Of a stretch of 64,000 nt of DNA, positions 1 to 64,000 are shown piece after piece. The DNA is from an uncultured Rhodobacter sp. GTDB lineage: Bacteria; Pseudomonadota; Alphaproteobacteria; Rhodobacterales; Rhodobacteraceae. Under the pieces are notes generated by a model. That model had not been told where the DNA came from and did not search any database. It worked only from the letters and a program-made list of their open reading frames with translations. A program made the translations under genes and the position numbers. How positions within the stretch are numbered: the stretch's first letter is position 1; every line of letters begins with the position of its first letter. The stretch is taken from NCBI GenBank assembly GCA_965201085.1, contig CBDAVS010000005.1:30967-94966 (forward strand), given 5' to 3'.

Positions 1-462
1 CTCAAGGTATTCGTTTGGCGAACAGAACCCCATAACCCGCTCGACTCCTGCCCGATTGTACCAGGAACGATCGTAGAACACCATCTCCCCGTTTGTGGGG
101 AGATGCTCGATGTAGCGCTGGAAAAACCACTGTCCCTTCTCCAATTCGGTCGGCCTGTTCAATGCGACAACGCGTGCCCAGCGCGGATTCAGATGCTCCG
201 TGAACCTCTTGATCGTACCGCCTTTTCCGGCCGCGTCGCGACCCTCGAACACAATCACGAATTTCTGGCCGGTGTCCTGAGCCCAATGCTGGACCTTGAG
301 AAGCTCTACCTGAAGCACCGCTTTCTGGGCTTCGTAACCGCCGCGTGAGAGTTTGTCGGTATAGGGATAGATCCCGTATTCAAACGCCTCCCGGATCTCA
401 TCCGGGGTCACTTTTGGAAAATCAGCCGTCGCGACGGGTTGTTCGGGTTTCGCCTCCGGCAT
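1..462 (-). CDS. ppk2: Polyphosphate kinase 2 (PPK2), N-terminal 154 codons; the gene continues past the window start
   Basis: My translation of the minus strand from ATG 462-460 reads [154 protein letters not shown]. The [12 protein letters not shown]-loop and the [11 protein letters not shown] block are PPK2 hallmarks. It is absent from the ORF track because it has no stop codon inside the window. Confidence 0.9.
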
Positions 463-1186
463 TCCGACCTCCACATCATGGCGATTGGTGAGCCTTATCC
501 GCCCGATCCTAACACCTGACCGAGTGAGGTCAATTGAATGGACGGTATGCACGCGTATAAAGAAAGTACCGATCGGTCACCTGTGCAGCCGTAAGACAGA
601 AATGCCAGCGTCCGTACACTGACATATCCAGCCGGGCACAGCGGACGGTCCTGTCAGCGATTTAGCCAATCTTCACTGCCTCTCGGCGTCTTGCTTAGCC
701 CGGTGCCTTCCCGAACCACGCCAGTAACCTCAACCATACCGGATCGGGACTGTGCATACGGCCAGACCTGACTGCGCCGTATCGAGATGTCGGCCAAGGC
801 CATTGAAATGGAGCCGCCGCGTCAGGTGCCTGCCCTGACATCGATCGGTGCCGCAGTCAACGGATCCTGCACCAGACCCGCAAGCCGAAATGCTGAATCG
901 CTGCCCATGCCGAACGGCGGATGCTGACTCCACTTCGTCAGGCCCGCGCCCTGTATGTCCGTAAACCGCTCACCTCTCCCCGTCAGTCTCGCTTCCGATC
1001 ATCCGCGCCGTAGCATCTCGATGCGGAAGTCATTTCATAAATCGCGGTCATTCGGATCGCCCCCCGGAACGGAGTCCCGTTCGGTTTCACTTGCTTGCCC
1101 GGGATTGTCGGAGTGCGGTTCACCGAAGCGGTCGAAACGACTTCCCTCCATGCAACATACTGAATCTTATTGGATTACCGAGCCAG

Positions 1187-2046
1187 TTGGAAGCCTCGAT
1201 AAACCCATATTCCGGCGCGAATGTCGGGCGGGTGATTTCCGGATTCCGGACGGAGCCAGGCCCTGGCCTGCCGTCGTTCATGGAGGACGGGGTGGCGGAA
1301 ACCGTGGCCCGGGTTCGCCATGGTCATGCGGGCTGCGGCCCGGAACCGGCCGACGCGGCGGAACGTGACCGCCATCGGCCCTTTCCCGTATCCGGAGACA
1401 TGTCCGACACCGGCGCGGATGGAAGGGCGCGTCGCATCGCCCCGCCGGACATGCCCGGGCATGGGCCCGCCACGCGGTTTCCCACGGTGGATACGGGAGC
1501 GATGGCCCCGTGCCTTCGGCCGGGGCCCGTTCCCCGCCGGGCGGTGACCGGTGTCCGCCCGGACGGATCCGGTGCCGTTGGCCGGATCCGGTTCGCCCCC
1601 TCCGGTCTTCCGGGCCCCGGAATGTCCGGCTGTCCGGCGGGCACCGATGTCTTTCCGCGCCACCCCGGCGGGACCGTCAGGCCGGACATCGGCCGCGCTT
1701 CCACCCGCCCCGGCCCGTTCCCTCCCTTTCCCCGTCATCCGCCGGCGTGGGGCCGGGACCGAAGCGGCGTCCACGGTCCGGCCCCCTGCGGGCCCGTGGC
1801 CCCGGTCACGGGGAGGCCGGCCGCCTTCCGGCCGGTCCCCGTGACCGGACGCTTCCGTCAATACCGGGCGAAAGACCCCGGGACCCACATGACGTCCTGG
1901 AGCCCCGGGCGGACCGCCCGTCCGCGACAGGCGCCCGGGATGGTCCGGGAGACCGAAAGAACCGGGGCTGCGCATATTCAGGTCCTCCCGGATCCAGCAA
2001 ATCGGAACACGTGCGGAAAGGTCAGGTTTTTTGGAGGCTTCCAGTT
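1187..2046. repeat. GC-rich element of about 860 bp with no recognisable gene, bounded by imperfect inverted repeats (TGGAAGCCTC-N-A-N-AAA-N-CC); possible non-autonomous IS derivative
   Basis: The left end at 1187 is tggaagcctcgataaaccc. The reverse complement of the right end at 2046 is ctggaagcctccaaaaaacc. About 110 bp inside the right end reappears at 20159-20270. Only overlapping, low-complexity ORFs occur on both strands. I saw no clear target duplication. Confidence 0.4.
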
Positions 2047-2263
2047 TAGTTTAACGGCATATTCCGCGCCGACCCGGCGAATTAACAGGGCTTGACACAA
2101 TGCTGGATTACCATCCTTTTGATGCCATAGTTTTCGGGCTGAATCACCGCCGCTGCGGACAGCCGCCAGAGGACGATCATAGCAATTGGCTGTTTGGAGG
2201 GTCGAGGCTGAAACCATTAGATCACAGCGATCCCGTCATCGGGAATCGATAGGGAGAACGAAT

Positions 2264-3494
2264 ATGAAGATTTACGCAACAATCTCGAGGGCATAACCGC
2301 GTTGGTTGGCGCCAGCGCGGCCAACGCTACCGAACTTGAGGTTATGCACTGTTGGACCAGCCGCGGCGAGGCCGCGGCGGTCACCGAATTCGCCAAGGCG
2401 TTCAATGCCACAGGCCATAACTGGGTGGATGGGGCAATCGCAGGCTCCGGTGGCACCGCCAGACCGATCATCGTAAGCCGGGTCATCGGCGGCGACCCCA
2501 TGGGCGCGTTCCAGTTCAGTCATGGCCGTCAGGCCAAGGAGCCCATCGAAGCCGGTCTGCTGCGTGACATGACCGAGGTGGCGGAAGTGGAAGGCTGACA
2601 CGACTTGGTCAATCCACCATCGCTGCTGGATGCATGTACGGTCGACGGCCGGGTGTACTGTGCTCCGGTCAACATCCACCCCTGGCAGTGGATCTGGATT
2701 TCAAACAAGGTCTTCGAAGACGCCGGCCTCGCAATCCCCACGAACCGGGTTGAATTCGCCGCCGCGGTCCCCACGCCGCGTGACAACGGAATCATACCGC
2801 TGGCGCTGGGTGGCCAGCCCTGGCAAAGTTCCGGGCCGTTCAACGTACTCATGGTGGCGCTCGCCGGACCTGAACTGCTGGTCAAGGTCTATGGCGATGG
2901 TGACACCTAAGCCGCCACCGGTCCCAACATGGAAAGAGTGTTTAAGACTGCGGCAGATGCACGCGCCATGACAGAAGGCTCGAACGTGCAGGACTGGAAC
3001 CAGGCCACCAATCTCGTGATCACCGACAAGGCCGGTGCCCAGATCATGGGCGATTGGGCACAGGGAGAATTCCAGGTCGCCGGTGAAGTCGCCGGTGTGG
3101 ACTACACCTGCCTCCGCGGTCTCGGAGCACATGAATACATTTCAACCGGGGGCGACGCCTTCTATCTCCCGGTGGTAGACGACCCGGAGATCTCCGCGGT
3201 GCAGGATGTGCTCGCCGCCACGCTTCTGAAACCCGAGACCCAGGTCAACTTCAGTCTGAAAAAGGCTCCCTGCCAATTCGTGGCGATGTTGACTTAAGCG
3301 CGGCGAATGACTGCATGAAAAAAGGTCTGGAGATCATTGCGACCGGCAACATCCTGCCGGACGTTAACCTGCTGAACTCAGGTGACACCAACAACCAGAT
3401 CAACGATCTGTTCGTCGAGTTCTTCAAGGATCCTACTATGACGCCCGAAGCCGCCCATGCCCGGTTCGCGGACATCATTGCCAATAAGGACTGA
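2264..3494 (+). pseudogene. Sugar ABC transporter substrate-binding protein, inactivated
   Basis: An RBS (gggaga) precedes ATG 2264, but TAA follows after 10 codons. The protein continues in a second frame (ORFs 2302-2598, 2605-2910 and 2929-3297 share one frame, separated by in-frame TGA 2596 and TAA 2908). It finishes in a third frame (...NDCMKKGLEIIATGN...HARFADIIANKD*). The pieces concatenate into a typical extracellular solute-binding protein (…LLDACTVDGRVYCAPVNIHPWQWIWISNKVFEDAGL…). Confidence 0.8.
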
Positions 3495-3562
3495 CCTCCA
3501 TACACGTCCTGACCGTCGGCCCGTCCTGCTTCGGGCCGGCGGTTTCGCGAGAGGAACCGGCC

Positions 3563-4453
3563 ATGTCCACCGGGCGCCCGATCGGGCTTTTCCGCAACCT
3601 CACCGCCAAGATCGCCGCGATTCCGATGATCCTCACGGCTCTGTGCGTTTTCGTGGACGGAACGGCTTGGACAATCGCGTATTCCTTCACCAGCTCAAGG
3701 CTGCTACCGTGAGCGAATTTCGTGGGGCTCGACCAGTACGAGCGGCTCTGGAACACCAGTCGATGGATCGTTTCGATCGAAAACCCGGCGATCTACGGAA
3801 TCTGTTCGCCGGTTCTGTCGCTGGTCATTGGATTCATCCTAGCCGCCTTACTTGACCAGAAAATCAGGTTTGAAAACACGTTTCGCACCATCATCCTGTG
3901 CCCTTTCGCCCTGAGCTTTATCGTAACCGGCCTTGTCTGGCAGTGGTTGCTCAATCCTGACCTTGGCATTCAGAGCGTCGTTCGTGGGATTGGATGGTTC
4001 GGATTCACCTTCAATCCGCTATACAACTCCGATATGGTGATCTTCGGCATCCTAATCGCTGGTTTCTGGCAGGGCACCGGATTGGTCATGGTTCTGATAC
4101 TGGCGAGGCTTCGGGGAATTGACCAGGATATCTGGAAAGCCGCACGGGTGGACGGATTCCCAGCGTGGAAAACCTACCTATTGATCGTGATCCCGATGAT
4201 GCGACCGGTATTCATAACGACGCTAGTGATCATCGCGAGCGGCATCGTGAAGCTTTATGAACTTGTGGTCGCGCAAACCAGCGGCGGTCCGGGAATATCT
4301 TCCGAAGTGCCGGCGAAGTATGTTTACGACTACATGTTCTCGGGCAAAAATCTCGGCCAGGGCTTCGCGGCGTCCACGATGATGCTTCTGGCCGTCGCCA
4401 TCGTCGTGGTGCCCTGGGCCTTCCTTGAATTCGGGATCGGAAAGCGTGGCTGA
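3563..4453 (+). pseudogene. ABC transporter permease 1 (MalF/UgpA-like) with an in-frame TGA
   Basis: ATG 3563 has an upstream gagagga RBS and gives MSTGRPIGLFRNLTAKIAAIPMILTALCVF...SSRLLP. An in-frame TGA at 3710-3712 follows, and the same frame continues as ORF 3722-4453. That ORF carries the permease EAA-like loop (ILARLRGIDQDIWKAARVDGFPAWKTYLLIVIPMMRP). Confidence 0.75.
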
Positions 4454-5288
4454 CGCCTCCGCCATACTCAGGGACGCGATGGATGGCCCGCGCGGACCGA
4501 AACCGCGGCGCACTTTCTCGCGACGCAACGTGTTCATCTACGGCACCCTGACCCTTGTCGCGCTCTACTACATGTTGCCGCTCTACGTAATGGTGGTCAC
4601 ATCACTGAAGGGAATGCCTGAAATCCGCCTCGGGAACATCTTCGCCCCACCGGTCGAGATTACGTTCGAACCATGGGTAAAGACGTGGGCTGAAGCCTGT
4701 ACGGGTCTCAACTGCGATGGTCTTAGCCGCGGCTTCTGGAACTCGGTGCAGATCACCGTTCCATCCGTAATCGTTTCTATCCTGATCTTCGGGGCGTTCA
4801 TACCGTATCAGGTGATGCTGTACCCGGTCGTGATCATGTTGCGGGAGATCGGACTTTACGGATCCCTCTCGGGATTGGTCATCGTGCATACGATCTTTGG
4901 CATGCCGATCCTGACGCTTCTGTTTCGGAACTACTTCGTGTCACTGCCCGAGGTACTGTTCAAGGCGGCGCGTGTCGACGGCGCGCGTTTCCGGGGGCAT
5001 CTACCTGCAGATCATGCTGCCGATGTCGCTTCCCATCTTCGCTGTCGTGATCATTCTTCAGGTCACGGGAATCTGGAACGATTTTCTCTTCGGTGTGGTC
5101 TATACCAAGCCGGAGACATATCCGATGACGGTGCAGCTCAACAATATCGTCAACTCGGTGCAGGGGTGAAGGAATACAACGTCAGCATGGCGGCGACCCT
5201 ACTCACCGGGCTTGTTCCTCTATGCATCTATTTCGTCTCAGGGAAACTGTTCGTGCGCGGCATCGCCGCCGGTGCCGTGAAAGGCTGA
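4446..5288 (+). pseudogene. ABC transporter permease 2 (MalG/UgpE-like), frameshifted twice
   Basis: ORF 4425-5288 reads correctly up to ...LFKAARVDGA and then becomes nonsense (RFRGHLPADHAADVASHL). The correct continuation GGIYLQIMLPMSLPIFAVVIILQVTGIWNDFLFGVVYTKPETYPMTVQLNNIVNSVQG lies in ORF 4972-5169. The sequence then returns to the first frame for VKEYNVSMAATLLTGLVPLCIYFVSGKLFVRG. A possible GTG start at 4446 overlaps the upstream stop. Confidence 0.75.
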
Positions 5289-5295
5289 TACCGAC

Positions 5296-6385
5296 ATGGA
5301 TTCCAGTATTTCCATTTGTGGACTCCGGCTCAGCTTCGGATCGGTCGAGGTTCTCAGGGACCTTGATCTCGATGTTGGACGAGGCGAACTCCCGGTGCTT
5401 CTCGGTTCATCCGGCTGCGGTAAGTCCACGCTCCTTAACTGTATCGCGGGGCCTCTGGACGTCACCGACGGGCAGATATTCATCAAAGGCCGCAATGTCA
5501 CCTGGGAGGAGCCTTCACGCCGTGGGATCGGAATGGTGTTCCAGAGCTATGCCCTCTACCCGCAGATGACGGTGGAGGGAAATCTACCCTTCGGACTGAA
5601 AAACGCCCGGGTGCCGAGATCCGAAACTGCGGAACGCGTTGTCCGGGCGGCGAGAATCCTGCAGATCGAGCCCTTCCTGAAACTTAAACCGGCCGCCCTA
5701 TCGGGTGGACAGAGACAGCGGTTGGCGGTCGGTCAGGCCTTGGTACGCGATGTGGATGTGTTTCTGTTCGATGAACCGCTCAGCAATCTTGACGCAAAGC
5801 TCCGGGCGGATCTTCGGGTCGAGATAAAGCAGCTGCACCAGTGCCTCGACAACACCATGATCTACGTCACCCGTGACCAGGTCGAGGCGATGACCCTCGC
5901 CGACCGAATCGTCATAATGCGCGACGGAAACATCCTTCAGCTTGTCACGCCGCACGAGATATACGGCAAGCCAGCGAATAAATTCGTGGCGGAATTCATC
6001 GGCTCGCCGAAGATGAATCTCATCAGGGGTCGGATTGACGTTCAGGATGGTCCGGCCTTTACGTCCAGCACGGCTGGAGTCCCGATTTCCGGTTACGTTT
6101 TTTCGGATGGCCAGCCAGCGGCAGGCGACGCCTGGTTTGGAATACGGTCCGAACATATCATGACCGGGGAACTACAGCCGTCGAGCCCGGCAAGGCTTGA
6201 GTCGCTTGCGGAGCTGATCGAGCCTCCATGGCTCGGATACTCAGGTACGCGCGACGGTCGGCGACCTACCGATCTGGTTCAGCATGGACGGTCAGGCATG
6301 GGTGAACCCTGGAGACAGGTTGCCCATCGGATTCGATCCGGCCCGCGCCTCGAGTTTCGACCACGTGTCCGAGCGGCGGCTCTGA
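5296..6385 (+). pseudogene. UgpC/MalK-type ABC ATPase, frameshifted near 6225 and with an H-loop His-to-Arg change
   Basis: It has Walker A (LLGSSGCGKST), the signature (LSGGQRQR) and Walker B (VFLFDEPLSNLD). The H-loop reads IYVTRDQVEA, where this family has THDQ. After ...AELIEP the listed ORF turns to nonsense. The +1 frame gives the expected tail GSDTQVRATVGDLPIWFSMDGQAWVNPGDRLPIGFDPARASSFDHVSERRL, with its stop at 6383-6385. Confidence 0.8.
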
Positions 6386-6445
6386 AGCGATGGTGGAGCG
6401 GGACCCGATACCCCAGACAATGGACTCAAACGCAGGGATTGCGAC

Positions 6446-7189
6446 ATGAACGTTTCATACCAGCTCTACTCGGCGCGAAACGCTGGACCTTGGGAAAGTG
6501 TGATCAAGGACATCGCCGAACTCGGCTATAAGCAAACCGAAGGCTTTCCGGGAATCTATGACGATCCTGAAGGATTTCGAAGCCTTCTGGACCGGCACGG
6601 CCTGAAGATGCCATCGGGCCACTTCGCCCTCAATGCGCTGGAAATGGACTTTCCGGGCGTTTCACGCATCGCGGATGCGCTGGGCATGTCCCGCATCTAC
6701 TGCCCGATGCTGGCTCAGGCCGACCGGCCGTCGGACAAGGCGGGGTGGCGCGAATTCGCGGCGCGGCTTCAAGCGGTCCGGAGCCGGGTCCGGGACACAG
6801 GACGTGACTTCGGCTGGCATAACCATGACTTCGAATTCCGCGCGATGGCTGACGGAGCGATACCGATGCGGGAGATTCTCGAAGGAGCGCCCGATATCGG
6901 GTGGGAAGCCGACATTGCCTGGATCGTGCGAGGCGGCTGCGAACCGATGGACTGGATCGAAAGATACGGAAAGCGGATCACGGCCGTACACGTGAAGGAC
7001 ATCGCTCCTTCCGGTGAATGCGAGGATGAGGACGGCTGGGCTGACGTAGGCCATGGCATTTTGGACTGGAATGCTCTGACGGTCGCCCTGCGGAGCGCCG
7101 GATGCGATCTTTTCATCGTCGAGCATGACATGCCGACCGACGCCGGACGCTTCGCCAGACGGTCCATCGCTTCGTTCAGGTCATACTGA
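6446..7189 (+). CDS. Sugar phosphate isomerase/epimerase (xylose-isomerase-like TIM barrel)
   Basis: This is an intact 247-aa ORF. Its sequence (MNVSYQLYSARN...GYKQTEGF...WHNHDFEF...ADIAWIVRGG...ITAVHVKD...FIVEHD) fits the AP-endonuclease-2/IolE-like TIM barrel family. Confidence 0.75.
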   Translation: MNVSYQLYSARNAGPWESVIKDIAELGYKQTEGFPGIYDDPEGFRSLLDRHGLKMPSGHFALNALEMDFPGVSRIADALGMSRIYCPMLAQADRPSDKAGWREFAARLQAVRSRVRDTGRDFGWHNHDFEFRAMADGAIPMREILEGAPDIGWEADIAWIVRGGCEPMDWIERYGKRITAVHVKDIAPSGECEDEDGWADVGHGILDWNALTVALRSAGCDLFIVEHDMPTDAGRFARRSIASFRSY

Positions 7190-7199
7190 GGCTTCCGGC

Positions 7200-8321
7200 A
7201 TGAACGGGCCACTCAATGTCGGTGTTATCGGCTGCGGCAACATCTCGACCGCTTATATGCGTATCGCTCCACTGCTTCGCGGGATTGAAATCCGCGCCTG
7301 CGCTGACCTCATACCGGAGTCCGCTGCGGCGCAAGCCAGGGAGTTCGGTCTCAGAGCGCTGTCAGTCGATGAGCTTCTGGCGGATGACGACGTGGACCTC
7401 GTGCTCAATCTCACAATACCCAAGGCCCATTTCGTGACATCAAAGTGGGCGCTTGAGGCCGGAAAGCACGTCTATTCCGAAAAGCCTTTCGTGCTTTCCG
7501 TCGCCGAGGGACGCGAACTTGGCCGTCTCGCCGATGGAAAGAACCTGCGTATCGGTTCGGCGCCGGATACATTCCTCGGCGGTTCACACCAGCTTGCCAG
7601 AAACCTGGTGGACGGCGCGGCCGTCGGCGAGATCACGTCCGGCACATGCTTTGTCCAGAGTCCGGGCATGGAAATGTGGCATCCGAATCCGGATTTCTTC
7701 TTCAAACCGGGCGGCGGTCCGATTCTGGATCTGGGTCCCTATTATATTTCGAACCTGGTTCAGCTTCTCGGCCCGGTGAAGCGCGTGGCGGCGATGTCCT
7801 CTTCGGCCTCCGAATTCCGAACGATCACCTCCGAGCCGAGGCACGGCGAGAGAATCAAGGTCGAGACCCCCACGACGGTTCATGCCGTCATGGAATTCCA
7901 TTCGGGCGCGCAGATCACCTACTGTGCCAGCTGGGACGTGTGGCACCATGGGCATTCGAACATCGAACTCTATGGCAGGAACGGCACGCTTTACGTTCCG
8001 GACCCGAATTTCTTCGGTGGTGAGGTGCGTATGTCGGCGCGTTCCGCTTTCACGAATATCGCCCGATCATGGGACCATCCACTTGGCCGAGCGAATCAGG
8101 GCGAGCGGGCGAATTACCGCGGCGTCGGGCTGGCCGACATGGCCATCGCCATTCTGGACGGTCGGCCGCATCGCTGTTCGCATGCCTTCACCCTGCATGC
8201 CATAGACGTGATGACCTCCATCCTTGCCTCGGGTGAAAACGGTCAGTTCGTCGAGGTCCTCACCGAATGCAACCGCCCTGCACCGCTGGATCCAAACGAT
8301 GCGGATTCACTTCTCGCCTGA
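7200..8321 (+). CDS. Gfo/Idh/MocA family NAD(P)-dependent oxidoreductase
   Basis: From ATG 7200 it reads MNGPLNVGVIGCGNISTAYM (Rossmann GxGxxG) and carries the EKP motif (VYSEKPF). The ORF is intact to 8321. The track ORF starts upstream at 7125 and overlaps the previous gene. Confidence 0.85.
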   Translation: MNGPLNVGVIGCGNISTAYMRIAPLLRGIEIRACADLIPESAAAQAREFGLRALSVDELLADDDVDLVLNLTIPKAHFVTSKWALEAGKHVYSEKPFVLSVAEGRELGRLADGKNLRIGSAPDTFLGGSHQLARNLVDGAAVGEITSGTCFVQSPGMEMWHPNPDFFFKPGGGPILDLGPYYISNLVQLLGPVKRVAAMSSSASEFRTITSEPRHGERIKVETPTTVHAVMEFHSGAQITYCASWDVWHHGHSNIELYGRNGTLYVPDPNFFGGEVRMSARSAFTNIARSWDHPLGRANQGERANYRGVGLADMAIAILDGRPHRCSHAFTLHAIDVMTSILASGENGQFVEVLTECNRPAPLDPNDADSLLA

Positions 8322-8366
8322 AGCCGCGCCCGGACCTCGTGCACCCGGACATCGGAAGCATCCGCC

Positions 8367-8492
8367 ATGATCCGCAATCCCATCCTGCCGGGCTTCAATC
8401 CCGATCCATCGATCTGCCGCGCCGGGGATGAATATTTTGTCGCGACGTCGACCTTTGAATTGTATCCAGGCGTGCAGGTCCACCGATCCCTC
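8367..8492 (+). pseudogene. GH43 beta-xylosidase/arabinofuranosidase, N-terminal ~41 codons only
   Basis: [41 protein letters not shown] matches the conserved GH43 N-terminus (NPILPGFxPDPSIxRxGDDYY...F...PG). Similarity stops near 8490, where GC content jumps and transposase debris begins. Confidence 0.7.
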
Positions 8493-9960
8493 TCCCGGAG
8501 CATCCGGCCAGGCCTATGGACGTTCGCGGCCGGCACGGCCAGCGCCACGGTCCGGGCGAAGCCCTCCTTTCCGTGGCCGCGAACCCGGTCCAGGCCACGG
8601 TGCCCGAGGTTGTTGATGGCCGATTCGACGGCGGCGTGGGCGCGCCGCGCCCCGCGGAACACCTCCCCGCCCCCGCGTTCGCGGTCCGCCTTCGACAGCC
8701 TCCCTTTCCGCGGCATCGCGTCGGCTCCGGCCTCCCGGCAGGCCCCAGCCGGTTCGAGGGGCTGTGCAGGCCGCGGTCGAAACTCACCACCGACAGGTCG
8801 GGGAAGCGCGCCCGCGCCTCCCCGACCATGGGGACCGCCACGTCCACGTCGCTCCCCTCCCACATGACCGAACGGTGCGGGAGGAACCCGTGACGGTCCC
8901 CGGCACGCGGACGGGGACCCCGGGCTCCACGGGTACCCCCGCCCTGCCCTTCGATATTCAGCGGGTGTGCGGCCCGGATATCGGGTGCACCTTCCCGCGG
9001 TGCGGGATCGTCCCTCCCTTCAGGATCCGCCGTTCCGGTGCCTGACATGGCCGATGAGGCCCCGGATACTGTCCGACGGGCCCGTGATACCCAACCTGTC
9101 GTCCATCTCCGCGCGGCCCCCTCCGCCCTGTCGGCGAACTTCAGGGCGGGCCGGAGCAGCGCCTCCACGTCCCTCGGGCGCGGGTTGGCGAGCCGCGACG
9201 TGGCGACACCGGGACAGAGCCTGCGGAGCTTTCCGCAAAGGTATTCCTTCCGCCGCCAGCCGCGTAGCCCCGCCCCCCGCAGGCCCGGGACACGTCCCGG
9301 ACCATGCACCGCGCCGCGTCCATCGGCAGGCTGCGGTCGGCCGGATGGTGGACGCCGGTCCCGGCCACGAAGGAATGACGGCGGCCGCGCAACGCGGCGC
9401 CAGGCTTTTTCCGGCCACCCTGTGGCCCCTCTCCACGACCATCCTTCCGACCTCGGCGGGAAGCTCCGGCGTGAGGAGCGACACGCTGTCAACCGGACGC
9501 CGGTATTCGTATCCGTCCACGTCCCGTGATCCGTGACCCGGCCTTCGGCCTTCGCCGGATCGTCCGGTGCCCGTTCGCCAGGTCCTGAAGCCGGTCGAAA
9601 CCGCACCCGTGACCCTGCTTCACGACCCCCAGCACTAGGATGGTCAACGGTTCCATCCCCGGCCTGCCGACTCGGCGGCTCCTTCCGGGAAGCACCATCC
9701 TGCCCGGAAGCCGGAACAGCCGCTTTCGGGTCCCTTCGTCGCTGCAGGGGTCCTGGAGGCCGATCAGGATCGCCGGGATGTCGTCCCTCGATGTCACGGT
9801 CGGCCTGATCCTCCTGATGTCGGGGGCGCCGGGCCACCGCTGGGTGTCGTGGACCTTGCGCATGGGGGCCTCCCGAGGGGAGGACTGGCGGATTCCGCGG
9901 CATACCCTGACCGCCATATCCGGTGATTCCCCGCAAGGCGGATTCCGTCATTTACCGCGA
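8493..9960 (-). pseudogene. Degenerate DDE transposase gene (ISNCY-like), multiply frameshifted
   Basis: The minus-strand fragments lie in three frames. The first is MRKVHDTQRWPGAPDIRRIRPTVTSRDDIPAILIGLQDP...GRPGMEPLTILVLGVVKQGHGCGFDRLQDLANGHRTIRR. The second is ...RRHSFVAGTGVHHPADRSLPMDAARCMV (the DSFVxETxVHFPTD box). The third is ...[19 protein letters not shown] (the SFDKGFxS box). The family assignment is from memory. Confidence 0.5.
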
Positions 9961-9989
9961 AAAAACCGCATCTTGGCAGTTTTCAGGCG

Positions 9990-11100
9990 GACACTAATTT
10001 ATTCCGTCGGTGTATCGGGCGGACATGCAGTATGGACCCGAACATTTCGATTCGCGGACGCCCGGGTGGCTCGCCGCCGCCATGCGGTCGGGTGAGGCAA
10101 GCCGATATGCGCTGGCCTGTGGCCTGTGTGAGCGCGGGAACCGGCGTGACGCGCGCGGCAGGCCCCGCTTCTCGGCGGCGGCGAAGGCGCTGCCCGCCCT
10201 GGCCGAACGGGTCGGCCTCCCGCTTCCACCCGTGCGCGGCGGGCCGGGTCCGGCCGCCGCCCGTCCGGTTCCGGACCCAGGGTGGCCCGCCGCCTCGGTG
10301 AACCCGGCCCGGTCACGCCCGGCCCCGTGGGGGATGACGGTGACGGCGGGCTGTGGGAGGCGACGGTGGCGCTGCACCATCCGCCGGGATGGGCTCAACC
10401 GCCCGGCGGCCAGGTGCGCCACTGGATACGCCCGGAGCGCCACGGCTTCCACGGGCCGGCCCCGCATGTCCCGCCGATGGCGGCGGACAGGGTGGCGGAC
10501 GACCGGCGGGCCCGATACTGCGTCCGGCCCGTGGCGGCCTGCACCCACGTCGGAAAGGAACACAGCGGCAACGGCTACCGCAGCGCGGGCTGGACCTCGG
10601 CGGGGTCCGCCTCCGGGAGGCGCGGCGCGGCCGGCACGGTGATGGTCCTGGCGCTGGAGGACGGCTGGAGGGAGGCGCTCCACCACATGGACCGCCGTCC
10701 GGTGGGAACGCTCGCCGGACTCCACCACGGCGCCGGGGACATGGGCCGGACCGGGAGGGAATACGGACGCTCCGGCCACACCGACGGGCGGGTCCGCCGC
10801 CGCATCGTTGACATGGGACGGGCGTGGATGGACAGCATGGGGGAGGACCTGCCGGTGATCTTTCCCACCAAGGCGGGCCGGAAAGCCGCCTACCGCCCGC
10901 TGTCGAACCCGGGGGTGACCATGAAGCACGTTCCGGAGCCGCACCACGAGCCGACCGCCGCCGTGCCGGGCCCGTCATCCTCGCCGTGCGAGACACCACG
11001 ACCATGAACCACAGCCATCCCCGGGCCACGGAGGGCCTCCCGGAGATCGGCGGCGGGGGATCGGGAAGCGTCGGCGTCCCCGCCCACGCTGGGCATGTCA
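9990..11100 (+). pseudogene. IS4-family (Tn5-like) transposase gene, N-terminal half, frameshifted; opens with a DUF4338-like module
   Basis: The plus-strand frames give four recognisable pieces. They are ...SRYALACGLCERGNRRDARGRPRFSAAAKALPALAERVGLPLPP, ...LWEATVALHHPPGWAQPPGGQVRHWIRPERHG, ...AGRKAAYRPLSNPGVTMKHVPEPHHEPT (Tn5 N-terminal DNA-binding region) and ...VILAVRDTTTMNHSHPRATEGLPEIGGGGSGSVGVPAHAG (first DDE Asp, DTT box). There are at least three frame changes. Confidence 0.6.
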
Positions 11101-11368
11101 CTATAGCACTGTTGACTCCCTGAGCATGCCCCGGCTTCTGAAGGCCCTGTAGAACGCGGTCGCCTGGAGGAGGTATTTCATGCCTTTCCACATTTTCCAT
11201 GTCCCCGGCAGGGGCTGGCGTTTCGAGGGGATGAAGCCGAGGTGGTGGCCGATGTCGATCGCGGCCTCGCGGATGGTGAAGCCGTCGAAGGCGAGGCGGC
11301 GCCGGAAGTCGTCGGTCTCGTCGAGCTGGCGGTCCTCGATGCGGGTGCGCTGTTTCAGCGTTTTGAAA

Positions 11369-12735
11369 CCCCCGTGCCGGTTTGAAGTGCAACACTTCGG
11401 GTGGTGGGAAGCCGCGCCGTGGGCGCAGGATATTGCGAATCGGCCAGATAGCGGCGACAGTCCCTGTGCGCAGGATAGGAGAGTGTCATGCCCGAGGGCT
11501 ACCGCCATCTGACCTTCGACGGGAGATGCCGGATTTACGCGCTGGGGAAAAGCGGACTTTCGAACGGAGCCGTCGCGAGGCGGCTGGGGCGCGCCCCGTC
11601 CACGGTATCGCGGGAGCTCCGGCGCAACGCCGGCGGTCGGGGCTACCGCCACAGGCAGGCGCAGAGGAAGGCCACCGAGCGCCGGAGCGATGCCTCTTCG
11701 GTTCCGCGGAAGCTGACGGAGGAGCGTCGGGAGCGGGTCGTGGCGAAGCTTGCGGAGGGCTGGAGCCCGGAACAGGTCCCGGGCCGCCTCCGGCTGGAGG
11801 ATCCGGAGATGGTGGGCAGGCGGCGGATATACGACCTGGTCAGGGCCGACCGGCGGGACGGCGGAACGCTCTGGACGCCCCTGCGGCGGCGGGGAAAGAA
11901 GCCGAACCGGCAGGGTGGCCGCCACGCGGGCCGGGGCCACATCCCGGGCCGGGGGGACATCCCGGAACGCCCGGAGACCGTCGGGGAGAAGGCCCGGACC
12001 GGCGACCGGGAGGCGGATACCGTGATCGGCGGGGGCAACGGAGGGGCGGTGGTGTCGCTCGTGGACCGCGCGTCGAAATTCACGCTTCTCCGGCGGGCTG
12101 GCAGGAAGAAGGCGAAGAAGGTCCGGAGGGCGATGGTCCGCATGCTCCGGTCCACCGGCATCCCGGTGCACACGGTCACGGCGGACAACGGCAGGGAGTT
12201 CGCGGAGCACGCGAAGGTGGCGAAAGCGCTCGGTGCGGACTTCTTCCTCCCGACGCCCTACCACTCGTGGGAGCGCGGTCTGAACGGGCATACCAACGGG
12301 CTGCTGCGTCAGTATCTTCCGAAGGGAACGGATCTGCGTCAGGTCACGGACGCGCGGGTCAGGGAGGTCCAGGACATCCTGAACGCGCGTCCGCGCAAGG
12401 CGCTCGGCTACCTGACGCCGGCCGAGGCGATCGGCCTGGCGCAGCCTCCCTGAGGCGCCTGGACCTGTCGGCTGGCGGGAGGAAAGGAACATACCGGCGG
12501 GACCGTCCGGGTTTCGGTCGGGCTCCGCCCTCCCTTGCCCGGGCGGTCCCGCCGCGGAGCCTTGCGGCCGGCGGAAGGCCCGGATACGCCCGGATCCGAA
12601 GGGACAGCCGCCGCATTCCACGCGGAATCCGGACCCCTGGCCGGAAAATCCTTCAATCCCGGCCCGCCCGGTCCGCCCGGGCTTCGCCCTCGCTCCGGGG
12701 GTGGGCCGGGATTGCACTTCAGACTGGCACTGGGG
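11369..12735 (+). mobile_element. Complete IS30-family insertion sequence (1367 bp) with ~24-bp inverted repeats and a 3-bp AAA target duplication
   Basis: The left inverted repeat is cccccgtgccggtttgaagtgcaa (from 11369). The reverse complement of the right inverted repeat is ccccagtgccagtctgaagtgcaa (ending at 12735). Flanking aaa occurs at 11366-11368 and 12736-12738. Confidence 0.85.
11488..12453 (+). CDS. IS30-family transposase (321 aa)
   Basis: MPEGYRHLTFDGRCRIYAL...STVSRELRRN is the HTH region. GDREADTV and TADNGREF carry the two catalytic Asp residues. The tail is PYHSWERGLNGHTNGLLRQYLPKGTDL...NARPRKALGYLTPAE. The conserved RGxNENTNG box reads RGLNGHTNG, so the catalytic Glu position appears to be Gly. 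Confidence 0.9.
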   Translation: MPEGYRHLTFDGRCRIYALGKSGLSNGAVARRLGRAPSTVSRELRRNAGGRGYRHRQAQRKATERRSDASSVPRKLTEERRERVVAKLAEGWSPEQVPGRLRLEDPEMVGRRRIYDLVRADRRDGGTLWTPLRRRGKKPNRQGGRHAGRGHIPGRGDIPERPETVGEKARTGDREADTVIGGGNGGAVVSLVDRASKFTLLRRAGRKKAKKVRRAMVRMLRSTGIPVHTVTADNGREFAEHAKVAKALGADFFLPTPYHSWERGLNGHTNGLLRQYLPKGTDLRQVTDARVREVQDILNARPRKALGYLTPAEAIGLAQPP

Positions 12736-13039
12736 AAATATTCCTCGATGGTCCATCTTCTTTCGTACCGCCTGACGGTGTCGACGGCGCTCTGGAGATC
12801 GGGCCGCGCGTCGCTGGAGAGCGGCGGCCACGACAGCCGCCGCCCGCCCTTCGGCGGCGTGGTGGTCCCGCTGGCGAGCACGGCGGTGACCGGCAGGGTC
12901 CGGCGGCTCTTTCCCGGGGCCTTCAGCTCCACGCGGGCGACGCGGATCTCCGTCTCCGCGGTCCGCGCCGGGCGGGCCCTCACCGCTTTCCGCCCACGCG
13001 ACCCGGTGATCCCGCCGCGCGCCGCGACGCGGACGGTGC

Positions 13040-13570
13040 GCGTCCCGTCGGCGGGGCGGAGTGCCTGCGGGACCATGTCGCCGCGCCGCACGTCCCCGCC
13101 GTGACCGACCTCACCGTCCCCGCGTCGGGAGGGGCGGGAGCCCGTGGGGAGCGCACTGGCCGCTCCCGACCACGGAGCGCCCTGCGGAGGGGGAGGCCGG
13201 TGCCGTGTTCGCCGCGACGGTCCTGGACCGGTACGGCGGGCGCTGGACGATGGAGACCTGGTTCAGGACGCCGGGTCCGGGACGCGGATCAAGGCCGGCG
13301 GGTCCGGCGCCGCCGATGACCTGAAAAAGTGCCTCGCCTTCGACGCCGTGACCGCGGTCCAGGTCTCCGACCTGACCGCGCTCGCCCGGGATCGGCCGGA
13401 GACGCCCGCCACCGAGGTCTTCCCGGAGAGGGACATCGACCTTCTCCACACCATGCTGGAATCGCAGGGCCACCGGGACGTGGTGAGGCCGCCGGACGGT
13501 CGGGCGCCCGACATCCAGACATCCGTCATCGACCCGGGGCGCCTCTTCGGCTCGCATCCGAACCCGCGCC
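13040..13570 (+). pseudogene. Tn5-like transposase fragment (C-terminal third), frameshifted
   Basis: ...AECLRDHVAAPHVPAVTDLTVPASGGAGARGE...PTTERPAEGEAGAVFAATVLDRYGGRWTMETWF is followed, after a frame shift, by SGTRIKAGGSGAADDLKKCLAFDAVTAVQVSDLTALARDRPETPATEVFPERDIDLLHTMLESQGHRDVV...DIQTSVIDPGRLFGSHPNP. The 20.2-20.7 kb and 57.6-58.7 kb copies are homologous. Confidence 0.6.
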
Positions 13571-14025
13571 GGGCGGAGCGTGGATGCCCACCGTTGGAGT
13601 CGAGGCGGGCGGGGCGGTGCGCCGCAGGGTGCGCTCGACCTTCATCGCGGCCCTGGCCATGACCGCCGCGGGCGGGAAAGCGTCCGCTCGATACGCGCAC
13701 CTGCCGGATTGTCCCATTCACCGTGGACCGTGATCCGGCCAGCGCGCGAACGGTATGATCGACACGTTTGACGGCGGCGGTCGCGTCGGGTCCAGCCGCG
13801 CTTCGGAGCGGCGACGGAAGGTGGCCCGGAGCAGGCCCACGCGTCGCGGGCCACCGCCGCGAACATGTCGCCGGCGGTCCCGTCAACGGGATCGGGCTGG
13901 ACACGTATGGGCGGCGGCGCGGGTCGTGCGCGGTCACGATGGACCCGGTGCACCGCCGTCCCGTGAAGCTCATGCGGGTCCGGTACCGAAACGCGTTCAC
14001 CCCGGCGCGTCGGCCGGCGCCGCCC

Positions 14026-17000
14026 TCACCAGCGAACGCCGAGCTCCAGCCTGAGACCGTGCCCGGTCTCCGCCCCGCCGCGTTCCATGAGCGTCGCCTC
14101 CGCCCTGAGCGAGAGTTCGGGCGCACCCGCCTCCGGGACAAGGCGCCAGCCGAGACTGTAGTCCCGGGACCCGCGCTCGAAGCGGGCTCCGACGCTCGGG
14201 CCAGCGGTGAGGCGCCCGCCGAAGGCGGGGAGACCGTACGCGGCCTGCGCCGACCAGCGGTCCGCGGCCTCGCCCGCCGCGCGCCCATGGAGCGGCTCCG
14301 CCGCGAACAGCGCGTCGAGCCCGCCCCCGGACCGTCCGCCCGTCTCCCGGCGCAGGCCGAGCGACAGGCCGCGCCCGCTCCCGGGATCCGCGTCATAGCC
14401 GAGCGCGGCGGAGAAGCCGCGCTCCCGGCGCCCGTCCGACCGGTGGGCGAGCAGGGTGCGTCCCGAGAGGTCGAGCGAGAGGCCGAGCCGGGGCGCCTCC
14501 CAGGCGACGCCGCCGCCCAGTTCGACCCCCAGGCCTCTTCCGGCGTCGCCGCCGTCGTGGCGTATCCCCGCCTCCGCTCTCGGGGTGAAGCCGCCGCCGT
14601 CCTCCAGCGGAACGCTCCAGCGCCCCTCGAGCCCCAGCCTGAGCCGCGTCACCTCGGATTCCGACGCCGCAAGGGTGCCGCCGGTCGCCACCACCCGCGC
14701 CGATCCGGTCCGCGACCACAGCGCGTCGGAGACGAGCGCGAGCGCCGGTCCGCGCGCCGCCTGCGGCGCCAGCAGGTCGCCCCGCAGCCCGGCGGCCATC
14801 ATGCTCCAGTCCAGGTCGGCCTTCATCGCGGTCCCGCCCTCCGGGGTGAGCGTCATCGTGCCGGTGCCGTGGCCCGCCGCGCCCCATAGCCCGAGCCGCT
14901 CCGACGCCCGCAGGGATGCGTAGGGAACGACGCCGCCGAGCGACGCCTCCATCGCGTATGACTTCGCGCCGTCGTAGCGGCCCTCTCCGTCGCTCCAGGC
15001 GAGGGCGACCCCCCCGAGCCAGTCCCCGCCGCCGTAATCGACGCCGAGCATCGCCGTCGCGACCGTGCCGTCCAGGTCCGCCGCGCCCGTCTCCGCGTCG
15101 AAGCCCGACCGCGCCCCCCGGGCCCACAGCGCCATGCTGGCGCCCGACCCGTCGCGCTCGCCGGTCAGGGCGAAGCCGCTGGCGGCCAGCGCCTCGACCA
15201 CCGTCATCGCGCGTCCGCCGGGACGCGACAGCGCCCCCTCCCGGTCGCCGTGAAGGTCGGCCCCGGAGAGGAGGATCCTCTCCCCGGACCGCGCCCCGCC
15301 GCGTCCGAGCGGAATTCCGGCCAGCATGCCCCGCGCGCCGTGCGCGCGGTCCGCCGACAGGCGCCGGGCCACCCCGTCGAGCGCATGCTCCGCCACCGTG
15401 CGGCCGAAATGCGCCAGCCACGCCCCCGGCAACGGGTCGCTGTTGAGGATCGTCCCCACCGCCTCATCATCTTCGAGGACCGCCCCGCGCGCATCCGACA
15501 GCACCACCCGGAACGTCTCGCCCGGGTCGTCGTGGGCGTCGTCCAGGGTCCTCACCCGAACCGTTCTGGACGTGTCGCCCGGCGCGAAGACCAGCTCGCC
15601 GTCGCCGGCCTCGTAGTCCTCGCCCGCCCGCGCCGTCCCCGGCTCGGTGCGCCAGCGCACCCGCGCCTCGCGCGTCGAGACCGAAGAGAGCGTGACCGCG
15701 AACTCCAGAACGTCCCCCTCGTCGCCCTCCGCGTCGCCGACCGACAGCGTCGGTGACGGCGTGCCGGTGGCGGTGACCCGCGTGCCCGCCTGCACGCCGT
15801 CATCCGCCGCGTTGCGCGTATCCACCCGCACCACATAGGTCCTGCCGTTTTCCAGACCGGTGATGTCGTAGGCGGTGCCGTCCACTTCGTTGACGGGCGA
15901 CAGCCTGTGGCCCGGCCCTTTCTTCCGCCAGCGCACGCTGTAGCCGTTCGGGGCGGAGGCCGCCGGCGTCCAGAGCAGCCACAGCCCGCCATCAGCCGGA
16001 ACGACCTGCAGGTTGGCCGCCTTCGTGGGGGTCGTGGTTATGGGACCGGCGTTCTGTTGGGACGGCTGCGTCCCGCCGGTGACCGCCGGGAAGGCAACGG
16101 TCGCCGTCGCCGTCTGCGTGCGCCCGTCCCTGGTTCCGGTGGCGGTCACCGTGACCGATGCGGGGCCTGAATTCGGAGCGGACGGCCGGCCGGTGATGGC
16201 GCCGGTGCCGGGGTCGATCTCCAGCCCCGACGGCAGTGTGCCCTCCGTCACCGCGTAGGTGATGCCCGAACCTTCCTCGAAGTGCAAGAGCTCCGGCGTC
16301 ATGGCCTCGATTTCCGTGCCCGCGGTCAACCCGGTCGGCACCGCCGTATAGCTCAGGCCCGCCACACGCACCTCGAACTGGGCGATGTCGTGCTTCCTGG
16401 GCAGGACATCATCCTCCACCGTCACGGTGAACATGGCGTCGCGGCCCGCCAGCAGCGGCGTCACCCGCACCGTGCCCGTGCCCGAAACGAGCGCCGTTCT
16501 TGCTGGCAGTCTCGGCGTGACGTCGAGCACTTCTGGATCGCGGATTGGCAGGGAGGCGTAGTAGAGGAGGTCATCGCCATCAGCGTCGCTCGCCGACACC
16601 GTCAGGTCAAACGCCACTCCCTGCGAGGCATAGGTGGGCTCGGTCGGGGTGGTTATCCCGGGCGCGTTCGGATTGGTTTCCGTGCCACCGTTCACCCTGC
16701 GGTTCGGATCGTCCGGCAGGGCCGGGTGGGACAGGTCCAGACCGGCATCGGTGTCAGACACGCTGATCCTGCCGCCATTGAGCCTGATGGCGTTGGCCGC
16801 GATGCTGATGCCGTTCGAATCCACGTCGCCCACCTTCACCTGATAGTTGGCGTATAAGGCGTTTTCCGAGGACCACGCCACGAATAACGGAACCTGCCTG
16901 ACCGCATCGGCCGCGTCGCCGATCTTCAGGCCGATGGCCGGTCTTCCGTCCGAGACATCCATCTCGACCGGCATTCTGAAATCAATCCTGATCTGGATCC

Positions 17001-19584
17001 TCTCGCCCACCTGATAGGTGCCGGTGCGGTCCAGCGGCGGGTTGAGGCTGTAGTGGATGGCGCTGATGTCGGGGCCGGACGGTGGACTGCCCGGCCGTTG
17101 GTTCCCCATCTCGGCCGCCGCGCCGTCCGAACGCCCGTCCGCGGTCGCCGTCACCGACACCGTGTAGGTAAGGGCCGGATTCAGCATCAGCCAGGTCGCG
17201 GTCGTGCCGGAGACCCGGTAGGCGGGACTCCGCACGGTGCCGCCCCTATGCAGGACATGGGCCCTGTACCCCGTCGCCCCGGGCACCGCCGTCCAGGTTG
17301 CCGTCAACCCGTTCACGATCGGCGTCACCGTTAAACCGGAGGGCATCGCCAGGTCCGTCACCGTTAAATCGGTCGGCACGCCCTGGACGGCGCCTGACCA
17401 GTCGCCGTCGGTGTGCGTCTTCGTGCTGGATGCCGCCTTCGAGCGCACGCGCACGTCGTAGGTCACGCCGTTGGCCAGGCCAGTGATGTCCGTGCCCGGC
17501 TCGGCGGATTCGATCGTGGTCACGCCCGACCCTTCCCAGCCCGTGACGGTCGATGCCTTCCACTGCAGCCCGTAGCCCGCCGCGGCCGTCACCGCGGCCC
17601 AGTTGGCCGTCAACCGCCCGTCGCCCACCTCCAGCGTCACTCTCGGCGGCGGCACCCTGAAGCGGAAGATGCGCGGGAAGTCGAGTGTCGCCGTCGCCGT
17701 CTGCGTGCGCCCGTCCCTGGTGCCGGTCACCGTCACCGTGACCGACACACCCGTGCTTCCGTCGATGTCGGTCGGCGTGTCCGGCCTGCCGGAGATGGCG
17801 CCGGTGCGGGCGTTGATCTCCAGCCCCGAGGGCAGTTCGCCCGTCGTCAGCGCATAGGTGAAGGTCGAACCGTCCCTGAAGTCGGCGGTCTCCGGCCTAA
17901 GCGTCTCGAACCTCGCGCCCGCGCGCAGAACCGTCGGCAGCGCCGGATAGGTGAGGCTCGGTGCGCCCGACGTCATGCCTTCCGTATCGACAAACGTGTC
18001 CTGGAGTTCTTCTTTTGACGAATCCAGGGTCAAGATACGCACAACGTAAGCGGTCTCGGGGTCAAGGCCGGTGATCTCTTGGGACGTTACCATCTCGGTG
18101 ACCGTCGCCCTGTCGCCATCGTCGAAGATGAACGCCGTCTTCTTGCGCCAGCGCACGCTGTAGCCGTTCGGCGCGTGGCTCGCCGCCGTCCAGCGCGCCG
18201 TCAGTTCCCCCTGCGCGGTCGCCGTGACCGACAGGCCCGTCACCGCCGTCGGGAACCTGCTCCCTGAATCCTTTGGCGTGGCGGTCGCCGCGTTGGAAGG
18301 CTCGCTCCCGCCGATTTCGTTCACGGCGCGCACCCGAAAGGTGTATGACACGTCGTTCGTCAGGCCCGTCACCACAAGGCTGGGCTTCAATGCGCCGGGG
18401 TCCAGGCCGATCGCCATCCAGTCACCGCCATCGGTGCTGTACTCGAACCGCACCAGGGTGTCCCCTTCCGGGTGCGGATCCCAGGACAGCTTCACCTCGC
18501 GGTTGCCCGCCGCCGCCGTCAGTCCCGTGGGTGCCGCCGGCTTCTTCTTCTTCTTCGGCGTCGCGACCGTCGTCGGCGAAGCCAGGCCCGGCCCGACGTC
18601 GTTCACCGCCCGCACCTTGAAGTAGTATGTCCTGCCGTTCGTCAGGCCCGTCACCGTGTAGCTGGTCTCCGTGCCGCCGACCGACGTCCAGGTCCGACCG
18701 TTGTCCGGGCTGACCTCATAATCCTTCGGCTTTCCCCCGTGCGGGGGCTTATGCCAGGTCAGCTCCACCTGACCGTCGCCCGCCTCAGCCACCGGTTGCC
18801 CCGGCCTGCCCGGCGCAATCGCCGGCGTCACGTTCCTGGACTCCGTCGGCACGCCCAGAATCCTTGAAGCGCCGTTCCCGGCCACGTCACCCACCGCCCG
18901 TAGCCTGAATGTGTAGGGCCGGTCGTTGGTCAGGCCGGTAATCTTGTGGTCGAGGTCATTCCTGCCGATGGTGGTCGCCTGCCAGCCGTCTCCCGGGTCA
19001 ACCTCGTAGCCCGTGATTCTGTCGTCCGCGGGCGGCGTCCAGCGCAGGATCACCACCGTGTCCCCCGCCTCGGCCACGAAGTCCGTCGGGGCCGGTATGG
19101 TCGTCGGCGTGCCCGCCACCGACGTGTGGCCGCCCCGTATTTCTTGTCCATTCCCGTCCAGCTTGTCCACCCGCACCACATAGGCCTTGTCGAGTTCAAG
19201 GCCAGTGATCGTGTAGCTCGTGCCGGTTTCCACCTCTCCGTTCGATAGGCTGGACCCCGCCTCCTTTACCCGCCAGCGCACCAGATAGCCCCCGGGCGAG
19301 TCCTCCGCCATCGTCCAGCTCACCTCCAGCGACCCGTTAACCGACTCGACAGTGAGATCCTCCAAGGGTTCGACCGGAGTTTGCGCCTGCGCGGCGGCGG
19401 GCAGGAGACCGGCGAGGAGCGTCGCGCAGGCGAGCAGCGCGGCCGCTAGCCGGATGAACCCCCTAGCGGCGGACTTCCGGGGGGGGGGGGGGGGGGTGAT
19501 AGAACCGAAACCGGATACGGAACTAGAGGGGCAACCGTCCCTTAAAACCGCCGTTGCCGCATTGACCGCGCCGCGTTCCGTCAT
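14026..19584 (-). CDS. Giant autotransporter adhesin-like protein (1852 aa) with FN3 repeats, Ig-like repeats, a Calx-beta domain and a C-terminal beta-barrel
   Basis: The signal peptide is RKSAARGFIRLAAALLACATLLAGLLPAAAQA|QT. Multiple FN3-like units recur (…V.W..P..G…Y.VR.R / YTFRVRAVN). Two He_PIG-like repeats are present (GLEINARTGAISGRP...VTGTRDGRTQTATAT and GLEIDPGTGAITGRP...ATGTRDGRTQTATAT). The Calx-beta domain reads LSVGDAEGDEGDVLEFAVTLS...GEDYEAGDGELVFAPGDTSRTVRVRTLDDAHDDPGETFRVVL. The C-terminal ~480 aa is Gly/Ala/Leu/Arg-rich with alternating beta-strand pattern and ends LELGVRW*, as autotransporter barrels do. Confidence 0.85.
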   Translation of the reverse strand: MTERGAVNAATAVLRDGCPSSSVSGFGSITPPPPPRKSAARGFIRLAAALLACATLLAGLLPAAAQAQTPVEPLEDLTVESVNGSLEVSWTMAEDSPGGYLVRWRVKEAGSSLSNGEVETGTSYTITGLELDKAYVVRVDKLDGNGQEIRGGHTSVAGTPTTIPAPTDFVAEAGDTVVILRWTPPADDRITGYEVDPGDGWQATTIGRNDLDHKITGLTNDRPYTFRLRAVGDVAGNGASRILGVPTESRNVTPAIAPGRPGQPVAEAGDGQVELTWHKPPHGGKPKDYEVSPDNGRTWTSVGGTETSYTVTGLTNGRTYYFKVRAVNDVGPGLASPTTVATPKKKKKPAAPTGLTAAAGNREVKLSWDPHPEGDTLVRFEYSTDGGDWMAIGLDPGALKPSLVVTGLTNDVSYTFRVRAVNEIGGSEPSNAATATPKDSGSRFPTAVTGLSVTATAQGELTARWTAASHAPNGYSVRWRKKTAFIFDDGDRATVTEMVTSQEITGLDPETAYVVRILTLDSSKEELQDTFVDTEGMTSGAPSLTYPALPTVLRAGARFETLRPETADFRDGSTFTYALTTGELPSGLEINARTGAISGRPDTPTDIDGSTGVSVTVTVTGTRDGRTQTATATLDFPRIFRFRVPPPRVTLEVGDGRLTANWAAVTAAAGYGLQWKASTVTGWEGSGVTTIESAEPGTDITGLANGVTYDVRVRSKAASSTKTHTDGDWSGAVQGVPTDLTVTDLAMPSGLTVTPIVNGLTATWTAVPGATGYRAHVLHRGGTVRSPAYRVSGTTATWLMLNPALTYTVSVTATADGRSDGAAAEMGNQRPGSPPSGPDISAIHYSLNPPLDRTGTYQVGERIQIRIDFRMPVEMDVSDGRPAIGLKIGDAADAVRQVPLFVAWSSENALYANYQVKVGDVDSNGISIAANAIRLNGGRISVSDTDAGLDLSHPALPDDPNRRVNGGTETNPNAPGITTPTEPTYASQGVAFDLTVSASDADGDDLLYYASLPIRDPEVLDVTPRLPARTALVSGTGTVRVTPLLAGRDAMFTVTVEDDVLPRKHDIAQFEVRVAGLSYTAVPTGLTAGTEIEAMTPELLHFEEGSGITYAVTEGTLPSGLEIDPGTGAITGRPSAPNSGPASVTVTATGTRDGRTQTATATVAFPAVTGGTQPSQQNAGPITTTPTKAANLQVVPADGGLWLLWTPAASAPNGYSVRWRKKGPGHRLSPVNEVDGTAYDITGLENGRTYVVRVDTRNAADDGVQAGTRVTATGTPSPTLSVGDAEGDEGDVLEFAVTLSSVSTREARVRWRTEPGTARAGEDYEAGDGELVFAPGDTSRTVRVRTLDDAHDDPGETFRVVLSDARGAVLEDDEAVGTILNSDPLPGAWLAHFGRTVAEHALDGVARRLSADRAHGARGMLAGIPLGRGGARSGERILLSGADLHGDREGALSRPGGRAMTVVEALAASGFALTGERDGSGASMALWARGARSGFDAETGAADLDGTVATAMLGVDYGGGDWLGGVALAWSDGEGRYDGAKSYAMEASLGGVVPYASLRASERLGLWGAAGHGTGTMTLTPEGGTAMKADLDWSMMAAGLRGDLLAPQAARGPALALVSDALWSRTGSARVVATGGTLAASESEVTRLRLGLEGRWSVPLEDGGGFTPRAEAGIRHDGGDAGRGLGVELGGGVAWEAPRLGLSLDLSGRTLLAHRSDGRRERGFSAALGYDADPGSGRGLSLGLRRETGGRSGGGLDALFAAEPLHGRAAGEAADRWSAQAAYGLPAFGGRLTAGPSVGARFERGSRDYSLGWRLVPEAGAPELSLRAEATLMERGGAETGHGLRLELGVRW
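19479..19496. repeat. Homopolymer of 18 G (C18 on the coding strand) inside the 5' end of the autotransporter ORF
   Basis: I counted it directly: gg, then 10 g, then 6 g at 19479-19496. It encodes T-PPPPP-R between Met1 and the signal peptide. Confidence 0.95.
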
Positions 19585-20158
19585 CCCAGCCCCGCTTCAT
19601 GCTCCAAGGTTCATCACATTACCGGCGTTCCACCGGATCATCAAGCGGTTTCCTGAAAAAGCGCTCGGCAGGCTGCGGCGGAAGATGGCCCCGTCCGCGG
19701 TGTCCGGAAAGCGATCCATTGATAAAAAAGGGGAAAATCCCCGCCACGCCGCTCCCGGGACGCGCCTCCCGCCCTGCGGACATCCGGCCCAGGCGGCCGC
19801 GCGGAACGGGGCCTTCTTCCGCCGCGGCGACCTGGGCCGCGCGCAGTCGTCGAGAGGTGATTCGGAAGCGCATGGGGACGCGCGCCGAAGGTCCGGTCCC
19901 AGGCGCCTCGGGCATCATGCCGGCGGGTTCGCCGGACGCCGCGGCGGCGGATAGACGATGGCCACACGATCCGGCATTTCGGAGAGCGTCATGCGAGAGG
20001 ACGTTATGAACCTGACCGTCGGATGCGACGGGCGGGCGCGGCGCAGTCTGGCGCTGGCGCGACTGTGGGTCCATTCCGGTCGGTCCGCCGTAAGAAGATT
20101 TTCGGATCGGGTTTCAGCATACTGCAGGGCTCAGTTAGAAGAGGTCGGCGCTGGCGAG

Positions 20159-20711
20159 CTGGAAGCCTCTGAAAGCCCGGCCTTTCCGCACGTGTCCCGA
20201 TTCGTTGGATCCGGGAGGAACCGGAGATGCGCGGCCCCGGTTCTTCCGGTCTCCCGGATCATCCCCGCCGCCCGCCCGGACACGCGGGTGGTCTCCGTCC
20301 GCGACCGGGAAGGCGACCTGCGGGACCTCCTCTCCGGGGCCGACCTTCACGGCGACGCTCTCTCTGTCAGGGCGGGCCGCCCGGCGAAGCGGCGGAGTGC
20401 CTGTGGGACCATGTCGCCGCGCCGCACCGGCAGCTCCTGACCACGGAGCGTCCGGCGGAGGGGGAGGCCGACGCCGTGTTCGCCGCGACGGTTCTGGACC
20501 GGTACCTCAGCCGCCGGACGGTCAGGCACCCGACATCCGGACATCCGTCATCGACCCGGGGCACCCCGTCGGCTCGCATCCGAACCCGCAGCCGCCGGGG
20601 CGAAGAATGTCCGGCAGGGGCCCGGGCGGCTGACCCGGGCCATCCAGGTCGTGACGCCCTCGGAAAGCGGAGACGGGAATGGGATAGTGCATAGGTGTGG
20701 GACTTTGTAAG
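20159..20711 (+). mobile_element. Internally deleted Tn5-like IS remnant
   Basis: It starts with the ctggaagcctc terminal module shared with 2046 (reverse complement). It then reads ...PAARPDTRVVSVRDREGDLRDLLSGADLHGDALSVRAGRPAKRR (second DDE Asp, DREGD box) and ...LLTTERPAEGEADAVFAATVLDRY. It jumps directly to ...DIRTSVIDPGHPVGSHPNP and ends ...ggtgtgggactttgtaag. The same terminus is seen, reverse-complemented, at 57633. Confidence 0.6.
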
Positions 20712-20719
20712 ACGCAGAC

Positions 20720-20930
20720 CGGCGCGTTCAGCGGGAAGCTGCAGAACCATGCGCACAGCGCCGCGCCGCGGCTTCCCGCGCATCCACCGGACCTTAAGGC
20801 GACTCCCCCGATGGAGGCAGGCGTCACGGACAGGCTGTGGCACAACGACGGCATCGCGCGGCAGGTCGAGGCGGCCCGAGCCGAAGCCTGGCCCCCGAGA
20901 CCCCTGCAGCAGGAAATCAAGTTCAAACCT
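20720..20930 (+). pseudogene. Remnant of a transposase C-terminal tail, family uncertain
   Basis: Two frames give ...GFPRIHRTLRRLP and ...LKATPPMEAGVTDRLWHNDGIARQVEAARAE followed by EPKPGPRDPCSRK. This resembles the (N)FxRxHxTLRxTPAMAAGVTDxxW...KRGPYKK tail that I associate with IS1/IS1595-like transposases. Confidence 0.3.
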
Positions 20931-21117
20931 ACCCACTACCCCCGCGTTCGGCCTCCTGTCGGTGCGCCCGTTCTTCTCCAAGCCGCCCGATCCATCGCTC
21001 CGCAAGCCAAGTCGGAGACCTTCAACCGCCGCGGCAACCGAAAATGACGGTTGGCAAGTTTTGCGTATCAGTTCCAAACGATGCCAGACATGGATCACCC
21101 CCGGTCCGGCAGAATCA

Positions 21118-21894
21118 TCACCGCCGGAAACCGGGGCTTCCATGCGTTGGAATCGATCCACCAGCATGGTCTGGTCGGTGTTCGCAGCCTGCTTGCTTCG
21201 CTCTCACCAGAGCGACGAAGCGCTCCAATACCGCGAAGCCCTGATCTGAGGTGAAGCACTGTGAAACATAAGCGTCAACGTCGTGTCCCTTCACCTCGAA
21301 CGCTGGCCGGTTCTGTTCCAGCCAGGTTTCAAGATCTTCACCGGCCATCTCCAGGTGCGGCTGCACCCCCCAGACAAGGCCGCGCGACCAACGCCAAAGA
21401 TGATTGCCGCAACCGGATCCGGAGGCCAAGACCTCGATTTCCGGCATGTCATCGCGCACTTCGTCACCGTGCCAGTGATAAACGTCAAACTCTGCAGGCA
21501 GTGCCGTGCACAGGTGGTCGTGGTTCTGCGCCTCGCGCGTCATAGAGATTGTCCCACGCCCACCCTCATGCGAGGCCCGTTGAAAGACCGCGTCCCGAGC
21601 CACCAGCGCTGAGGCCAGCACCTGACATCCGAAACACAAGCCGATCATCGGTATGGATCTGTCGGCCAGTCTTGGCAACAGATCGTGCAGTCGGTGCACC
21701 CAATCCAGATCGTCATAGGCTCCGTTGAAACTTGGACTTACGTAAGCGCCGCAGAAGCGGGTGTGGCCCGGGAATTCATTCAGATTGGTGCGATAGGTCT
21801 CGATGCGCATTCCACTTGCGGCCAGGTGCCGATCAAAGCGCGTCACTGGCTGGCGGGCATGCCAGTTGTTCAAGTATAGAAAGGGTTGGTCCAC
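21118..21894 (-). CDS. Class I glutamine amidotransferase-like protein
   Basis: The nucleophile elbow is IPMIGLCFGCQVLA. The motif HWHGDEV and the GMP-synthase-like GATase1 fold pattern are present. A GTG start overlaps the hyuB stop by 1 nt. The C-terminal ~30 aa may be read-through. Confidence 0.7.
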   Translation of the reverse strand: MDQPFLYLNNWHARQPVTRFDRHLAASGMRIETYRTNLNEFPGHTRFCGAYVSPSFNGAYDDLDWVHRLHDLLPRLADRSIPMIGLCFGCQVLASALVARDAVFQRASHEGGRGTISMTREAQNHDHLCTALPAEFDVYHWHGDEVRDDMPEIEVLASGSGCGNHLWRWSRGLVWGVQPHLEMAGEDLETWLEQNRPAFEVKGHDVDAYVSQCFTSDQGFAVLERFVALVRAKQAGCEHRPDHAGGSIPTHGSPGFRR

Positions 21895-23633
21895 TATGCC
21901 GCTCCCGAATGCTTCCCATGCGCTGCGCGCCTGGCTGTCAGGTCCATTGACCCGTCTTCAAGGATCGCTACCTCGTAGTCTCTCAGGGCGTCTTCAACAG
22001 TGATCAGGCCATCCAGAACGTCCTGGCGAACACGTTCGGGGTCTCGGCAGATCGGATCGCCGAAGCCTCCCCCACCGGGCATCTCCAGAACAAGCCGCTT
22101 GCTGTAAGGAACGGTCTGCCGTCCCTTGCTTTTGAGACGTTCACCGGAATCCAGACGCACAATGCCGATCGCACCGTCATGCCCTCCGTGACGTCCCTTT
22201 GGCCGGTGCCAGGTGCGGTCGAACATCGCCGCGACGCTGAACGGAGCGCCATTCTCGCAGCCAAATTCAAGCACCTGCCCCAGGCCGCCGCGATACTGCC
22301 CCGCCCCGCCAGAGCCTTCGCGGAACTCTTTGCGCCAAATGATCAGCGGATAATCCGCCTCGATGGCCTCAACGGGCGGCGTACGGACGCCGGAGGGAAA
22401 GGCCGTTGCAGACATACCGTCGAGGGTTGGGCGACCGCCCGTCCCGCCAGTGTTGAACGAAATGACGTCAAAGTCTTCGGTCATGACCGGAGAATGGTCC
22501 GCCACTTCAGGATCGACCGCCGTCCTGCCGCCCCGGAACATTGGGTTCCACATCGCGCCGGCACCTTCCGCCGGAACCTTGTCAGGAGCGGCCTGCGCCA
22601 GGCATCCAAAAACAAGATCAGGCAGCATCTGGCCAATCACATGACGGGCCGAGACCGGCATGGGTCGCTGAACATTCAGGATGGAACCGACCGGCGCACG
22701 GACCTGTACCACGTTGATCGATCCTGCATTGCACGGCACATTCGGGCCAATGATGCAGTTCACGCCGAAGACCGTATAGGCGATGCAGAAATTCATCACG
22801 ACGTTGATGCCGAACAGGCAGGCGCCGGAGGTGCCGCCATAATCGACACTCAGCTGATCTCCGTGGACTGTCAGTGTTGCCTTCAGCCGGATCGGGTCGG
22901 TAAACCCGTCAAGCTCGGTTTCGTTGCTATAGACGCCGTCCGGCAGGTCCCTGATCGCGGCCCGGATGCTGCCTTCGGACTGTTCGATGATGTAATCGCC
23001 AACCTCCTCGATATCATCAAGGCCAAACTCTTCGAGAATGGAAACAAGACGACGCGCCCCTTCGTCGTTGCAGGTCATCATGGCGTAAAAATCGCCTTCC
23101 ATGTCCCCGGGATTCCGCACATTGGTCCACAGCAGACCCATCAGATCCCCGTTCACCTCTCCTTCGCGGGCCAGGTGCATGATCGGTATGTTGATGCCTT
23201 CCTCGTAGACCTGGCGGCTGTCCGGGCCAAAACCACGACCGCCCATATCGACAATGTGGCAGGTGTTGGCCAGCAGCCCCACCATGCGCCCCCTGTAAAA
23301 GGCAGGCGTAACCACTGTGACGTCGTGATAGTGACCGACCGAAAGCCAGGGGTCATTCGTGCAGTAGACATCGCCAGGCTTCATCCCATCGACGGGAAAT
23401 TTCTCAACGAAGTGCTTCACGCATATCGCCATGGCATTCACATGCCCGGGTGTTCCGGTGACCGCCTGCGCAACCATATCGCCCCTGCGGTTGAAGACAC
23501 CTGCCGACAGGTCACCGCATTCACGCACCGGCTGGCTGAACGCCGTTCTGATGACCGTTTGAGCCTGTTCTTCGATCGCGGAAACCAGGCGGCTCCAGAT
23601 CAGCTGTCGGCGCAGGAGTTCAAGCTCTTTCAT
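21894..23633 (-). CDS. hyuB: Hydantoinase B/oxoprolinase family protein
   Basis: From ATG 23633 it reads MKELELLRRQLIWSRLVSAIEEQAQTVIRTAFSQPVRECGDLSAGVF...GTPGHVNAM...DPWLSVGHYHDVTV... These are typical HyuB blocks. The start overlaps the hyuA stop by 14 nt. Confidence 0.9.
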   Translation of the reverse strand: MKELELLRRQLIWSRLVSAIEEQAQTVIRTAFSQPVRECGDLSAGVFNRRGDMVAQAVTGTPGHVNAMAICVKHFVEKFPVDGMKPGDVYCTNDPWLSVGHYHDVTVVTPAFYRGRMVGLLANTCHIVDMGGRGFGPDSRQVYEEGINIPIMHLAREGEVNGDLMGLLWTNVRNPGDMEGDFYAMMTCNDEGARRLVSILEEFGLDDIEEVGDYIIEQSEGSIRAAIRDLPDGVYSNETELDGFTDPIRLKATLTVHGDQLSVDYGGTSGACLFGINVVMNFCIAYTVFGVNCIIGPNVPCNAGSINVVQVRAPVGSILNVQRPMPVSARHVIGQMLPDLVFGCLAQAAPDKVPAEGAGAMWNPMFRGGRTAVDPEVADHSPVMTEDFDVISFNTGGTGGRPTLDGMSATAFPSGVRTPPVEAIEADYPLIIWRKEFREGSGGAGQYRGGLGQVLEFGCENGAPFSVAAMFDRTWHRPKGRHGGHDGAIGIVRLDSGERLKSKGRQTVPYSKRLVLEMPGGGGFGDPICRDPERVRQDVLDGLITVEDALRDYEVAILEDGSMDLTARRAAHGKHSGAA

Positions 23634-25752
23634 GATTATGGTCCTGATCTGGTGTCTGGATGGATATGGGGATCCGGCGAAGCTCAACGTCGCCGCTGTC
23701 CAGCATACGCGCATCGAACTGTGAGGAGACAACGATTGACGTCTCGTTCTCGGTGACGATCACCGGGCCCGAGACAGGGCCGACCGCGCCCAGTCCATGG
23801 CGGGGCACGATGGCGAACATCTGTTCGCTTTGCGAAGCGCTGTCGAAGACCTCGCGGCGGCTGGCCGGGATATCCTCTTTCCGGCCGGATGCACAGGGAC
23901 CGAGATCGGGATGCGGGTCGGTGCTGACCGCGACCGACAGGGTTACAATCTCGCCTGCTGCTATATCGCTGATACTGCGTCCAAATACACGCCGGTATTC
24001 CGCGTCAAAGAGGGCCTGCATGCGCTCGGCAGCACCTTCTTCCAGCGGGCCCTCTGGCAAGGCGACCGGGATTTCATGTCCCTGACCATGATACCGCATA
24101 AAGGCGATGCGCCGCGCCGTCAGATCAGCATTCGGTTCAGCGCCCAGCATCACATGGGCATGCGCCTGTGACTGCATCGCCGCCAAGGCAGCGTTGGCGG
24201 CGTCAGCGGAGAAACTGTCCAGGTGTTGGTAATGCGTCTGCACTACCTCAAAGGAAATCGGCGCGCGAAGGAAGCCGATGGCTGAGCCGACGCCGGCATT
24301 GACCGGAATGACAATACGATCTATGCCCAGTTTGTCGGCCATTTGACATACATGCAGCGGCGCCGCGCCGCCAAAGGCAATCAATGCACGGTCATCCGTG
24401 TTTTTCCCGCTTTCAATCGCATGGACGCGTGCGGCGCTGGCCATGTTCTCACACACCATTTCGGTGATCCCGAAGGCGGCGGCGATAATGCCTATTCCCA
24501 TTGGAGCGCCGACTGCCGAGGCAATCGACGCGTCTGCGCCCTCCGCATCAAGCTGCATCGCGCCACCTGCAAAGCCAAACGGAGCAATGCGCCCCATCGC
24601 CACATTTGCGTCTGTTACCGTGGGCCGTGTCCCGCCACGCCCGTAGCAGGCCGGTCCGGGTTCCGATCCGGCACTTTCGGGTCCGACAGCCAGCCGCCCC
24701 ATCTCGTCAATATATGCGACAGACCCGCCACCGGCACCGATTTCGACCATGTCAATGACCGGGATGCGAAGGGGTATCCCGCTGTCTTTGCGAAACCTGT
24801 AGACCCGGGCGACTTCGAAGCGGCGGCTGGTCTGGGCGGCGGCATCGTCGATCAGGCAGATTTTGGCGGTAGTCCCGCCCATATCGAAAGAGATGGCCCT
24901 CTCGAGTTTCAGGCGCCGGGCTACGTCACACGCAAAGATCGCGCCGCCCGCCGGACCGGATTCGATCAGCCGCACCGGGAATTCGCAAGCCGTCTTGACG
25001 GTGGTCAGTCCTCCGCTGGACAGCATCATGAAAATTTCACAGCCAACGCCCGCGTCTTTCATGCGCACGTCGAATTCGGTCAGGTATTTTGAGACCTGCG
25101 GCTGCACATAGGCATTGGTGCAGGTGGTCGAGAAACGTTCGAACTCGCGGAATTCAGGAGAGATGTCCGAGGAAATGGATATCATCCAATCCGGGCGTCT
25201 GGCAGCGAAGAATTCGCGCGCCCGCATTTCATGCACCGCGTTCACGTAGGAATGCAGAAAGCAGATCGCCAGGGACTGCGTTCCAGCCGCGTCCAGCTGG
25301 GGCAGAAGCTCCTCAAGCTGGCGCAAGGCGAGTGGCAGCAGAATCTCGCCGGCGCGGTTGAGGCGCTCCGTGACGGTAAATCGGCGGCGGCGCGGCACGA
25401 GAGGTTCCGGCTTGAGAATGTTGACATCGTACTGTTCGGGACGCCCCTCGGTACCGATTTCGATCACATCCCGGAACCCTTCCGTCGTGATCATCGAGGT
25501 AACCGCGCCCTTACGCTCGATCAGAGCGTTGGTCGCAAGCGTTGTGCCATGCACAATGAGGTCGATATCTTCAGGTTTGACGCACGCTTGGCGCACCACC
25601 CTGGACAGACCCTCCATACAGGCGTCAACGGGATTTTCCAAAGTGGTAAGAAGCTTTGCGGTCAAACGGCGCTGACCAAATTCAAGCGCTATATCGGTGA
25701 ATGTTCCTCCGATGTCGATCCCGACCCGCGCTGAGATGTTCTTGTCCGGCAT
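23620..25752 (-). CDS. hyuA: Hydantoinase A/oxoprolinase family protein
   Basis: MPDKNISARVGIDIGGTFTDIAL...IVHGTTLATNALIERKG...SFDMGGTTAKICLI... It has the N-terminal hydantoinase/oxoprolinase and ASKHA-fold motifs in an intact 710-aa ORF. Confidence 0.9.
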   Translation of the reverse strand: MPDKNISARVGIDIGGTFTDIALEFGQRRLTAKLLTTLENPVDACMEGLSRVVRQACVKPEDIDLIVHGTTLATNALIERKGAVTSMITTEGFRDVIEIGTEGRPEQYDVNILKPEPLVPRRRRFTVTERLNRAGEILLPLALRQLEELLPQLDAAGTQSLAICFLHSYVNAVHEMRAREFFAARRPDWMISISSDISPEFREFERFSTTCTNAYVQPQVSKYLTEFDVRMKDAGVGCEIFMMLSSGGLTTVKTACEFPVRLIESGPAGGAIFACDVARRLKLERAISFDMGGTTAKICLIDDAAAQTSRRFEVARVYRFRKDSGIPLRIPVIDMVEIGAGGGSVAYIDEMGRLAVGPESAGSEPGPACYGRGGTRPTVTDANVAMGRIAPFGFAGGAMQLDAEGADASIASAVGAPMGIGIIAAAFGITEMVCENMASAARVHAIESGKNTDDRALIAFGGAAPLHVCQMADKLGIDRIVIPVNAGVGSAIGFLRAPISFEVVQTHYQHLDSFSADAANAALAAMQSQAHAHVMLGAEPNADLTARRIAFMRYHGQGHEIPVALPEGPLEEGAAERMQALFDAEYRRVFGRSISDIAAGEIVTLSVAVSTDPHPDLGPCASGRKEDIPASRREVFDSASQSEQMFAIVPRHGLGAVGPVSGPVIVTENETSIVVSSQFDARMLDSGDVELRRIPISIQTPDQDHNHERA

Positions 25753-26541
25753 GCAGTGTCTCCATCACCTGAACGTCACGGTTCCGTCAATACCGTAGCT
25801 GCGAACGGCGAAGCGCCATTATGTATATTACATCGGAACCGCCTGCTTTGGTCACCGCACATAGCCAGGCATCAACGTGATCGTGGCTTCGTGCCGTTCG
25901 AGGGAAAATAAGCCGCCGGCACATCGGATCGGACTGCTCCGGCGGCCAAGCGCATCCAGTGCCGCGTGTCCAAGGAAAAGGCCCACCCAGAACGCGATCG
26001 TTGTAACCGGGGTTTGCGCCGTCCGCAGAAGGACAGCGTCTGAACACATCGGGCGGAGGTCCAGGATCCATCGAAACCTGTGCCGGCAAGGTGTCTGGCC
26101 GACTGGCGGCATCCGCCGACGTACATCCTAAGCGTGCCTCCCGCGTTTCGCGGCAATGGGCCCTTTCCGCATCTCTCGCCTCAGCCACCGCGTCAACGGC
26201 AGTCATTGGCAGCCGAGCCAGATATGGCACCTGTGGCATCCGGGCCTTCAGCAATCGGGCAAAATCCTCTCTTCGTTCATTCGCAAAGGGTTGCTTATGG
26301 GCTCTGAATTTACGGTCGGGATAGAGCTCAATGTGCCGTCTGTCCGCAATCGCGCCATGATCGGGCATGAGAACTGGCGCCTGACGACGGCTGTTCACGC
26401 TTTCAAGGGCTGTCTTGCCTAAAGAGCTGGTTCCGTCCGTGCCATACGCCAGCCCAAAATGAGAACTGGCAGGTTTGGTCGGCCGGGTGTACGGCTTGGG
26501 ACTCATGCAGCCCTTTCCATCAAAGTCCACAGGAGTGAGCA

Positions 26542-27543
26542 TTAGTTTGATAGCGACTTTATGGACCGTCGGCTTTCACGCCTGTCATCCAGCGGTGTAT
26601 GATCGAACTCAGCCCGATATGTTCGAAAAAAATGTTCGGGCGAGCGAAAACCGCTGGCATATGCCACTTCAGTGGCCTGCAGATCGGTCTGCTGCATCAG
26701 CCTTCGACCATATTGGAGGCGAAGCCTATTATAGTAACGAACCGGTGTCATGTTGAAACATTGGCGAAACACACGGCCAAGCTGGCGCTGGGACAACCCG
26801 GCGCGTTTGGCCAATTCAGCGATCGTGAGCGGAAACTCGACATGGGTTTCCATCTCGTCGATGATCGTGTTGACAGCGGACCGCGCCACGCCGATGCGGG
26901 CGCGCTTGAGGTACGGAAAATGATTTTCGCAGGTGGGCGGCTCCCCGGCAATGAACATGTCAGCCACTTCAGAAGCCAGATCATTGCCGAAATGAACGGC
27001 TATGGCATGCAGCATCATGGTCATTGTCGCCGTGCCGCCCGCACAGGTAAACCTGTTGCGGTCAAACTCAAAAGTGTTGCGCGACAGCCGTATGTTGGGG
27101 AAGGTCTCAGCGAAACTGTCGCGGTAATTCCAGTGGATCGTCGCCGAATACCCGTCAAGCAATCCGTCCTGCGCAAGAAACAATGCGCCAGCGCCGGCGG
27201 CGCCCAAATGTGTTCCTGTGGCAACAAGCCGGCGCAGCCAGTTCGCCAACGGCTGCGGAAGTTCCATAATGGGATCAAACCCTATGAACATGAACAGGTT
27301 ATCGGATGACACAACATCGTCAATCGCCGAATCAACAGGAAACGTCATTCCATTGATCGCCGTGACCGGTCTTCCGTCATCTGAAATGAGGTGCCATTCA
27401 AACAGCGTTCTGCCGCTCGAATCGTTCGCGATACGTAACGGGTCCAGCACCGTTATGAACGGTACGATCGTGAATTTGTGCCCAATGTAGAAGTCTATTT
27501 TGATTGGCCAGCCTGCCGCTGATTCACGAAAAACAGAAGCCAT
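26542..27543 (-). CDS. GlxA-family transcriptional regulator (DJ-1/PfpI-like domain plus AraC-type HTH)
   Basis: The N-terminal part is DJ-1-like (FTIVPFITVLDPLRIAN...LGAAGAGALFLAQDGLLDG). The C-terminal part is AraC-type HTH (TIAELAKRAGLSQRQLGRVFRQCFNMTPVRYYNRLRLQYGRRLMQQTDLQATEVAYASGFRSPEHFFRTYRAEF). Confidence 0.85.
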   Translation of the reverse strand: MASVFRESAAGWPIKIDFYIGHKFTIVPFITVLDPLRIANDSSGRTLFEWHLISDDGRPVTAINGMTFPVDSAIDDVVSSDNLFMFIGFDPIMELPQPLANWLRRLVATGTHLGAAGAGALFLAQDGLLDGYSATIHWNYRDSFAETFPNIRLSRNTFEFDRNRFTCAGGTATMTMMLHAIAVHFGNDLASEVADMFIAGEPPTCENHFPYLKRARIGVARSAVNTIIDEMETHVEFPLTIAELAKRAGLSQRQLGRVFRQCFNMTPVRYYNRLRLQYGRRLMQQTDLQATEVAYASGFRSPEHFFRTYRAEFDHTPLDDRRESRRSIKSLSN

Positions 27544-27550
27544 TTGCGCC

Positions 27551-28858
27551 TTACCTGTCCAGCGTTGACGGCAGCCAAAGAACCAACTGCGGAAATACAG
27601 TGATCAGCACTGTGCCGATGATCAGCAAGAAAAAGAACGGCATGGCCGATCGCGCGATCCTGAAAACGCTCTGGCCTGTCAAGCCTTGAATGACAAACAG
27701 GTTAAATCCAAGCGGTGGTGTGATCTGCGCCGCTTCGACGACCATGATGACAAAGACGCCGAACCAAAGCAGGTCGAACCCGGCCTGAGACACCAACGGG
27801 AGAACAACCGTTGTCGTTAGCACGATCATCGAGATACCCTCAATGAAGCACCCGAGAAAGATATAAAGAATGCAAAGCGCCAGCATAAGCGTGTAGGGAT
27901 GCAGCTCCAGCCCACCTACCCAGCCTGCGACGCCTGCCGGAATGCCCAGATAGGCGAACGACGTCGTCAGAAATGCAGCGCCGGAAAGTATCAGAAAGAT
28001 CATGCAGGACAGCTGGGTCGCGCCCATCAGGCTTTCCGATACCATCCCAAGATTGAGTGTCCTCGAATATGCCGCAAGCAAGAGCGATCCCAGAACACCG
28101 CCTGCAGCGGCCTCTGTGGCCGTCGCGATACCCCCATAAATCGAACCGATGACAGCTCCGATCAGCAGCATCAACGGGAACAGCCCCTTCGATCGTTCAA
28201 GCTTTTCACGCATTGTCAATGTCTCGACCGCATTGGGTGCGACCCGTTTGGACAGCAAAGCGCGCAAAATGATGAACCCAGAAAAGAGAACGATGATCAG
28301 CAGACCGGGAACGATACCTGCCAAAAACAGCCTCACAATGGAGGTATCTGCCGCCACCCCGTAGACGATCATGATTATGGAAGGGGGAATCAGCAGTCCC
28401 AGGGTTGCCGATCCGGCCAGGCTGCCAACAGCCAGTGATCTGTCATACCCCAGCCGCTTAAGCTCCGGCAGTGACATGCGGCCGACCGTCGCGCAGGTGG
28501 CCGCCGATGATCCGCACACAGCTGCGAATATGCCACACCCCGCGACATTTACATGCAGCAGGCGTCCCGGCAGCCAGGACAGCCAAGGTGCCAGGCCTCG
28601 AAACAGCGTCTCAGAGAGTTTGGCTCTGAACAGAATTTCGCCCATCCAGATGAACAGGGGCAATGCCGCCAGAGACCAGCTGGCGTTCGTCTGCCAAATT
28701 GACGTCGCCAGTGATTTTTCGACGGGAACAGAGGTGAAAAAAGTCAACCCAATCCAGCCGACCCCCAATAGGGACAAGGCGATCCACAATCCCGAACCCA
28801 AAAACAGAAACAGGAAAAACAAGATTGTCAGCGCGACCTGAGCAGTTTCCGGCGACAT
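27551..28858 (-). CDS. dctM: TRAP transporter large permease
   Basis: From ATG 28858 it reads MSPETAQVALTILFFLFLFLGSGLWIALSLLGVGW... It is a polytopic membrane protein with typical DctM blocks (LFRGLAPWLSWLPGRLLHVNV, GSSAATCATVG, VAADTSIVRLFLAGIVPG). Confidence 0.9.
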   Translation of the reverse strand: MSPETAQVALTILFFLFLFLGSGLWIALSLLGVGWIGLTFFTSVPVEKSLATSIWQTNASWSLAALPLFIWMGEILFRAKLSETLFRGLAPWLSWLPGRLLHVNVAGCGIFAAVCGSSAATCATVGRMSLPELKRLGYDRSLAVGSLAGSATLGLLIPPSIIMIVYGVAADTSIVRLFLAGIVPGLLIIVLFSGFIILRALLSKRVAPNAVETLTMREKLERSKGLFPLMLLIGAVIGSIYGGIATATEAAAGGVLGSLLLAAYSRTLNLGMVSESLMGATQLSCMIFLILSGAAFLTTSFAYLGIPAGVAGWVGGLELHPYTLMLALCILYIFLGCFIEGISMIVLTTTVVLPLVSQAGFDLLWFGVFVIMVVEAAQITPPLGFNLFVIQGLTGQSVFRIARSAMPFFFLLIIGTVLITVFPQLVLWLPSTLDR

Positions 28859-28866
28859 GTGCCCGT

Positions 28867-29391
28867 TCAATCTTTGTCGACGTTTCCAGGCTCTTCGCCC
28901 GCTGCGGCGCACATGTAGGACGGCTCCGCTCCCATCAGCAGCGTGAATATTTCATCCAGAATGGCGATGGTCAGAATCGCGGAGCCGACGGGAATTGAAA
29001 TCTGCGGGATCCAGAGGGGAATGTTGATCAATCCCTGCGAGAGATCGTCAAAGCGAATGGAATCCAACACCATGTCGATAGAAGAATACGCAAGGTAGGC
29101 GACAAAAAACTGGGCAATACACAAAACGGTGAGCTCCATCGACCGTCTGGCGCGCCTCGCTTTATCAATGAAAAGCGTAACACGGATATGCCGGCCATTG
29201 CGGAATGTATAGGCGAGCGGCAGAAATCCAGCCGCTACGACGCTCCAGGCTATCAGATCGTCGGCACCCTTGACCTGGACACCAATTTGACGACCGACAA
29301 CCTGGGCGCATATCAAAAGGCCAATAACCACGACAAAGAACGCGCCCATCACGGCCGTCCCAATGTAGATTGCGTCAAGGAACTTTCGCAT
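28867..29391 (-). CDS. dctQ: TRAP transporter small permease
   Basis: It is a 174-aa four-TM protein located between dctP and dctM. Its start MRKFLDAIYIGTAVMGAFFVVVIGLLICAQVVGRQ is typical of DctQ. Confidence 0.85.
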   Translation of the reverse strand: MRKFLDAIYIGTAVMGAFFVVVIGLLICAQVVGRQIGVQVKGADDLIAWSVVAAGFLPLAYTFRNGRHIRVTLFIDKARRARRSMELTVLCIAQFFVAYLAYSSIDMVLDSIRFDDLSQGLINIPLWIPQISIPVGSAILTIAILDEIFTLLMGAEPSYMCAAAGEEPGNVDKD

Positions 29392-29435
29392 GTCCTGGAT
29401 GGCCCCATGGTTATCTGAACGGTCTTCAGGAGAGC

Positions 29436-30413
29436 CTATTCCGGCGACTGATACGCCTGATAGAAGGCCGCGCCATCATCGCCAGCCTTTGCAAGCCATT
29501 CTTCAACCATTGTGGCTCCAATCGCTTCAAGCTGGCCCATCAGCTCCGGCCCCGGCACAACGACATCCATGCCATTTGCGGACAGATTTGCCGTCAACTC
29601 GGCCTGAACATCGTTTGACGTAATCCAGCCGCGCGTTTCGGCCTTGGCCGCCGCCGCCAGTACCGCGTCCTGCTGCTCTTCCGACAGCCCGTTGAAGGCG
29701 TCGATGTTCATAACGACCATATTCTTGTTGTTCATGGCATTCACATCGTAATAATGTGAGGTGAAATCCCAAGCCTTTGTGTAATTGCCGGTGGCTGCGG
29801 ATGTAATCATCGCACTGACCACACCTGTAGCGAAAGCCTGTGGCACCTCGGCCGACTGCACGGTTGTCGGCACAGCGCCCATCAGCTCGGCGAAGCGGGC
29901 TGTCAAGGCATTATACGCCCGAAATTTCACGCCCTCAAAATCAGATGTCGCCGCGATGGGCTTTTGCGCGTAGAGACCTTGGCCTGGCCATGGCACTGCA
30001 AACAAGGGCATAAGGCCTCTTTGTTCAAGCCGTGCTTCAATGAATGGCAATGTCAGTTCGTATACCTGCCAGGCGGTCATCTGGCCGCGGGAAAGAAATG
30101 GAATGCCATCGACCTCAAAGAAGGGGCTTTCCTGACCATATGCGGACAGCAGGATTTCTCCGACCTGCACCTGACCCGTCTGAACGCCGCGCATGATTTC
30201 GGGCATCTTCAGCAACGACGCGCCCGTATGCAAGGTGAACGACACTTCGCCGCCCGTCATCTCTTCAACATCAGCGGCGAACCGAACGATGTTCTGGGTA
30301 TGGAAGTTCGTGTCTTGATACGCAGTCGCAACGCTGAGATTTGTGTTAGCCGCCGACACTGACGCGATGGCCGCGAAGCCGATCGCTGCTAGTAGCTTCG
30401 ATAAGGTTTTCAC
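29436..30413 (-). CDS. dctP: TRAP transporter substrate-binding protein
   Basis: The signal peptide is MKTLSKLLAAIGFAAIASVSAA. The DctP-family body includes ...LKMPEIMRGVQTGQVQVGEILLSAYG...KFRAYNALTARFAELMGAVPTTVQSAEVPQAFATGVV... Confidence 0.9.
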   Translation of the reverse strand: MKTLSKLLAAIGFAAIASVSAANTNLSVATAYQDTNFHTQNIVRFAADVEEMTGGEVSFTLHTGASLLKMPEIMRGVQTGQVQVGEILLSAYGQESPFFEVDGIPFLSRGQMTAWQVYELTLPFIEARLEQRGLMPLFAVPWPGQGLYAQKPIAATSDFEGVKFRAYNALTARFAELMGAVPTTVQSAEVPQAFATGVVSAMITSAATGNYTKAWDFTSHYYDVNAMNNKNMVVMNIDAFNGLSEEQQDAVLAAAAKAETRGWITSNDVQAELTANLSANGMDVVVPGPELMGQLEAIGATMVEEWLAKAGDDGAAFYQAYQSPE

Positions 30414-30568
30414 GGTAGTTCTCCCTTGGCTATGGTGATCGGGTGATCAGGCCAATTCCCGTGTGATGGCTCAGAACCAAGACCACCAGTGCGGGTCCGG
30501 CACTGAACGATCGGTGACAAACAGTTGCCCCATTGGCATAGTCGGGCACAGGTCTGCCTGAGTCGTGA

Positions 30569-30814
30569 TTATTTTCGACTCATAAATGATATTTTTCGAC
30601 TCAATTTAAGGCCCGTTGACATTCGCCCCGCGGCGATCACGGAGGCGGCCGCAGGAAACGTCGCCCGGAAGCCCGGCCCCGTCCCGTCACAGCGGGTGGC
30701 GACGGCCCGGAACCCCCTGATCCTCACGAAACGGTTCCCGATCCGGTGCCACCATTTATACATCCCTTCGTCGTGCCCGCGCACCCCCTTCCGGTTCCCG
30801 CGGGAGGGAATCAC
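30569..30814 (-). pseudogene. IS5-family transposase C-terminal fragment
   Basis: ...MYKWWHRIGNRFVRIRGFRAVATRCDGTGPGFRATF matches the YKxRxxIExxFxxLKxFRxIATRYDK tail of IS5/IS427-group transposases. The GC-rich debris up to about 31.3 kb may be the rest of the element. Confidence 0.5.
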
Positions 30815-31749
30815 CGCCTCCGCCCCGCGCCCGCCGGGTTTCCCGACGGGCCGGTCCGCTTCAAAGTTTCACCTATGAACAAAGCAGGAGCATCGTGCTG
30901 TGTCCTGCGACAGCGCAATGCGCGCGGCCAGTTCAGCCTTCCCCTGCCTTGCGGGTGCCTTAACTTGACATGGAGGGAGCCGGTCACGGCCTAGCGCCGG
31001 ACGGAAGCCGCGCGCCGCTATTTCAGCCTTGCCCGTAGACAGCGGCTGGAGCCGATGACCGGGTGCCGGATGCGGCAGCGGTGCGCGACGGCCAGCAAGA
31101 CGTCGCGCCGGTTCCGAGCCTGCGCTGCCGGACGCTGGATTCATGGAGCCGGTGGGCAGCCGGCAAGGTCGAGACCTAGCCGGGCGACAGCCTGCCGAGG
31201 CGGCTTTTGCTGAACGGGACCCGAAAACTCTGGGAGGGCGCTGGCTCCCGAACCATTCGACCGTGTCGAAGGGATCCTGTCCTAGACCGAAGATCATGGC
31301 TCCTGATTCGCATGGATTCATCACGCAATTAAATGTGCGGCATTGATAGGGCCCAGCCGGGCTGACTTCGCAACGATGCCGGTGCCGCGGCGGATGACGG
31401 AACGGGTCGCGGGCCGCGGGCCGCGGGAGCGGCGCGTTTGACTGCCAGTGGATCCGGCAGTTCCTGCCGTACGGGCTCCGGGACGCCTTCCGCCCCGGTG
31501 GCGCCGTGGGCCCCTGCTCCCGTATGTCCGCCAAGCCGAACGCATTGCGGAGGACCGTTCGCGGCGCCCGCCGCGCCCTGCCCATCAGTCAAATTTTCTC
31601 TGAACATAAGATTCCGAGTCTGCTGCAGGAGCTCATGGAAGAGCGGATCACCATTCGCCCCGCGCCTTTTTCCGACGCTGGACTTGAGAGGCTGAGGGCA
31701 TTCGGGCATCAAGAGGCCTTCGCCGGGTGCGCGGCGTACACCAGCGCGG

Positions 31750-32269
31750 TCTGCTCGGACTTCGGATTCCGAGGCCTAGGAGGCGAGCTGCGGGAGTACG
31801 GACGCATCGATGGCCTCCGCTACGCCATAGTCATCGTGATGACCGATACGGACGTCGACGGCGCCCATATCGCTTCGCTGCTCATGACTTTTTTCTTCGT
31901 CCAGATGCGCCCGATGATCGATGCCGGACATCTGTTCCTGGGCTGTCCGCCGCTCTACCGGCTTACCCAGGGCGCCAAGAGGGTCTACTGCCTTGACGGG
32001 GAGGAACGGGACGCCTAGCTGGAAAGGGTCTTGGCGGGAAGGGCAGGATCGACGTCAGCCGTTTCGAGGGGCTCGGGGAAATGGAAGCCAAGGACCTCAA
32101 GGACACCACGATGAACCCCGCCACCCGCAGGCTCATTCGGGTCTCCATCGACGAGGATTCACCGGGCGAGACCTGAGACCTCGTCGAACGCCTCATGGGG
32201 AAGAGGCCGGAGCTCAGGTTTCAGTACATCCAGCGGAACGCGCGCTTCGCGGAGGGGCTCGACCTCTGA
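31750..32269 (+). pseudogene. parE: 3' fragment of a second, diverged parE copy
   Basis: ...[72 protein letters not shown] aligns to ParE residues from about 500 onward. It has TGG->TAG and a 1-nt deletion near 32015-32030, after which the homologous tail (...LKDTTMNP...RFQYIQRNARFAEGLDL*) lies in other frames. Positions 31857-31933 are identical to 37618-37694. Confidence 0.85.
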
Positions 32270-32612
32270 GCGAGACCGGCTGTCCGTGGGCCGGACGGCT
32301 TTCAGCGCACCGGAACCGCCGCAGCGACAGGAACGCCACCGGCGGTATGCCGAAAACACCAGCGTGGACTGTCCGGCGGAACGAGCTTCACCGTTTTCAG
32401 GTACCGAAGAGCGGCGGGGTCTTGATGGGCGGGCCTGACATGGGCGCAAAGGGAAGAACCGTCCTTTCGGTCACGTCGCCGAATCACCTGGAGCGCATAG
32501 CGCATCGGGAACCAGCCGGACCGCCTCCGAAATAAGCACGGCGCGCGGGCATCCCGCTCCACCTCGGCTCAATCCTCTCTGCCTGACAGGCGCCCGTCGT
32601 GACCGGGTTGGC

Positions 32613-32792
32613 ATGGCCGATGGTCGTGCAACGCCCGAGAAAGCCTATGATTTCTTCACCCCTTTGGCACTGAGCGAGGAGAACCATCAAAAGGCGTTGG
32701 CCAACGGTTTCCCGAAAGACATTCAGGTCTACTACGTGGATCAAGCTTTGGAGATCGCCGAAAAAGGCTTCCGCCATCGTGGGAAACGATGA
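32613..32792 (+). CDS. Hypothetical 59-aa protein, start-stop coupled (ATGA) to the following desaturase gene
   Basis: My translation is MADGRATPEKAYDFFTPLALSEENHQKALANGFPKDIQVYYVDQALEIAEKGFRHRGKR*. It is below the ORF-track size cutoff. I recognise no family. Confidence 0.3.
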   Translation: MADGRATPEKAYDFFTPLALSEENHQKALANGFPKDIQVYYVDQALEIAEKGFRHRGKR

Positions 32793-32939
32793 AGACGCTA
32801 CAGGCTGATTGGATCGCCTTCATCCTGGCGCGTAATATCGCGCTGTTGATCCTGGTCGCCGGCGGCCTTCACCTTTGGCGCTGGCGCTGGCAAGGGCGTC
32901 TCTGCGAATATAATGGTGGCTGGCAAGACAGGAATGATG

Positions 32940-34333
32940 GAGTTATGCCCGAAAGTTGGTGACGGCCCCTGAGGGGCGGCATATCATGGCGGTGAAACAA
33001 ACGCCGTCAGTTCCCGAAGGGAAAGGGATATGCCACAAGACCGAATCTACAGTGATCCAGTCCGGGCGTCCATCGGGGTTTTCGCCTGATCCGCTCACGG
33101 AGGTGATCAGGTCCGGGACCCGCGGGCTTCTGGCCTCGGCGGTCCAGGCCGAGGTCGCGGACTTCCTGGCCCGTCACGAACATCTCGCTGACGAAGGGGG
33201 GGGCGCAGGCGCGTGGTGCGCCACGGGACCCTGCCGGAGCGGGAGGTGATGACGGGGACCGGCCGGGTGCCCGTTGAGGTTCCCCGCGTCCGCGACCGAA
33301 AGGCGGGCGTGGCCCGTGAGGACCGGATCAGGCTGCGTTCCTCGACCGTGCCGCCCTATCTCCGGAAACCGAGGCCTGTCGGGGATCCCCTGCCCCGGCC
33401 CTATCCCAGGGGCATCTCGACGGGCGACTTCGGCGAGGCGCCCGCGGCTTTGCCGGGGCCGGACGCGGAGGGGCTGTCCCCCTCCACGGTGACGGGGCTG
33501 AAGGCCACATGGAAGGACGAATGCGAGACCTGGCGAAAAAGGGATCTCAGCGGCCGGCGCTTCGTCCACGTCTGGGCGGACGGGGGCTGCTTCACGCCCC
33601 GGCTGGACAGCGACCGCCGGTGCATGCGGGTGGTGATCGGGGCCGATGAGTATGGTGAGAAGGACGTTCTGGCCGTCATGGACGGGTTTCGCGGGAACGC
33701 CGACAGCTGGCGCGACCTTCTCCGCGACCTCAGGGACCGTGGCCTGGAGGAGCCGCCGGAGCTCGCCGTCGGCGACGGCGCGCCCGGATTCCGGACAGCT
33801 CTGCGGGACGTGTGCCCGAAGACGCGGGAGCGGCGCTGCTGGGTGCATAGGACCTCCAACGTCACCGGGGCCCTGCCCAGGCCGCCCAGGGAACGGGCGA
33901 AGTCCGATCTTCATGAAATATGGATGGCGGAGACGAAGAGGGAGGCTGAGGCGGCCTTCGGCCGCTTCGTGAAAAACCACCGCGTGAAATACGAACGGGC
34001 GGTGGCGAAGCCTGGGAAGGATCGCGACGGACCTCTCGCCTTCCACCACTTCCCCGCGGAGCACTGCAGGCACATAAGGACCACGAACCCCGTCGAGAGC
34101 GTGTTCGCCACGGTCCGTAACCGGACCCGCAGGACCAGGGGCTGCCTGAGCGGAAAGACCGCGCTTTCGATGGTCTACCGCCTCATGATGTCCGCGAAGG
34201 GCAACTGGCGCAGGCTCCCGGCGCCGAACAGGTTTCCGGAGGTCTTCCGGGGGGGTGTGTTCAGCGACGGGATCATACAGGAGAGCGCTGCCGCCTGATC
34301 AGACGGACCGTCACCAACTTTCGAGCATAACTC
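32940..34333 (+). mobile_element. IS256-family element, copy A (1394 bp), with 26-bp inverted repeats and an intact 8-bp target duplication GAATGATG
   Basis: The left inverted repeat is gagttatgcccgaaagttggtgacgg. The reverse complement of the right inverted repeat is gagttatgctcgaaagttggtgacgg. The duplication occurs at 32932-32939 and 34334-34341. Confidence 0.9.
32956..34298 (+). CDS. IS256-family transposase in two frames; a -1 shift is needed at the G8 run 33196-33203
   Basis: The N-terminal frame reads MAVKQTPS...VADFLARHEHLADEGGG. The main frame reads (G)RRRVVRHGTLPEREVMTGTGRVPVEVPRVRDR...LYxxGISTGDF-like PRGISTGDF...WADGGCF...GDGAPGF...RCWVHRTSNV...RTTNPVESVFATVRNRTRRTRG. Confidence 0.85.
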
Positions 34334-34999
34334 GAATGATGACACGTTCATGTTCAACAACCAGGTTTGGGACAGAATCTTTTGGTCGATTGTGTCAGGC
34401 TGCACGATATGGACCACCTACGAAGTCATGCTGTGGTGGGCATACGCCAATGACTGACTGCCCTACTCCGCCATCCCGATCTGGTTTGTGTCCTGGATGC
34501 TGCTGATGCCGACCCGGCGACCCTTCCACTTCCACTGGATTCATCGGCTGATGCACCTGGAAACCGCTCTACAGGGCATGCCACTACATCCACCACAAGA
34601 ACGTCAACACCGGTCCATGGTCCGGAATGTCGATGCAACCGCTGGAGCACAGTTTCTATTTCAGCGTCATGCTGATCCACCTAATCGTGCCCAGCCATCC
34701 CTTCGTGATGCTGTTCAACGCGCTGCGCACCGGCCTGACCCCGGCGCGGGGTCATTCAGGTTTCGATGAGACCGTCTGGGTAGAAGAGCATGCCTGGGAG
34801 AATGAGCAGATCATGCACCACATGCATCATCGCTATCACACGTTGAATTACGTCGAGAGCATCATTCCGCTCGACAAGTGGTTCGGGACATTCCATGACG
34901 CCACGCCCGAGGCGGATTCCGAGTTCCGTGGGGCCAAACCGCGGACCCAAGGCCAGCCGGACGGCTGGTTCCAGGCGATGTAGCGCCAAGGCAGTCCAA

Positions 35000-35340
35000 T
35001 TCAACCGAGCCAGAACGGAGGCCAACCCTGGCAGGGAGAAAATTTGTCTGCAACGTCGAAGATGTCGAGGCTGAAGACGTCATGCGGTTTGACGATGGTG
35101 AAAATGCCTATGCAATCATTTCGGTTCCCGGTGGGAAGGTATTTCGCGACGGATGGCCATTGCACCCACGAAGAGGCGCATTTGGCTGACGGCTTGGTCG
35201 ACGAATACGAAATCGAATGCCCGCGCCATTCGGGAAACTTCGACTACCGCACTGGAATGGCCACCGTCGCACCCGCATGCGAGACTTTGAAAACGCATCC
35301 GGTCGAAGTGGACGACGGCAAGGTTTATCTGTTGGCTTAG
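35000..35340 (+). pseudogene. Rieske [2Fe-2S] ferredoxin-like gene (MocE-like) with a frameshift near 35130
   Basis: Frame 1 reads ...WQGEKFVCNVEDVEAEDVMRFDDGENAYAIIS. The frame of ORF 35044-35340 reads ...GRYFATDGHCTHEEAHLADGLVDEYEIECPRHSGNFDYRTGMATVAPACETLKTHPVEVDDGKVYLLA*, containing the CxH...CxxH Rieske ligands. There is no convincing start codon. Confidence 0.65.
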
Positions 35341-36069
35341 GGCAATCGCATATGAAGTTCTCGGCTGGATGCCAGCGTTCAGGGATTCGTCCCGCATTGC
35401 TCCAGCCCGTTCGCAGCACGAACCAGCCTGCGGACCGCCAGCCTTTCCACGAGTCCAAGGAACAGCGCAATCGTCCTCGGCTCTCCGTTCTTGAGTGCCA
35501 CGATCTGGGGGCGTTCGTGGCTGTCCGGAGAAGCGCCAAGCCCTAGCGACGTTCGCTGCGTCGCCTTCCACTACCGCACACGGCTTGCGATCCAGGTGTT
35601 TCGCTGGGGCTGGGGCTGGGGCTGCGGCTGAGACATGAGCGCAGCAGACAGGTTCGACGCCGTCGAGGTGGTCTTCAATGCTTTTGGCGATCCGGAAAAA
35701 TCGCCGATCGGGTCGGCGTAGTGGAGCTGTACAGCCCTTCCGCCAGCAACTTTTTAACCGCACGTTACAAACAGACGAAACAGGAATGACGTCTCAATCA
35801 GTAGCCTCTTTCCAATCCGTAGGGAATCAGATGATCAATTCTTCGCAGGATCGCCACCCTCCTGAAAGCCGCTCTTCCCAGCTTCAGGAAGGAAGCTATA
35901 TGTGGCGCGGCGAACAGCGATGTACCGCTGCCCCTGCTGCCACACCTTGCATAACTGCGCTTCCTAAGTAGCGTATGTGGTTGCTCTGCATAGAGCGGAT
36001 AGAAAAATCTCTTTCATTCCACACCAATCATCTGCATTATGACCAAAACAAGCGAGCAGAGTTGATTAC

Positions 36070-38031
36070 ATGCCCGACGACCTACTCTCCCACCCTCCCC
36101 CCAGTGACTCCTATGATGCGTCATCCATCGAAGTACTCGAAGGACTGGAGCCGGTCCGCAGGCGTCCCGGCATGTATATCGGTGGAACCGATGAGCGTGC
36201 CCTGCACCACCTCGTGGCCGAAGTGCTCGATAACTCGATGGATGAAGCCGTCGCCGGACACGCGACCCGGATCGAGGTGGAGCTCCATGCCGATCAATCC
36301 GTCACCATCCGCGACAATGGACGCGGCATCCCCGTGGACCCGCATCCGAAATTTCCGGATAAAAGCGCTTTGGAAGTGATCCTCTGCACGCTCCATGCGG
36401 GGGGTAAGTTTTCCGGAAAGGTGTACCGACTATCGGGGGGGCTGCACGGCGTCGGCGTTTCCGTCGTCAATGCCCTGTCCGACAGCATGCGTGTCGAGGT
36501 CGCCCGCAACCGGGAAGTGTTCGCCCAGGAATTTTCCCGCGGTACGCCGCTGGGTCCCGTTCAGGCCCTTGGCGCGACGTCCAACCGCCGTGGAACCACC
36601 GTCACTTTCCATGCTGACCCGGAAATCTTTGGCCAGGACAGATTGAAGCCCAGACGCCTGTTCAGGATGGCACGTTCCAAAGCCTACCTGTTTTCCGGTG
36701 TTGAAATCCGCTGGCGTACGCAGCTCGAGGACGATGACGTTCCAAGCGAGGCTGTTTTTCACTTTCCCGGCGGACTTGCCGACTATCTCGGCGAGCAGAT
36801 GAACGGCGCCTCGACCTATGCCGACCGCCCGTTCGCCGGGCGCGTGGATTTCGATGAGCGCTTCAAGACCCCAGGTTCGGTTGAATGGGCGATCAACTGG
36901 ACTCCAAGCCGGGACGGATTCGTCCAGTCATACTGCAACACCGTTCCCACTCCCGAAGGTGGCACACACGAAAGCGGGTTCTGGAACGCCATCCTCAAGG
37001 GCATCCGTGCCTATGGCGAACTGGCGAGCAATCGGAAAGCGGCCCAGATCTCAAGGGAAGATATTATTTCCGGTGGCTGCGCACTTGTTTCCTGCTTCAT
37101 CCCTGAACCGGAATTCTCCGGTCAGACCAAGGACAAGCTGTCGACCGGCGAAGCGGCGCGCCTGGTCGAAACCGCGGTGCGGGACCATTTCGACAACTGG
37201 CTTGCGACCGATACGAAGTCAGCGGGCGCGATTCTGGACTTCCTGGTGCTGCGCGCCGAAGAGCGGCTTCGCCGTCGCCAGGAACGGGAAACCGCCCGAA
37301 AGTCGGCGACGAAAAAGCTGCGTCTTCCCGGTAAGCTCGTCGACTGTACCGCCAATACCCGAGATGGAACCGAGCTTTTCATCGTGGAAGGCGATAGTGC
37401 GGGCGGTTCCGCCAAGATGGCCCGCGACCGCAACACCCAGGCACTTCTCCCCCTACGTGGAAAGATCCTCAACGTTCTTGGCGCCGCGAGTTCCAAACTG
37501 GGTCAGAACGTGGAAATCAACGACCTGTGCCAAGCTCTTGGTGTTGGCATGGGCAGCAGGTTCCGCATAGATGACCTTCGCTATGCCAAAGTCATCGTCA
37601 TGACCGATGCGGATGTTGACGGCGCCCATATCGCTTCGCTGCTCATGACTTTTTTCTTCGTCCAGATGCGCCCGATGATCGATGCCGGACATCTTTTCCT
37701 AGCCTGTCCACCGCTATACCGGCTCACCCAAGGTGCCCGAAGGGTCTATTGCCTTGATGAAGAGGATCGGGATGTCTGGCTGGATAAGGGTCTTGGCGGG
37801 AAGGGCAGGATCGACGTGAGCCGATTCAAGGGGCTTGGGGAAATGGATGCCAAGGACCTCAAGGACACCACGATGAACCCTACAAGCCGCAAGCTCATCC
37901 GTGTCACCATCGACGAGGAGTCACCTGGTGAAACCGGAGACCTCGTCGAACGCCTAATGGGTAAGAAACCGGAACTCAGGTTTAAGTACATTCAGCAGAA
38001 CGCACGCTTTGTGGAAGAGCTCGACGTTTGA
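36070..38031 (+). CDS. parE: DNA topoisomerase IV subunit B
   Basis: This is an intact 653-aa ORF. YDASSIEVLEGLEPVRRRPGMYIGGTD...HHLVAEVLDNSMDEA (GHKL ATPase), ...LPGKLVDC...ELFIVEGDSAGGSAK (Toprim) and ...VIVMTDADVDGAHI... are present. The size and the lack of a GyrB insertion fit ParE. A GyrB versus ParE call by eye is not absolute. Confidence 0.85.
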   Translation: MPDDLLSHPPPSDSYDASSIEVLEGLEPVRRRPGMYIGGTDERALHHLVAEVLDNSMDEAVAGHATRIEVELHADQSVTIRDNGRGIPVDPHPKFPDKSALEVILCTLHAGGKFSGKVYRLSGGLHGVGVSVVNALSDSMRVEVARNREVFAQEFSRGTPLGPVQALGATSNRRGTTVTFHADPEIFGQDRLKPRRLFRMARSKAYLFSGVEIRWRTQLEDDDVPSEAVFHFPGGLADYLGEQMNGASTYADRPFAGRVDFDERFKTPGSVEWAINWTPSRDGFVQSYCNTVPTPEGGTHESGFWNAILKGIRAYGELASNRKAAQISREDIISGGCALVSCFIPEPEFSGQTKDKLSTGEAARLVETAVRDHFDNWLATDTKSAGAILDFLVLRAEERLRRRQERETARKSATKKLRLPGKLVDCTANTRDGTELFIVEGDSAGGSAKMARDRNTQALLPLRGKILNVLGAASSKLGQNVEINDLCQALGVGMGSRFRIDDLRYAKVIVMTDADVDGAHIASLLMTFFFVQMRPMIDAGHLFLACPPLYRLTQGARRVYCLDEEDRDVWLDKGLGGKGRIDVSRFKGLGEMDAKDLKDTTMNPTSRKLIRVTIDEESPGETGDLVERLMGKKPELRFKYIQQNARFVEELDV

Positions 38032-38739
38032 TCGATCTGGTCTGATCACGGGTGGCAGAGGATTTGAGGAAATCGGAACCGCTATCGCAATAAGTATGGC
38101 ACCGGCAATTTGATGAAATCAGATACCTTCATTTTCCTGTGGACCGCGCTTCGTTGGTTTCAGGTGCCCAAATGAGGCGGGAATTTGAGGTTCGAGCCAG
38201 TATGAACCAAGATACAAGAAGCTTCACTTCGGGCATGGAGTCGAAGTACACGGAACGCATCTTGAATTGAGAACCAATCGGATCCGCTTCAAGAAAGGGC
38301 GCGGCGCAAAATGAGTCCGCTCCACTCCGGCTCAAACCTCTCTATCTGACGAATACCCTGCGAGCGATCTGGACGGCAAAGCCAACCTTCGGGAGTTGCC
38401 GGGACCGGTTCCCGGCAACGCTGGCAATCGGCGCTCCCGTTTGCTACGCCATGCTCAACGAATGCATCTACCACGATCAAAGTCTTTCCCGGGCAGCACA
38501 GTGAAAACAAGGATTGCCCGCTGTGCTGAAGCTTAGGTTCAAAGAACGGGTATTGTCGCAGGCAAAGCCATTGAATGATTGAAACACTCCGCTGGACCTA
38601 ACCACTTCCTGAACTTTTCTCATTGCCCGATTCTGGTGATATCCTTTCATACCTCATATGTTTTGCGGCTTGCATAACCAGCATTGCGTGTGCAGGAACG
38701 TTGTTGGCTAAACATTGTAGTCCATAATCAGATGGGAGC

Positions 38740-40130
38740 GAGTTATGCCCGAAAGTTGGTGACGGTCCGTCTGATCAGGCGGCAGCGCTCTCCTGTATGA
38801 TCCCGTCGCTGAACACACCCCCCCGGATGACCTCAGGAAACCTGTTCGGCGCCGGGAGCCTGCGCCAGTTGCCCTTCGCGGACATCATGAGGCGGTAGAC
38901 CATCGAAAGCGCGGTCTTTCCGCTCAGGCAGCCCCTGGTCCTGCGGGTCCGGTTACGGACCGTGGCGAACACGCTCTCGACGGGGTTCGTGGTCCTTATG
39001 TGCCTGCAGTGCTCCGCGGGGAAGTGGTGGAAGGCGAGAGGTCCGTCGCGATCCTTCCCAGGCTTCGCCACCGCCCGTCCGTATTTCACGCGGTGGTTTT
39101 TCACGAAGCGGCCGAAGGCCGCCTCAGCCTCCCTCTTCGTCTCCGCCATCCATATTTCATGAAGATCGGACTTCGCCCGTTCCCTGGGCGGCCTGGGCAG
39201 GGCCCCGGTGACGTTGGCGGTCCTATGCACCCAGCAGCGCCGCTCCCGCGTCTTCGGGCACACGTCCCGCAGAGCTGTCCGGAATCCGGGCGCGCCGTCG
39301 CCGACGGCGAGCTCCGGCGGCTCCTCCAGGCCACGGTCCCTGAGGTCGCGGAGAAGGTCGCGCCAGCTGTCGGCGTTCCCGCGAAACCCGTCCATGACGG
39401 CCAGAACGTCCTTCTCACCATACTCATCGGCCCCGATCACCACCCGCATGCACCGGCGGTCGCTGTCCAGCCGGGGCGTGAAGCAGCCCCCGTCCGCCCA
39501 GACGTGGACGAAGCGCCGGCCGCTGAGATCCCTCTTTCGCCAGGTCTCGCATTCGTCCTTCCATGTGGCCTTCAGCCCCGTCACCGTGGAGGGGGACAGC
39601 CCCTCCGCGTCCGGCCCCGGCAAAGCCGCGGGCGCCTCGCCGAAGTCGCCCGTCGAGATGCCCCTGGGATAGGGCCGGGGCAGGAGATCCCCGACAGACC
39701 TCGGTTTCCGGAGATAGGGCGGCACGGTCGAGGAACGCAGCCTGATCCGGTCCTCACGGGCCACGCCCGCCTTTCGGTCGCGGACGCGGGGAACCTCAAC
39801 GGGCACCCGGCCGGTCCCCGTCATCACCTCCCGCTCCGGCAGGGTCCCGTGGCGCACCACGCGCCTGCGCCCCCCTCGTCAGCGAGATGTTCGTGACGGG
39901 CCAGGAAGTCCGCGACCTCGGCCTGGACCGCCGAGGCCAGAAGCCCGCGGGCCCCGGACCTGATCACCTCCGTGAGCGGATCAGGCGAAAACCCCGATGG
40001 ACGCCCGGACTGGATCACTGTAGATTCGGTCTTGTGGCATATCCCTTTCCCTTCGGGAACTGACGGCGTTTGTTTCACCGCCATGATATGCCGCCCCTCA
40101 GGGGCCGTCACCAGCTTTCGGGCATAACTC
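38740..40130 (-). mobile_element. IS256-family element, copy B (1391 bp), inverted relative to copy A, with no target duplication
   Basis: It has the same inverted repeats (gagttatgcccgaaagttggtgacgg at 38740 and the reverse complement of ccgtcaccagctttcgggcataactc at 40130). The flanking 8-mers differ (atgggagc versus agtcatcc). Confidence 0.9.
38775..40111 (-). CDS. IS256-family transposase, copy B, with the same two-frame arrangement at a C6 run (39870-39875)
   Basis: ORFs 39824-40111 and 38775-39860 are near-identical to copy A, with a few substitutions (for example RSVGDLLP versus RPVGDPLP). It also needs a -1 shift. Confidence 0.85.
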
Positions 40131-40132
40131 AG

Positions 40133-40621
40133 TCATCCCCAGTCCTTGATGACTCCATTTACCAATAGCAAAGACAGGCCCTTGTATCCGAAGGGATCAA
40201 GGAAGGTGAAAGTGGGAATCTGATGATTCTCAGAAAAGAGACGGGCCATGTCCTCGTCGACCGTAAAATTTTCCACGACAGGCTTGTGTCGGAGGCACTC
40301 AATTCCGGGTAATTTCGTGATCTCCTCGGATAAGGTATCCGTGTTGTTTTTGTCCTGATCGTTGAGCAGCACAACCACGGCATCAGCCACCCTGGGATCT
40401 TTCAGAGCGCTTTCGATTACAAGCAGGGGCGTTGAGGCAGAACCGTCGCGATACCGCCCGGGGCCCGCGTAGAGGTCAACATACGCGATTCTGCCTTCGT
40501 GGTATTGCTCGGCCATTGGCAGAATTATCTTCGACCACGCACCAAAATACTGCTGCACGATGGTTGCCTTGATCAGTGAAGCCTCAGATCTTTTTTCGAA
40601 AAACTTCTTTGCCATGAACAC
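40133..40621 (-). pseudogene. tcmP: TcmP-like (three-Cys-motif partner protein) gene, truncated at codon 162 by IS256 copy B
   Basis: MFMAKKFFEKRSEASLIKATIVQQYFGAWSKIILP...RIAYVDLYAGPGRYRDGSASTPLLVIESALKDPRVADAVVVLLNDQD...FTFLDPFGYKGLSLLLVNGVIKDWG*. From memory, family members continue with a Cys-rich GCDCIFFFNY-type block and about 100 or more further residues. Here a TGA lies 4 nt before the IS end. Confidence 0.6.
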
Positions 40622-41038
40622 CTGCCTTTCCGTGCGTGGAACTTCCCTTTATTCCAATAGTAGAACATAGTAGGAACATAAGCAATCGGATTCGTTACGT
40701 TGGCGCGGGTTGCCACCTCGGTCGCGGAGGCAGCCATATCTGGGTAGGAAAGTCATTGCCAAAGAAGCGAAGGGCGACACCGCTTTCGGCACACTGATTT
40801 CGAGCACAATAGAGAGGGGTGGGTTCGGGAAATCGCTCTTTCTTTCCGAGAGCGGACCTGTTGATGATCTGCGTAACAATGCGGGCTTCGCCATCCCCGG
40901 TGCCGATCCGAAGCGCAACCCCGGCCAGGGGCCCGGATTCCACGCGGAATGCGGCGGTCAACGTGATTGGACGGATCGCAACAAAATGAGAAACTTAACT
41001 CACGGTCGTACGTGAGTCGAAAATGGTTGGCAAGTGGA

Positions 41039-42319
41039 ATGAAACGAGCACTAACAAAACTGGAGCAACTTGATGACCGCGAGCTATTCGAAACCTTGTC
41101 GGAGGGTTTGCCACTCATCGTCAGGAATGCTGCGAAATTCGAAGAAACCGCCCGTCGACTCCATGGGAGTCCTGGGTATCGCGATTCGGAAGTCATGCGT
41201 GGTTTCGCGGAGGAGGAGGCCGCGAAGGTCCTGATTCTTATCGATTACGTTCGGTGCCCAAGAAACTGGAAGCGAAGGGCGGAGGTACTGTCGCGCTGCT
41301 ACGGCCATCTCGAAAAGCAGATTTACGCCAATATGTGCGAGTATCCCAATGTGTGGACGTTCAGTGAATTATCAAAGGCGGTCGAGAGGGAATGTCGCCC
41401 ATTGTATCTTGATGGTCCGAACTCGGTTGATTGGATATTCCGGAACGAGATTTTAGAGAAGCGTGAACGTAAACTGTACGTCGATTATGTGCAGGATGTA
41501 ACGGATGCTGACGGTGAGTGCTTCTGGATTGAACCCAGCCATTCCAAGTTCTTTGCAATCAATTGGGATTACGCTGGACCGGGCTGCGTTACGCTTATCC
41601 GGAGCCTCAACCGGGCGGGCGGGCTGTCAGCCGCCGGTCTCGCTACAATCGCCGACGTCTGGAGAGGATACGAGCCCTCTGCGGACAGTGATCGCGACGA
41701 ATTGCGCCGCCTGATTGTCAAAACACTGAAACGTCTCGGAACAGGTGGCGGTTCCTTTGATGAAACGGATGCGCAGTTCATGGTTAGACACTGGCCGTTT
41801 CCTATGTGGCCGCTGGACATAAAGGAGTGGTGCGGAAACAGCGGTGACCTTGCCGGTTTGCGCCAAGAACGACAGCGCGAGATGAAATGGATCGAGGAGA
41901 AGGAGGCGAAGCGCGATCCTGCACCGGTGATTTCCTGGATCAAGGTCGTGGAGCTGAGCGAGGCATATGCTGCATGGGAGAGCGACGTGGAAGCGTGTTC
42001 CGCCCGCAGGGATCCAAAAAAGACAGGCGGGCTTCGGATCCGTTCATCAACGGAAATGGAGAAAAATTTAGGACTGCAGTCCTACTCACTGATCAGGAAA
42101 ATGTTGGCTGCGCTGAGCGACGGGGAACGGGTGGCGCTGGTCGCGCTGGGTTGGTATGGGCGGGAGGGATTTGGAGCCGATTGGTCAGGAATTCATGAAC
42201 ATGCGATCAATATGGCGCCAGGCCTTTGCGAGAATTACCAGATCGGGTTAGGAAGGCATTGGCATAACGGATATATACGCTGGAAGACGGACCCAGCGCC
42301 ATTTTCGGCGGGAATATAG
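41039..42319 (+). CDS. Orphan protein (~426 aa) with an N-terminal AbiV-like HEPN-type region and a C-terminal DUF3775-like region
   Basis: The likely start is ATG 41039 (MKRALTKLEQLDDRELFETL); the track ORF starts at TTG 40967. The N-terminal part reads ...LPLIVRNAAKFEETARRLHGSPGYRDSEVMRGFAEEEAAKVLILIDYVRCP (an AEEExxK helix pair as in AbiV/AbiU2-type HEPN). The C-terminal part reads ...MLAALSDGERVALVALGWYGREGFGADWSGIHEHAINMAPGLCENYQIGLGRHWHNGY (DUF3775-like LVALmWlGRgd...W). Local GC is visibly lower than in the flanks. Confidence 0.6.
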   Translation: MKRALTKLEQLDDRELFETLSEGLPLIVRNAAKFEETARRLHGSPGYRDSEVMRGFAEEEAAKVLILIDYVRCPRNWKRRAEVLSRCYGHLEKQIYANMCEYPNVWTFSELSKAVERECRPLYLDGPNSVDWIFRNEILEKRERKLYVDYVQDVTDADGECFWIEPSHSKFFAINWDYAGPGCVTLIRSLNRAGGLSAAGLATIADVWRGYEPSADSDRDELRRLIVKTLKRLGTGGGSFDETDAQFMVRHWPFPMWPLDIKEWCGNSGDLAGLRQERQREMKWIEEKEAKRDPAPVISWIKVVELSEAYAAWESDVEACSARRDPKKTGGLRIRSSTEMEKNLGLQSYSLIRKMLAALSDGERVALVALGWYGREGFGADWSGIHEHAINMAPGLCENYQIGLGRHWHNGYIRWKTDPAPFSAGI

Positions 42320-42328
42320 CCGTTTTAA

Positions 42329-43286
42329 GAGTTTGAATCATAAGTCACTGATATCATTAAACTATTGTTTTTCATGGAGTTGACGCCCTCGCCACCCGCC
42401 TGAGCAGGAACCGGCAGGCGGCCAGCTGCGCCCATGCCAGCGAGTTCTCGCTGAGCCTTTCGTAATCTTTCGACAGGCGGCGGCACCGGCCCATCCAGGC
42501 GAAGGTCCGCTCCACCACCCAGCGGCGGTAGAGAACAGTGAACCCTTTGACATTCTTCGGTTTTTCGACGATCCTGATCACGTTCGACAACCCCATCCCC
42601 TCAAGCCGCTCCCGCAGCTTCGGACCCGCGTAGCCACCGTCGGCGAACAGCCTACACACCGTGGGCACCGTCTCCAGCAGCTTCGCGATCAGGTCCGGCG
42701 CCCCGTCCCGGTCCTGGATGTCGGCGGTGTGAACCGTCATGACGATCGGTGTGCCGTCGGCGTCCACGATCAGGTGCCTTTTCCTCCCCTTCACCTTCTT
42801 CCCGGCGTCGTAGCCGCGGGGCCCGCCGCTCTCCGTGGTCTTCACCGACTGGCTGTCGATCGAGGCGGCGGTCGGCTCCGCGGAGCGCCCCGAACACCGC
42901 CGCGCGAGGTCCCGGAGACGATGCACGAGACGCTCCAGGAGCCCGCTCCGCCGCCATGCGTAAAAATAGTTCTGGACGGTGGAAAACGGTGGATATCCAG
43001 AGGGTAACGCGCGCCACTGGCATCCCGTGGACAGGATATACTGGACCGCGTCGAACACCGACCGAAGGTCGACCTCGCGCGGCCGTCCCATCCTTCCCTG
43101 CTTCGGCAGCATCGGCTCGATGATGGTCCATTCGGCGTCGGTCAGATCGTTTTGACTGTGGTCGTCCGGGCGCTTATGGATCTGTTGGGTGGTCCTGTTC
43201 CAGGGCATGGCTCTCTCCGTATTTGGTTGCGTTCACCAACCGGAATGCCACATCCTGCGGGACCACTCAACTTATGGAACAAACTC
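42329..43286 (-). mobile_element. IS5-family (IS427-group-like) element, copy 1 (958 bp), with target duplication TAA
   Basis: The inverted repeats are gagtttgaatcataagt (42329) and the reverse complement of the right end, gagtttgttccataagt (43286). TAA occurs at 42326-42328 and 43287-43289. Confidence 0.85.
42372..43208 (-). CDS. IS5-family transposase (278 aa, single ORF)
   Basis: ...DLTDAEWTIIEPMLPKQGRMGRPREVDLRSVFDAVQYILSTGCQWRALP...KGRKRHLIVDADGTPI...LFADGGYAG...YRRWVVERTFAWMGRCRRLSKDYERL. Confidence 0.9.
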   Translation of the reverse strand: MPWNRTTQQIHKRPDDHSQNDLTDAEWTIIEPMLPKQGRMGRPREVDLRSVFDAVQYILSTGCQWRALPSGYPPFSTVQNYFYAWRRSGLLERLVHRLRDLARRCSGRSAEPTAASIDSQSVKTTESGGPRGYDAGKKVKGRKRHLIVDADGTPIVMTVHTADIQDRDGAPDLIAKLLETVPTVCRLFADGGYAGPKLRERLEGMGLSNVIRIVEKPKNVKGFTVLYRRWVVERTFAWMGRCRRLSKDYERLSENSLAWAQLAACRFLLRRVARASTP

Positions 43287-43322
43287 TAAGTCTGTTCGAC
43301 ACCATCGCAATCCTCGGAAGGC

Positions 43323-43779
43323 TTGAATCGCCTTGAGGAACCACGGCATAAGCATCTGCATTCATCGAATGTTGTCGTCGCCATGTGGTTCAGTCACGAC
43401 ATGGACGATGTGCACAACAACGGAATCAGACCAGGGATAGAGGATGCCGGGTACGGACCGCTCCGAGTCGATGGGGCGGATTTCAACGGCAGGATCGATT
43501 ACGGGATCATCGCGCGGGTCCGCCGTTCCCGTTTTCCGGTCGCGGATTTCACGCAGGGAATGGACGGCGCTCGGGGTGGTGTCCACTATGAGACCGGTTT
43601 CGCCCACGGGCCGGGAATTCCGGTGGTGTTCACCTGTCGCAGGAATGCCGTGGAGCACCTTCACCCTGACACTCGGCGGTACAGCCACATCGTCCGGAAC
43701 AGCTTCGCGGGAACCCGCGAACCGGATCCGCGCGACAGTTGGAGACGGGCCGGAAACGCCGTCATCCTCACAACGCTGA
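43323..43779 (+). pseudogene. Nucleoside 2-deoxyribosyltransferase-like (TIR-like fold) small protein gene, frameshifted near 43700
   Basis: ...VVVAMWFSHDMDDVHNNGIRPGIEDAGYGPLRVDGADFNGRIDYGIIARVRRSRFPVADFTQGMDGARGGVHYETGFAHGPGIPVVFTCRRNAVEHLHPDTRRYSHIV is followed by the expected tail ...REPANRIRATVGDGPE... in ORF 43444-43779. Several normally conserved positions look degraded (HFDTRQY reads HPDTRRY). Confidence 0.55.
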
Positions 43780-43925
43780 TCGATTGTTGGGACGGAACCG
43801 GTTTCCGCTGTTCGTCTGGCAGAGACGGCGGGGCGGGAATTACGTTGCGGATGCCAGGTGTGCGGAGGGGAGCATGAAGGGGTCATGAGCGCCACCGGCA
43901 GCCGTTGACGCGAGGATGAGGGCGG

Positions 43926-46900
43926 TCACTCTTCAAGCGCGGGCGGCAACGCGCCCAGGATTTCCGAGGTCCGGACGCTCAGGTACACAATCCGCTTTAT
44001 CACCGAAACGAGGTCCTGCGGTCTGCCGAACCATGCGTTCGGGTCATTCACGATACCGCTGTTCCTGTCGGTGGTGATTTTGTAGCGGTCGATGAACCAG
44101 CCGAGCGGCGTCCTGCCGTTGACCTCGTAACCGTGCGCCTCGGGCGGTATCCCCGCGAGACTGACGCTGTCGTTGACGATCAGGACGGACCTGTCCGGGT
44201 TCGCCCCTTTACCCGCGAATTTCATGGCCTTCGCGGTCAGGCGGCAATCATGCGGCTGGGGATCTCCCGGGCCGGAGAAGCGAAGTTCCAGCGGATACTC
44301 CTCGCATCTTTCGTATCCGGTGTGCAGTTCGGCCAGTTTGAGGCCCGCTTCGGCGAAGGTCGTGAAGTCCCGTGCCAGCGGGACCGCCGGAAGCTCCCTG
44401 GCGAGCGCGTTCGGGAACGCCCGCCTGAAATCCGTGGCGTGGAGAACGCCGTAGACGTAGTGGAAGATGTCATCCTTCGTGATGGCGGGGTTCCCGTAAC
44501 GCTCCCGGAAACGCGCCAGCGCGCCGTCGGTGATGTTGTCGACCTTCCTGAGCGGTGGATCCAGACCGGGAAGGCCGGCCCGGTGATCGGGTCGTTCGTA
44601 CCGATGGCGGGGGAAGCACTGGCCGAACGACAGCAAATGGAGGTCCGGTATGCGATCCACCATGAGCGCGGAGAACGGCTTGGTCGAGCCGATCCCGGTA
44701 ACGCAGATCGCAAGGTTCGGGGTTTCGGGATAAGGAAAGATCTGATGCTGCTGGTATCTACGGGCGATCAAACGGTATTCAACGAAGCAATTCATTGGGA
44801 CGAATGGACGGTAGCAGACAGGTCGAACATTCTCGTTACTGAATGGAATCTCCATTTTTCGAATCAGGTTGGTGCATAGACCTTCGTCCCAGCGAAGATG
44901 TCGGCTGTAACGCTCCGTGAGCCGCTCCAGTCCCTGCGGTGCTCCAAGTTCCTTAAGTTCATTCAGGGCGTCAGTGTAGTTCCTGATCGCCCTTCTGGCG
45001 TTGGTCGCGCAGGCATCCCGTGAGTAGTTGTACAGATAGGCGTCACGACCGGTCTTCATGCCGTTGCTGAACAGCTGGAACACCGTAACGCCCGCATCTG
45101 TCCTCTTCGCCTTAGCCTCCTTGGAGCCGAGGGGCAGCAACCGTCCGTAGCCATCCTCCCGCTTCCCGATCCAGCCGTGATGGGCGTCCGGCTCGATCAT
45201 TCGCCAATCCGCGATCCCGGTGATCGACTGCGCCCCGGCGACGATCTCTAGCTTCCGCTCCCTCGTGAGACAGTCTCCGATGTCGTGATAGAGGATGCGA
45301 CACCCGATGTGTTCCGCCTTCGGGTTCTTGACCAGGAAGAAGACGCTGACCGGAGCGCGGGAACCGCTGCCGAACACTTTGCCGCCCTCCCGCCTGGAAA
45401 GCTCTCCGGAAGTGCGTTGGTTCCCCCTCAGATTGACCACATGGACCGAGGTGAACTCCTCCGCCAGACAGGCGCGGATGCCTGAATCTGCGTTCCCGTC
45501 CAGCCAGGAGCCGTTGGTGACGAAGCCGATCACGCCGCTGTCTCCGATGCGGTCGGAGGCCCAGCGGATTGCCATCTTGTAGCTGTCGTACAGAGAGTTC
45601 CTGTTGGTGCTCGACGAACGCTCCGCATAGGTCTCTGTGACGCGGCTCCTCAGCTTCGGATAGTCCGCTTCCGACTGGCCCACATTCCAGGGGGGATTGC
45701 CGACGATCACCCTTATGTCGGCGTTCATCTGCGCGGTGCGGCGCTCCGAATTCTCCTTCAGCAGATCGGCGATCATATCCTCCCGGTCACGGTCCATCCG
45801 GAAGGTGTCGGTAAGGCAGATCCTCTCGAACGCCCTGTTCTCTCCGGTCACACCCGCATAGGCCTCCTGGATGTTCACCGAGGCGATGTAGTAGGCGAGC
45901 AGCACGATCTCGTTGGCGTGGATCTCACCGCCGAATTTACGCCGCAGCGCGTCCGCGTCGATGATCCCGGACTGGACAAGGCGCGCGATGAAGGTCCCCG
46001 TTCCGGTGAACGGATCGAGGATGTGAACCCCTTCGTCGGCCATCGATCCGCTGAACTCCGTCCCCATGATGTGCTCCACCGAACGCAGGATGAAATCCAC
46101 GATCTCCACCGGCGTGTAGACGATGCCCAACGCCTTGCTGGTCTCCGGGAAGGCGTTGCGGAAGAACTTGTCGTAAAGCTCGGAGATGATCCTCTGTCGC
46201 GCTTTGGTGTCACCCGCCGCCGCCTCGACGCGCCGTTCGACGGAGCGGTAGAACTCTTCCAGCCCTTCGGTCTCGGCTTTCCTCGCTGGTTCTATGACCT
46301 TGAGGAAATCGTCGAGTGCCTGACCTACAGGGCTCTGGGTGAGAAAACCGTCGCCCGAACCATCCCCGCGGAACAACGCGTTGAAGACCGGCAGCGTGAC
46401 CGCATGCTGGGCCAGCATCTCGATCGCCTGTTCCTTCGTGATGGACGGGTTGATGTCGTCGCGCAGCTCCTCCAGGAAGTCGTCGAACATGCCGGCGGCC
46501 GTCTCGACATCACCGTCGCGTCCGTCCCGCTTGGGGGTGACCATCGCCGTGATGCGGACGATATGCCTGCGGGCGATGTCGGCCACGTCACCGGCCCAGT
46601 CCTCCCAGTATTTTCTGTTGCCGCATCTCTCGACCAGCCTAGCCTGGATCGCGGCGGTCAGCTGAAGGTCCCAGGCGTCATGCGTAACCGGTGGCGTTTC
46701 GGGATCGGGATCGGGTGCCGGCGGATCGCCGCGCTCCCCGAGACCGGTGAACTGCGAAACGGTGATGATCGAGAGCTTTCCGATCACCCCGGTCTCCTCG
46801 AAGAGGTTGATCTGCGCCTCGAACCCGGGGTCGTGCGAGCGGATGGCGTTGACCATCTGCCAGACCTTTTTCCACTGGTCACTGTCCTCGAACAGCCGGT

Positions 46901-48713
46901 CCACGTCCTTCCCCTCCGGGATCACGACCGGAAGGATCACGTAGCCGACCTGTTTCCCCTCCGCCTTTCGCATGACCCGCCCGACAGCCTGGACGACCTC
47001 GATCTGGCTCTTCCTCGGCTGCATGAAGAGAAGCGCGTCGAGGGCCGGGACGTCGACGCCTTCGGCGAGGCAGCGCGCGTTCGTCACCACGCGGCATTCC
47101 CGCGCCCCCGGCCGTTCCAGCCAGTCGAGGATCTCCGATCTGCGCTCGGCGTTGTAGGTGCCGTCCACGTGCCTTGCGGGAGTGGCGAGGGTGTCGCCGC
47201 TTTCCGAACCGTCGAACAGCCGCTCCACCTGCTCCGACGCCCTGATCGAGGAGCAGAACGCGATGGCGCTTCTCATCGGGCGGTGGTCGGATTCCGGGAA
47301 GCTCTCCGGACTGGCCTTGGCGAGCGCCTGCCGGCAGCCCAGCATGAGACCGGCGTCCTCCAGCTTCAGCTGCGCACGGTCGGCGTCGCCGAAGCGGCCC
47401 AGCTCCTTCGCCGCGACGTCCTCCGGCACGGTGAGGATCACCACACGGTAATCCGAGAGCAGCCCTGCCTCAAGGGCCCGGTGGAAGTCGAAATCGACCA
47501 GCGTCTCGCCGAACAGGTCGGTGTCGTCCATGGAACCGAGGGTGACGGACCGCCGTCCGGCCTTCCTCTTCGCGGCCTCGCTCCATATCTTCGGCGTCGC
47601 GGTCATGTAGAGCCGCCGGTCGGTCTGGATGAGAGCGTCGTCATGGATCATCGTGAAGGCCGAATCCGCGCCGTCCCCGGCGATGCCCGCCGTCCGGTGC
47701 GCCTCGTCGCAGACGGCCAGGTCGAAACGCGGAAGCCCGTGATCCCCCTGCGCGGCGGCGATGGCCGCGCTCGACTGGTAGGTGGCGAAGACGACGGTCA
47801 TCCCGCCGTACGGTTTCGACGCGGCCTCCGCGAGGCGTCCGGCGTCGGTTGTGGCCGGCACCGCGAGATCCGAAGGCGGCAGGTCGATCCGGTCGTCCTG
47901 GCGGAGCCTGCGGCCCGTCCGGGTGTCCGAGCAGACAGCGAACAGCCGCATGTCGCAGGTCCTGTCGCGGACCCAGGCGCTGATCGTCTGCGACATCAGG
48001 GCGAGGGACGGGACAAGGTAGAGGACACGGCCACCTTTGCCCGCGAGGCTCTCGGCCGCCCGCAGCGAGGTCAGGGTCTTGCCGGTGCCGCAGGCCATCA
48101 GCGCCTTGCCGCGTGATCCGGGATCCGCGAGACCCTCGATTATGTTCGCCACCGCCTCGGTCTGGTGCGGGCGCAGCCGCGGAGGCTCCGGCGGCGCCGT
48201 GGTCTCGCCGGTGTCGAACCAGACGCTCCAGTCGATGTGGGATTCCAGCAGACCGTGCCGTCCCAGGCGCCTGATCGGCGGGTCGACCTCGTCAAGGCGC
48301 CGTTCGGCGTTGGCGGACCATTCACGCCCGGAGGTCTCGATCAGGATGCGGGCGCCGAATTCAGGCCGGTTCGATTTCGCCACGAAGCTGTCGATCTCGT
48401 GCTGCGCTATCATGCCGCCCCTACGGCGGAACTTGCACTGGATGGCGGCGAAGCGACCGCTACCGTCATTCAGGTCGGCGACGAGATCGATGCCTGTGTC
48501 GTTCTCCTTCAGGCCCCGCTCCCGCGCCCATGTGGCGTAGGGGCGGGGGTTCGATATCTGGTTCGTCTCGACCGGATCGTTCGAGAGGTGGACCACGCAG
48601 AGCCGCTCGAAGGCGTCGCCCACCTCCCGGCTCCGGTCGCCGGAAACCCCGGCCCATTCATCCAGCTTCGCTTTCAGCGCCTCCGCGCCGGGTTTCGCCT
48701 GTGAGGATTCCAT
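43926..48713 (-). CDS. Type ISP restriction-modification enzyme (Mrr-like nuclease, SF2 helicase-like ATPase, N6-adenine methyltransferase and target-recognition domain), 1595 aa
   Basis: The probable start is ATG 48713 (MESSQAKPG...). The nuclease motif is TGIDLVADLNDGSGRFAAIQCKF. The helicase motifs are I (MACGTGKT), II (VCDEAHRT), III (MTATP) and VI (QAVGRVMR). The MTase motifs are I (ILDPFTGTGTF) and IV (VIVGNPPWN). The C-terminal part has ...VCYRPFVPMNCFVEYRLIARR... as in LlaGI/LlaBIII-type enzymes. Confidence 0.85.
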   Translation of the reverse strand: MESSQAKPGAEALKAKLDEWAGVSGDRSREVGDAFERLCVVHLSNDPVETNQISNPRPYATWARERGLKENDTGIDLVADLNDGSGRFAAIQCKFRRRGGMIAQHEIDSFVAKSNRPEFGARILIETSGREWSANAERRLDEVDPPIRRLGRHGLLESHIDWSVWFDTGETTAPPEPPRLRPHQTEAVANIIEGLADPGSRGKALMACGTGKTLTSLRAAESLAGKGGRVLYLVPSLALMSQTISAWVRDRTCDMRLFAVCSDTRTGRRLRQDDRIDLPPSDLAVPATTDAGRLAEAASKPYGGMTVVFATYQSSAAIAAAQGDHGLPRFDLAVCDEAHRTAGIAGDGADSAFTMIHDDALIQTDRRLYMTATPKIWSEAAKRKAGRRSVTLGSMDDTDLFGETLVDFDFHRALEAGLLSDYRVVILTVPEDVAAKELGRFGDADRAQLKLEDAGLMLGCRQALAKASPESFPESDHRPMRSAIAFCSSIRASEQVERLFDGSESGDTLATPARHVDGTYNAERRSEILDWLERPGARECRVVTNARCLAEGVDVPALDALLFMQPRKSQIEVVQAVGRVMRKAEGKQVGYVILPVVIPEGKDVDRLFEDSDQWKKVWQMVNAIRSHDPGFEAQINLFEETGVIGKLSIITVSQFTGLGERGDPPAPDPDPETPPVTHDAWDLQLTAAIQARLVERCGNRKYWEDWAGDVADIARRHIVRITAMVTPKRDGRDGDVETAAGMFDDFLEELRDDINPSITKEQAIEMLAQHAVTLPVFNALFRGDGSGDGFLTQSPVGQALDDFLKVIEPARKAETEGLEEFYRSVERRVEAAAGDTKARQRIISELYDKFFRNAFPETSKALGIVYTPVEIVDFILRSVEHIMGTEFSGSMADEGVHILDPFTGTGTFIARLVQSGIIDADALRRKFGGEIHANEIVLLAYYIASVNIQEAYAGVTGENRAFERICLTDTFRMDRDREDMIADLLKENSERRTAQMNADIRVIVGNPPWNVGQSEADYPKLRSRVTETYAERSSSTNRNSLYDSYKMAIRWASDRIGDSGVIGFVTNGSWLDGNADSGIRACLAEEFTSVHVVNLRGNQRTSGELSRREGGKVFGSGSRAPVSVFFLVKNPKAEHIGCRILYHDIGDCLTRERKLEIVAGAQSITGIADWRMIEPDAHHGWIGKREDGYGRLLPLGSKEAKAKRTDAGVTVFQLFSNGMKTGRDAYLYNYSRDACATNARRAIRNYTDALNELKELGAPQGLERLTERYSRHLRWDEGLCTNLIRKMEIPFSNENVRPVCYRPFVPMNCFVEYRLIARRYQQHQIFPYPETPNLAICVTGIGSTKPFSALMVDRIPDLHLLSFGQCFPRHRYERPDHRAGLPGLDPPLRKVDNITDGALARFRERYGNPAITKDDIFHYVYGVLHATDFRRAFPNALARELPAVPLARDFTTFAEAGLKLAELHTGYERCEEYPLELRFSGPGDPQPHDCRLTAKAMKFAGKGANPDRSVLIVNDSVSLAGIPPEAHGYEVNGRTPLGWFIDRYKITTDRNSGIVNDPNAWFGRPQDLVSVIKRIVYLSVRTSEILGALPPALEE

Positions 48714-49039
48714 GCCGCGCTTCCCGATATCCGTTCCGCCGGACGACTGAGTAACGTCTGCCGGCGCATCCCGCAATGATCGGGTGCCGCCGGCGGCGCG
48801 GGCGGTATTCGCGGGGCACAGGCGGTCCGCGGTATACGCTCCCGCCGCGCCCGTCGACCATGACACACGCTGACTGCGCCGAGCCGGCGGGACGGCCTCT
48901 CGGTTCACCGTATGTTCCGGCCTACCGCGCCCTTTTCCACCCCTCGGCCCCGGTCACATCCGCTGGCGGCGACACATTGCGCGGCGGTGGGCTTTCCGCT
49001 ATGGATGCATGTATCCCGCTGACGCCAGGGAGGTGATCG

Positions 49040-50323
49040 ATGGATCCGGATCTCGATGGTCTGAGAAGGTTCGCCGGAGGCGGGGACCGGGACAGAACCC
49101 CGTTCTTCACCGGCCGTTCGGCGCAGATCGACGCGATGGAGGAGACCTGTGAACGGGCGCTGGAGGGCTTCTCCGAAGGCCAGCCCGAAACGGGCGCCAC
49201 CCATCTCATCCAGGGAGCGCCCGGAGCCGGCAAGACGGCGCTCCTGCACGAGCTGTCCAGGCGCTGGACCGAGCGCGGCGCAGGGGCGCCTCTCCCCCTC
49301 TTCATGGAATTCGACACCCTTTACAGAAAGGAATCGCTCGTGCTGGAGATCGCCGAGGCGGTGGACCCGAAGGCCGCGGAACGGCTGCGGAGCACGACGG
49401 TGACGCATATACGCGGCGGCGTGAGCCACTTCGTGGACGCCGGAATGTCGCGGGAGACCTCGACCGCGCCGGAAGCGGCGGCCCTGAAGTTCCTGAAGAG
49501 GGCCGTTCCGGCCGATGGGTGGACACAGACCGTGTGCCTCATCGTGGACGAGATCCAGACGGTGGACAGGGGCAGGGCGAAGGCCGCACTCGTCGCCCTG
49601 CACCAGAACGTCGCTGACCTTCCGCTGGTGCAGGTCTACGCCGGCCTCGGCGACTCCCATGACGTCCTGAGGGAGGAGGGCCTGACGCGGCTGAACCCCG
49701 GGATGGTCCACGACATCGGCGCCCTTCCCGGGCGGGAGGCCGAGGAGGCGGTCGAAAGCATGCTGGACGGGTTCCGGGTTTCCCGCAGGGATGACGGGGT
49801 AGGGTGGCCGGAATATCTCGCCGGACTTTCCGAGGGCTGGCCGCAGCACCTGAACAGCGGCATGCGGGCGCTTGCGGCGGAGCTGCGGGAGACGGGCGGG
49901 AGGCTCGCGGACGTCAATGTGGCCTGCGTATGGGACCGCCAGCGTGCATTACGGGAGGACACCTACGGGTGGCGCCTGACGGACGGGATGCGCGATGCCA
50001 GATGTCTCGTCGCCGAGGTGATGCGGGCGGTGCCGGAGGCAGGCCTGGCGGGGTCCACGATCAAGAAACACATCAGGAACCTGACCCGCCCTCTCGACCA
50101 TCCGGAATGCGACGGCTGGCATCTGCCCAGGGACAGGGACGATGGGTGGTTCCTGAGGCACCTGGTGCACCAGGGGGCGCTTCAGCGAAAAGGCCCCACA
50201 CACTACCACTGCCCGATTCCCACCTTCCGGGAATACCTGATGAGGCTGGGCGGACTTCAGCCTGATCGGGCGGACCGACCCGAACGGGTGCGCGGCATGT
50301 CCATCGGCATCGAACCGATGTGA
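49040..50323 (+). CDS. P-loop ATPase (ORC/Cdc6- or archaeal-ATPase-like AAA) with a C-terminal winged-helix-like region, 427 aa
   Basis: A strong RBS (gggaggtga) is present. FFTGRSAQIDAMEE..., Walker A (IQGAPGAGKTALLHELSRRW) and Walker B (VCLIVDEIQTV) follow, and the C-terminal part reads ...WFLRHLVHQGALQRKGPTHYHCPIPTFREYLM. The gene is divergent from the Type ISP gene. Confidence 0.75.
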   Translation: MDPDLDGLRRFAGGGDRDRTPFFTGRSAQIDAMEETCERALEGFSEGQPETGATHLIQGAPGAGKTALLHELSRRWTERGAGAPLPLFMEFDTLYRKESLVLEIAEAVDPKAAERLRSTTVTHIRGGVSHFVDAGMSRETSTAPEAAALKFLKRAVPADGWTQTVCLIVDEIQTVDRGRAKAALVALHQNVADLPLVQVYAGLGDSHDVLREEGLTRLNPGMVHDIGALPGREAEEAVESMLDGFRVSRRDDGVGWPEYLAGLSEGWPQHLNSGMRALAAELRETGGRLADVNVACVWDRQRALREDTYGWRLTDGMRDARCLVAEVMRAVPEAGLAGSTIKKHIRNLTRPLDHPECDGWHLPRDRDDGWFLRHLVHQGALQRKGPTHYHCPIPTFREYLMRLGGLQPDRADRPERVRGMSIGIEPM

Positions 50324-50399
50324 CGGTCTACAGGTGTTCACGGTGATTTCCGCGAAGGATCCGCGTCAGGTTCGTGGAGGAAGGGTATTGGCTCTCCTG

Positions 50400-50868
50400 T
50401 AGAGCAAGAGATGGAAGGGGTGCCGCGACCCCCGAAAATCCCTTAACCCAACGCCGGGAAAGATCTTGACCGGGAAGCCCGCTGAACAACAGGGCACGCC
50501 TGTTTCGGGCCGTACGCTTCCTTCCGGACGGATATTCAGGCCAGCGCCACGTCCCGAAACGCGGGGCGACGGTACCGGCGATCCAGTCCGACTGGCGGGA
50601 GATCCTGCGAAGGGAACCGGAGCGGAGGCCCGGGCATACCAAACCGCTGCACGACGCCGCCGGTGACCTGCGCAAGTGCCTCGCCTTCGACGCCGTGACC
50701 GCGTTCCGCGTCCGGGACCTGCAGCTTCCGGCGCGGGAGAAGCCCGACGGTCCGGCGGAGCGGCACGCCAGCGCGAAGAGCGGCGGAGCCGTGGTGACAC
50801 ACGCCGCCTACGAGCGCGTCATCGAACCGAGGGCGGAAACCGGAATGCGGGTGAAGGAGCTGGAATGA
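50400..50868 (+). pseudogene. Tn5-like transposase C-terminal fragment
   Basis: ...IQSDWREILRREPERRPGHTKPLHDAAGDLRKCLAFDAVTAFRVRDLQLPAREKPDGPAE... parallels ...RWTMETWF..GSGTRIKAGGSGAADDLKKCLAFDAVTAVQVSDL of the 13.2 kb copy. Confidence 0.5.
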
Positions 50869-50879
50869 CGCAGTCAGGT

Positions 50880-51345
50880 ATGCGGTAGTGACGGGCCCGA
50901 AGGCTGTCGCCAGCTGTCCTGGAACATCGAGCGGTAACGGGTTCACGCCGGGAAGGAAGCGGCCGCCGGGACGGACCTTGGCGACCATGGCCAGGATCAT
51001 TTCCATGCAGCGTTCCGGATTTTCCCGGTGGGTGAACCTCGCTTCATGCCCCTTGCGGGCGCGGTCCGCGTCCAGCATCGCTTTCGGGCGCTCCAGCCCG
51101 ACCCGCTCCATTTTTCCGCCGGCGTTCCCCTGGTGGAATCCGGCGCCGCAGGCGAAATCCAGCCATCGCGGTGGACGGGACAGGCGGTCGCCGTGCCATT
51201 CGGCCAACGCTGACACCGTCCGTATCTCGAATTCGGTGTGCCCGGCCACGACGGGAGCGATGCTGCAGCGCCGGTCATGGAGCCTTGCGTGGAGCGGGTC
51301 GTCGTAGGGGAGGGTCACGTCATTCTCCGTTTTCGTTTTCCGCAT
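50880..51345 (-). pseudogene. Class I SAM-dependent methyltransferase remnant
   Basis: From ATG 51345 it reads MRKTKTENDVTLPYDDPLHARL...PPRWLDFACGAGFH (motif I) ...VGLERPKAMLDADRAR...MILAMVAKVRPGGRF. The region between motifs is too short. The 3' end runs into the antisense of the Tn5-like fragment. Confidence 0.45.
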
Positions 51346-51800
51346 GGCCCGGCCCGTCGCTCCCTTCACCGCCTTCAGTCCCGATAATGTCCGCCAGTAG
51401 AGCCGCATTGCGCCTTCCCGCCCTCCGGTCCCGGTACAGGAACCCTTCAAGCTCTTCCCTGACGAGACCGTCGAGCGCCGGAACGGATCCGCGCCGGTCA
51501 AGCAGCCAGGCTCCGGGCAGTATCTGGCGGCGGGAGCGAACCGCCGCGGGAGTGGCATCCGCTTCCTCCTCCGGCCCGCCTTCGGGCCGGGTGGCGCCAC
51601 CGGCGGCGAGCATGTCAAGGAAGCCCGTGACAAAGGCGTGATTCGCGGCGGCGACGGTGACGGATCTGTGGCTTCGCAGGTGTTCCTCGATGTCGGGGCG
51701 GAGAAACGCGAGCATCGCCGGTTTGTGCCGGAACTGTGCGACCAGGAACGCCCCGAGGATGGCCTTGCGGCGGGCATCTTCCGCACGCGACGATTTCCTC
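51320..51800 (-). pseudogene. 5'-truncated gene of unknown function
   Basis: The minus frame is open from about 51800 and reads ...SRAEDAARKAILGAFLVAQFRHKPAMLAFLRPDIEEHLRSHRSVTVAAANHAFVTGFLDMLAAGG...LDGLVREELEGFLYRDRRAGRRNAALLADIIGTEGG...*. Its stop overlaps the methyltransferase remnant start. I recognise no family. Confidence 0.35.
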
Positions 51801-51809
51801 CGCCTGCCT

Positions 51810-52223
51810 CTGATCCGGGCGGAGGAGAGGACGCTCCGGGAAGGAGCCTACGACGACCGCCGCTCAGGCGTGATTCGCGATGCCAGGTATCTTGTCGCGG
51901 AACTGATGCGGGAGGTTCCGGGGGAAGGCATGGTGGAATCCACCGTTCTGAACCGGATCAGGAACCTGTCCCGACCGCTGGACCGTCCGGACAGCGAGGG
52001 CTGGCATCTTCCCAAAGGCAGGGACGAGGAGTGGTTCCTTGACCATCTGGTCCACCGGGGGGTCCTGCAGCTGAACGCGGAGGGACTGCATTCCTGTCCG
52101 ATACCGAATTTCCGGACCCACCTGATGGTCAGGGGCGGGCTGGTTCCGGAGCACCCGCCACAGAGGGAGGCCGCGCCCGAACTGACCCGAACGGAACGCG
52201 GAAGGGGCATCGAAATTACGTGA
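51810..52223 (+). pseudogene. C-terminal fragment of a second ATPase paralogue
   Basis: ...RAEERTLREGAYDDRRSGVIRDARYLVAELMREVPGEGMVESTVLNRIRNLSRPLDRPDSEGWHLPKGRDEEWFLDHLVHRGVLQLNAEGLHSCPIPNFRTHLM... aligns with residues ~300-400 of the 49040 protein, at roughly 60% identity by eye. Confidence 0.7.
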
Positions 52224-52394
52224 CGGTTCAGTGCTTCCCGCCTTTCTGATTCTAAATCGATGACCGAAGTACTGTGACCGTCCACATAGGCGATGGAGCG
52301 GGTCTGAGCGGAGCGTCGGGCCGTCGCGGTTGCCGCGCGGCTGATCCTGCGTTATTTTCGACCGTACGCCCTCGCCGCCACGGGAGAGAAGCCG

Positions 52395-53300
52395 ATGATC
52401 TCCATCCTTAGCCCGCGCGAACCGGACACGGACGGTCCCGATCTGGACGGTCTGGAGGAATTCGCGAAAAGGGGAGACCGGCGGAGTGCGCGGTTCTTCG
52501 TGGGGCGCGCCGATCTGATCGATCTGGTCGAAGGCGCCTGCGCCATCGCGAAGAAGGCGTTCAAGGATGGTGAGAGTTTCGAAGGCGCGACGCTGCTGCT
52601 GCAGGGAGCGCCGGGCGCCGGCAAGACGGCGCTCCTCACCGAGCTCAGGCAGCGCTGGGAGAAGGCCGGCGGGACCGCTCCGACCGCCGTGAAGATACGG
52701 CCCGCCCATCTCGAGGATCCGGCCGAGGTCGCGGGGAGGGTCGCGGAGGCCGTCAGTCCCGGCTCGAGCGGGGAATGGCGCACGGAGCGGTTCTGGGAAG
52801 TCAGCGCGGAGGCCAGGGCCTTCGGGTCCGGCGGCGGCGGACGGAAGGGGCGCTCCGTCCCGCCCGCGACCGCCACCCTCGACGCGCTCAGGGAGAGGCT
52901 GCCTCCCTTCAGGTGGAAGCGTCCCTTCTGCCTCATGGTGGACGAGATACAGGGTGTCTGGTCGGAGGCGGAGCAAAAGGTCAGGCCGAAAGCGGCGGAC
53001 ACGCTGCTCGCGCTTCACGACGAGGCGCTGGGGCTGCCCATCGTGCCGCTCTACGCGGGCCTCGGCGATTCGCACGACATCCTGAGTAAGGCGAACCTGA
53101 CGCGGCTGACCACAGGATATGTCCGTAGTCTCGGGGCGCTCACCGGGGAGGAGGCCGAGGAGGCGGTCGACAGGATGCTGAAGGAGTTCCGGGTTTCCCG
53201 CAGGGATGACGGCGTCGGCTGGCCGAAATATCTCGCCGGACTTTCCGACGGCTGGCCGCAGGCATGCGCGCCCTGGCGAAGGGGCTGCGTGCGGCGGGCG
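52395..53300 (+). pseudogene. Third ATPase paralogue, with a 13-nt deletion and 3' truncation by an IS fragment
   Basis: An RBS (gggagag) precedes ATG 52395, followed by Walker A (LQGAPGAGKTALLTELRQRW) and Walker B (FCLMVDEIQGV). Relative to copy 1 the sequence cacctgaacagcg is missing after GWPQ (~53258). Homology stops at gggaggctcg near 53300. Confidence 0.75.
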
Positions 53301-53570
53301 GGAGGCTCGTGATGCGGTTCTAGGATATGCCGCATGGTCCCCCGGGGTTCGAAAGCGGGCGGTAGGCGGCTTTCCGGCCCGCCCCGGCGGGAAAGATCAC
53401 CGGCAGGTCCTTCAGCCATGCCTGGCCGATGTCAACGATGCGGTGCCTTACGCTTCCGTCGTGGAGTCCGGCGAGCGTCCCCACCGGACGGCGATCCATG
53501 TGGTGGAGCGCCTCCCGGAAGTGGACCCCGCCGGGGTCCAGCCCGCGCCGCGATGGCTGCCTCTCTGTCA
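53301..53570 (-). pseudogene. Tn5-like transposase N-terminal fragment
   Basis: The minus strand reads ...FREALHHMDRRPVGTLAGLHDGSVRHRIVDIGQAWLKDLPVIFPAGAGRKAAYRPLSNPG..TMRHILEPHHE. It is homologous to 10660-10950. Confidence 0.6.
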
Positions 53571-53942
53571 CAGACCCGGAACTAAATCCAGAAACCACTG
53601 CCAGGCACCGGTGGCGAAGCTTCCCGCTAGCGCCAGAACCGGCTGAAGCCCATGCACGGAAAGCAGGCCGGTGAGGACGAGCGCACCCGCTGTACCATAT
53701 ATCATGGCAGCGGTGGCCAGGACGCGCAGCGGAATACCCCGGCGGCGCGGGACCGCCGACATCCTCCTGGCGGATCTGGGATTGGGCACGGGCGGAACGG
53801 CCTGGAGATACCGTTCGATCCGGGCGACAGCCCGCGCCGTTTCCGCCACCTCGCCACGAAGCCGCTCAAGCTCTTGGCCCATGTCCGGGTTGCCGGTGGC
53901 AGGCGCGCCCGGATCACAGCCGATACGCGTGCCGTCTGTCAT
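53568..53942 (-). CDS. Small hypothetical membrane protein (124 aa; a predicted coiled segment plus 2 hydrophobic helices)
   Basis: An RBS (ggaaga) lies 6 nt before ATG 53942. The protein contains ...ELERLRGEVAETARAVARIERYL... then VLATAAMIYGTAGALVLTGLL and VLALAGSFATGAWQWFL. The C-terminus abuts the IS fragment and may be altered. Confidence 0.45.
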   Translation of the reverse strand: MTDGTRIGCDPGAPATGNPDMGQELERLRGEVAETARAVARIERYLQAVPPVPNPRSARRMSAVPRRRGIPLRVLATAAMIYGTAGALVLTGLLSVHGLQPVLALAGSFATGAWQWFLDLVPGL

Positions 53943-53944
53943 CG

Positions 53945-54184
53945 TTATCTTCCATGAACGCGTCGTCCGATAGGGACCCGCCGACCTTCGCGTGCCGAGA
54001 GACCCCCGGAGACGCCATCCGCATGTCTGCGGCGCTGTTCAGGACGCGCTCCACTTCCCACCATTCCCCCGCCGCCTCGCAGAGAGCGGCCTTCTACGGA
54101 GTCGTTCCAGGACGGTCCGTCGCCACGATTCGGAAAGACACCCGGTACCGCTCCCTCCCCCGGACTCGCGTTCAGCGGCGCCAT
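53945..54184 (-). pseudogene. Chimeric decayed duplicate of the 55566/55300 gene pair
   Basis: It has the same RBS and start (cggaggacagggcaATG, MAPLNASPGEG...) as the 89-aa gene. After frame breaks it carries ...AAGEWWEVERVLNSAADMRMASPGVSRHAKVGGSLSDDAFME, which matches ...AAGEWWEEERTRNSTAYMRIPSLGDLRYAKVGSALPDDAFMD of the 297-aa gene. Confidence 0.6.
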
Positions 54185-54315
54185 TGCCCTGTCCTCCGAT
54201 CCAGCGCTTGCTTTGGAACACGTGTATCGCCCTCTTTCTTAATCCGCAATCGCAGGCGCTTCGCCGCGGCAGTTGCCATACAGGCTATCTCTGCTCCTGT
54301 CCGTCAAACGAGCGT
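54181..54315. repeat. Direct repeat copy 1 (leader/promoter-like segment including TGTCCGTCAAAC)
   Basis: aatccgcaatcgcaggcgcttcgccgcggcagttgccatacaggctatctctgctcctgtccgtcaaacgagcgt aligns with 55619-55692, and ccattgccctgtcctcc aligns with 55563-55580. Both copies have the same orientation. Confidence 0.8.
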
Positions 54316-54406
54316 CTTGCCTTGACCGTCCTGAGAACGCATGGCGGGCGGGTCGGTCAGGCCTATCAAAGACCTCCGAAACACTTCAGTCAGTCTATCT
54401 CTCCAG

Positions 54407-55300
54407 CTATTCCCAGAGATCTATTCCGGTTCCCCTGACGGCGGCACGTGTTCTGTCCCTATACCTCAGTTCCGTGTCCCTGGCGACGGCGGGGCGTCTG
54501 GCATACGCGTCCCCGCAGAGCCGCGTAAACTCGCTCCTCGCGGTATCGCCGAGTGCCTTTTTCAGGATGAAAACAAGTTCGTTTTCGCCGTCGGGCGCCG
54601 CTTCGCCCCGTCCCACCGAAACCTCAAGGTTCCTGATGAACCTGGTGCATGAATGCCGTACCTTATAGGTTTCATCGGGGGTCCAGTCTTCGGGGACGAC
54701 CGCGCACAGTATGGTTTCCAGCGCGACCTCGGACTCGCTGCGACCTTCCTGCGCCGCAACGGAAATAGTATGTTCGTAGAGGTTACGGATCGATACCGGA
54801 GCCTGAGGATAGCCGAGTCCGGCGAAATGCCTGTCGAGCCGTTTCCTCAGTATGGTCCTGCGGTTCCTGCTCGCCAGGACATCGATTTCATGGACCAGCG
54901 CCTGGGCGTAGATGATCTGGTCATTCGTGTTTTTGTCCATGAACGCGTCATCCGGCAGGGCCGAGCCGACCTTCGCGTACCGCAGGTCACCCAGCGACGG
55001 TATCCGCATATATGCGGTGCTGTTCCGGGTGCGCTCCTCTTCCCACCACTCTCCCGCGGCCTCTCCCGCCGCCATTGCGGCGAAGGCGATCTTCCTGTCA
55101 CTCCACTTTCCGATTTTCCTGCCGAGCGACCTGATTTCCGCCGCGGCGGCGAAAGGCAACTGGTGGACCAGTTCAATATCCACCGTTGGCAGGATCGCGG
55201 GACGTCGTCCGCGTAGTTCCTCCATCACCGAAAGGTACCGCCGCGTCGTGGACTGGCGGATCAGGTTCATGTCGGCGGCGACGGCCTCGGACCCGCTCAT
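54407..55300 (-). CDS. Hypothetical protein (297 aa), no recognised domain
   Basis: This is an intact ORF. Its ATG overlaps the stop of the upstream 89-aa gene (GAATGAGC). The sequence is acidic with Trp-rich patches (AAGEWWEEERTRN). Confidence 0.6.
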   Translation of the reverse strand: MSGSEAVAADMNLIRQSTTRRYLSVMEELRGRRPAILPTVDIELVHQLPFAAAAEIRSLGRKIGKWSDRKIAFAAMAAGEAAGEWWEEERTRNSTAYMRIPSLGDLRYAKVGSALPDDAFMDKNTNDQIIYAQALVHEIDVLASRNRRTILRKRLDRHFAGLGYPQAPVSIRNLYEHTISVAAQEGRSESEVALETILCAVVPEDWTPDETYKVRHSCTRFIRNLEVSVGRGEAAPDGENELVFILKKALGDTARSEFTRLCGDAYARRPAVARDTELRYRDRTRAAVRGTGIDLWE

Positions 55301-55566
55301 TCAACTGCCCGCGCGAGCGCGTCGAGTCGGGCCTCGTCGGCGACCGCCTGCTCGTACAGCTCCCGGTCGCCGGTCCACCAGGCCTCCGCCGCGACCTCGA
55401 AAGGCGAAAGCCCGCCGTATTCCCAGAGAACCTCAAGCGCCGACTCGCAGAGGGCGGCCCTCTCGGGAGTCGTTCCAAGATGGTCCATCACAGCGCCCCG
55501 TACGGAGGCGCGGTATCGCTCCTCGCTCGCCCGTGCGTTTCCCGGGCTGGTTTTAAGCGGCGCCAT
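55297..55566 (-). CDS. Hypothetical small protein (89 aa), first gene of a coupled pair
   Basis: A strong RBS (GGAGGA) lies 9 nt before ATG 55566. The protein is MAPLKTSPGNARASEERYRASVRGAVMDHLGTTPERAALCESALEVLWEYGGLSPFEVAAEAWWTGDRELYEQAVADEARLDALARAVE*. Confidence 0.6.
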   Translation of the reverse strand: MAPLKTSPGNARASEERYRASVRGAVMDHLGTTPERAALCESALEVLWEYGGLSPFEVAAEAWWTGDRELYEQAVADEARLDALARAVE

Positions 55567-55692
55567 TTCCCCTGTCCTCCTATCAGTGATTGACATCCGT
55601 TTAGCGACCCATGCGCCAATCCGCAATCACGGACGCTTTGGCACGACAGTAGCCATACATGCTGCCTCTGCGCCTGTCCGTCAAACGAGCGT
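55563..55692. repeat. Direct repeat copy 2 (see 54181-54315)
   Basis: See the copy 1 entry for the alignment. Confidence 0.8.
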
Positions 55693-55780
55693 ATGGCGGT
55701 CCGCCGGAATACCGTCCGTCAAACAGCGTTGACAACGGGTTTGCGGACATTATGAATGACGGACGGATTTACGGACAGGG
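55670..55780. promoter_or_regulatory. res-like array of recombinase-type half-sites between the orphan gene pair and the serine recombinase gene
   Basis: There are three forward copies: tgtccgtcaaac (55675), ggtccgccggaa (55698) and cgtccgtcaaac (55713). There are three reverse copies: gtttgcggaca (55739), aatgacggacgg (55755) and atttacggacagg (55767). All share (T/C/G)GTCCG. Tn3/gamma-delta resolvase half-sites begin TGTC. Confidence 0.5.
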
Positions 55781-55788
55781 GAACCGGA

Positions 55789-56385
55789 ATGGCATTGATA
55801 GGTTACGCGCGCGTCTCGACGGCGGACCAGGATCCCTCGCTCCAGCTTGACGCGCTGAAGGCGGCGGGGTGCGGGCGGATATTCGAGGACAGGGTGTCCG
55901 GCGCGAAGGACCGGCGTCCGGGACTTGACGGGGCCCTGGCCTGGCTGCGCGAGGGGGACACGCTCGCCGTCTGGCGGCTCGACCGCCTCGGCCGGTCCAT
56001 GCCCCACCTCATCGAGACCGTCCGCCGCCTCGACGGCGCCGGCGTCGGCTTCAGGTCCCTGACCGAGGGCATCGACACCACCACACCGGGCGGCACCCTT
56101 GTGTTCCACATCTTCGGCGCCCTCGCGCAGTTCGAGCGGGACCTGATCCGGGAGCGCACCCGGGCGGGTCTGACGGCCGCCGCTGCCCGGGGACGGAAGG
56201 GGGGACGCAGACCCGTTATGACCAAGGAAAGGCTTGAGAGGGCGGGGAAGCTTATCGACCGGGGGCTGACGGTCCGGGAGGCGGCGGCTCGGATCGGGGT
56301 CGGAAAGACGGCGCTGTACGGGGCGCGCCGCTCCGTTTCCGACGCTGGCGGTGCGAACGGGATGGAGGATAGGCATGAAGGGTGA
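55789..56385 (+). CDS. Serine recombinase (resolvase/invertase family), 198 aa
   Basis: MALIGYARVSTADQDPSLQLDALKAAGCGRIFEDRVSGAKDRRPGLDGAL...GDTLAVWRLDRLGRS...GVGFRSLTEGIDTTTPGGTLVFHIFGALAQFERDLIRERTRAGL... is followed by a C-terminal HTH (LTVREAAARIGVGKTALY). Confidence 0.9.
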   Translation: MALIGYARVSTADQDPSLQLDALKAAGCGRIFEDRVSGAKDRRPGLDGALAWLREGDTLAVWRLDRLGRSMPHLIETVRRLDGAGVGFRSLTEGIDTTTPGGTLVFHIFGALAQFERDLIRERTRAGLTAAAARGRKGGRRPVMTKERLERAGKLIDRGLTVREAAARIGVGKTALYGARRSVSDAGGANGMEDRHEG

Positions 56386-56623
56386 ACGGAACGGTTTTCC
56401 TGATCATTACACGTTTTCTCAACGTTATGGCCACGAACCGTTGCCGGAAGCGATGAAACTCGAGTCGCTCTCCAGGGATCTGCGTCGTGAACTCTGTGAC
56501 GTGTGCATGAGAATATACATTGCGAAATAAGTTCAGCGGTTGTCGGCTACGCCGACATGGATAGTTGGATAAGGAGAGCATTGGGTAGATATCTTGAAAT
56601 ATCCAAAAATGATACCACATCTC
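56375..56623 (+). pseudogene. N-terminal fragment of an AbiJ-NTD4-like (abortive-infection-type) gene
   Basis: MKGERNGFPDHYTFSQRYGHEPLPEAMKLESLSRDLRRELCDVCMRIYIAK* has the FSxRxGxxP...E.L...LRN.LW pattern. A further piece (...IGRYLEISKNDTTSL) lies in another frame. It is cut at 56624 by the IS5 / Tn5-like insertions. Confidence 0.4.
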
Positions 56624-56626
56624 TTA

Positions 56627-57632
56627 GAGTTTGAATCATAAGTCACTGATATGATTAAACTATTGTCTTTCATGGAGTTGACGCCCTCGCCACCCGCCTG
56701 GGCGGGAACCGGCAGGCGGCCAGCGTTCGTTCGTGCCTCACTCACGCCCGGACCGGTGGCGCGTGATGCCTCACCCCGGATGCCGGCGGGTTCCCGCAGA
56801 GGCGCTCATAGTCCTTCGACAGGCGGCGGCACCGGCCCATCCAGGCGAAGGTCCGCTCCACGACCCACCGGCGGCAGGGAACCGTGAACCCTTTGATATC
56901 CTCCGGTCTTTCGACGATCCTGATCACGTCCGACAACCCCATCCCCCCAGGCCGCTCCCGCAGCTTCGGACCCGGGTGGCCACCGTCGGCGAACAGCCTA
57001 CACACCGTGGGCACCGTCTCCAGCAGCTTCGCGATCAGGTCCGGCGCCCCGTCCCGGTCCTGGATGCCGGCGGTGTGAACCGTCATGACGACCGATGTGC
57101 CGTCGGCGTCCACGATCAGGTGCCTTTTCCTCCCCTTCACCCTCTTCCCGGCGTGGTGGCCGCGGGGGCCGCCGCTCTCCGTGGTCCTCACCGACCGGCT
57201 GTCGACCGGGGCGGCGGTCGGCTCCGCGGAGTGCCCCGGATACCGCCGCGCGAGGTCCCGGAGACGATGCGCGATACGCTCCGGGAGCCCGCTCCGCCGC
57301 CATGCGTGAAAATGGTTCCGGTCGGTGGAAAACGGTGGATATCCAGAGGGTGACGCGCGCCACCGGCATTCCGTGGACAGGATATACCGGCCCGCGTCGG
57401 ACACCGACCGAAGGTCGACCCCGCGCGGCCGTCCCATCCTTCCCCGCTTCGGCGGCATCGGCTCGATGACGGTCCATTCGGCGTCGGTCAGGTCGTTTTG
57501 ACTGTGGTCGTCCGGGCGCTCATGGAGCTGTTGGGTGGTCCTGTTCCAGGGCATGGCGATCTCCGTATCCGGGTGCGTTCACCAACCGGAATGCCACATC
57601 CTGCGGGACCACTCAACTTATGGAACAAACTC
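56627..57632 (-). mobile_element. IS5-family element, copy 2 (1006 bp), with target duplication TTA, inserted into the terminus of a Tn5-like IS
   Basis: It has the same inverted repeats as copy 1. TTA occurs at 56624-56626 and 57633-57635. About 50 bp near the transposase 3' end differ from copy 1. Confidence 0.85.
56742..57554 (-). CDS. IS5-family transposase, diverged copy (270 aa) with an altered C-terminus
   Basis: It is collinear with 42372-43208 but has many substitutions (YILSTECRWRASP, DRNHFHAWRRSGLPERIAHRL) and a different tail (...DYERLCGNPPASGVRHHAPPVRA*). Confidence 0.75.
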   Translation of the reverse strand: MPWNRTTQQLHERPDDHSQNDLTDAEWTVIEPMPPKRGRMGRPRGVDLRSVSDAGRYILSTECRWRASPSGYPPFSTDRNHFHAWRRSGLPERIAHRLRDLARRYPGHSAEPTAAPVDSRSVRTTESGGPRGHHAGKRVKGRKRHLIVDADGTSVVMTVHTAGIQDRDGAPDLIAKLLETVPTVCRLFADGGHPGPKLRERPGGMGLSDVIRIVERPEDIKGFTVPCRRWVVERTFAWMGRCRRLSKDYERLCGNPPASGVRHHAPPVRA

Positions 57633-58720
57633 TTACAAAGTCCCACACCTGTACATCATCCCATTCCCGTCTCCGCTTTCCGGGGGCGTCGCGGACCTGG
57701 ATGGCCCGGTTCAGCCTCCCGGGGGCCCGTCGGACCTTTTTCGTCCACGGCGGCGGCCTCCGCGGGTTCGGATGCGGGCCGACGGGGTGCCCCGCGTCGA
57801 TGTCCTCCTCCGGGAAGGCCCCGGTGGCGGGCGTCTCCGGCCGCTCCCGGGCGGGCGCGGTCAGGTCGGAGACCCGGGCCGCGGTCACGGCGTCGAAGGC
57901 GAGGCGTTTTTTCAGGTCATCTGCGGCGCCGGACCCGGCGTCCTGAACCGGATCTCCATCGTCCAGCGCCTGCGGTACCGGTCCGGCACGGTGGCGGCGA
58001 ACACGGCGTCGGCCTCCCTCCTCCGCCGAACGCTCCGTGGTCAGGAGCGGCCGGGGCGGGCGGTGCGCCCCCCACGGGCCCCCGCTCCTCCCGACGCGGG
58101 GACGGTGAGGTCGGTCACGGCGGGGGCGTGCGGCACGGCGACATGGTCCCGCAGGCACTCCGCCGCGCCGTCGGGCCCCGGCACCCGCCGCTTCGCCGGG
58201 CGGCCCGCCCTGACAGGGAGAGCGTCGCCGTGAAGGTCGGCCTCGGAGAGGAAGTCCCGCAGGTCGCCTTCCCGGTCGCGGACGGAGACCACCCGCGTGT
58301 CCGGGCAGGCGGCGGCGGGCTCCCGTGCCCGCGGCGGGCCTTCGATCCAGCGGTGGCCGTCGTCCTCCGGGCCCTCCCCGTGGCCCGCGTCCATCGCGAA
58401 CGGGCCGGGCGGACGACCCTCCCGCTTCCGCCCGCGCGCGGCAGGCCGACCCGTTTGGCCAGGGCGTGCGGCGCCTTCGCCGTTGCCGCTTCGCGTCCTC
58501 CTCCGCGACCGTCGGGACCCGCACCGGCGACATCGCGTCCAGGTCCCCGCATTGGCATCACCCGGACGGATCGCCCGACGCGGGAATCCAGCCCGTGCCG
58601 CTCGCTTCCAGCACCGCGTATGACGTGGTGGCCTTCCCCTCGAAGGGGATGGCCGACCCATTCATCGCCTCTCCCCTTTCGAACGGCAGGGGGGAGAGAT
58701 GGCACCCGCCACCATATGCT
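57633..58720 (-). pseudogene. Tn5-like IS copy with large internal deletions and frameshifts
   Basis: The terminus is cttacaaagtcccacacc. The minus-strand pieces are ...AAKAPHALAKRVGLP (DUF4338-like N-terminus), ...CPDTRVVSVRDREGDLRDFLSEADLHGDALPVRAGRPAKRR, ...AECLRDHVAVPHAPAVTDLTVPASGG, ...AVFAATVPDRYRRRWTMEIRF, ...AADDLKKRLAFDAVTAARVSDLTAPARERPETPATGAFPEEDIDAGHPVGPHPNP. Confidence 0.6.
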
Positions 58721-58869
58721 GACGTCCGGACATTCCCTTCAACCGAATCACCACGCAAGGCGAACACCGGCACGCCCCATGGCATCTGCTCGATATTCTG
58801 ATGGACAGCTTCGGCCCCCGCCACAGGGTCATCGAGGCCATTCTCCTGTGATCCGGAGCATGAACGGCG

Positions 58870-59162
58870 AACGGGACACGAGGCCCTCGGCATTGTTGAT
58901 TTTCCCGACACACGCGAGGACGCGCTTCAGCATGGACTCGCTGACGATGGGCCAGTCCGACATCCTTCTCTCCGATTCCGGCGAACGGGAAGTGGATCGG
59001 GCCGTCCATAAGCTGCGCAGCTTCCCGGTTGACGCGATGGTCAGCGGCCCGCTGAAAAGATGCGTCCAGACGGCGTCGCCGTTCCGCGCGGTCGGCTGCT
59101 GTGGGTTCATCGTCGATCCGGGTGGGCGGAGCGCTCCTAGGGTGTCTACGAAGGCAGGTTGA
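58870..59162 (+). pseudogene. Histidine phosphatase (SixA/PGM-like) gene fragment
   Basis: ...ALLIFPTHARTRFSMDSLTMGQSDILLSDSGEREVDRAVHKLRSFPVDAMVSGPLKRCVQTASPF... follows the RHGxT...D.pLs..G..qA...L....d.i.sSpL.Ra.qTA pattern. The catalytic RHG reads THA, and the ORF ends after about 100 aa. Confidence 0.35.
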
Positions 59163-59781
59163 AGCGGAAAAGGGGAAAGGAGCCGGACCCTCCGGGCGGG
59201 GAGACCGACGACGGTTTCGCGGTTCGCGTAAGCCGGACGTTGAACAGGCTGCCGGCAGAAGGGAGCATCCTGCTGGTTTCGCAATCCGGCGTATTCCGCT
59301 AGCCTTGCGGACTTGGCTATGTGTCCGACACGCCCTGTTCGCCGCTCCCGCACGCGACACCGGTGGTTCTGCAGCGCAGAGCCAGTTCAGTGTGCGCTAT
59401 ATCCTACGGACGGTCTGGTTGTTACTCATTGCCCGTAGCGACATTCCCACCACGGCATCATGGTGCCTCGGACCCGCCCGCATTCAGGCGATCCGGCATT
59501 TCTCCGGTCCGGTTTCTACGGCACTTCGACATAGCACCGGACTACGGCCTCGCCGTTCCCGGCGAAGCGACGAACGTCTGTCTGGACCGTGACGTTCGAT
59601 ATGGCTGGCATGGTGAAAGCGGTGGGTTCAGATCCCGGTCGCGGTGCATCCAAAGGGGATCGATGTTGGAATCGATTATCACGTTTTTCGGCTATTGCCC
59701 CGACCGCACGATCACTTTATTAGAGCTTGCATAAGGTTAAAACAATCGGCGTCACGCCGGAGAATACTGGGAGTTCGCCTC

Positions 59782-61905
59782 ATGCGCCGAAAAGATGGCC
59801 GCGATTTATTTGGTTCAGACCGCACTGATCCACCTTCGGTCCACCGACGGTCCATCCGGGCGATTTCCCTGGCTATTGGCACGGCGCTGTTCTGTTCGCC
59901 AGCCGTCTCACAGGGGATACTGGGAGGCGACGTCTCCACTTCGGCGAACTTCACGCTGACCCACGGCCTGACGTTCCGCGCAGAAAACCGTGACCCGAGC
60001 TTGAACAGCATCAACGGCGACAACGGCGACCTCAACTACGAGAAGCGGAGGCTGGTCAGCAACACGTCCAACCTTACGGCGGAATTCGAGATCAACAGCG
60101 GCGATTTCGGGCTGTTCGCCCGCCTGAACGGGTTCATGGACTTCGAGACCCAGAACGGATCGCGTGAGCGGACTCCACTCTCTGAAGACGCCTTGAATGT
60201 CGCGGGGCGGGATTTCCGGATCCTTGACCTGTACGCGTCGGCGTTCTTCGAGCCGGGGGGGGTACCGCTTGACATCAGGGTCGGCAACCAGGTCCTGAAC
60301 TGGGGCGAGAGCACGTTCATCCCGAACGGTATAAACGTGATCAACCCGATCGACGTGAGCCGAATCCGGACGCCAGGCGCGGAACTGCGTGATGCACTGG
60401 TTCCGGTTCCGATGGCGTTTGCCGCAGCCGAACTGGTCCCGAACCTCTCGATGGAGGGTTTCTACCAGTTCGGATGGGAGAAAACGGAGGTCGATCCGGT
60501 CGGGACGTATTTCTCCACGACGGACTACGTCGGGGCGGGTGGAACGCATGCTTTCTTGACTGATTTTATTGACGGGCTGAACAGTGCTATAAACACTGAA
60601 AACACCGCGCGGGGACTCCGCCTACCGACCGCGAGCGATCAGGGGCTTAATTTTGACGATCCTTTCCTTATCAGCCCTACAGACCACCCCATGGCAACTT
60701 CTTTTCGCGATATTATTAACGAGAAAGTCAATCAAGCCTATACCCAATTCGTAGCTAACAAACCGATGGTCAATGTGTCCTGTACCGACTTGACGGGTTT
60801 GGGTCAGGACTGTGCACGTACCGCCGCGGATCCAAACTTTCTAGCAATTGGGCGCCAGAGTGACCGTGAACCCGCTGATGATGGTCAGTATGGCATAGCA
60901 TTGCGTTATCTTTCCCCGGCGCTGAATGACACTGAATTCGGGTTCTATTTTGTCAATGCTCACAGCAGGCTGCCACTCGTCAGCGGACGTATCGGTGATG
61001 CCAAGTACCTCGCGCATAGTATAGAAATTGAAAAAGCTGTAAATGAGTTGACCGCTCCTCTGAGTCAATTCGCTGGTCCTCTTGCGCTTGACCGATTTGC
61101 CAAGGCGTCGAGCTATTTTGTTGAGTATCCCGAGGATCTGAAGACATACGGCCTTAGCTTCAACACCCTGCTCGGAGCCAGTGGATGGGCACTGCAGGGA
61201 GAATACTCCCTCCATCCGGATCTGCCTTTGCAAAGGACAGAGAGGGCCCTGTTTCAGCAAGCGTTGAGGGCCGCCGCTTGCGAACTCGATGTTATACGAA
61301 GTAGCGACTCCGGTATTAAGGCTGAGTGTGATGGTTTGGCTAAATCTACAAGTAGAGATCCGTCAGCTGAATATCAGCCCGGTCTCATAGTTGGCGATGA
61401 AGCTCTGAGTGGACAGTTCGGTCTCGGAGGTTATCTACAAGGCTACCGAAAACGCGACGTGAGCCAGGCGCAGATCACGGCAACACAGGTGTTCGGGCCC
61501 GCGCTCGGATCGGACGCACTGGGCTTCATCGCGGAGGCAGCGCTCATGAGGGTCCACGGAATGCCCGACCGTGCCAACGATCCGCTGGAGACGGGCGGCT
61601 CCTCGAAAGACGGCAGCGCCGAAGCGACCTCCTGGGGCTACAGGGGTGCGCTGTGGCTTGACTACAGCAACGCCGTCGGCGCGGCGTCCCTCTCGCCTTA
61701 CATCCAGTTCCAGCACGACGTGGACGGATCGAGCCCCGCGCCGTTCGGACCCTTCGTCGAAGGCCGGAAAGCCATAACGCTCGGTGTCGGGGCGAGCTAT
61801 CTCGAACGCTGGAGCGCGAACGTCAGCTACACGGCGCATTCCGGCTCCAACAACCCGCTGGCCGGCAGGGACTTCATGTCGATGTCATTCAGCTATTCCT
61901 TCTAA
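59782..61905 (+). CDS. DUF1302-family outer-membrane protein
   Basis: From ATG 59782 it reads MRRKDGRDLF...AISLAIGTALFCSPAVSQG (signal). It then has ...TLTHGLTFRAENRDP...GDLNYEKRRLVSNTSNLTAEFEI...LRVGNQVLNWGESTFIPNGINVINPIDVSRIRTPGAELRDALVP... and ends ...DFMSMSFSYSF*, a beta-barrel terminal Phe. Confidence 0.8.
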   Translation: MRRKDGRDLFGSDRTDPPSVHRRSIRAISLAIGTALFCSPAVSQGILGGDVSTSANFTLTHGLTFRAENRDPSLNSINGDNGDLNYEKRRLVSNTSNLTAEFEINSGDFGLFARLNGFMDFETQNGSRERTPLSEDALNVAGRDFRILDLYASAFFEPGGVPLDIRVGNQVLNWGESTFIPNGINVINPIDVSRIRTPGAELRDALVPVPMAFAAAELVPNLSMEGFYQFGWEKTEVDPVGTYFSTTDYVGAGGTHAFLTDFIDGLNSAINTENTARGLRLPTASDQGLNFDDPFLISPTDHPMATSFRDIINEKVNQAYTQFVANKPMVNVSCTDLTGLGQDCARTAADPNFLAIGRQSDREPADDGQYGIALRYLSPALNDTEFGFYFVNAHSRLPLVSGRIGDAKYLAHSIEIEKAVNELTAPLSQFAGPLALDRFAKASSYFVEYPEDLKTYGLSFNTLLGASGWALQGEYSLHPDLPLQRTERALFQQALRAAACELDVIRSSDSGIKAECDGLAKSTSRDPSAEYQPGLIVGDEALSGQFGLGGYLQGYRKRDVSQAQITATQVFGPALGSDALGFIAEAALMRVHGMPDRANDPLETGGSSKDGSAEATSWGYRGALWLDYSNAVGAASLSPYIQFQHDVDGSSPAPFGPFVEGRKAITLGVGASYLERWSANVSYTAHSGSNNPLAGRDFMSMSFSYSF

Positions 61906-61920
61906 GCAGACGAGGATGAA

Positions 61921-63285
61921 ATGAAAGGAACCATGCTGAAACCGACCGCCGCCGCGCTTGCGCTCTGCCTCTCATGGACACCGGCGGCGATGGCGGAACT
62001 GTCCGCCGACCAGATCGCAAGACTCGGCAGGGACCTCACTCCCGTCGGCGCGGAGCGCGCCGGCAACGCCGCCGGGACGATACCGGCCTGGAACGGCGGT
62101 ATAACGAGTCCGCCAAGGGGTTACCGCCGGGGCGAGCACCACCGCGATCCGTTCGCCAAGGACAGGCCGCTCTTCACCATCGACGCCTCCAACGTCGCCC
62201 GCTACCGCGACCGCCTGTCCGTGGGCCACCGGCGGATGCTGGAACTCTATCCAAGCTTCCGGATGAATGTCTATCCGACACGTCGCAGCGCCTCCGCCCC
62301 GCAGCGGATCTACGACGCCACACGGCGGGTGGCGGCGACCGCGCACCTGGAGGACGGCGGTAACGGTGTCGGTGGTTCCGTGATCGGAATCCCGTTCCCG
62401 ATCCCCAAGAACGGGCTTGAAACGATCTGGAACCACCTGCTGCGCTACCGCGGCGAAACGGTCCAGTGCCGAATGGGTCAGGCGGCCGTGACCAGGGGCG
62501 GCGACTACACGGTCGTCGAATTCGAACTGACGGCCGAACTGCGCTATTCGCTGCCGGGCATGACGGAAGCGGCGCTTGACAATACCATGGTTTATTTCAA
62601 GCAGAAGGCCCTCGCGCCGGCACGGCTCGCCGGTGACATCGTGCTCGTCCATGAAACCATGAACCAGGTGCGGGAGCCCCGTCGGGCATGGAGCTACAAC
62701 CCGGGCCAGAGACGGGTCCGGCGCGCGCCCAACATCGCCTACGACAATCCCGGCACCACCTCCGACGGCCTCCGCACCGCCGATCAGCTCGACATGTTCA
62801 ACGGGGCGATCGACCGGTACAACTGGGAACTCGTCGGAAAACGTGAACTCTACGTACCCTATAATTCATATCGGCTTCACAGCGACGATCTCTCCTTCGA
62901 CGACATTCTCACCCCGCGGCATGTGAACCCGGACCATCTCCGCTACGAACTGCATCGGGTGTGGGTGGTTGACGCGACGCTGGCGAGGGGCGCGCGACAT
63001 ACCTACAAGCGTCGCACCTTCTACATCGACGAGGATTCCTGGCAGATATTGCTGGTGGATATCTACGACAACCGCGACCGTCTCTGGAGGGTCTCGGAAG
63101 GACACGTGATCAACTACTACGAGAATCCGCTGATCTGGCCGACACTGGAGGTGCACCATGACCTTCAGGCACGGCGTTACCTGGCCGTCGGTCTCGACAA
63201 CGAGTTCCCGATGTGCGCCATGGACGCGAAGGTCACGTCCCGGGACTTCACCGTATCCGCGCTGAGACGGGAAGGTCGCCGGTAG
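61921..63285 (+). CDS. DUF1329-family (LolA-like) periplasmic/outer-membrane-associated protein
   Basis: The signal peptide is MKGTMLKPTAAALALCLSWTPAAMA. It then has ...LTPVGAERAGNAAGTIPAWNGGIT...FTIDASNVARYRDRLSVGHRRMLELYPSFRMNVYPTRRS...YELHRVWVVDATL... This is the usual partner of DUF1302. Confidence 0.8.
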   Translation: MKGTMLKPTAAALALCLSWTPAAMAELSADQIARLGRDLTPVGAERAGNAAGTIPAWNGGITSPPRGYRRGEHHRDPFAKDRPLFTIDASNVARYRDRLSVGHRRMLELYPSFRMNVYPTRRSASAPQRIYDATRRVAATAHLEDGGNGVGGSVIGIPFPIPKNGLETIWNHLLRYRGETVQCRMGQAAVTRGGDYTVVEFELTAELRYSLPGMTEAALDNTMVYFKQKALAPARLAGDIVLVHETMNQVREPRRAWSYNPGQRRVRRAPNIAYDNPGTTSDGLRTADQLDMFNGAIDRYNWELVGKRELYVPYNSYRLHSDDLSFDDILTPRHVNPDHLRYELHRVWVVDATLARGARHTYKRRTFYIDEDSWQILLVDIYDNRDRLWRVSEGHVINYYENPLIWPTLEVHHDLQARRYLAVGLDNEFPMCAMDAKVTSRDFTVSALRREGRR

Positions 63286-63313
63286 ATCACGGTCCACACC
63301 GGAGAGCGGCACA

Positions 63314-64000
63314 GTGAATCCGTGGCGGCGCACCGCCTGCCTCGCCGCCACGATGATGGTGTTTGCCAACGCAGGTGGTGCTGAGACACCCCCTGCCCCA
63401 TCGGTGCCACACGCAGCGCGGTCCCTGCTGCTTGACGGTGCCCGCGCCGACGGTCGGCTGGTCGTCGTCGGGGCGCGCGGCCATATAATCATTTCCGATG
63501 ACGAGGCCGCGACATGGCGTCTGGCCGAGACCCCCGTCCGTTCGATGCTGACCGCCGTTCATATGCATGATGCCACGCTGGGCTGGGCGGTTGGGCATGA
63601 CGCGGTCATCCTGCGCACGGACGACGGCGGAGAAACCTGGCGGCTGGTGCATCAGGCACCGGAGGAGGGACTCCCGCTTCTCGACATCCTGTTCTCCGAC
63701 GAGAGGAACGGTCTGGCCATAGGCGCCTATGGCTATCTTCTTTTCACCGATGACGGCGGCGAGACCTGGAGCCGTGGCGAGGTCAGCGAGGATGACCATC
63801 ACATGAACGCCGTCGCCTCCGCGGACGGGACGCTCTACATCGCCGCTGAGGCTGGCAGCGCGTTCCTGTCGGAGGACGGTGCCAACCGTTGGCGGACGCT
63901 GGAGCCACCCTATCACGGATCCTGGTTCGGAGTGGCAGCGATCGGCCCCGAAACGGTGATCCTGGTCGGTCTCCGCGGTCGTATGTTCAGATCCGATGAC
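63314..64000 (+). CDS. BNR/Ycf48-like beta-propeller protein, N-terminal 229 codons; open at the window end
   Basis: My translation from GTG 63314 is VNPWRRTACLAATMMVFANAGGAETPP...HIIISDDEAATWRLAETP...ILRTDDGGETWRLVHQ...LLFTDDGGETWSRG...FLSEDGANRWRTLEP...MFRSDD. It contains repeated SxDxGxTW (BNR/Asp-box) motifs. It is not in the ORF track because it has no stop in the window. Confidence 0.8.
   Translation, partial: MNPWRRTACLAATMMVFANAGGAETPPAPSVPHAARSLLLDGARADGRLVVVGARGHIIISDDEAATWRLAETPVRSMLTAVHMHDATLGWAVGHDAVILRTDDGGETWRLVHQAPEEGLPLLDILFSDERNGLAIGAYGYLLFTDDGGETWSRGEVSEDDHHMNAVASADGTLYIAAEAGSAFLSEDGANRWRTLEPPYHGSWFGVAAIGPETVILVGLRGRMFRSDD

Follow-up and report, generated by a model that had tools for sequence, protein, structure and literature searches.

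The stretch of DNA analysed here (the window, 64,000 nt from an uncultured Rhodobacter sp.) carries an uninterrupted run of 18 cytosines near the 5' end of a gene for a giant surface protein. An earlier note on this DNA had proposed that the run is a slipped-strand ON/OFF switch, which raises the question of whether the anatomy of the locus and of its homologues is consistent with such a role.

A homopolymer between leader and signal peptide

We identified the following features at the locus, all on the minus strand:

19730 to 19742, minus strand: terminator-like hairpin with a T-run, closing the upstream transcription unit
19616 to 19644, minus strand: weak sigma-70-like promoter candidate (TTGATG-17 nt-TAATGT), picked by eye about 30 nt upstream of the ATG
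19582 to 19584, minus strand: ATG, the only canonical in-frame start, 4 codons past an in-frame TGA (19599-19597)
19497 to 19581, minus strand: leader, codons 2 to 29-30 (TERGAVNAATAVLRDGCPSSSVSGFGSIT), the same DNA being read in other frames by paralogues
19479 to 19496, minus strand: C18 homopolymer of the coding strand (G18 on the plus strand)
19384 to 19479, minus strand: signal peptide RKSAARGFIR-LAAALLACATLLAGLL-PAAAQA, from sequence inspection, with predicted cleavage before QT
19463 to 19465, minus strand: TAG that a C19 allele would meet after 6 codons (..PPPPPPEVRR, then stop; frame 1 translation)
19446 to 19448, minus strand: TAG that a C17 allele would meet after 11 codons (..PPPPPGSPPLGGSSG, then stop; frame 0 translation)
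14026 to 19584, minus strand: surface-protein gene of 1852 aa (Pfam: fn3 x6, He_PIG x2, Calx-beta), with a C-terminal barrel
14029 to 15426, minus strand: C-terminal translocator-like region, a predicted helix (residues ~1387-1410) and then a beta-barrel (~1470-1852) ending ...GVRW

The 18 consecutive G read earlier on the plus strand (19479-19496) are indeed C18 on the minus strand, and we reproduced exactly the translation proposed across them, I-T-PPPPP-R-K (ATC ACC (CCC)x5 CGG AAG). The run comprises the final two C of ACC, five CCC codons (Pro31-35) and the first C of CGG. Elsewhere in the 64-kb window, homopolymers reach 8 nt at most. Under an i.i.d. model, a G/C run of at least 18 nt has an expectation of ~1e-4 in a window of this size, and the observed run-length histogram declines more steeply than that model. 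One such G8 lies where a transposase is frameshifted. The C18 tract falls within the hypermutable simple-sequence repeats of contingency loci, in which homopolymers measure ~7-9 nt or more. Its codons are also atypical of the gene: the 1852-aa ORF prefers CCG (77) to CCC (35) for proline, and the probability of five CCC in a row is ~0.001 with this usage. The share of CCC among proline codons elsewhere (30 codons, 27%) and the single other PPP in the ORF (CCGCCGCCG) argue that the tract is a feature of the DNA rather than a selected polyproline. Tandem Repeats Finder detected no array in the whole window like the 5' repeat cassettes of the wider family described below, and Rfam gave no match around the tract.

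No in-frame GTG or TTG lies between the TGA at 19599-19597 and the ATG at 19584, 4 codons downstream; this ATG is therefore the sole canonical in-frame start, as had been claimed, and it precedes the tract by 29 codons. The leader is not of coding-type base composition (GC1/2/3 = 0.52/0.66/0.59, the body of the gene having a GC3 of 0.88) and the Shine-Dalgarno sequence of the ATG is weak and G-rich; because of this, we infer rather than assert that translation initiates there. The tract runs directly into what the earlier note had called a textbook signal peptide, whose first codon holds the last C. Preceded by a 35-residue extension, the peptide has by inspection a charged n-region, a 16-residue hydrophobic core and an AxA motif. 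A Tat signal was rejected (single R, no RR-x-F-L). The further claim that no ATG, GTG or TTG separates tract and signal peptide also stood, the earliest start codon past the tract being a TTG 38 codons on, beyond the predicted cleavage site AQA/QT. With initiation at ATG 19584, the repeat would lie inside the ORF and non-triplet indels would truncate the product, alleles of C17 and C19 running into TAG after 11 and 6 codons, respectively. This supports the proposal that such length changes would uncouple the start from the protein.

The terminator-like hairpin at 19742-19730 closes the preceding unit and the gene's own promoter should therefore lie between ~19725 and 19585, upstream of the tract. 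A consensus promoter scan of 19300-20100 returned no site, the TTGATG-17-TAATGT candidate falling below threshold; an orthologue (L047) carries TTGTTA-17-TAATGT upstream of its ATG, and the window candidate may serve as the promoter. The promoter-spacer homopolymers of Bordetella fim and of Neisseria porA and opc alter transcription from a place within or beside the -35/-10 pair. They resemble the window tract in being poly-C or poly-G of similar length at genes for surface proteins, yet we found no promoter-like hexamers flanking the poly-C tracts, and the window tract has no start codon after it. Because it abuts the signal peptide at its last base, it cannot be a promoter spacer, and we rejected a switch of the fim or porA type.

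The FN3/Calx-beta content attributed to the protein was recovered in full by Pfam, and the alphaproteobacterial host (genome GC of 63%) agrees with the 82-86% identity of the window ParE to Rhodobacterales/Paracoccaceae proteins. The label of autotransporter held in part. For the C-terminal 470 aa, AlphaFold predicts a helix followed by a beta-barrel (pLDDT 61.6). Compared with the PDB, this model matched autotransporter beta-domains best (BrkA, EstA, EspP, Hbp, NalP and AIDA-I; E down to 1e-7, target TM 0.6-0.7), with only ~250-290 of the 470 residues aligned. DSSP assigned ~18 strands to this model, compared with the 12-stranded barrel of type Va autotransporters. Searches of the C-terminal 500 aa with the autotransporter beta-domain models of Pfam (PF03797) and NCBIfam gave no match even at E up to 10. 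The N-terminal Sec signal peptide of type Va proteins is present by inspection and the beta-helical passenger is absent, its place being taken by fn3, He_PIG and Calx-beta domains; such a passenger is atypical for type Va yet not disqualifying, as EstA illustrates. The label is thus supported by the predicted structure, without backing from Pfam or NCBIfam.

Tract length and reading frame across the family

Comparison of tract length in related genomes, which the earlier note had suggested, revealed C9 to C19 at the homologous place (L007, C15; L066, C19; L072, C16; L074, C19; L001, C9). These tracts make up five of the seven homopolymers of at least 9 nt in 1.44 Mb. The closest relatives (88% and 58% identical) were compared through their called N-termini; at the protein level, four to seven prolines directly precede the signal peptide in P0001 (88% identical), P0005, P0003 and P0065. 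P0003 begins MQCLGLT-P7-RTHRQ, and two near-identical proteins of the same 90% cluster, from other contigs and other assemblies (P0121 and P0122), have P6 between flanks identical to those of P0003 over 120 aa. Repeat-length variation is thus seen among homologues, both as P7 versus P6 and as tracts of 9-19 nt in different phases. The 90% cluster of the window protein itself has a single member. A scan of JGI metagenomes with the N-terminal 365 aa retrieved distant fn3 proteins only (27-38% identity) and no tract from the same species, and a protein search with the first 170 aa one fragment only (P0124).

Phase varies as well. P0001 and P0005, encoded on one contig, differ in the frame in which they translate the window's leader DNA, and in both the leader is joined to the signal peptide. 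In L066, L072, L074 and L001, the conserved ATG-leader and the signal peptide are out of register by one base, with no later start. L002, a tandem paralogue of L001, has no tract (-4 nt at its position) and is in frame; the orthologue L047 retains a decayed tract (CTCACCCCTCCCTGCCCC), is in frame and has starts only upstream of the remnant, so translation probably passes through the tract region. Tract-free relatives have TTSP or PPCP at the position, and the leaders of Pseudomonadales paralogues differ by indels of 30 and 15 nt. An independent case is a secreted-protein gene on the minus strand of L045, in which GGAGG, an ATG, 16 codons and G15 lead to a hydrophobic core that is off by one base. 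Many of the comparison loci come from sponge metagenome assemblies, which we take to be long-read; if so, consensus errors of a single base could account for the OFF calls at C16-C19.

The wider family is multi-copy, with many paralogues per genome in sponge-associated MAGs labelled as Alpha- and Gammaproteobacteria, Binatia, Poribacteria, Nitrospirales and others. Of 57 complete family genes in sponge-symbiont MAGs, about 40 have repeats of 1, 5, 7 or 8 nt at the 5' end (poly-C, (CCGAG)n, (CCAAG)n, (AGCCAAG)n, (GCCGGATC)n and (GCCGGGTC)n). Copy number varies between otherwise identical flanks, and cassettes are common to several phyla. In a sister class, 5- and 8-nt repeats directly adjoin a TTGACA...TATAAT element and may be elements of the 5'UTR; an in-frame ATG follows the repeat in several loci and no in-frame start in many. 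In the 8-nt class, upstream ATG leaders are spread evenly over the three frames of the main ORF (12 : 14 : 13), which fits coding and 5'UTR models alike. By codon position, the base composition of the linker from repeat to signal peptide is not coding-like in this class and that of the leader is weakly so. Initiation at a CTG in the motif N-L-R-R-G of the 8-nt class is contradicted by CCG in several loci. Rfam returned no match around the one repeat cassette searched.

A proposed slipped-strand switch weighed against its alternatives

The unstable repeats at the same spot in sponge-associated relatives make it most likely that the C18 tract is an ON/OFF switch, and we assign a probability of roughly 0.65 to its being a hypermutable slipped-strand switch near the 5' end of the coding sequence for a giant, autotransporter-like surface protein. 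Transcription would begin upstream of ATG 19584, and translation would proceed from this codon through a 29-codon leader of no conserved sequence, read the tract as five prolines and enter the signal peptide. Slippage by any number of bases that is not a multiple of 3 would lead to a TAG 6 or 11 codons on, leaving signal peptide, passenger and barrel unmade (OFF), until another slip brings the frame back (ON). The assembled allele reads as ON. As comparative evidence, the arrangement of start and signal peptide, the recurrence of tracts of differing length and phase, the out-of-frame alleles beside in-frame, tract-free paralogues and the non-triplet repeats of the family support slipped-strand translational phase variation well, as the earlier note had proposed; from them we infer that the window locus itself switches in the present population. 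RNA polymerase slippage on C18 could blur the ON and OFF states.

Alternatively, the tract could belong to a transcribed leader without any logic of frame, translation starting past it at a non-canonical ATC (19455-19453, after AGGGGG) or RNA polymerase slippage opening all frames, in which case its length would work as a rheostat rather than a binary switch. The sequence AGGGGG TTC ATC CGG past the tract would yield an ideal 24-aa signal peptide (M-R-LAAALL...), the leader lacks coding-type composition, and the sister-class repeats next to TTGACA...TATAAT, several with an in-frame ATG after them, may mark a 5'UTR. ATC is, however, a very poor start, its Shine-Dalgarno-like element is just 3 nt off, and neither the Pseudomonadales relatives nor L047 have a comparable downstream start or Shine-Dalgarno sequence. 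Furthermore, promoter hexamers do not adjoin the poly-C tracts, and both L002, without a tract, and L047, with a decayed one, hold the upstream ATG in frame, which leaves this reading unlikely. The several out-of-frame relatives might instead reflect ordinary pseudogenisation in a family subject to decay or relaxed selection, with the tract as a non-adaptive, slippage-prone remnant. Consistent with such decay, the signal peptide of P0005 has no hydrophobic core, P0004 and P0124 begin within or past theirs, and L069 is apparently disrupted farther downstream. Yet ORFs of 1,600 to 3,700 codons stay open downstream in the out-of-frame copies, and pure C15-C19 tracts persist in several lineages where long homopolymers are otherwise nearly absent. 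Repeats of different units also occupy the same position across the family, which argues for recurrent selection of mutability there. We regard decay as improbable.

Selection on tract length at the level of the protein would be expected if the prolines formed a functional spacer or an EF-P dependent pause site between an N-terminal extension and the signal peptide, and the four to seven prolines at the same place in several homologues could be so explained. This is very improbable given the pure CCC in a gene that prefers CCG, the extension of the homopolymer into flanking codons, the paralogues that read the leader in different frames, the existence of out-of-frame alleles and the tract-free relatives that function with TTSP or PPCP. 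Just as slight is the chance that the tract is an artefact of sequencing or assembly and absent as such from the organism. Every sequencing chemistry is prone to errors in long G/C homopolymers, the G8 of the window falls at the transposase frameshift, and the exact length of a long run in a MAG is uncertain. An error in length, and hence in the ON/OFF state, is quite possible but would leave the feature in place. The tract lies in the interior of a 97-kb contig, the coding sequence is coherent to either side of it and stays in frame, and homologues from independent assemblies carry a tract at the homologous position.

Known phase-variable systems and possible meaning for sponge symbionts

Repeats inside the leader-peptide coding region are found in Neisseria opa, (CTCTT)n, and in outer-membrane protein genes of Helicobacter pylori, (CT)n. 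As in the window, the repeat lies in or beside the signal-sequence region and a change of frame uncouples the start codon from the exported protein; unlike the window tract, these repeats are penta- or dinucleotides within the signal peptide itself, and the proteins are small outer-membrane proteins. In hmw1A and hmw2A of Haemophilus influenzae, 7-bp repeats separate the promoter from the start codon, and in Moraxella uspA2 AGAT repeats lie in the 5'UTR. Although no analogue of the intragenic tract, they are the best analogue of the family's 5-, 7- and 8-nt class, in which repeats directly follow TATAAT upstream of large adhesin genes; the hmw model fails, however, to explain the many loci of this class without an in-frame start after the repeat.

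Closer precedents qualify the novelty claimed earlier for the tract. Poly-C switches of autotransporters are classic in Neisseria meningitidis, where NalP and MspA carry 6-15 C within the coding sequence across strains, tract length sets ON or OFF by frame and immunoblots confirm the in-frame lengths (PMC3723659). The window gene shares with them a type V-like surface or secreted protein with poly-C inside its ORF. Its tract is longer (18) and placed precisely where a short leader gives way to the signal peptide, its passenger is of fn3, He_PIG and Calx-beta domains rather than a protease, and its host is an uncultured marine Rhodobacterales-like bacterium. Homopolymer switches are also documented in an alphaproteobacterium, Bartonella krasnovii, whose trimeric autotransporter adhesin gene badE has A9 immediately past the start codon, plus a G9, with ON/OFF variation among isolates that is selected in hosts (PMC11466379). 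Both are alphaproteobacterial mononucleotide repeats at the extreme 5' end of an autotransporter adhesin ORF; unlike badE (trimeric type Vc, low-GC pathogen, A and G tracts of 9), the window protein is predicted to be monomeric and barrel-type, with C18 in a genome of 63% GC. The mechanism is already known from NalP/MspA and badE; the novelty lies in the lineage, in the protein family and in the pattern seen across that family.

Tentatively, and with somewhat less than even odds, the window tract may exemplify a community-wide system of giant autotransporter-like adhesins with interchangeable, phylum-crossing, hypermutable 5' cassettes, through which sponge symbionts would vary their surface stochastically by means of horizontally spread contingency loci. 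The start-less subclass, with its conserved 12-codon upstream ORF, may couple repeat length to translation in an undescribed way. To our knowledge, nearly all cases of phase variation by simple-sequence repeats come from cultured bacteria that are pathogens or commensals of vertebrates. In the window, an uncultured marine alphaproteobacterium would apply the device to a giant surface protein of the fn3/Calx-beta kind, whose homologues are multi-copy in sponge symbionts. The benefit is likely to be stochastic variation of a surface adhesin in a niche exposed to a host or to phages. If true, such bacteria diversify their surface stochastically, which bears on how symbionts escape sponge phagocytosis and phage attack, and giant MAG genes that appear frameshifted or start-less beside repeats would be switch states rather than errors or pseudogenes. 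The tract itself would also provide a concrete, PCR-testable marker of population heterogeneity within the host.

The poly-C tract and its gene

No homopolymer in the 64-kb window (63.4% GC) exceeds 8 nt except the run of 18 consecutive G on the plus strand, or C18 on the coding strand, that the earlier note had singled out. Under an i.i.d. model a G/C run of at least 18 nt has an expectation of ~1e-4, and real run lengths fall off faster than i.i.d. The tract interrupts the 5' end of a gene for a giant surface protein, laid out as follows.

14026-19584, minus strand: ORF of 1852 aa with six fn3, two He_PIG and one Calx-beta domains (Pfam)
19479-19496: the tract, G18 on the plus strand and C18 on the minus (coding) strand
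19644-19616, minus strand: weak promoter candidate TTGATG-17-TAATGT, read by eye and under the promoter-scanner threshold
19742-19730, minus strand: terminator-like hairpin and T-run closing the upstream unit

The sequence gave the same reading across the tract as proposed earlier, ATC ACC (CCC)5 CGG AAG. Four codons 5' of ATG 19584 the frame is closed by a TGA (19599-19597), and neither GTG nor TTG occurs in between, which leaves this ATG as the sole canonical start of the frame; the earlier note had named it as the only in-frame ATG. The tract is followed, in frame, by a signal peptide of canonical form (RKSAARGFIR-LAAALLACATLLAGLL-PAAAQA|QT). Also as claimed, no ATG, GTG or TTG separates the two; the first one downstream of the tract is a TTG 38 codons on, past the cleavage site. 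Computed alleles bear out the prediction that length changes other than multiples of three cut off the product: C19 reads ...PPPPPPEVRR and ends at TAG 19465-19463, and C17 reads ...PPPPPGSPPLGGSSG and ends at TAG 19448-19446. Because the hairpin closes the upstream unit, the promoter of the gene has to lie within ~140 nt 5' of the ATG, and the weak candidate in this interval resembles the TTGTTA-17-TAATGT found 5' of the ATG in the orthologous locus L047. A role for the tract as promoter spacer was excluded, since the signal peptide begins at its last base.

The composition of this region points to a feature of the DNA rather than of the protein. Proline in the ORF is encoded by 77 CCG and 35 CCC codons, with 30 CCC outside the tract (27%); five consecutive CCC would arise with P ~0.001, and the homopolymer extends into the flanking codons on both sides. 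Elsewhere in the protein PPP occurs only in CCGCCGCCG. The 29 leader codons between the ATG and the tract have GC1/2/3 of 0.52/0.66/0.59, unlike the body of the ORF (GC3 of 0.88), and the leader peptide is thus evidently outside normal coding constraint. A functional polyproline is contradicted by this codon usage and by the frame-independence of the tract.

The description of the product as an autotransporter stood in part. Autotransporter-barrel sequence models did not match the protein even at E up to 10, and the predicted C-terminal barrel (14029-15426, minus strand) had no Pfam match. The last 470 residues are conserved across many proteins, ending in ...RW, and their AlphaFold model (nine homologues; pLDDT 61.6) folds as a helix followed by a large beta-barrel. 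Its best PDB match was the BrkA autotransporter beta-domain (E 1e-7), with further matches to those of EstA, EspP, Hbp, NalP and AIDA-I (target TM 0.6-0.7 for the set). Because these are autotransporter beta-domains, the modeled fold makes "autotransporter-like" a reasonable label; the ~18 strands predicted by DSSP and a passenger of fn3, He_PIG and Calx-beta domains rather than a beta-helix are atypical. Barrel and passenger together may represent an undescribed translocator subtype. The host is an alphaproteobacterium, as the ParE of the window is 82-86% identical to Rhodobacterales/Paracoccaceae proteins. The window also encodes an intact 1660-aa Type ISP restriction-modification enzyme (43926-48908, minus strand) with Mrr-like nuclease, helicase, coupler, methylase and specificity domains.

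Tract length and reading frame in relatives

In the closest homologous proteins, from other assemblies, a polyproline run immediately precedes the signal peptide.

P0001 (88% identical): ...VSVL-PPPPP-REARRRGFIRLAA
P0005: ...GFGSS-PPPPPP-AR
P0003: MQCLGLT-PPPPPPP-RTHRQ
P0065: PPPP before the signal peptide

The pre-tract peptide of P0001 (RRFSGTVAPLVPYLVSVL) matches the other frame of the window leader (RQRRF*GTVAPLVPYPVSVLS) and that of P0005 (DGCPARSFPGFGSS) matches the window's own frame (DGCPSSSVSGFGSIT). One stretch of leader DNA is thus read in two frames by paralogues that share a contig, and in both the tract connects it to the signal peptide. The earlier note had called for a comparison of tract lengths. 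P0003 shares a 90%-identity cluster with P0121 and P0122, which come from other contigs; it has seven prolines against six in both of these, and residues 1-120 otherwise agree completely. As sequence evidence, this argues directly that tract length changes between near-identical genomes. P0005 retains the tract and has a signal peptide devoid of its hydrophobic core (RRRGFIRLAAAQSPAPT), P0004 begins just past the cleavage site and P0124 within the hydrophobic core; these could possibly be OFF-phase or degraded alleles. P0004 is encoded on the contig of P0001 and P0005, and P0124 on that of P0065 and P0008.

For a wider view, we retrieved 79 loci (1.44 Mb) from species-representative genomes with an alignment of the C-terminal domain. 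All came from MAGs, labeled as Alpha- and Gammaproteobacteria (including Arenicellales and Ca. Poriferihabitaceae), Binatia, Poribacteria, Nitrospirales, Spirochaetia, Acidobacteria and others. MAGs of Ca. Poriferihabitaceae and Ca. Porisulfidus are reported from sponge metagenomes (Wellcome Open Research genome notes, PMC12859430, PMC12988363), and a sponge origin is presumed for loci with such labels. Literature searches turned up no paper connecting sponge symbionts with phase variation or contingency loci.

Seven homopolymers of at least 9 nt occur in this DNA, all of them C on the coding strand of the family gene (plus strand of the locus), and five lie at the 5' edge of a family gene (L001, C9; L007, C15; L066, C19; L072, C16; L074, C19). 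The upstream ATG of L007 is in frame through the tract. L066, L072 and L074, three paralogues in one Pseudomonadales MAG, share a conserved leader (MSRTLISML.SSKI.GK...) 3' of a TACAAT -10-like element, with indels of 30 and 15 nt among them; a single base puts this leader out of frame with the signal peptide, and none of the three has a start 3' of the tract. In L001, an ATG leader with an AAGGA Shine-Dalgarno is out of frame, whereas the frame is kept in the tandem paralogue L002, which lacks the tract (CTACCTACCACTTCTCC). The two differ by -4 nt at the tract, so C10 in L001 would restore the frame. In L047, which is orthologous to P0003, the tract has decayed (CTCACCCCTCCCTGCCCC) and starts (ATG, GTG) occur only upstream of the remnant; therefore, translation does read through this region. 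A similar arrangement was seen in an unrelated secreted-protein gene (L045:360-480, minus strand), where GGAGG-ATG-16 codons-G15 precedes a hydrophobic core (IAALLVAALAWPAAAQQ). The contig ends within this gene, whose frame is off by one base; with G16 it would be ON.

An assembly artefact, which the earlier note had flagged, is unlikely to account for the tract, because it lies inside a 97-kb contig with the frame preserved and is present in independent assemblies. Its exact length is uncertain. An IS256/Mutator transposase elsewhere in the window is frameshifted at a run of G8 (33196-33203). This run parts the N-terminal ~65 residues (other frame, from ~33000) from the transposase ORF (33213-34298, plus strand), and G7 would fuse both parts; either the gene is a pseudogene or the homopolymer was miscalled, which bears on the trust placed in tract lengths of this assembly. 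Another G8 of the window, at 60255-60262, is in frame. Two observations speak against neutral decay of the tract: behind out-of-frame tracts the ORFs stay intact over 1,600-3,700 codons, and pure C15-C19 runs have persisted although these genomes otherwise avoid homopolymers. A less probable reading is a non-canonical ATC start after AGGGGG, or slippage at the RNA level; either would make the tract a modulator instead of a binary switch.

The position, lengths and frames of the tracts in relatives support slipped-strand ON/OFF switching, and we give a frame-based switch at the window tract a probability of about 0.65; that the tract is real and unstable we hold with greater confidence. The mechanism is the textbook one. 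In the meningococcal autotransporters NalP and MspA, the length of intragenic poly-C tracts of 6-15 nt sets the ON/OFF state (PMC3723659). The nalP and mspA tracts have been measured by fluorescent fragment sizing (GeneScan). The window gene likewise carries an intragenic poly-C tract in an autotransporter-like protein.

Other repeats at the 5' ends of family genes

Where poly-C is missing, most family genes instead carry a different repeat in this position, whose unit length is not divisible by 3. These are tandem units of 5, 7 or 8 nt just 5' of the signal peptide, in 4.5-68 copies, and include GCCGGATC and GCCGGGTC (translated AGSPDRRI and AGSPGRRV), CCGAG (PSRAE), CCAAG, AGCCAAG and others. 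A 5' repeat is present in ~40 of the 57 complete family genes, and nearly all of the 52 arrays in the 1.44 Mb are at family-gene 5' ends.

Loci with 5-, 7- or 8-nt repeats at 5' ends: L003, L005, L006, L008, L010, L012-L014, L017, L018, L021-L023, L027, L029, L031-L033, L035, L037, L040, L043, L045, L046, L048-L050, L052, L053, L057, L059, L061, L065, L068, L069, L071, L075
Perfect TTGACA and perfect TATAAT next to the repeat, examples: L005:6078-6112, L014:5338-5374, L022:4901-4935, L057:5359-5387
12-codon ORF 3' of the repeat, examples: L048:5398-5600, L014:5482-5700, L052:5476-5700

Copy numbers differ despite identical upstream 70 nt (L014, 13.6 vs. L032, 29.6; L061, 15.4 vs. L065, 11.4; L033, 13.8 vs. 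L037, 23). The pattern shows recurrent recruitment of putatively hypermutable DNA to this 5' position, and is by itself no proof of the frame model for the window tract. The repeats directly abut a TTGACA-N-TATAAT element with a spacer of mostly 23 nt (also 17, 19, 20 and 27), often containing a palindrome (GAGGGGAnTCCCCTC), and an A/T-rich stretch upstream. Apart from its non-canonical spacer, the element resembles a promoter, and transcripts from it would have the repeat at their 5' end. An equivalent layout of promoter and repeat, here with a tetranucleotide unit, precedes a non-family gene in L054 (15443-15495), where (GCCA)13 lies directly 3' of TTGACA...ACAATA.

Some repeat loci have an in-frame ATG 3' of the repeat. 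The commonest class instead has a conserved, out-of-frame 12-codon ORF there, ATG GTG GCG CCG CCT AAG ... TGA (MVAPPKALRLPA*), and no main-frame ATG, GTG or TTG before the signal peptide, yet its ORFs stay intact over ~2,000 codons. The ATG of the 12-codon ORF starts a normal signal peptide in L035. The ~190-nt segment from repeat to signal peptide (LPASSWWRRLRRSASRPESS...) and the repeat unit are nearly identical across MAGs of different phyla: L012 (Poribacteria), L014 (Alphaproteobacteria), L048 (Thalassobaculaceae), and L052 and the minus strand of L028 (Binatia). This suggests either horizontal spread of a 5' cassette or binning errors on short contigs. The family-wide, cross-phylum repeat cassettes are a more novel lead than the window tract, whose mechanism is known.

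Follow-up and report, generated by a model that had tools for sequence, protein, structure and literature searches.

In the window, i.e. the whole 64-kb stretch of DNA that was analysed, two genes on the minus strand form a closely linked pair: A small gene encoding 89 amino acids (55297..55566), the candidate antitoxin or partner, precedes a large gene encoding 297 amino acids (54407..55300), the candidate toxin. At their junction, which reads GTTGAATGAGC on the minus strand, the TGA stop codon of the small gene overlaps the ATG start codon of the large gene by 4 bp (ATGA), just as the earlier note on this DNA had described it. The strong ribosome-binding site named there is present as well: the Shine-Dalgarno sequence GGAGGA is located at 55575..55580 (minus strand), 8 nt before the ATG of the small gene, and alignments of the upstream regions revealed that a GGAGG-type block is kept in other loci. 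The small gene starts at the ATG at 55566; the same Met column is present in all 32 aligned homologues. A TTG codon at 55626 was also considered as the start, and it was rejected because the homologues start at the ATG column. Further upstream, we found a possible promoter of the module (55598..55626, minus strand) with a -35 region (TTGCGG, 55621-55626), a 17-nt spacer, and a -10 region (TAAACG, 55598-55603). This promoter was not called in a consensus promoter scan. Its assignment is read from conservation: the pattern TTGC(G/A/C)(G/C)-N17-TAnnn(T/G) is found upstream of the pair in the loci L001, L002, and L007 and in both copies in the window, in surrounding sequence that is unalignable, and TTGCGG-N17-TAAACG is thus a candidate for a promoter of the pair's own. 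A terminator scan detected none near the pair, and a search of the whole 64-kb window against Rfam gave no match.

The two genes are kept together. In all 17 close loci that were fetched, corresponding to about 12 distinct loci from Rhodobacterales/alphaproteobacterial MAGs, the large gene is directly preceded by a homologue of the small gene. The 4-bp overlap is present in the called gene models of five out of six distinct annotated contexts, with L007 being ambiguous, and even the distant family members in L018 and L019, which are only 24-25% identical, have a small overlapping ORF upstream. Four MAGs harbour two copies of the pair per genome. The neighbours of the pair vary from locus to locus and include IS/DDE transposases, RepC, Tn3 tnpA and tnpR genes, and an adjacent resolvase; at least nine of about 14 distinct loci have transposase, RepC or resolvase genes within a few kb. 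The earlier note had also raised the question of whether the pair stands beside tnpR-like genes in other genomes. Among about 15 distinct loci, a serine recombinase is encoded nearby in three, namely in the window, L002, and L018: the linkage is recurrent, but it is not conserved. Neither of the two proteins has an above-threshold match in Pfam, NCBIfam, PADLOC or PHROGs, in agreement with the earlier statement that the pair belongs to no recognisable family, and the same is true for the remnant ORF and the 124-aa ORF described below. Moreover, tblastn did not detect the pair in PLSDB plasmids or phages, and two scans of metagenome contigs yielded no confirmed relative. Together, the two genes make up a genuine module of an unnamed family that is conserved, unannotated, and coupled in its translation.

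The small protein is acidic (pI 4.6) and has 36 homologues of about 84-97 amino acids with 40-72% identity, none of which is named. Its AF2 model (pLDDT 93.1) consists of four helices and has no Foldseek match in the PDB. No recognisable DNA-binding or antitoxin fold was detected in the searches with Pfam, NCBIfam, PADLOC, and Foldseek, and no homology to the 89-aa protein was detectable for the small partners of the distant family members. As judged from the model, the small protein is a compact acidic four-helix bundle that lacks a DNA-binding fold.

For the large protein, we identified 11 close homologues and 141 representative clusters at E<=1e-3 (about 140 clusters defined at 50% identity), nearly all of them with a length of 280-300 amino acids. 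The proteins of the PIN superfamily have conserved acidic residues after strand S1, on the helix after S2, and before and after S4, plus a Ser/Thr (PMC5499597), and this arrangement is found among the conserved columns of 86 relatives of the large protein: D10 is conserved in 84, D127 in all 86, and S/T144 in 82 of them; E43 is present in 76 relatives and replaced by Q in seven more, and N146 is present in 78 with D in six more. The spacing is similar to that in VapC, as the verified VapC protein 3TND has D7, E42, D98, and T114-N-N116. PIN domains have an alpha/beta/alpha fold with five parallel strands (S1-S5). In the AF2 model of the large protein (pLDDT 84.2, pTM 0.81), strands at about positions 7, 35, 98, 140, and 171 alternate with helices in the same order as in PIN domains. 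The sole coherent match in a Foldseek search with this model was VapC4 (5h4g_A; prob 0.94, target TM 0.56, E 0.29, rmsd 6.8), and a Foldseek search against viral structures gave nothing. At the sequence level, the trace is faint: the match of the window protein to Pfam PIN (E 0.17, 12.9 bits) is below the cut-off of 23.6 and is its sole trace of any family, so this protein does not reach the curated PIN profile. Pfam PIN matches seven of the 86 relatives (best E 4.2e-5) and is the sole recurrent Pfam family among them, and ten hand-picked distant members gave marginal matches to PIN and PIN_3 (E 0.09-0.16). Profiles built from 11 and from 86 members of the family retrieved nothing relevant among the PDB sequences. 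An hhalign comparison of the family profile to the verified VapC alone failed (prob 0.4%); with an alignment of three PIN sequences, the probability was 5%, and D127 and the downstream [ST]xN were paired with D98 and TNN of VapC. The fetched loci contained no VapC genes from which a better profile could have been built. Taken together, the remote-homology and structure analyses that had been proposed for this protein point to a nuclease of the PIN-like type, as would suit a toxin: the 297-aa protein is probably composed of a PIN-like nuclease domain (amino acids ~1-185, nt 54746-55300) and a helical C-terminal domain (amino acids ~186-297).

Divergently from the pair, a tnpR-like serine resolvase of 198 amino acids is encoded on the plus strand (55789..56385; PF00239, E 2.7e-46), with a weak HTH_7 match beside PF00239. 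It probably starts at the ATG at 55789 (MALIGYARVST), and this start aligns with the annotated starts of plasmid resolvase coding sequences. The N-terminal YARVST serine motif goes along with an array of inverted half-sites upstream of the gene, as is typical for a serine resolvase with its res site. This res site extends from 55675 to 55777. It comprises a putative 28-bp site I (55675-55702) with TGTCCGTCAAACGA as the left and GCGTATGGCGGTCC as the right half, a putative site II (about 55713-55749), and proximal half-sites (55754-55777), and the tnpR promoter (TTGACA, 55729-55734; TATGAA, 55751-55756) is embedded in it. Five to six half-sites with at least 9 of 12 positions matching TGTCCGTCAAAC are located within 55675-55777. 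In the whole window, there are 50 such matches on both strands, and therefore only about 0.08 would be expected in this interval. Moreover, the res block can be aligned to the 120 bp that precede the resolvase genes of the IncP plasmid pMBUI8 (KC170279) and the Xanthomonas plasmid pE (NZ_CP021021), with 72-73% nucleotide identity over tnpR and the 120-bp upstream res. The alignment begins exactly at TGTCCGTCAAACGA/TGTCCGTCAAAC (55675), and the columns of the half-sites are conserved in both plasmids. Left of site I, the two plasmids have other sequences and no copy of the pair, and in blastn and tblastn searches against PLSDB plasmids and phages, the matches were confined to the part containing the resolvase and res. 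The intergenic region is a genuine res that looks functional as judged from its sequence, and the earlier reading of a half-site array next to the pair, with a divergent serine recombinase, is borne out. The ATG of the pair is 109 bp away from the outer edge of site I. In the other loci of the family, no res half-site is found upstream of the leader.

Beyond the resolvase gene, an IS5-family element (56626..57633, minus strand; DDE_Tnp_1 and DUF4096) stands at the place where a Tn3-type tnpA gene would be expected. A second IS5 copy is present at 42328-43287, and the two copies, which are 88.6% identical, bracket the island; because of this limited identity, the idea of a composite transposon was set aside. 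No ORF for a Tn3-type DDE transposase (DUF4158 and DDE_Tnp_Tn3) was found near tnpR or in the annotation of the sister contig L021. This contig carries the same locus with 98.9% identity, and we do not count it as independent evidence. The Tn3 terminal repeats of about 38 bp (GGGG...ACGNTAAG type) were searched as GGGG-N24-32-CGNTAAG with no match in the window, a pattern that divergent repeats would escape. With a parE/gyrB-like gene and transporters, the window looks chromosomal rather than plasmid-borne. The arrangement around tnpR is a transposase-less remnant within an IS-rich chromosomal island.

What might the pair do in this place? We favour the idea, and regard it as fairly probable, that the two genes form a toxin-antitoxin-like stability or defence module in an arrangement known from plasmids and Tn3 elements, based on the sequence, the models, and the analogy to known systems. 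The downstream protein would be a PIN-like metal-dependent nuclease with D10, E43, D127, and S144-x-N146 as the putative active site, followed by a family-specific helical C-terminal domain, and the acidic four-helix protein encoded upstream would be its cognate inhibitor. A single transcript from the pair's own promoter would serve for both proteins, and the ATGA overlap would couple their translation. Upon loss or degradation of the small protein, the nuclease would be set free and arrest growth; in this way, the DNA harbouring the module might be stabilised or a phage infection aborted. The module would exert this function from a position directly outside site I of res, divergent from the serine resolvase. 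The nuclease activity as well as the toxicity and its neutralisation are thus what we would predict for the pair. As in type II toxin-antitoxin systems, the genes are adjacent, co-oriented, overlapping, and kept as a pair, and their distribution is patchy and multicopy with mobile elements; the recognised DNA-binding or antitoxin fold that such antitoxins have, and by which they regulate their own operon, was not found in the small protein.

The pair might instead be mainly an anti-phage abortive infection or defence module, in which the C-terminal domain senses the infection, the PIN-like domain is the effector, and the small protein acts as a brake. A simple VapC model leaves the extra C-terminal domain unexplained, and the surroundings are suggestive: NACHT/AAA_16-like ATPase cassettes and a gene for a Type ISP restriction-modification enzyme are located in the same island, and an MmeI-type methylase/restriction gene is located near the pair in L019. 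However, PADLOC gave no match, and the other loci of the family adjoin replication genes or IS elements rather than defence genes; moreover, the mechanism largely overlaps with that of the toxin-antitoxin-like module. We therefore think that a primary role in defence is unlikely. Even less likely, in our opinion, is a pair without any toxicity, in which a chaperone or specificity subunit accompanies a nuclease or RNA-processing enzyme and the two serve the element or the host, for instance in the processing of element transcripts, or in which the PIN-like domain is catalytically inactive. Such an interpretation would be in line with PIN evidence that is below threshold throughout, with the lack of an antitoxin-type fold in the partner, and with a protein that is large for a toxin. 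Moreover, one canonical acidic position is an Asn in 78 of the 86 members, but the verified Shigella VapC likewise has TNN at this position. The strict pairing, the 4-bp overlap, the multicopy and patchy spread, and the mobile contexts are typical of toxin-antitoxin modules and argue against a non-toxic pair.

VapBC is among the known systems that come closest to the toxin-antitoxin-like module that we propose. In VapBC systems (Shigella VapC 3TND, FitAB), a small upstream gene likewise overlaps a downstream gene with the PIN pattern, and the VapC-like pattern is recognisable in the large protein: strand 1 has hhhhD[TS]N, the helix that follows strand 2 carries the E, and DxxI(A)xxA comes next, with hh[ST]x[ND] past strand 4. 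The PIN-like order of the strands in the AF2 model and a patchy, multicopy distribution linked to mobile elements are shared as well. In contrast to VapC, however, the candidate toxin is about twice as large (297 versus about 130 amino acids); its strands 2 and 3 are separated by a long helical hairpin, and it contains an extra helical C-terminal domain of ~110 amino acids. The partner differs as well: it lacks a DNA-binding domain of the RHH, AbrB, Phd or HTH type.

The position next to res has its parallels, too. In the par locus of RK2/RP4, the parCBA resolvase operon is divergent from parDE with res between them, and this locus combines multimer resolution with post-segregational killing. 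A divergent resolvase and a two-gene addiction module around a shared res/promoter region are also what we see in the window; the proteins, however, are unrelated (ParE/ParD versus PIN-like/four-helix), equivalents of parB and parC are absent, and the window looks chromosomal. Toxin-antitoxin pairs next to res have been described in 39 of 190 Tn3-family transposons (Lima-Mendez et al. 2020, PMC7157771); they belong to five toxin and six antitoxin families. PIN toxins are among them, as is an antitoxin that lacks a DNA-binding domain. The pair of the window, directly next to res, shares the layout of these transposons (<T <A res tnpR>). Thus, the proposal that the pair occupies the position of a Tn3-family addiction module stands as far as this documented layout is concerned, but no Tn3 transposase or Tn3-type repeat was found in the window. 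Here, an IS5 element takes the place of tnpA, the candidate toxin and antitoxin are in neither list of families, and a conserved candidate promoter of the module itself is located about 50 bp from res. The pair is a fresh variant on a familiar theme rather than a new kind of system. If confirmed, it would be an unnamed toxin-antitoxin family of about 140 clusters with a PIN-like toxin of double size and an antitoxin without a DNA-binding fold, and it would widen the diversity of PIN toxins and of their regulation. Moreover, the association of addiction modules with res and resolvase would then reach beyond complete Tn3-family transposons to transposase-less remnants in chromosomal islands of Rhodobacterales. 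Current concepts would remain unchanged; the value is in the annotation and in a testable new family.

The window contains a second copy of the module, as had been proposed before from the repeated leader; blastn, tblastn, and a self-comparison of the window all detect it. This copy spans 53923-54320 and consists of the leader, about 45 codons of the small gene, a 375-bp deletion, and codons 80-131 of the large gene with a frameshift and a stop. The second leader (54185..54320, minus strand) has retained a -35 region (TTGCGG, 54244-54249), a -10 region (TACACG, 54221-54226), and the ribosome-binding site GGAGGA (54192-54197). Of res site I, it contains the left half alone (TGTCCGTCAAAC, 54298-54309). 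The decayed gene remnant (53923..54184, minus strand) was delineated by three-frame translation, tblastn, and blastn. Codons 1 to about 45 of the small gene (54184-54064) are disrupted by a frameshift as well as by a gap of 15 nt and an in-frame stop, and they are joined to the large-gene part (54078-53923) at a CEAA|GEWWE microhomology. Thus, the middle of the large gene is indeed part of the chimera that the earlier note had described, but the small-gene part is longer than the first ~12 codons given there. Similarly, the direct repeats that were thought to bound the decayed copy are the two leaders, and they therefore flank the intact pair instead. The two copies match by 83% (54241-54320 versus 55618-55697), 81-89% (54159-54201 versus 55541-55584), 75% (54070-54154 versus 55438-55522), and 79% (53944-54078 versus 54929-55063). 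Gapped blastn between the copies gave E values of 1e-30 and 2e-29, and when the remnant was searched by tblastn with the two intact proteins, the values were 1.6e-12 and 3.5e-6. At the protein level, the large-gene remnant shares 57.7% identity with the local copy, compared with no more than 40% for every other homologue. As judged from these comparisons, the second copy is an older, decayed paralogue of the same module and now a pseudogene.

The homology between the two copies extends to about 54315 in the second copy, equivalent to about 55692 in the intact one, and goes beyond the centre of the 28-bp site I by 3-4 nt. Since the similarity stops there, the junction probably goes back either to a resolvase crossover or to a duplication with its end in res; as a single observation in sequences that are 70-83% identical, this breakpoint is good to a few bases only. 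We infer the role of the resolvase from this junction. It is quite possible, though we would not put it first, that the copy is the product of an ordinary duplication (tandem or segmental, by unequal crossing-over or replication slippage) that was followed by decay, and that it ends at site I by chance and without the resolvase. The adjacent AAA_16 ATPase cassettes are diverged direct repeats as well (73-82%), and the window and contig L021, although 98-99% identical, have different numbers of them, indicating that the region is prone to unequal recombination. Right of the junction, the best right half-site matches at 7 of 12 positions with an offset of 5 bp, and there are no accessory sites. 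However, a random endpoint would, by our estimate, come to lie within ~4 bp of the centre of site I in only ~0.6% of the cases in a 1.4-kb unit, and the exchange of toxin-antitoxin modules between elements via recombination at res is documented (PMC7157771). The half-res junction is a small and clean example of the shuffling of toxin-antitoxin modules.

Recombination between duplicated cassettes or recombinase-mediated cassette exchange had been suggested for this region; the exchange by a recombinase has no more than one suggestive junction in its favour. With copies that are 70-83% identical, the event must be old, and this argues against active exchange. For the same reason among others, we consider it very improbable that the pair is a mobile cassette that the resolvase inserts, excises or exchanges at res, with the direct repeats as active substrates. 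The observed order TA2-leader-(half site I)|tail-TA1-leader-(site I)-II-III-tnpR would be expected from the serial insertion of circles at site I. However, copy 2 has only one half-site left, the repeats are at best 83% identical, the leaders of other family loci lack an upstream half-site, and a recombinase is close to few of these loci. Moreover, no excised or deleted form of the kind expected from recombination between the repeats is seen in the near-identical contig L021, which shows the same structure as the window. We give equally little credence to the more specific idea that the repeated unit, composed of the right half-site, the tail, the pair, the leader, and the left half of site I, is a cassette that was serially captured by the resolvase at site I. 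If this were true, the res of a resolvase would be an integron-like acquisition site for addiction modules, and the decayed copy would be the previous occupant, the promoter of which would now be reused by the neighbouring membrane-protein gene.

This neighbouring gene is an ORF (53568..53942, minus strand) for a basic protein of 124 amino acids with a hydrophobic C-terminus that is unrelated to the pair and has no tblastn match in the PLSDB plasmids. It had been regarded as fused to the remnant, but it only abuts it and is not fused in frame: the ORF begins 2 nt past the stop codon of the 79-codon remnant ORF (TAA, 2 nt, ATG). It is tempting to speculate that its expression may be driven by the preserved promoter and ribosome-binding site of the captured second leader. 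In the sister contig L021, the 124-aa ORF is called as a gene.

Our work identifies a real, conserved and unnamed two-gene module on the minus strand: a small gene of 89 codons (ATG at 55566, stop at 55297-55299) and a large gene of 297 codons (ATG at 55298-55300, stop at 54407) are coupled by an ATGA overlap (minus-strand sequence GTTGAATGAGC), and a GGAGGA ribosome-binding site (55575-55580, minus strand) is located 8 nt 5' of the small-gene ATG. A small-gene homologue was present immediately 5' of the large gene in all 17 close loci fetched from other genomes (about 12 of them distinct), with the 4-bp overlap at every close locus having gene calls apart from the ambiguously called L007. The start at TTG 55626 given for the small ORF in a mechanical ORF list was rejected; all 32 aligned homologues begin at the ATG column, and the 89-aa reading is therefore correct. 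Searches of both proteins against Pfam, NCBIfam, PADLOC and PHROGs gave no model match above threshold. For the large protein, a set of 5.8 billion clustered proteins contains 11 close relatives at 46-56% identity, all unnamed and free of Pfam domains, and 141 representative clusters were recovered at E<=1e-3 by an exhaustive profile search. Almost all of these clusters are 280-300 aa long, and most match mainly over the N-terminal ~160 residues. For the small protein, 36 relatives were found; their lengths range from 67 to 149 aa, mostly 84-97 aa, and they too are unnamed.

The pair is found in Rhodobacter, Paracoccaceae and unclassified alphaproteobacterial MAGs, with two copies in each of four genomes; neither the pair nor its proteins gave a tblastn match in PLSDB plasmids or GenBank phages. 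Its neighbours vary from locus to locus, and mobile-element genes predominate: a DDE transposase in L001, IS110 as well as a Tn3 tnpA and resolvase at 6.5 kb in L002, RepC directly upstream in L003 and L011, IS66 in L006, IS5 fragments in L010 and a DDE fragment in L015. Even at L018 and L019, whose large-gene members are only 24-25% identical to that of the window, a small overlapping ORF lies upstream, and these partners have no detectable homology to the window's small protein. L018, where the member is 24% identical, provides a second and independent case of linkage between the family and a serine recombinase. At 3987-5879 of this locus, a resolvase, a 95-aa ORF, a 69-aa ORF and a PIN-like gene are found on one strand, adjoined by IS21 and ParA.

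[quoted passage not shown] In the alignment of 86 family members used for scoring conserved columns, very few positions are near-invariant, and together they make up the residue pattern of a PIN-like nuclease: the N-terminal motif hhA-x-D10-T-N-L-L (D in 84/86), L-P-x-V-x-x-E43 (E in 76/86, Q in 7/86), D127-x-x-I-h-A-[EQ]-A (D in 86/86) and h-h-[S/T]144-x-N146 (S/T in 82/86; N in 78/86, D in 6/86). The invariant R20 and W85 (80/86) are outside this pattern. PIN-like domains fold into an alpha/beta/alpha sandwich with a five-stranded parallel sheet, in which strand 1 bears an invariant Asp and more carboxylates, plus a Ser/Thr, are located near strand 4; VapC-like proteins have a carboxylate on the helix right after strand 2 (PMC5499597). 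The VapC protein of Shigella (sequence verified as that of PDB 3TND) has D7, E42, D98 and T114-N-N116, and the spacing is nearly equal, with 16 residues from D98 to T114 as compared to 17 from D127 to S144; given T114-N-N116, N146 is no anomaly. A confident AlphaFold model based on 11 sequences (pLDDT 84.2, pTM 0.81) has short strands at about 7, 35, 98, 140 and 171 with helices between them, a long helical hairpin (38-89) after strand 2, and a separate all-helical C-terminal domain (about 186-297). A Foldseek search of this model against the PDB returned one structurally coherent match, the Pyrococcus PIN toxin VapC4 (5h4g_A; probability 0.94, target-normalised TM 0.56, E-value 0.29). At the sequence level, the sole family trace in the protein itself is a sub-threshold PIN match at residues 116-148 (E 0.17), and PIN is the only recurring Pfam family among the relatives (7/86, best E 4.2e-5). 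No profile reached the curated threshold, and PDB sequence-profile searches with the family were empty. With hhalign, the family failed to match VapC alone and reached only 5% probability against a three-sequence PIN alignment, pairing D127...[ST]xN with D98...TNN.

The small protein is acidic (pI 4.6, net charge -7) and is confidently modelled as a four-helix bundle (pLDDT 93), for which neither a structural match nor a DNA-binding fold was found. On balance, we lean towards regarding the pair as a toxin-antitoxin-like module. In this case, both genes would be expressed as a single transcript from the module's own promoter, the small acidic protein would be translated first, and the nuclease would follow by translational coupling. 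The small protein would bind and block the PIN-like active site, and its loss or degradation would free the nuclease, resulting in RNA cleavage and growth arrest. The gene layout, the coupling, the conservation of the pair and of res, and the PIN-type residue pattern are observed; nuclease activity, toxicity, neutralization and regulation belong to the proposed model. The parDE genes of RK2, which are located beside the parCBA resolvase, are a known stabilizer of the DNA that carries them. Here, too, the outcome might be stabilization of the carrying DNA, as has likewise been proposed for toxin-antitoxin modules of Tn3-family elements (PMC7157771), and alternatively or in addition phage infection might be aborted. 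The unnamed family is a variant on a known theme, set apart from VapBC by the size of the toxin, its extra domain and the fold of the partner; placement beside res has already been described for other toxin-antitoxin families.

The pair is separated by 222 bp from a divergent serine resolvase gene, tnpR, on the plus strand (PF00239, E 2.7e-46), which most likely starts at ATG 55789 (MALIGYARVST), where annotated plasmid resolvases also start in the alignment. Half-sites were scored as matches to TGTCCGTCAAAC; those of at least 9/12 are present at 55675 (+, 12/12), 55713 (+, 11/12), 55738 (-, 9/12), 55754 (-, 9/12) and 55766 (-, 10/12), and a weaker inverted partner at 55691 (-, 8/12). Matches of >=9/12 number 50 across the whole window, corresponding to ~0.08 expected per 103 bp. 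In blastn searches against plasmids, ~55671-56326 was matched at 72-73% identity by records that include IncP-1 (e.g. pMBUI8) and Xanthomonas plasmids, and thus the resolvase gene and the preceding 120 bp are covered. The likeness to the upstream regions of plasmid resolvases starts exactly at TGTCCGTCAAACGA, and the conserved columns are the half-sites. We read 55675-55702 (28 bp; TGTCCGTCAAACGA followed by GCGTATGGCGGTCC) as the putative site I, with putative sites II and III coming next towards tnpR. The centre of the plasmid site I is AT, and classical res sites have an AT centre. Judged by its sequence, this is a genuine res site, with the pair directly next to it. A tnpR promoter rated as good lies within res (TTGACA 55729-55734, 16-nt spacer, TATGAA 55751-55756, plus strand). 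The candidate promoter of the pair (-35 TTGCGG 55621-55626, 17-nt spacer, -10 TAAACG 55598-55603, minus strand) is nearer to the gene than res, and L001, L002 and L007 have the same layout ahead of the pair, amid otherwise unalignable sequence. With a promoter of its own, the module would therefore be expressed independently of res; a resolvase bound ~50 bp away could affect this expression.

A second copy, partial and diverged, directly follows the 3' end of the intact pair on the same strand, and the earlier note's account of it was right in substance. The leader (54185-54320 versus 55567-55697, minus strand) is 81-89% identical in blocks and retains the -35 TTGCGG, -10 TACACG, GGAGGA and ATG. 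The direct repeats that had been thought to bound the decayed copy correspond to the two leaders, one per copy, and so they flank the intact pair. The decayed small-gene part extends from codon 1 to about 45 (54184-54064, minus strand) rather than over some 12 codons; its frame is shifted within the first 15 codons, and it is further disrupted by an in-frame stop (GTTP*KAALCEAA) and a 15-nt gap. Large-gene codons 80-131 follow (54078-53923, minus strand; 80% nucleotide identity). The jump between them deletes the equivalent of 55063-55438 (375 bp) at a short similarity of the two genes (CE(S/A)A-LEVLWE versus GEAAGEWWE), which would fit a microhomology-mediated deletion. At the protein level, the large-gene remnant shares 57.7% identity with the local copy and <=40% with all other members, which argues for a local paralogue or very close relative that decayed long ago. 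The remnant ends at ~53923-53944, where a 124-aa ORF starts that is unrelated to the pair, basic and hydrophobic at its C-terminus, and for which no relatives were found. This gene had been described as fused to the remnant; instead it abuts it, its ATG lying 2 nt past the TAA of a junk ORF of 79 codons, which begins at the kept ribosome-binding site. The expression signals of the second copy are better kept than its coding remnants, and it is reasonable to infer that the old leader may have been captured to express the 124-aa ORF. The stretch 53942-54249 (minus strand) holds the kept -35, -10, ribosome-binding site and ATG, up to the membrane-like 124-aa ORF.

Towards tnpR, the second copy tracks the intact one across the left half of site I and past its centre (...CCTGTCCGTCAAACGAGCGT); the two diverge at ~54315 (= ~55692), which is 3-4 nt beyond the midpoint of this 28-bp site. 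An unrelated 86-bp stretch then separates the junction from the stop codon of the intact large gene; to the right of the junction, the half-site scan detected neither a convincing right half-site (best 7/12, shifted by 5 bp) nor accessory sites. By our estimate, an endpoint so near to the resolvase crossover point would arise by chance in roughly 0.6% of cases if the unit is 1.4 kb long. Because of this rarity and because res recombination is documented to swap toxin-antitoxin modules among Tn3-family elements (PMC7157771), we prefer to explain the junction by a past resolvase-mediated event; this reading draws on one junction, in sequence that has diverged. The alternative source is ordinary unequal recombination, which is active in this region: the nearby AAA_16 ATPase cassettes are direct repeats (73-82% identical), and there are three of them in the near-identical sister contig L021 (98-99% identical) versus two in the window, which points to copy-number variation via unequal recombination. 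In L021, the pair and the remnant are structured exactly as in the window, with 0-2 differences per feature and no sign of ongoing excision or exchange. That the resolvase serially captures toxin-antitoxin cassettes at site I is highly improbable. Although neat, the half-res junction and a possible capture of the leader are minor features.

The window contains neither a Tn3 transposase nor a Tn3-type terminal repeat. An IS5-family element (56626-57633) begins 240 bp after tnpR, and a second copy in the same orientation (42328-43287) is 88.6% identical. Between them are a complete-looking Type ISP restriction-modification enzyme (43926-48908, minus strand; Mrr_cat_2, ResIII/helicase, ISP coupler, N6_Mtase and Type_ISP_C domains), the AAA_16/NACHT-like ATPase cassettes, the 124-aa ORF, the remnant, the pair and tnpR; this region may be a composite-transposon-like island. 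The remaining window looks chromosomal, with a parE/gyrB-like gene, hydantoinases, and TRAP and ABC transporters. We therefore consider res, tnpR and the pair to be what is left, without a transposase, of a plasmid- or Tn3-type stability region in an IS-rich island. The ATPase genes are located at 49040-50323 and 52395-53312, with the cassettes ~3.4 kb apart (12135-20104 in L021), and their repeats are 49619-49907 versus 53034-53309 and 49952-50186 versus 51837-52071. The 240 bp from the tnpR stop to IS5 (56386-56625) are identical in L021, and an AT-rich stretch at ~56530-56680 is surrounded by 63-68% GC. To the right of IS5, short dispersed repeats of 85-92% identity were found (57631-57802 versus 20549-20712; 57796-57900 versus 13336-13440). 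Finally, a 1852-aa ORF at 14026-19584 (minus strand), with up to 76% GC and multiple fn3, He_PIG and Calx-beta domains, probably encodes a large surface or adhesin-like protein.
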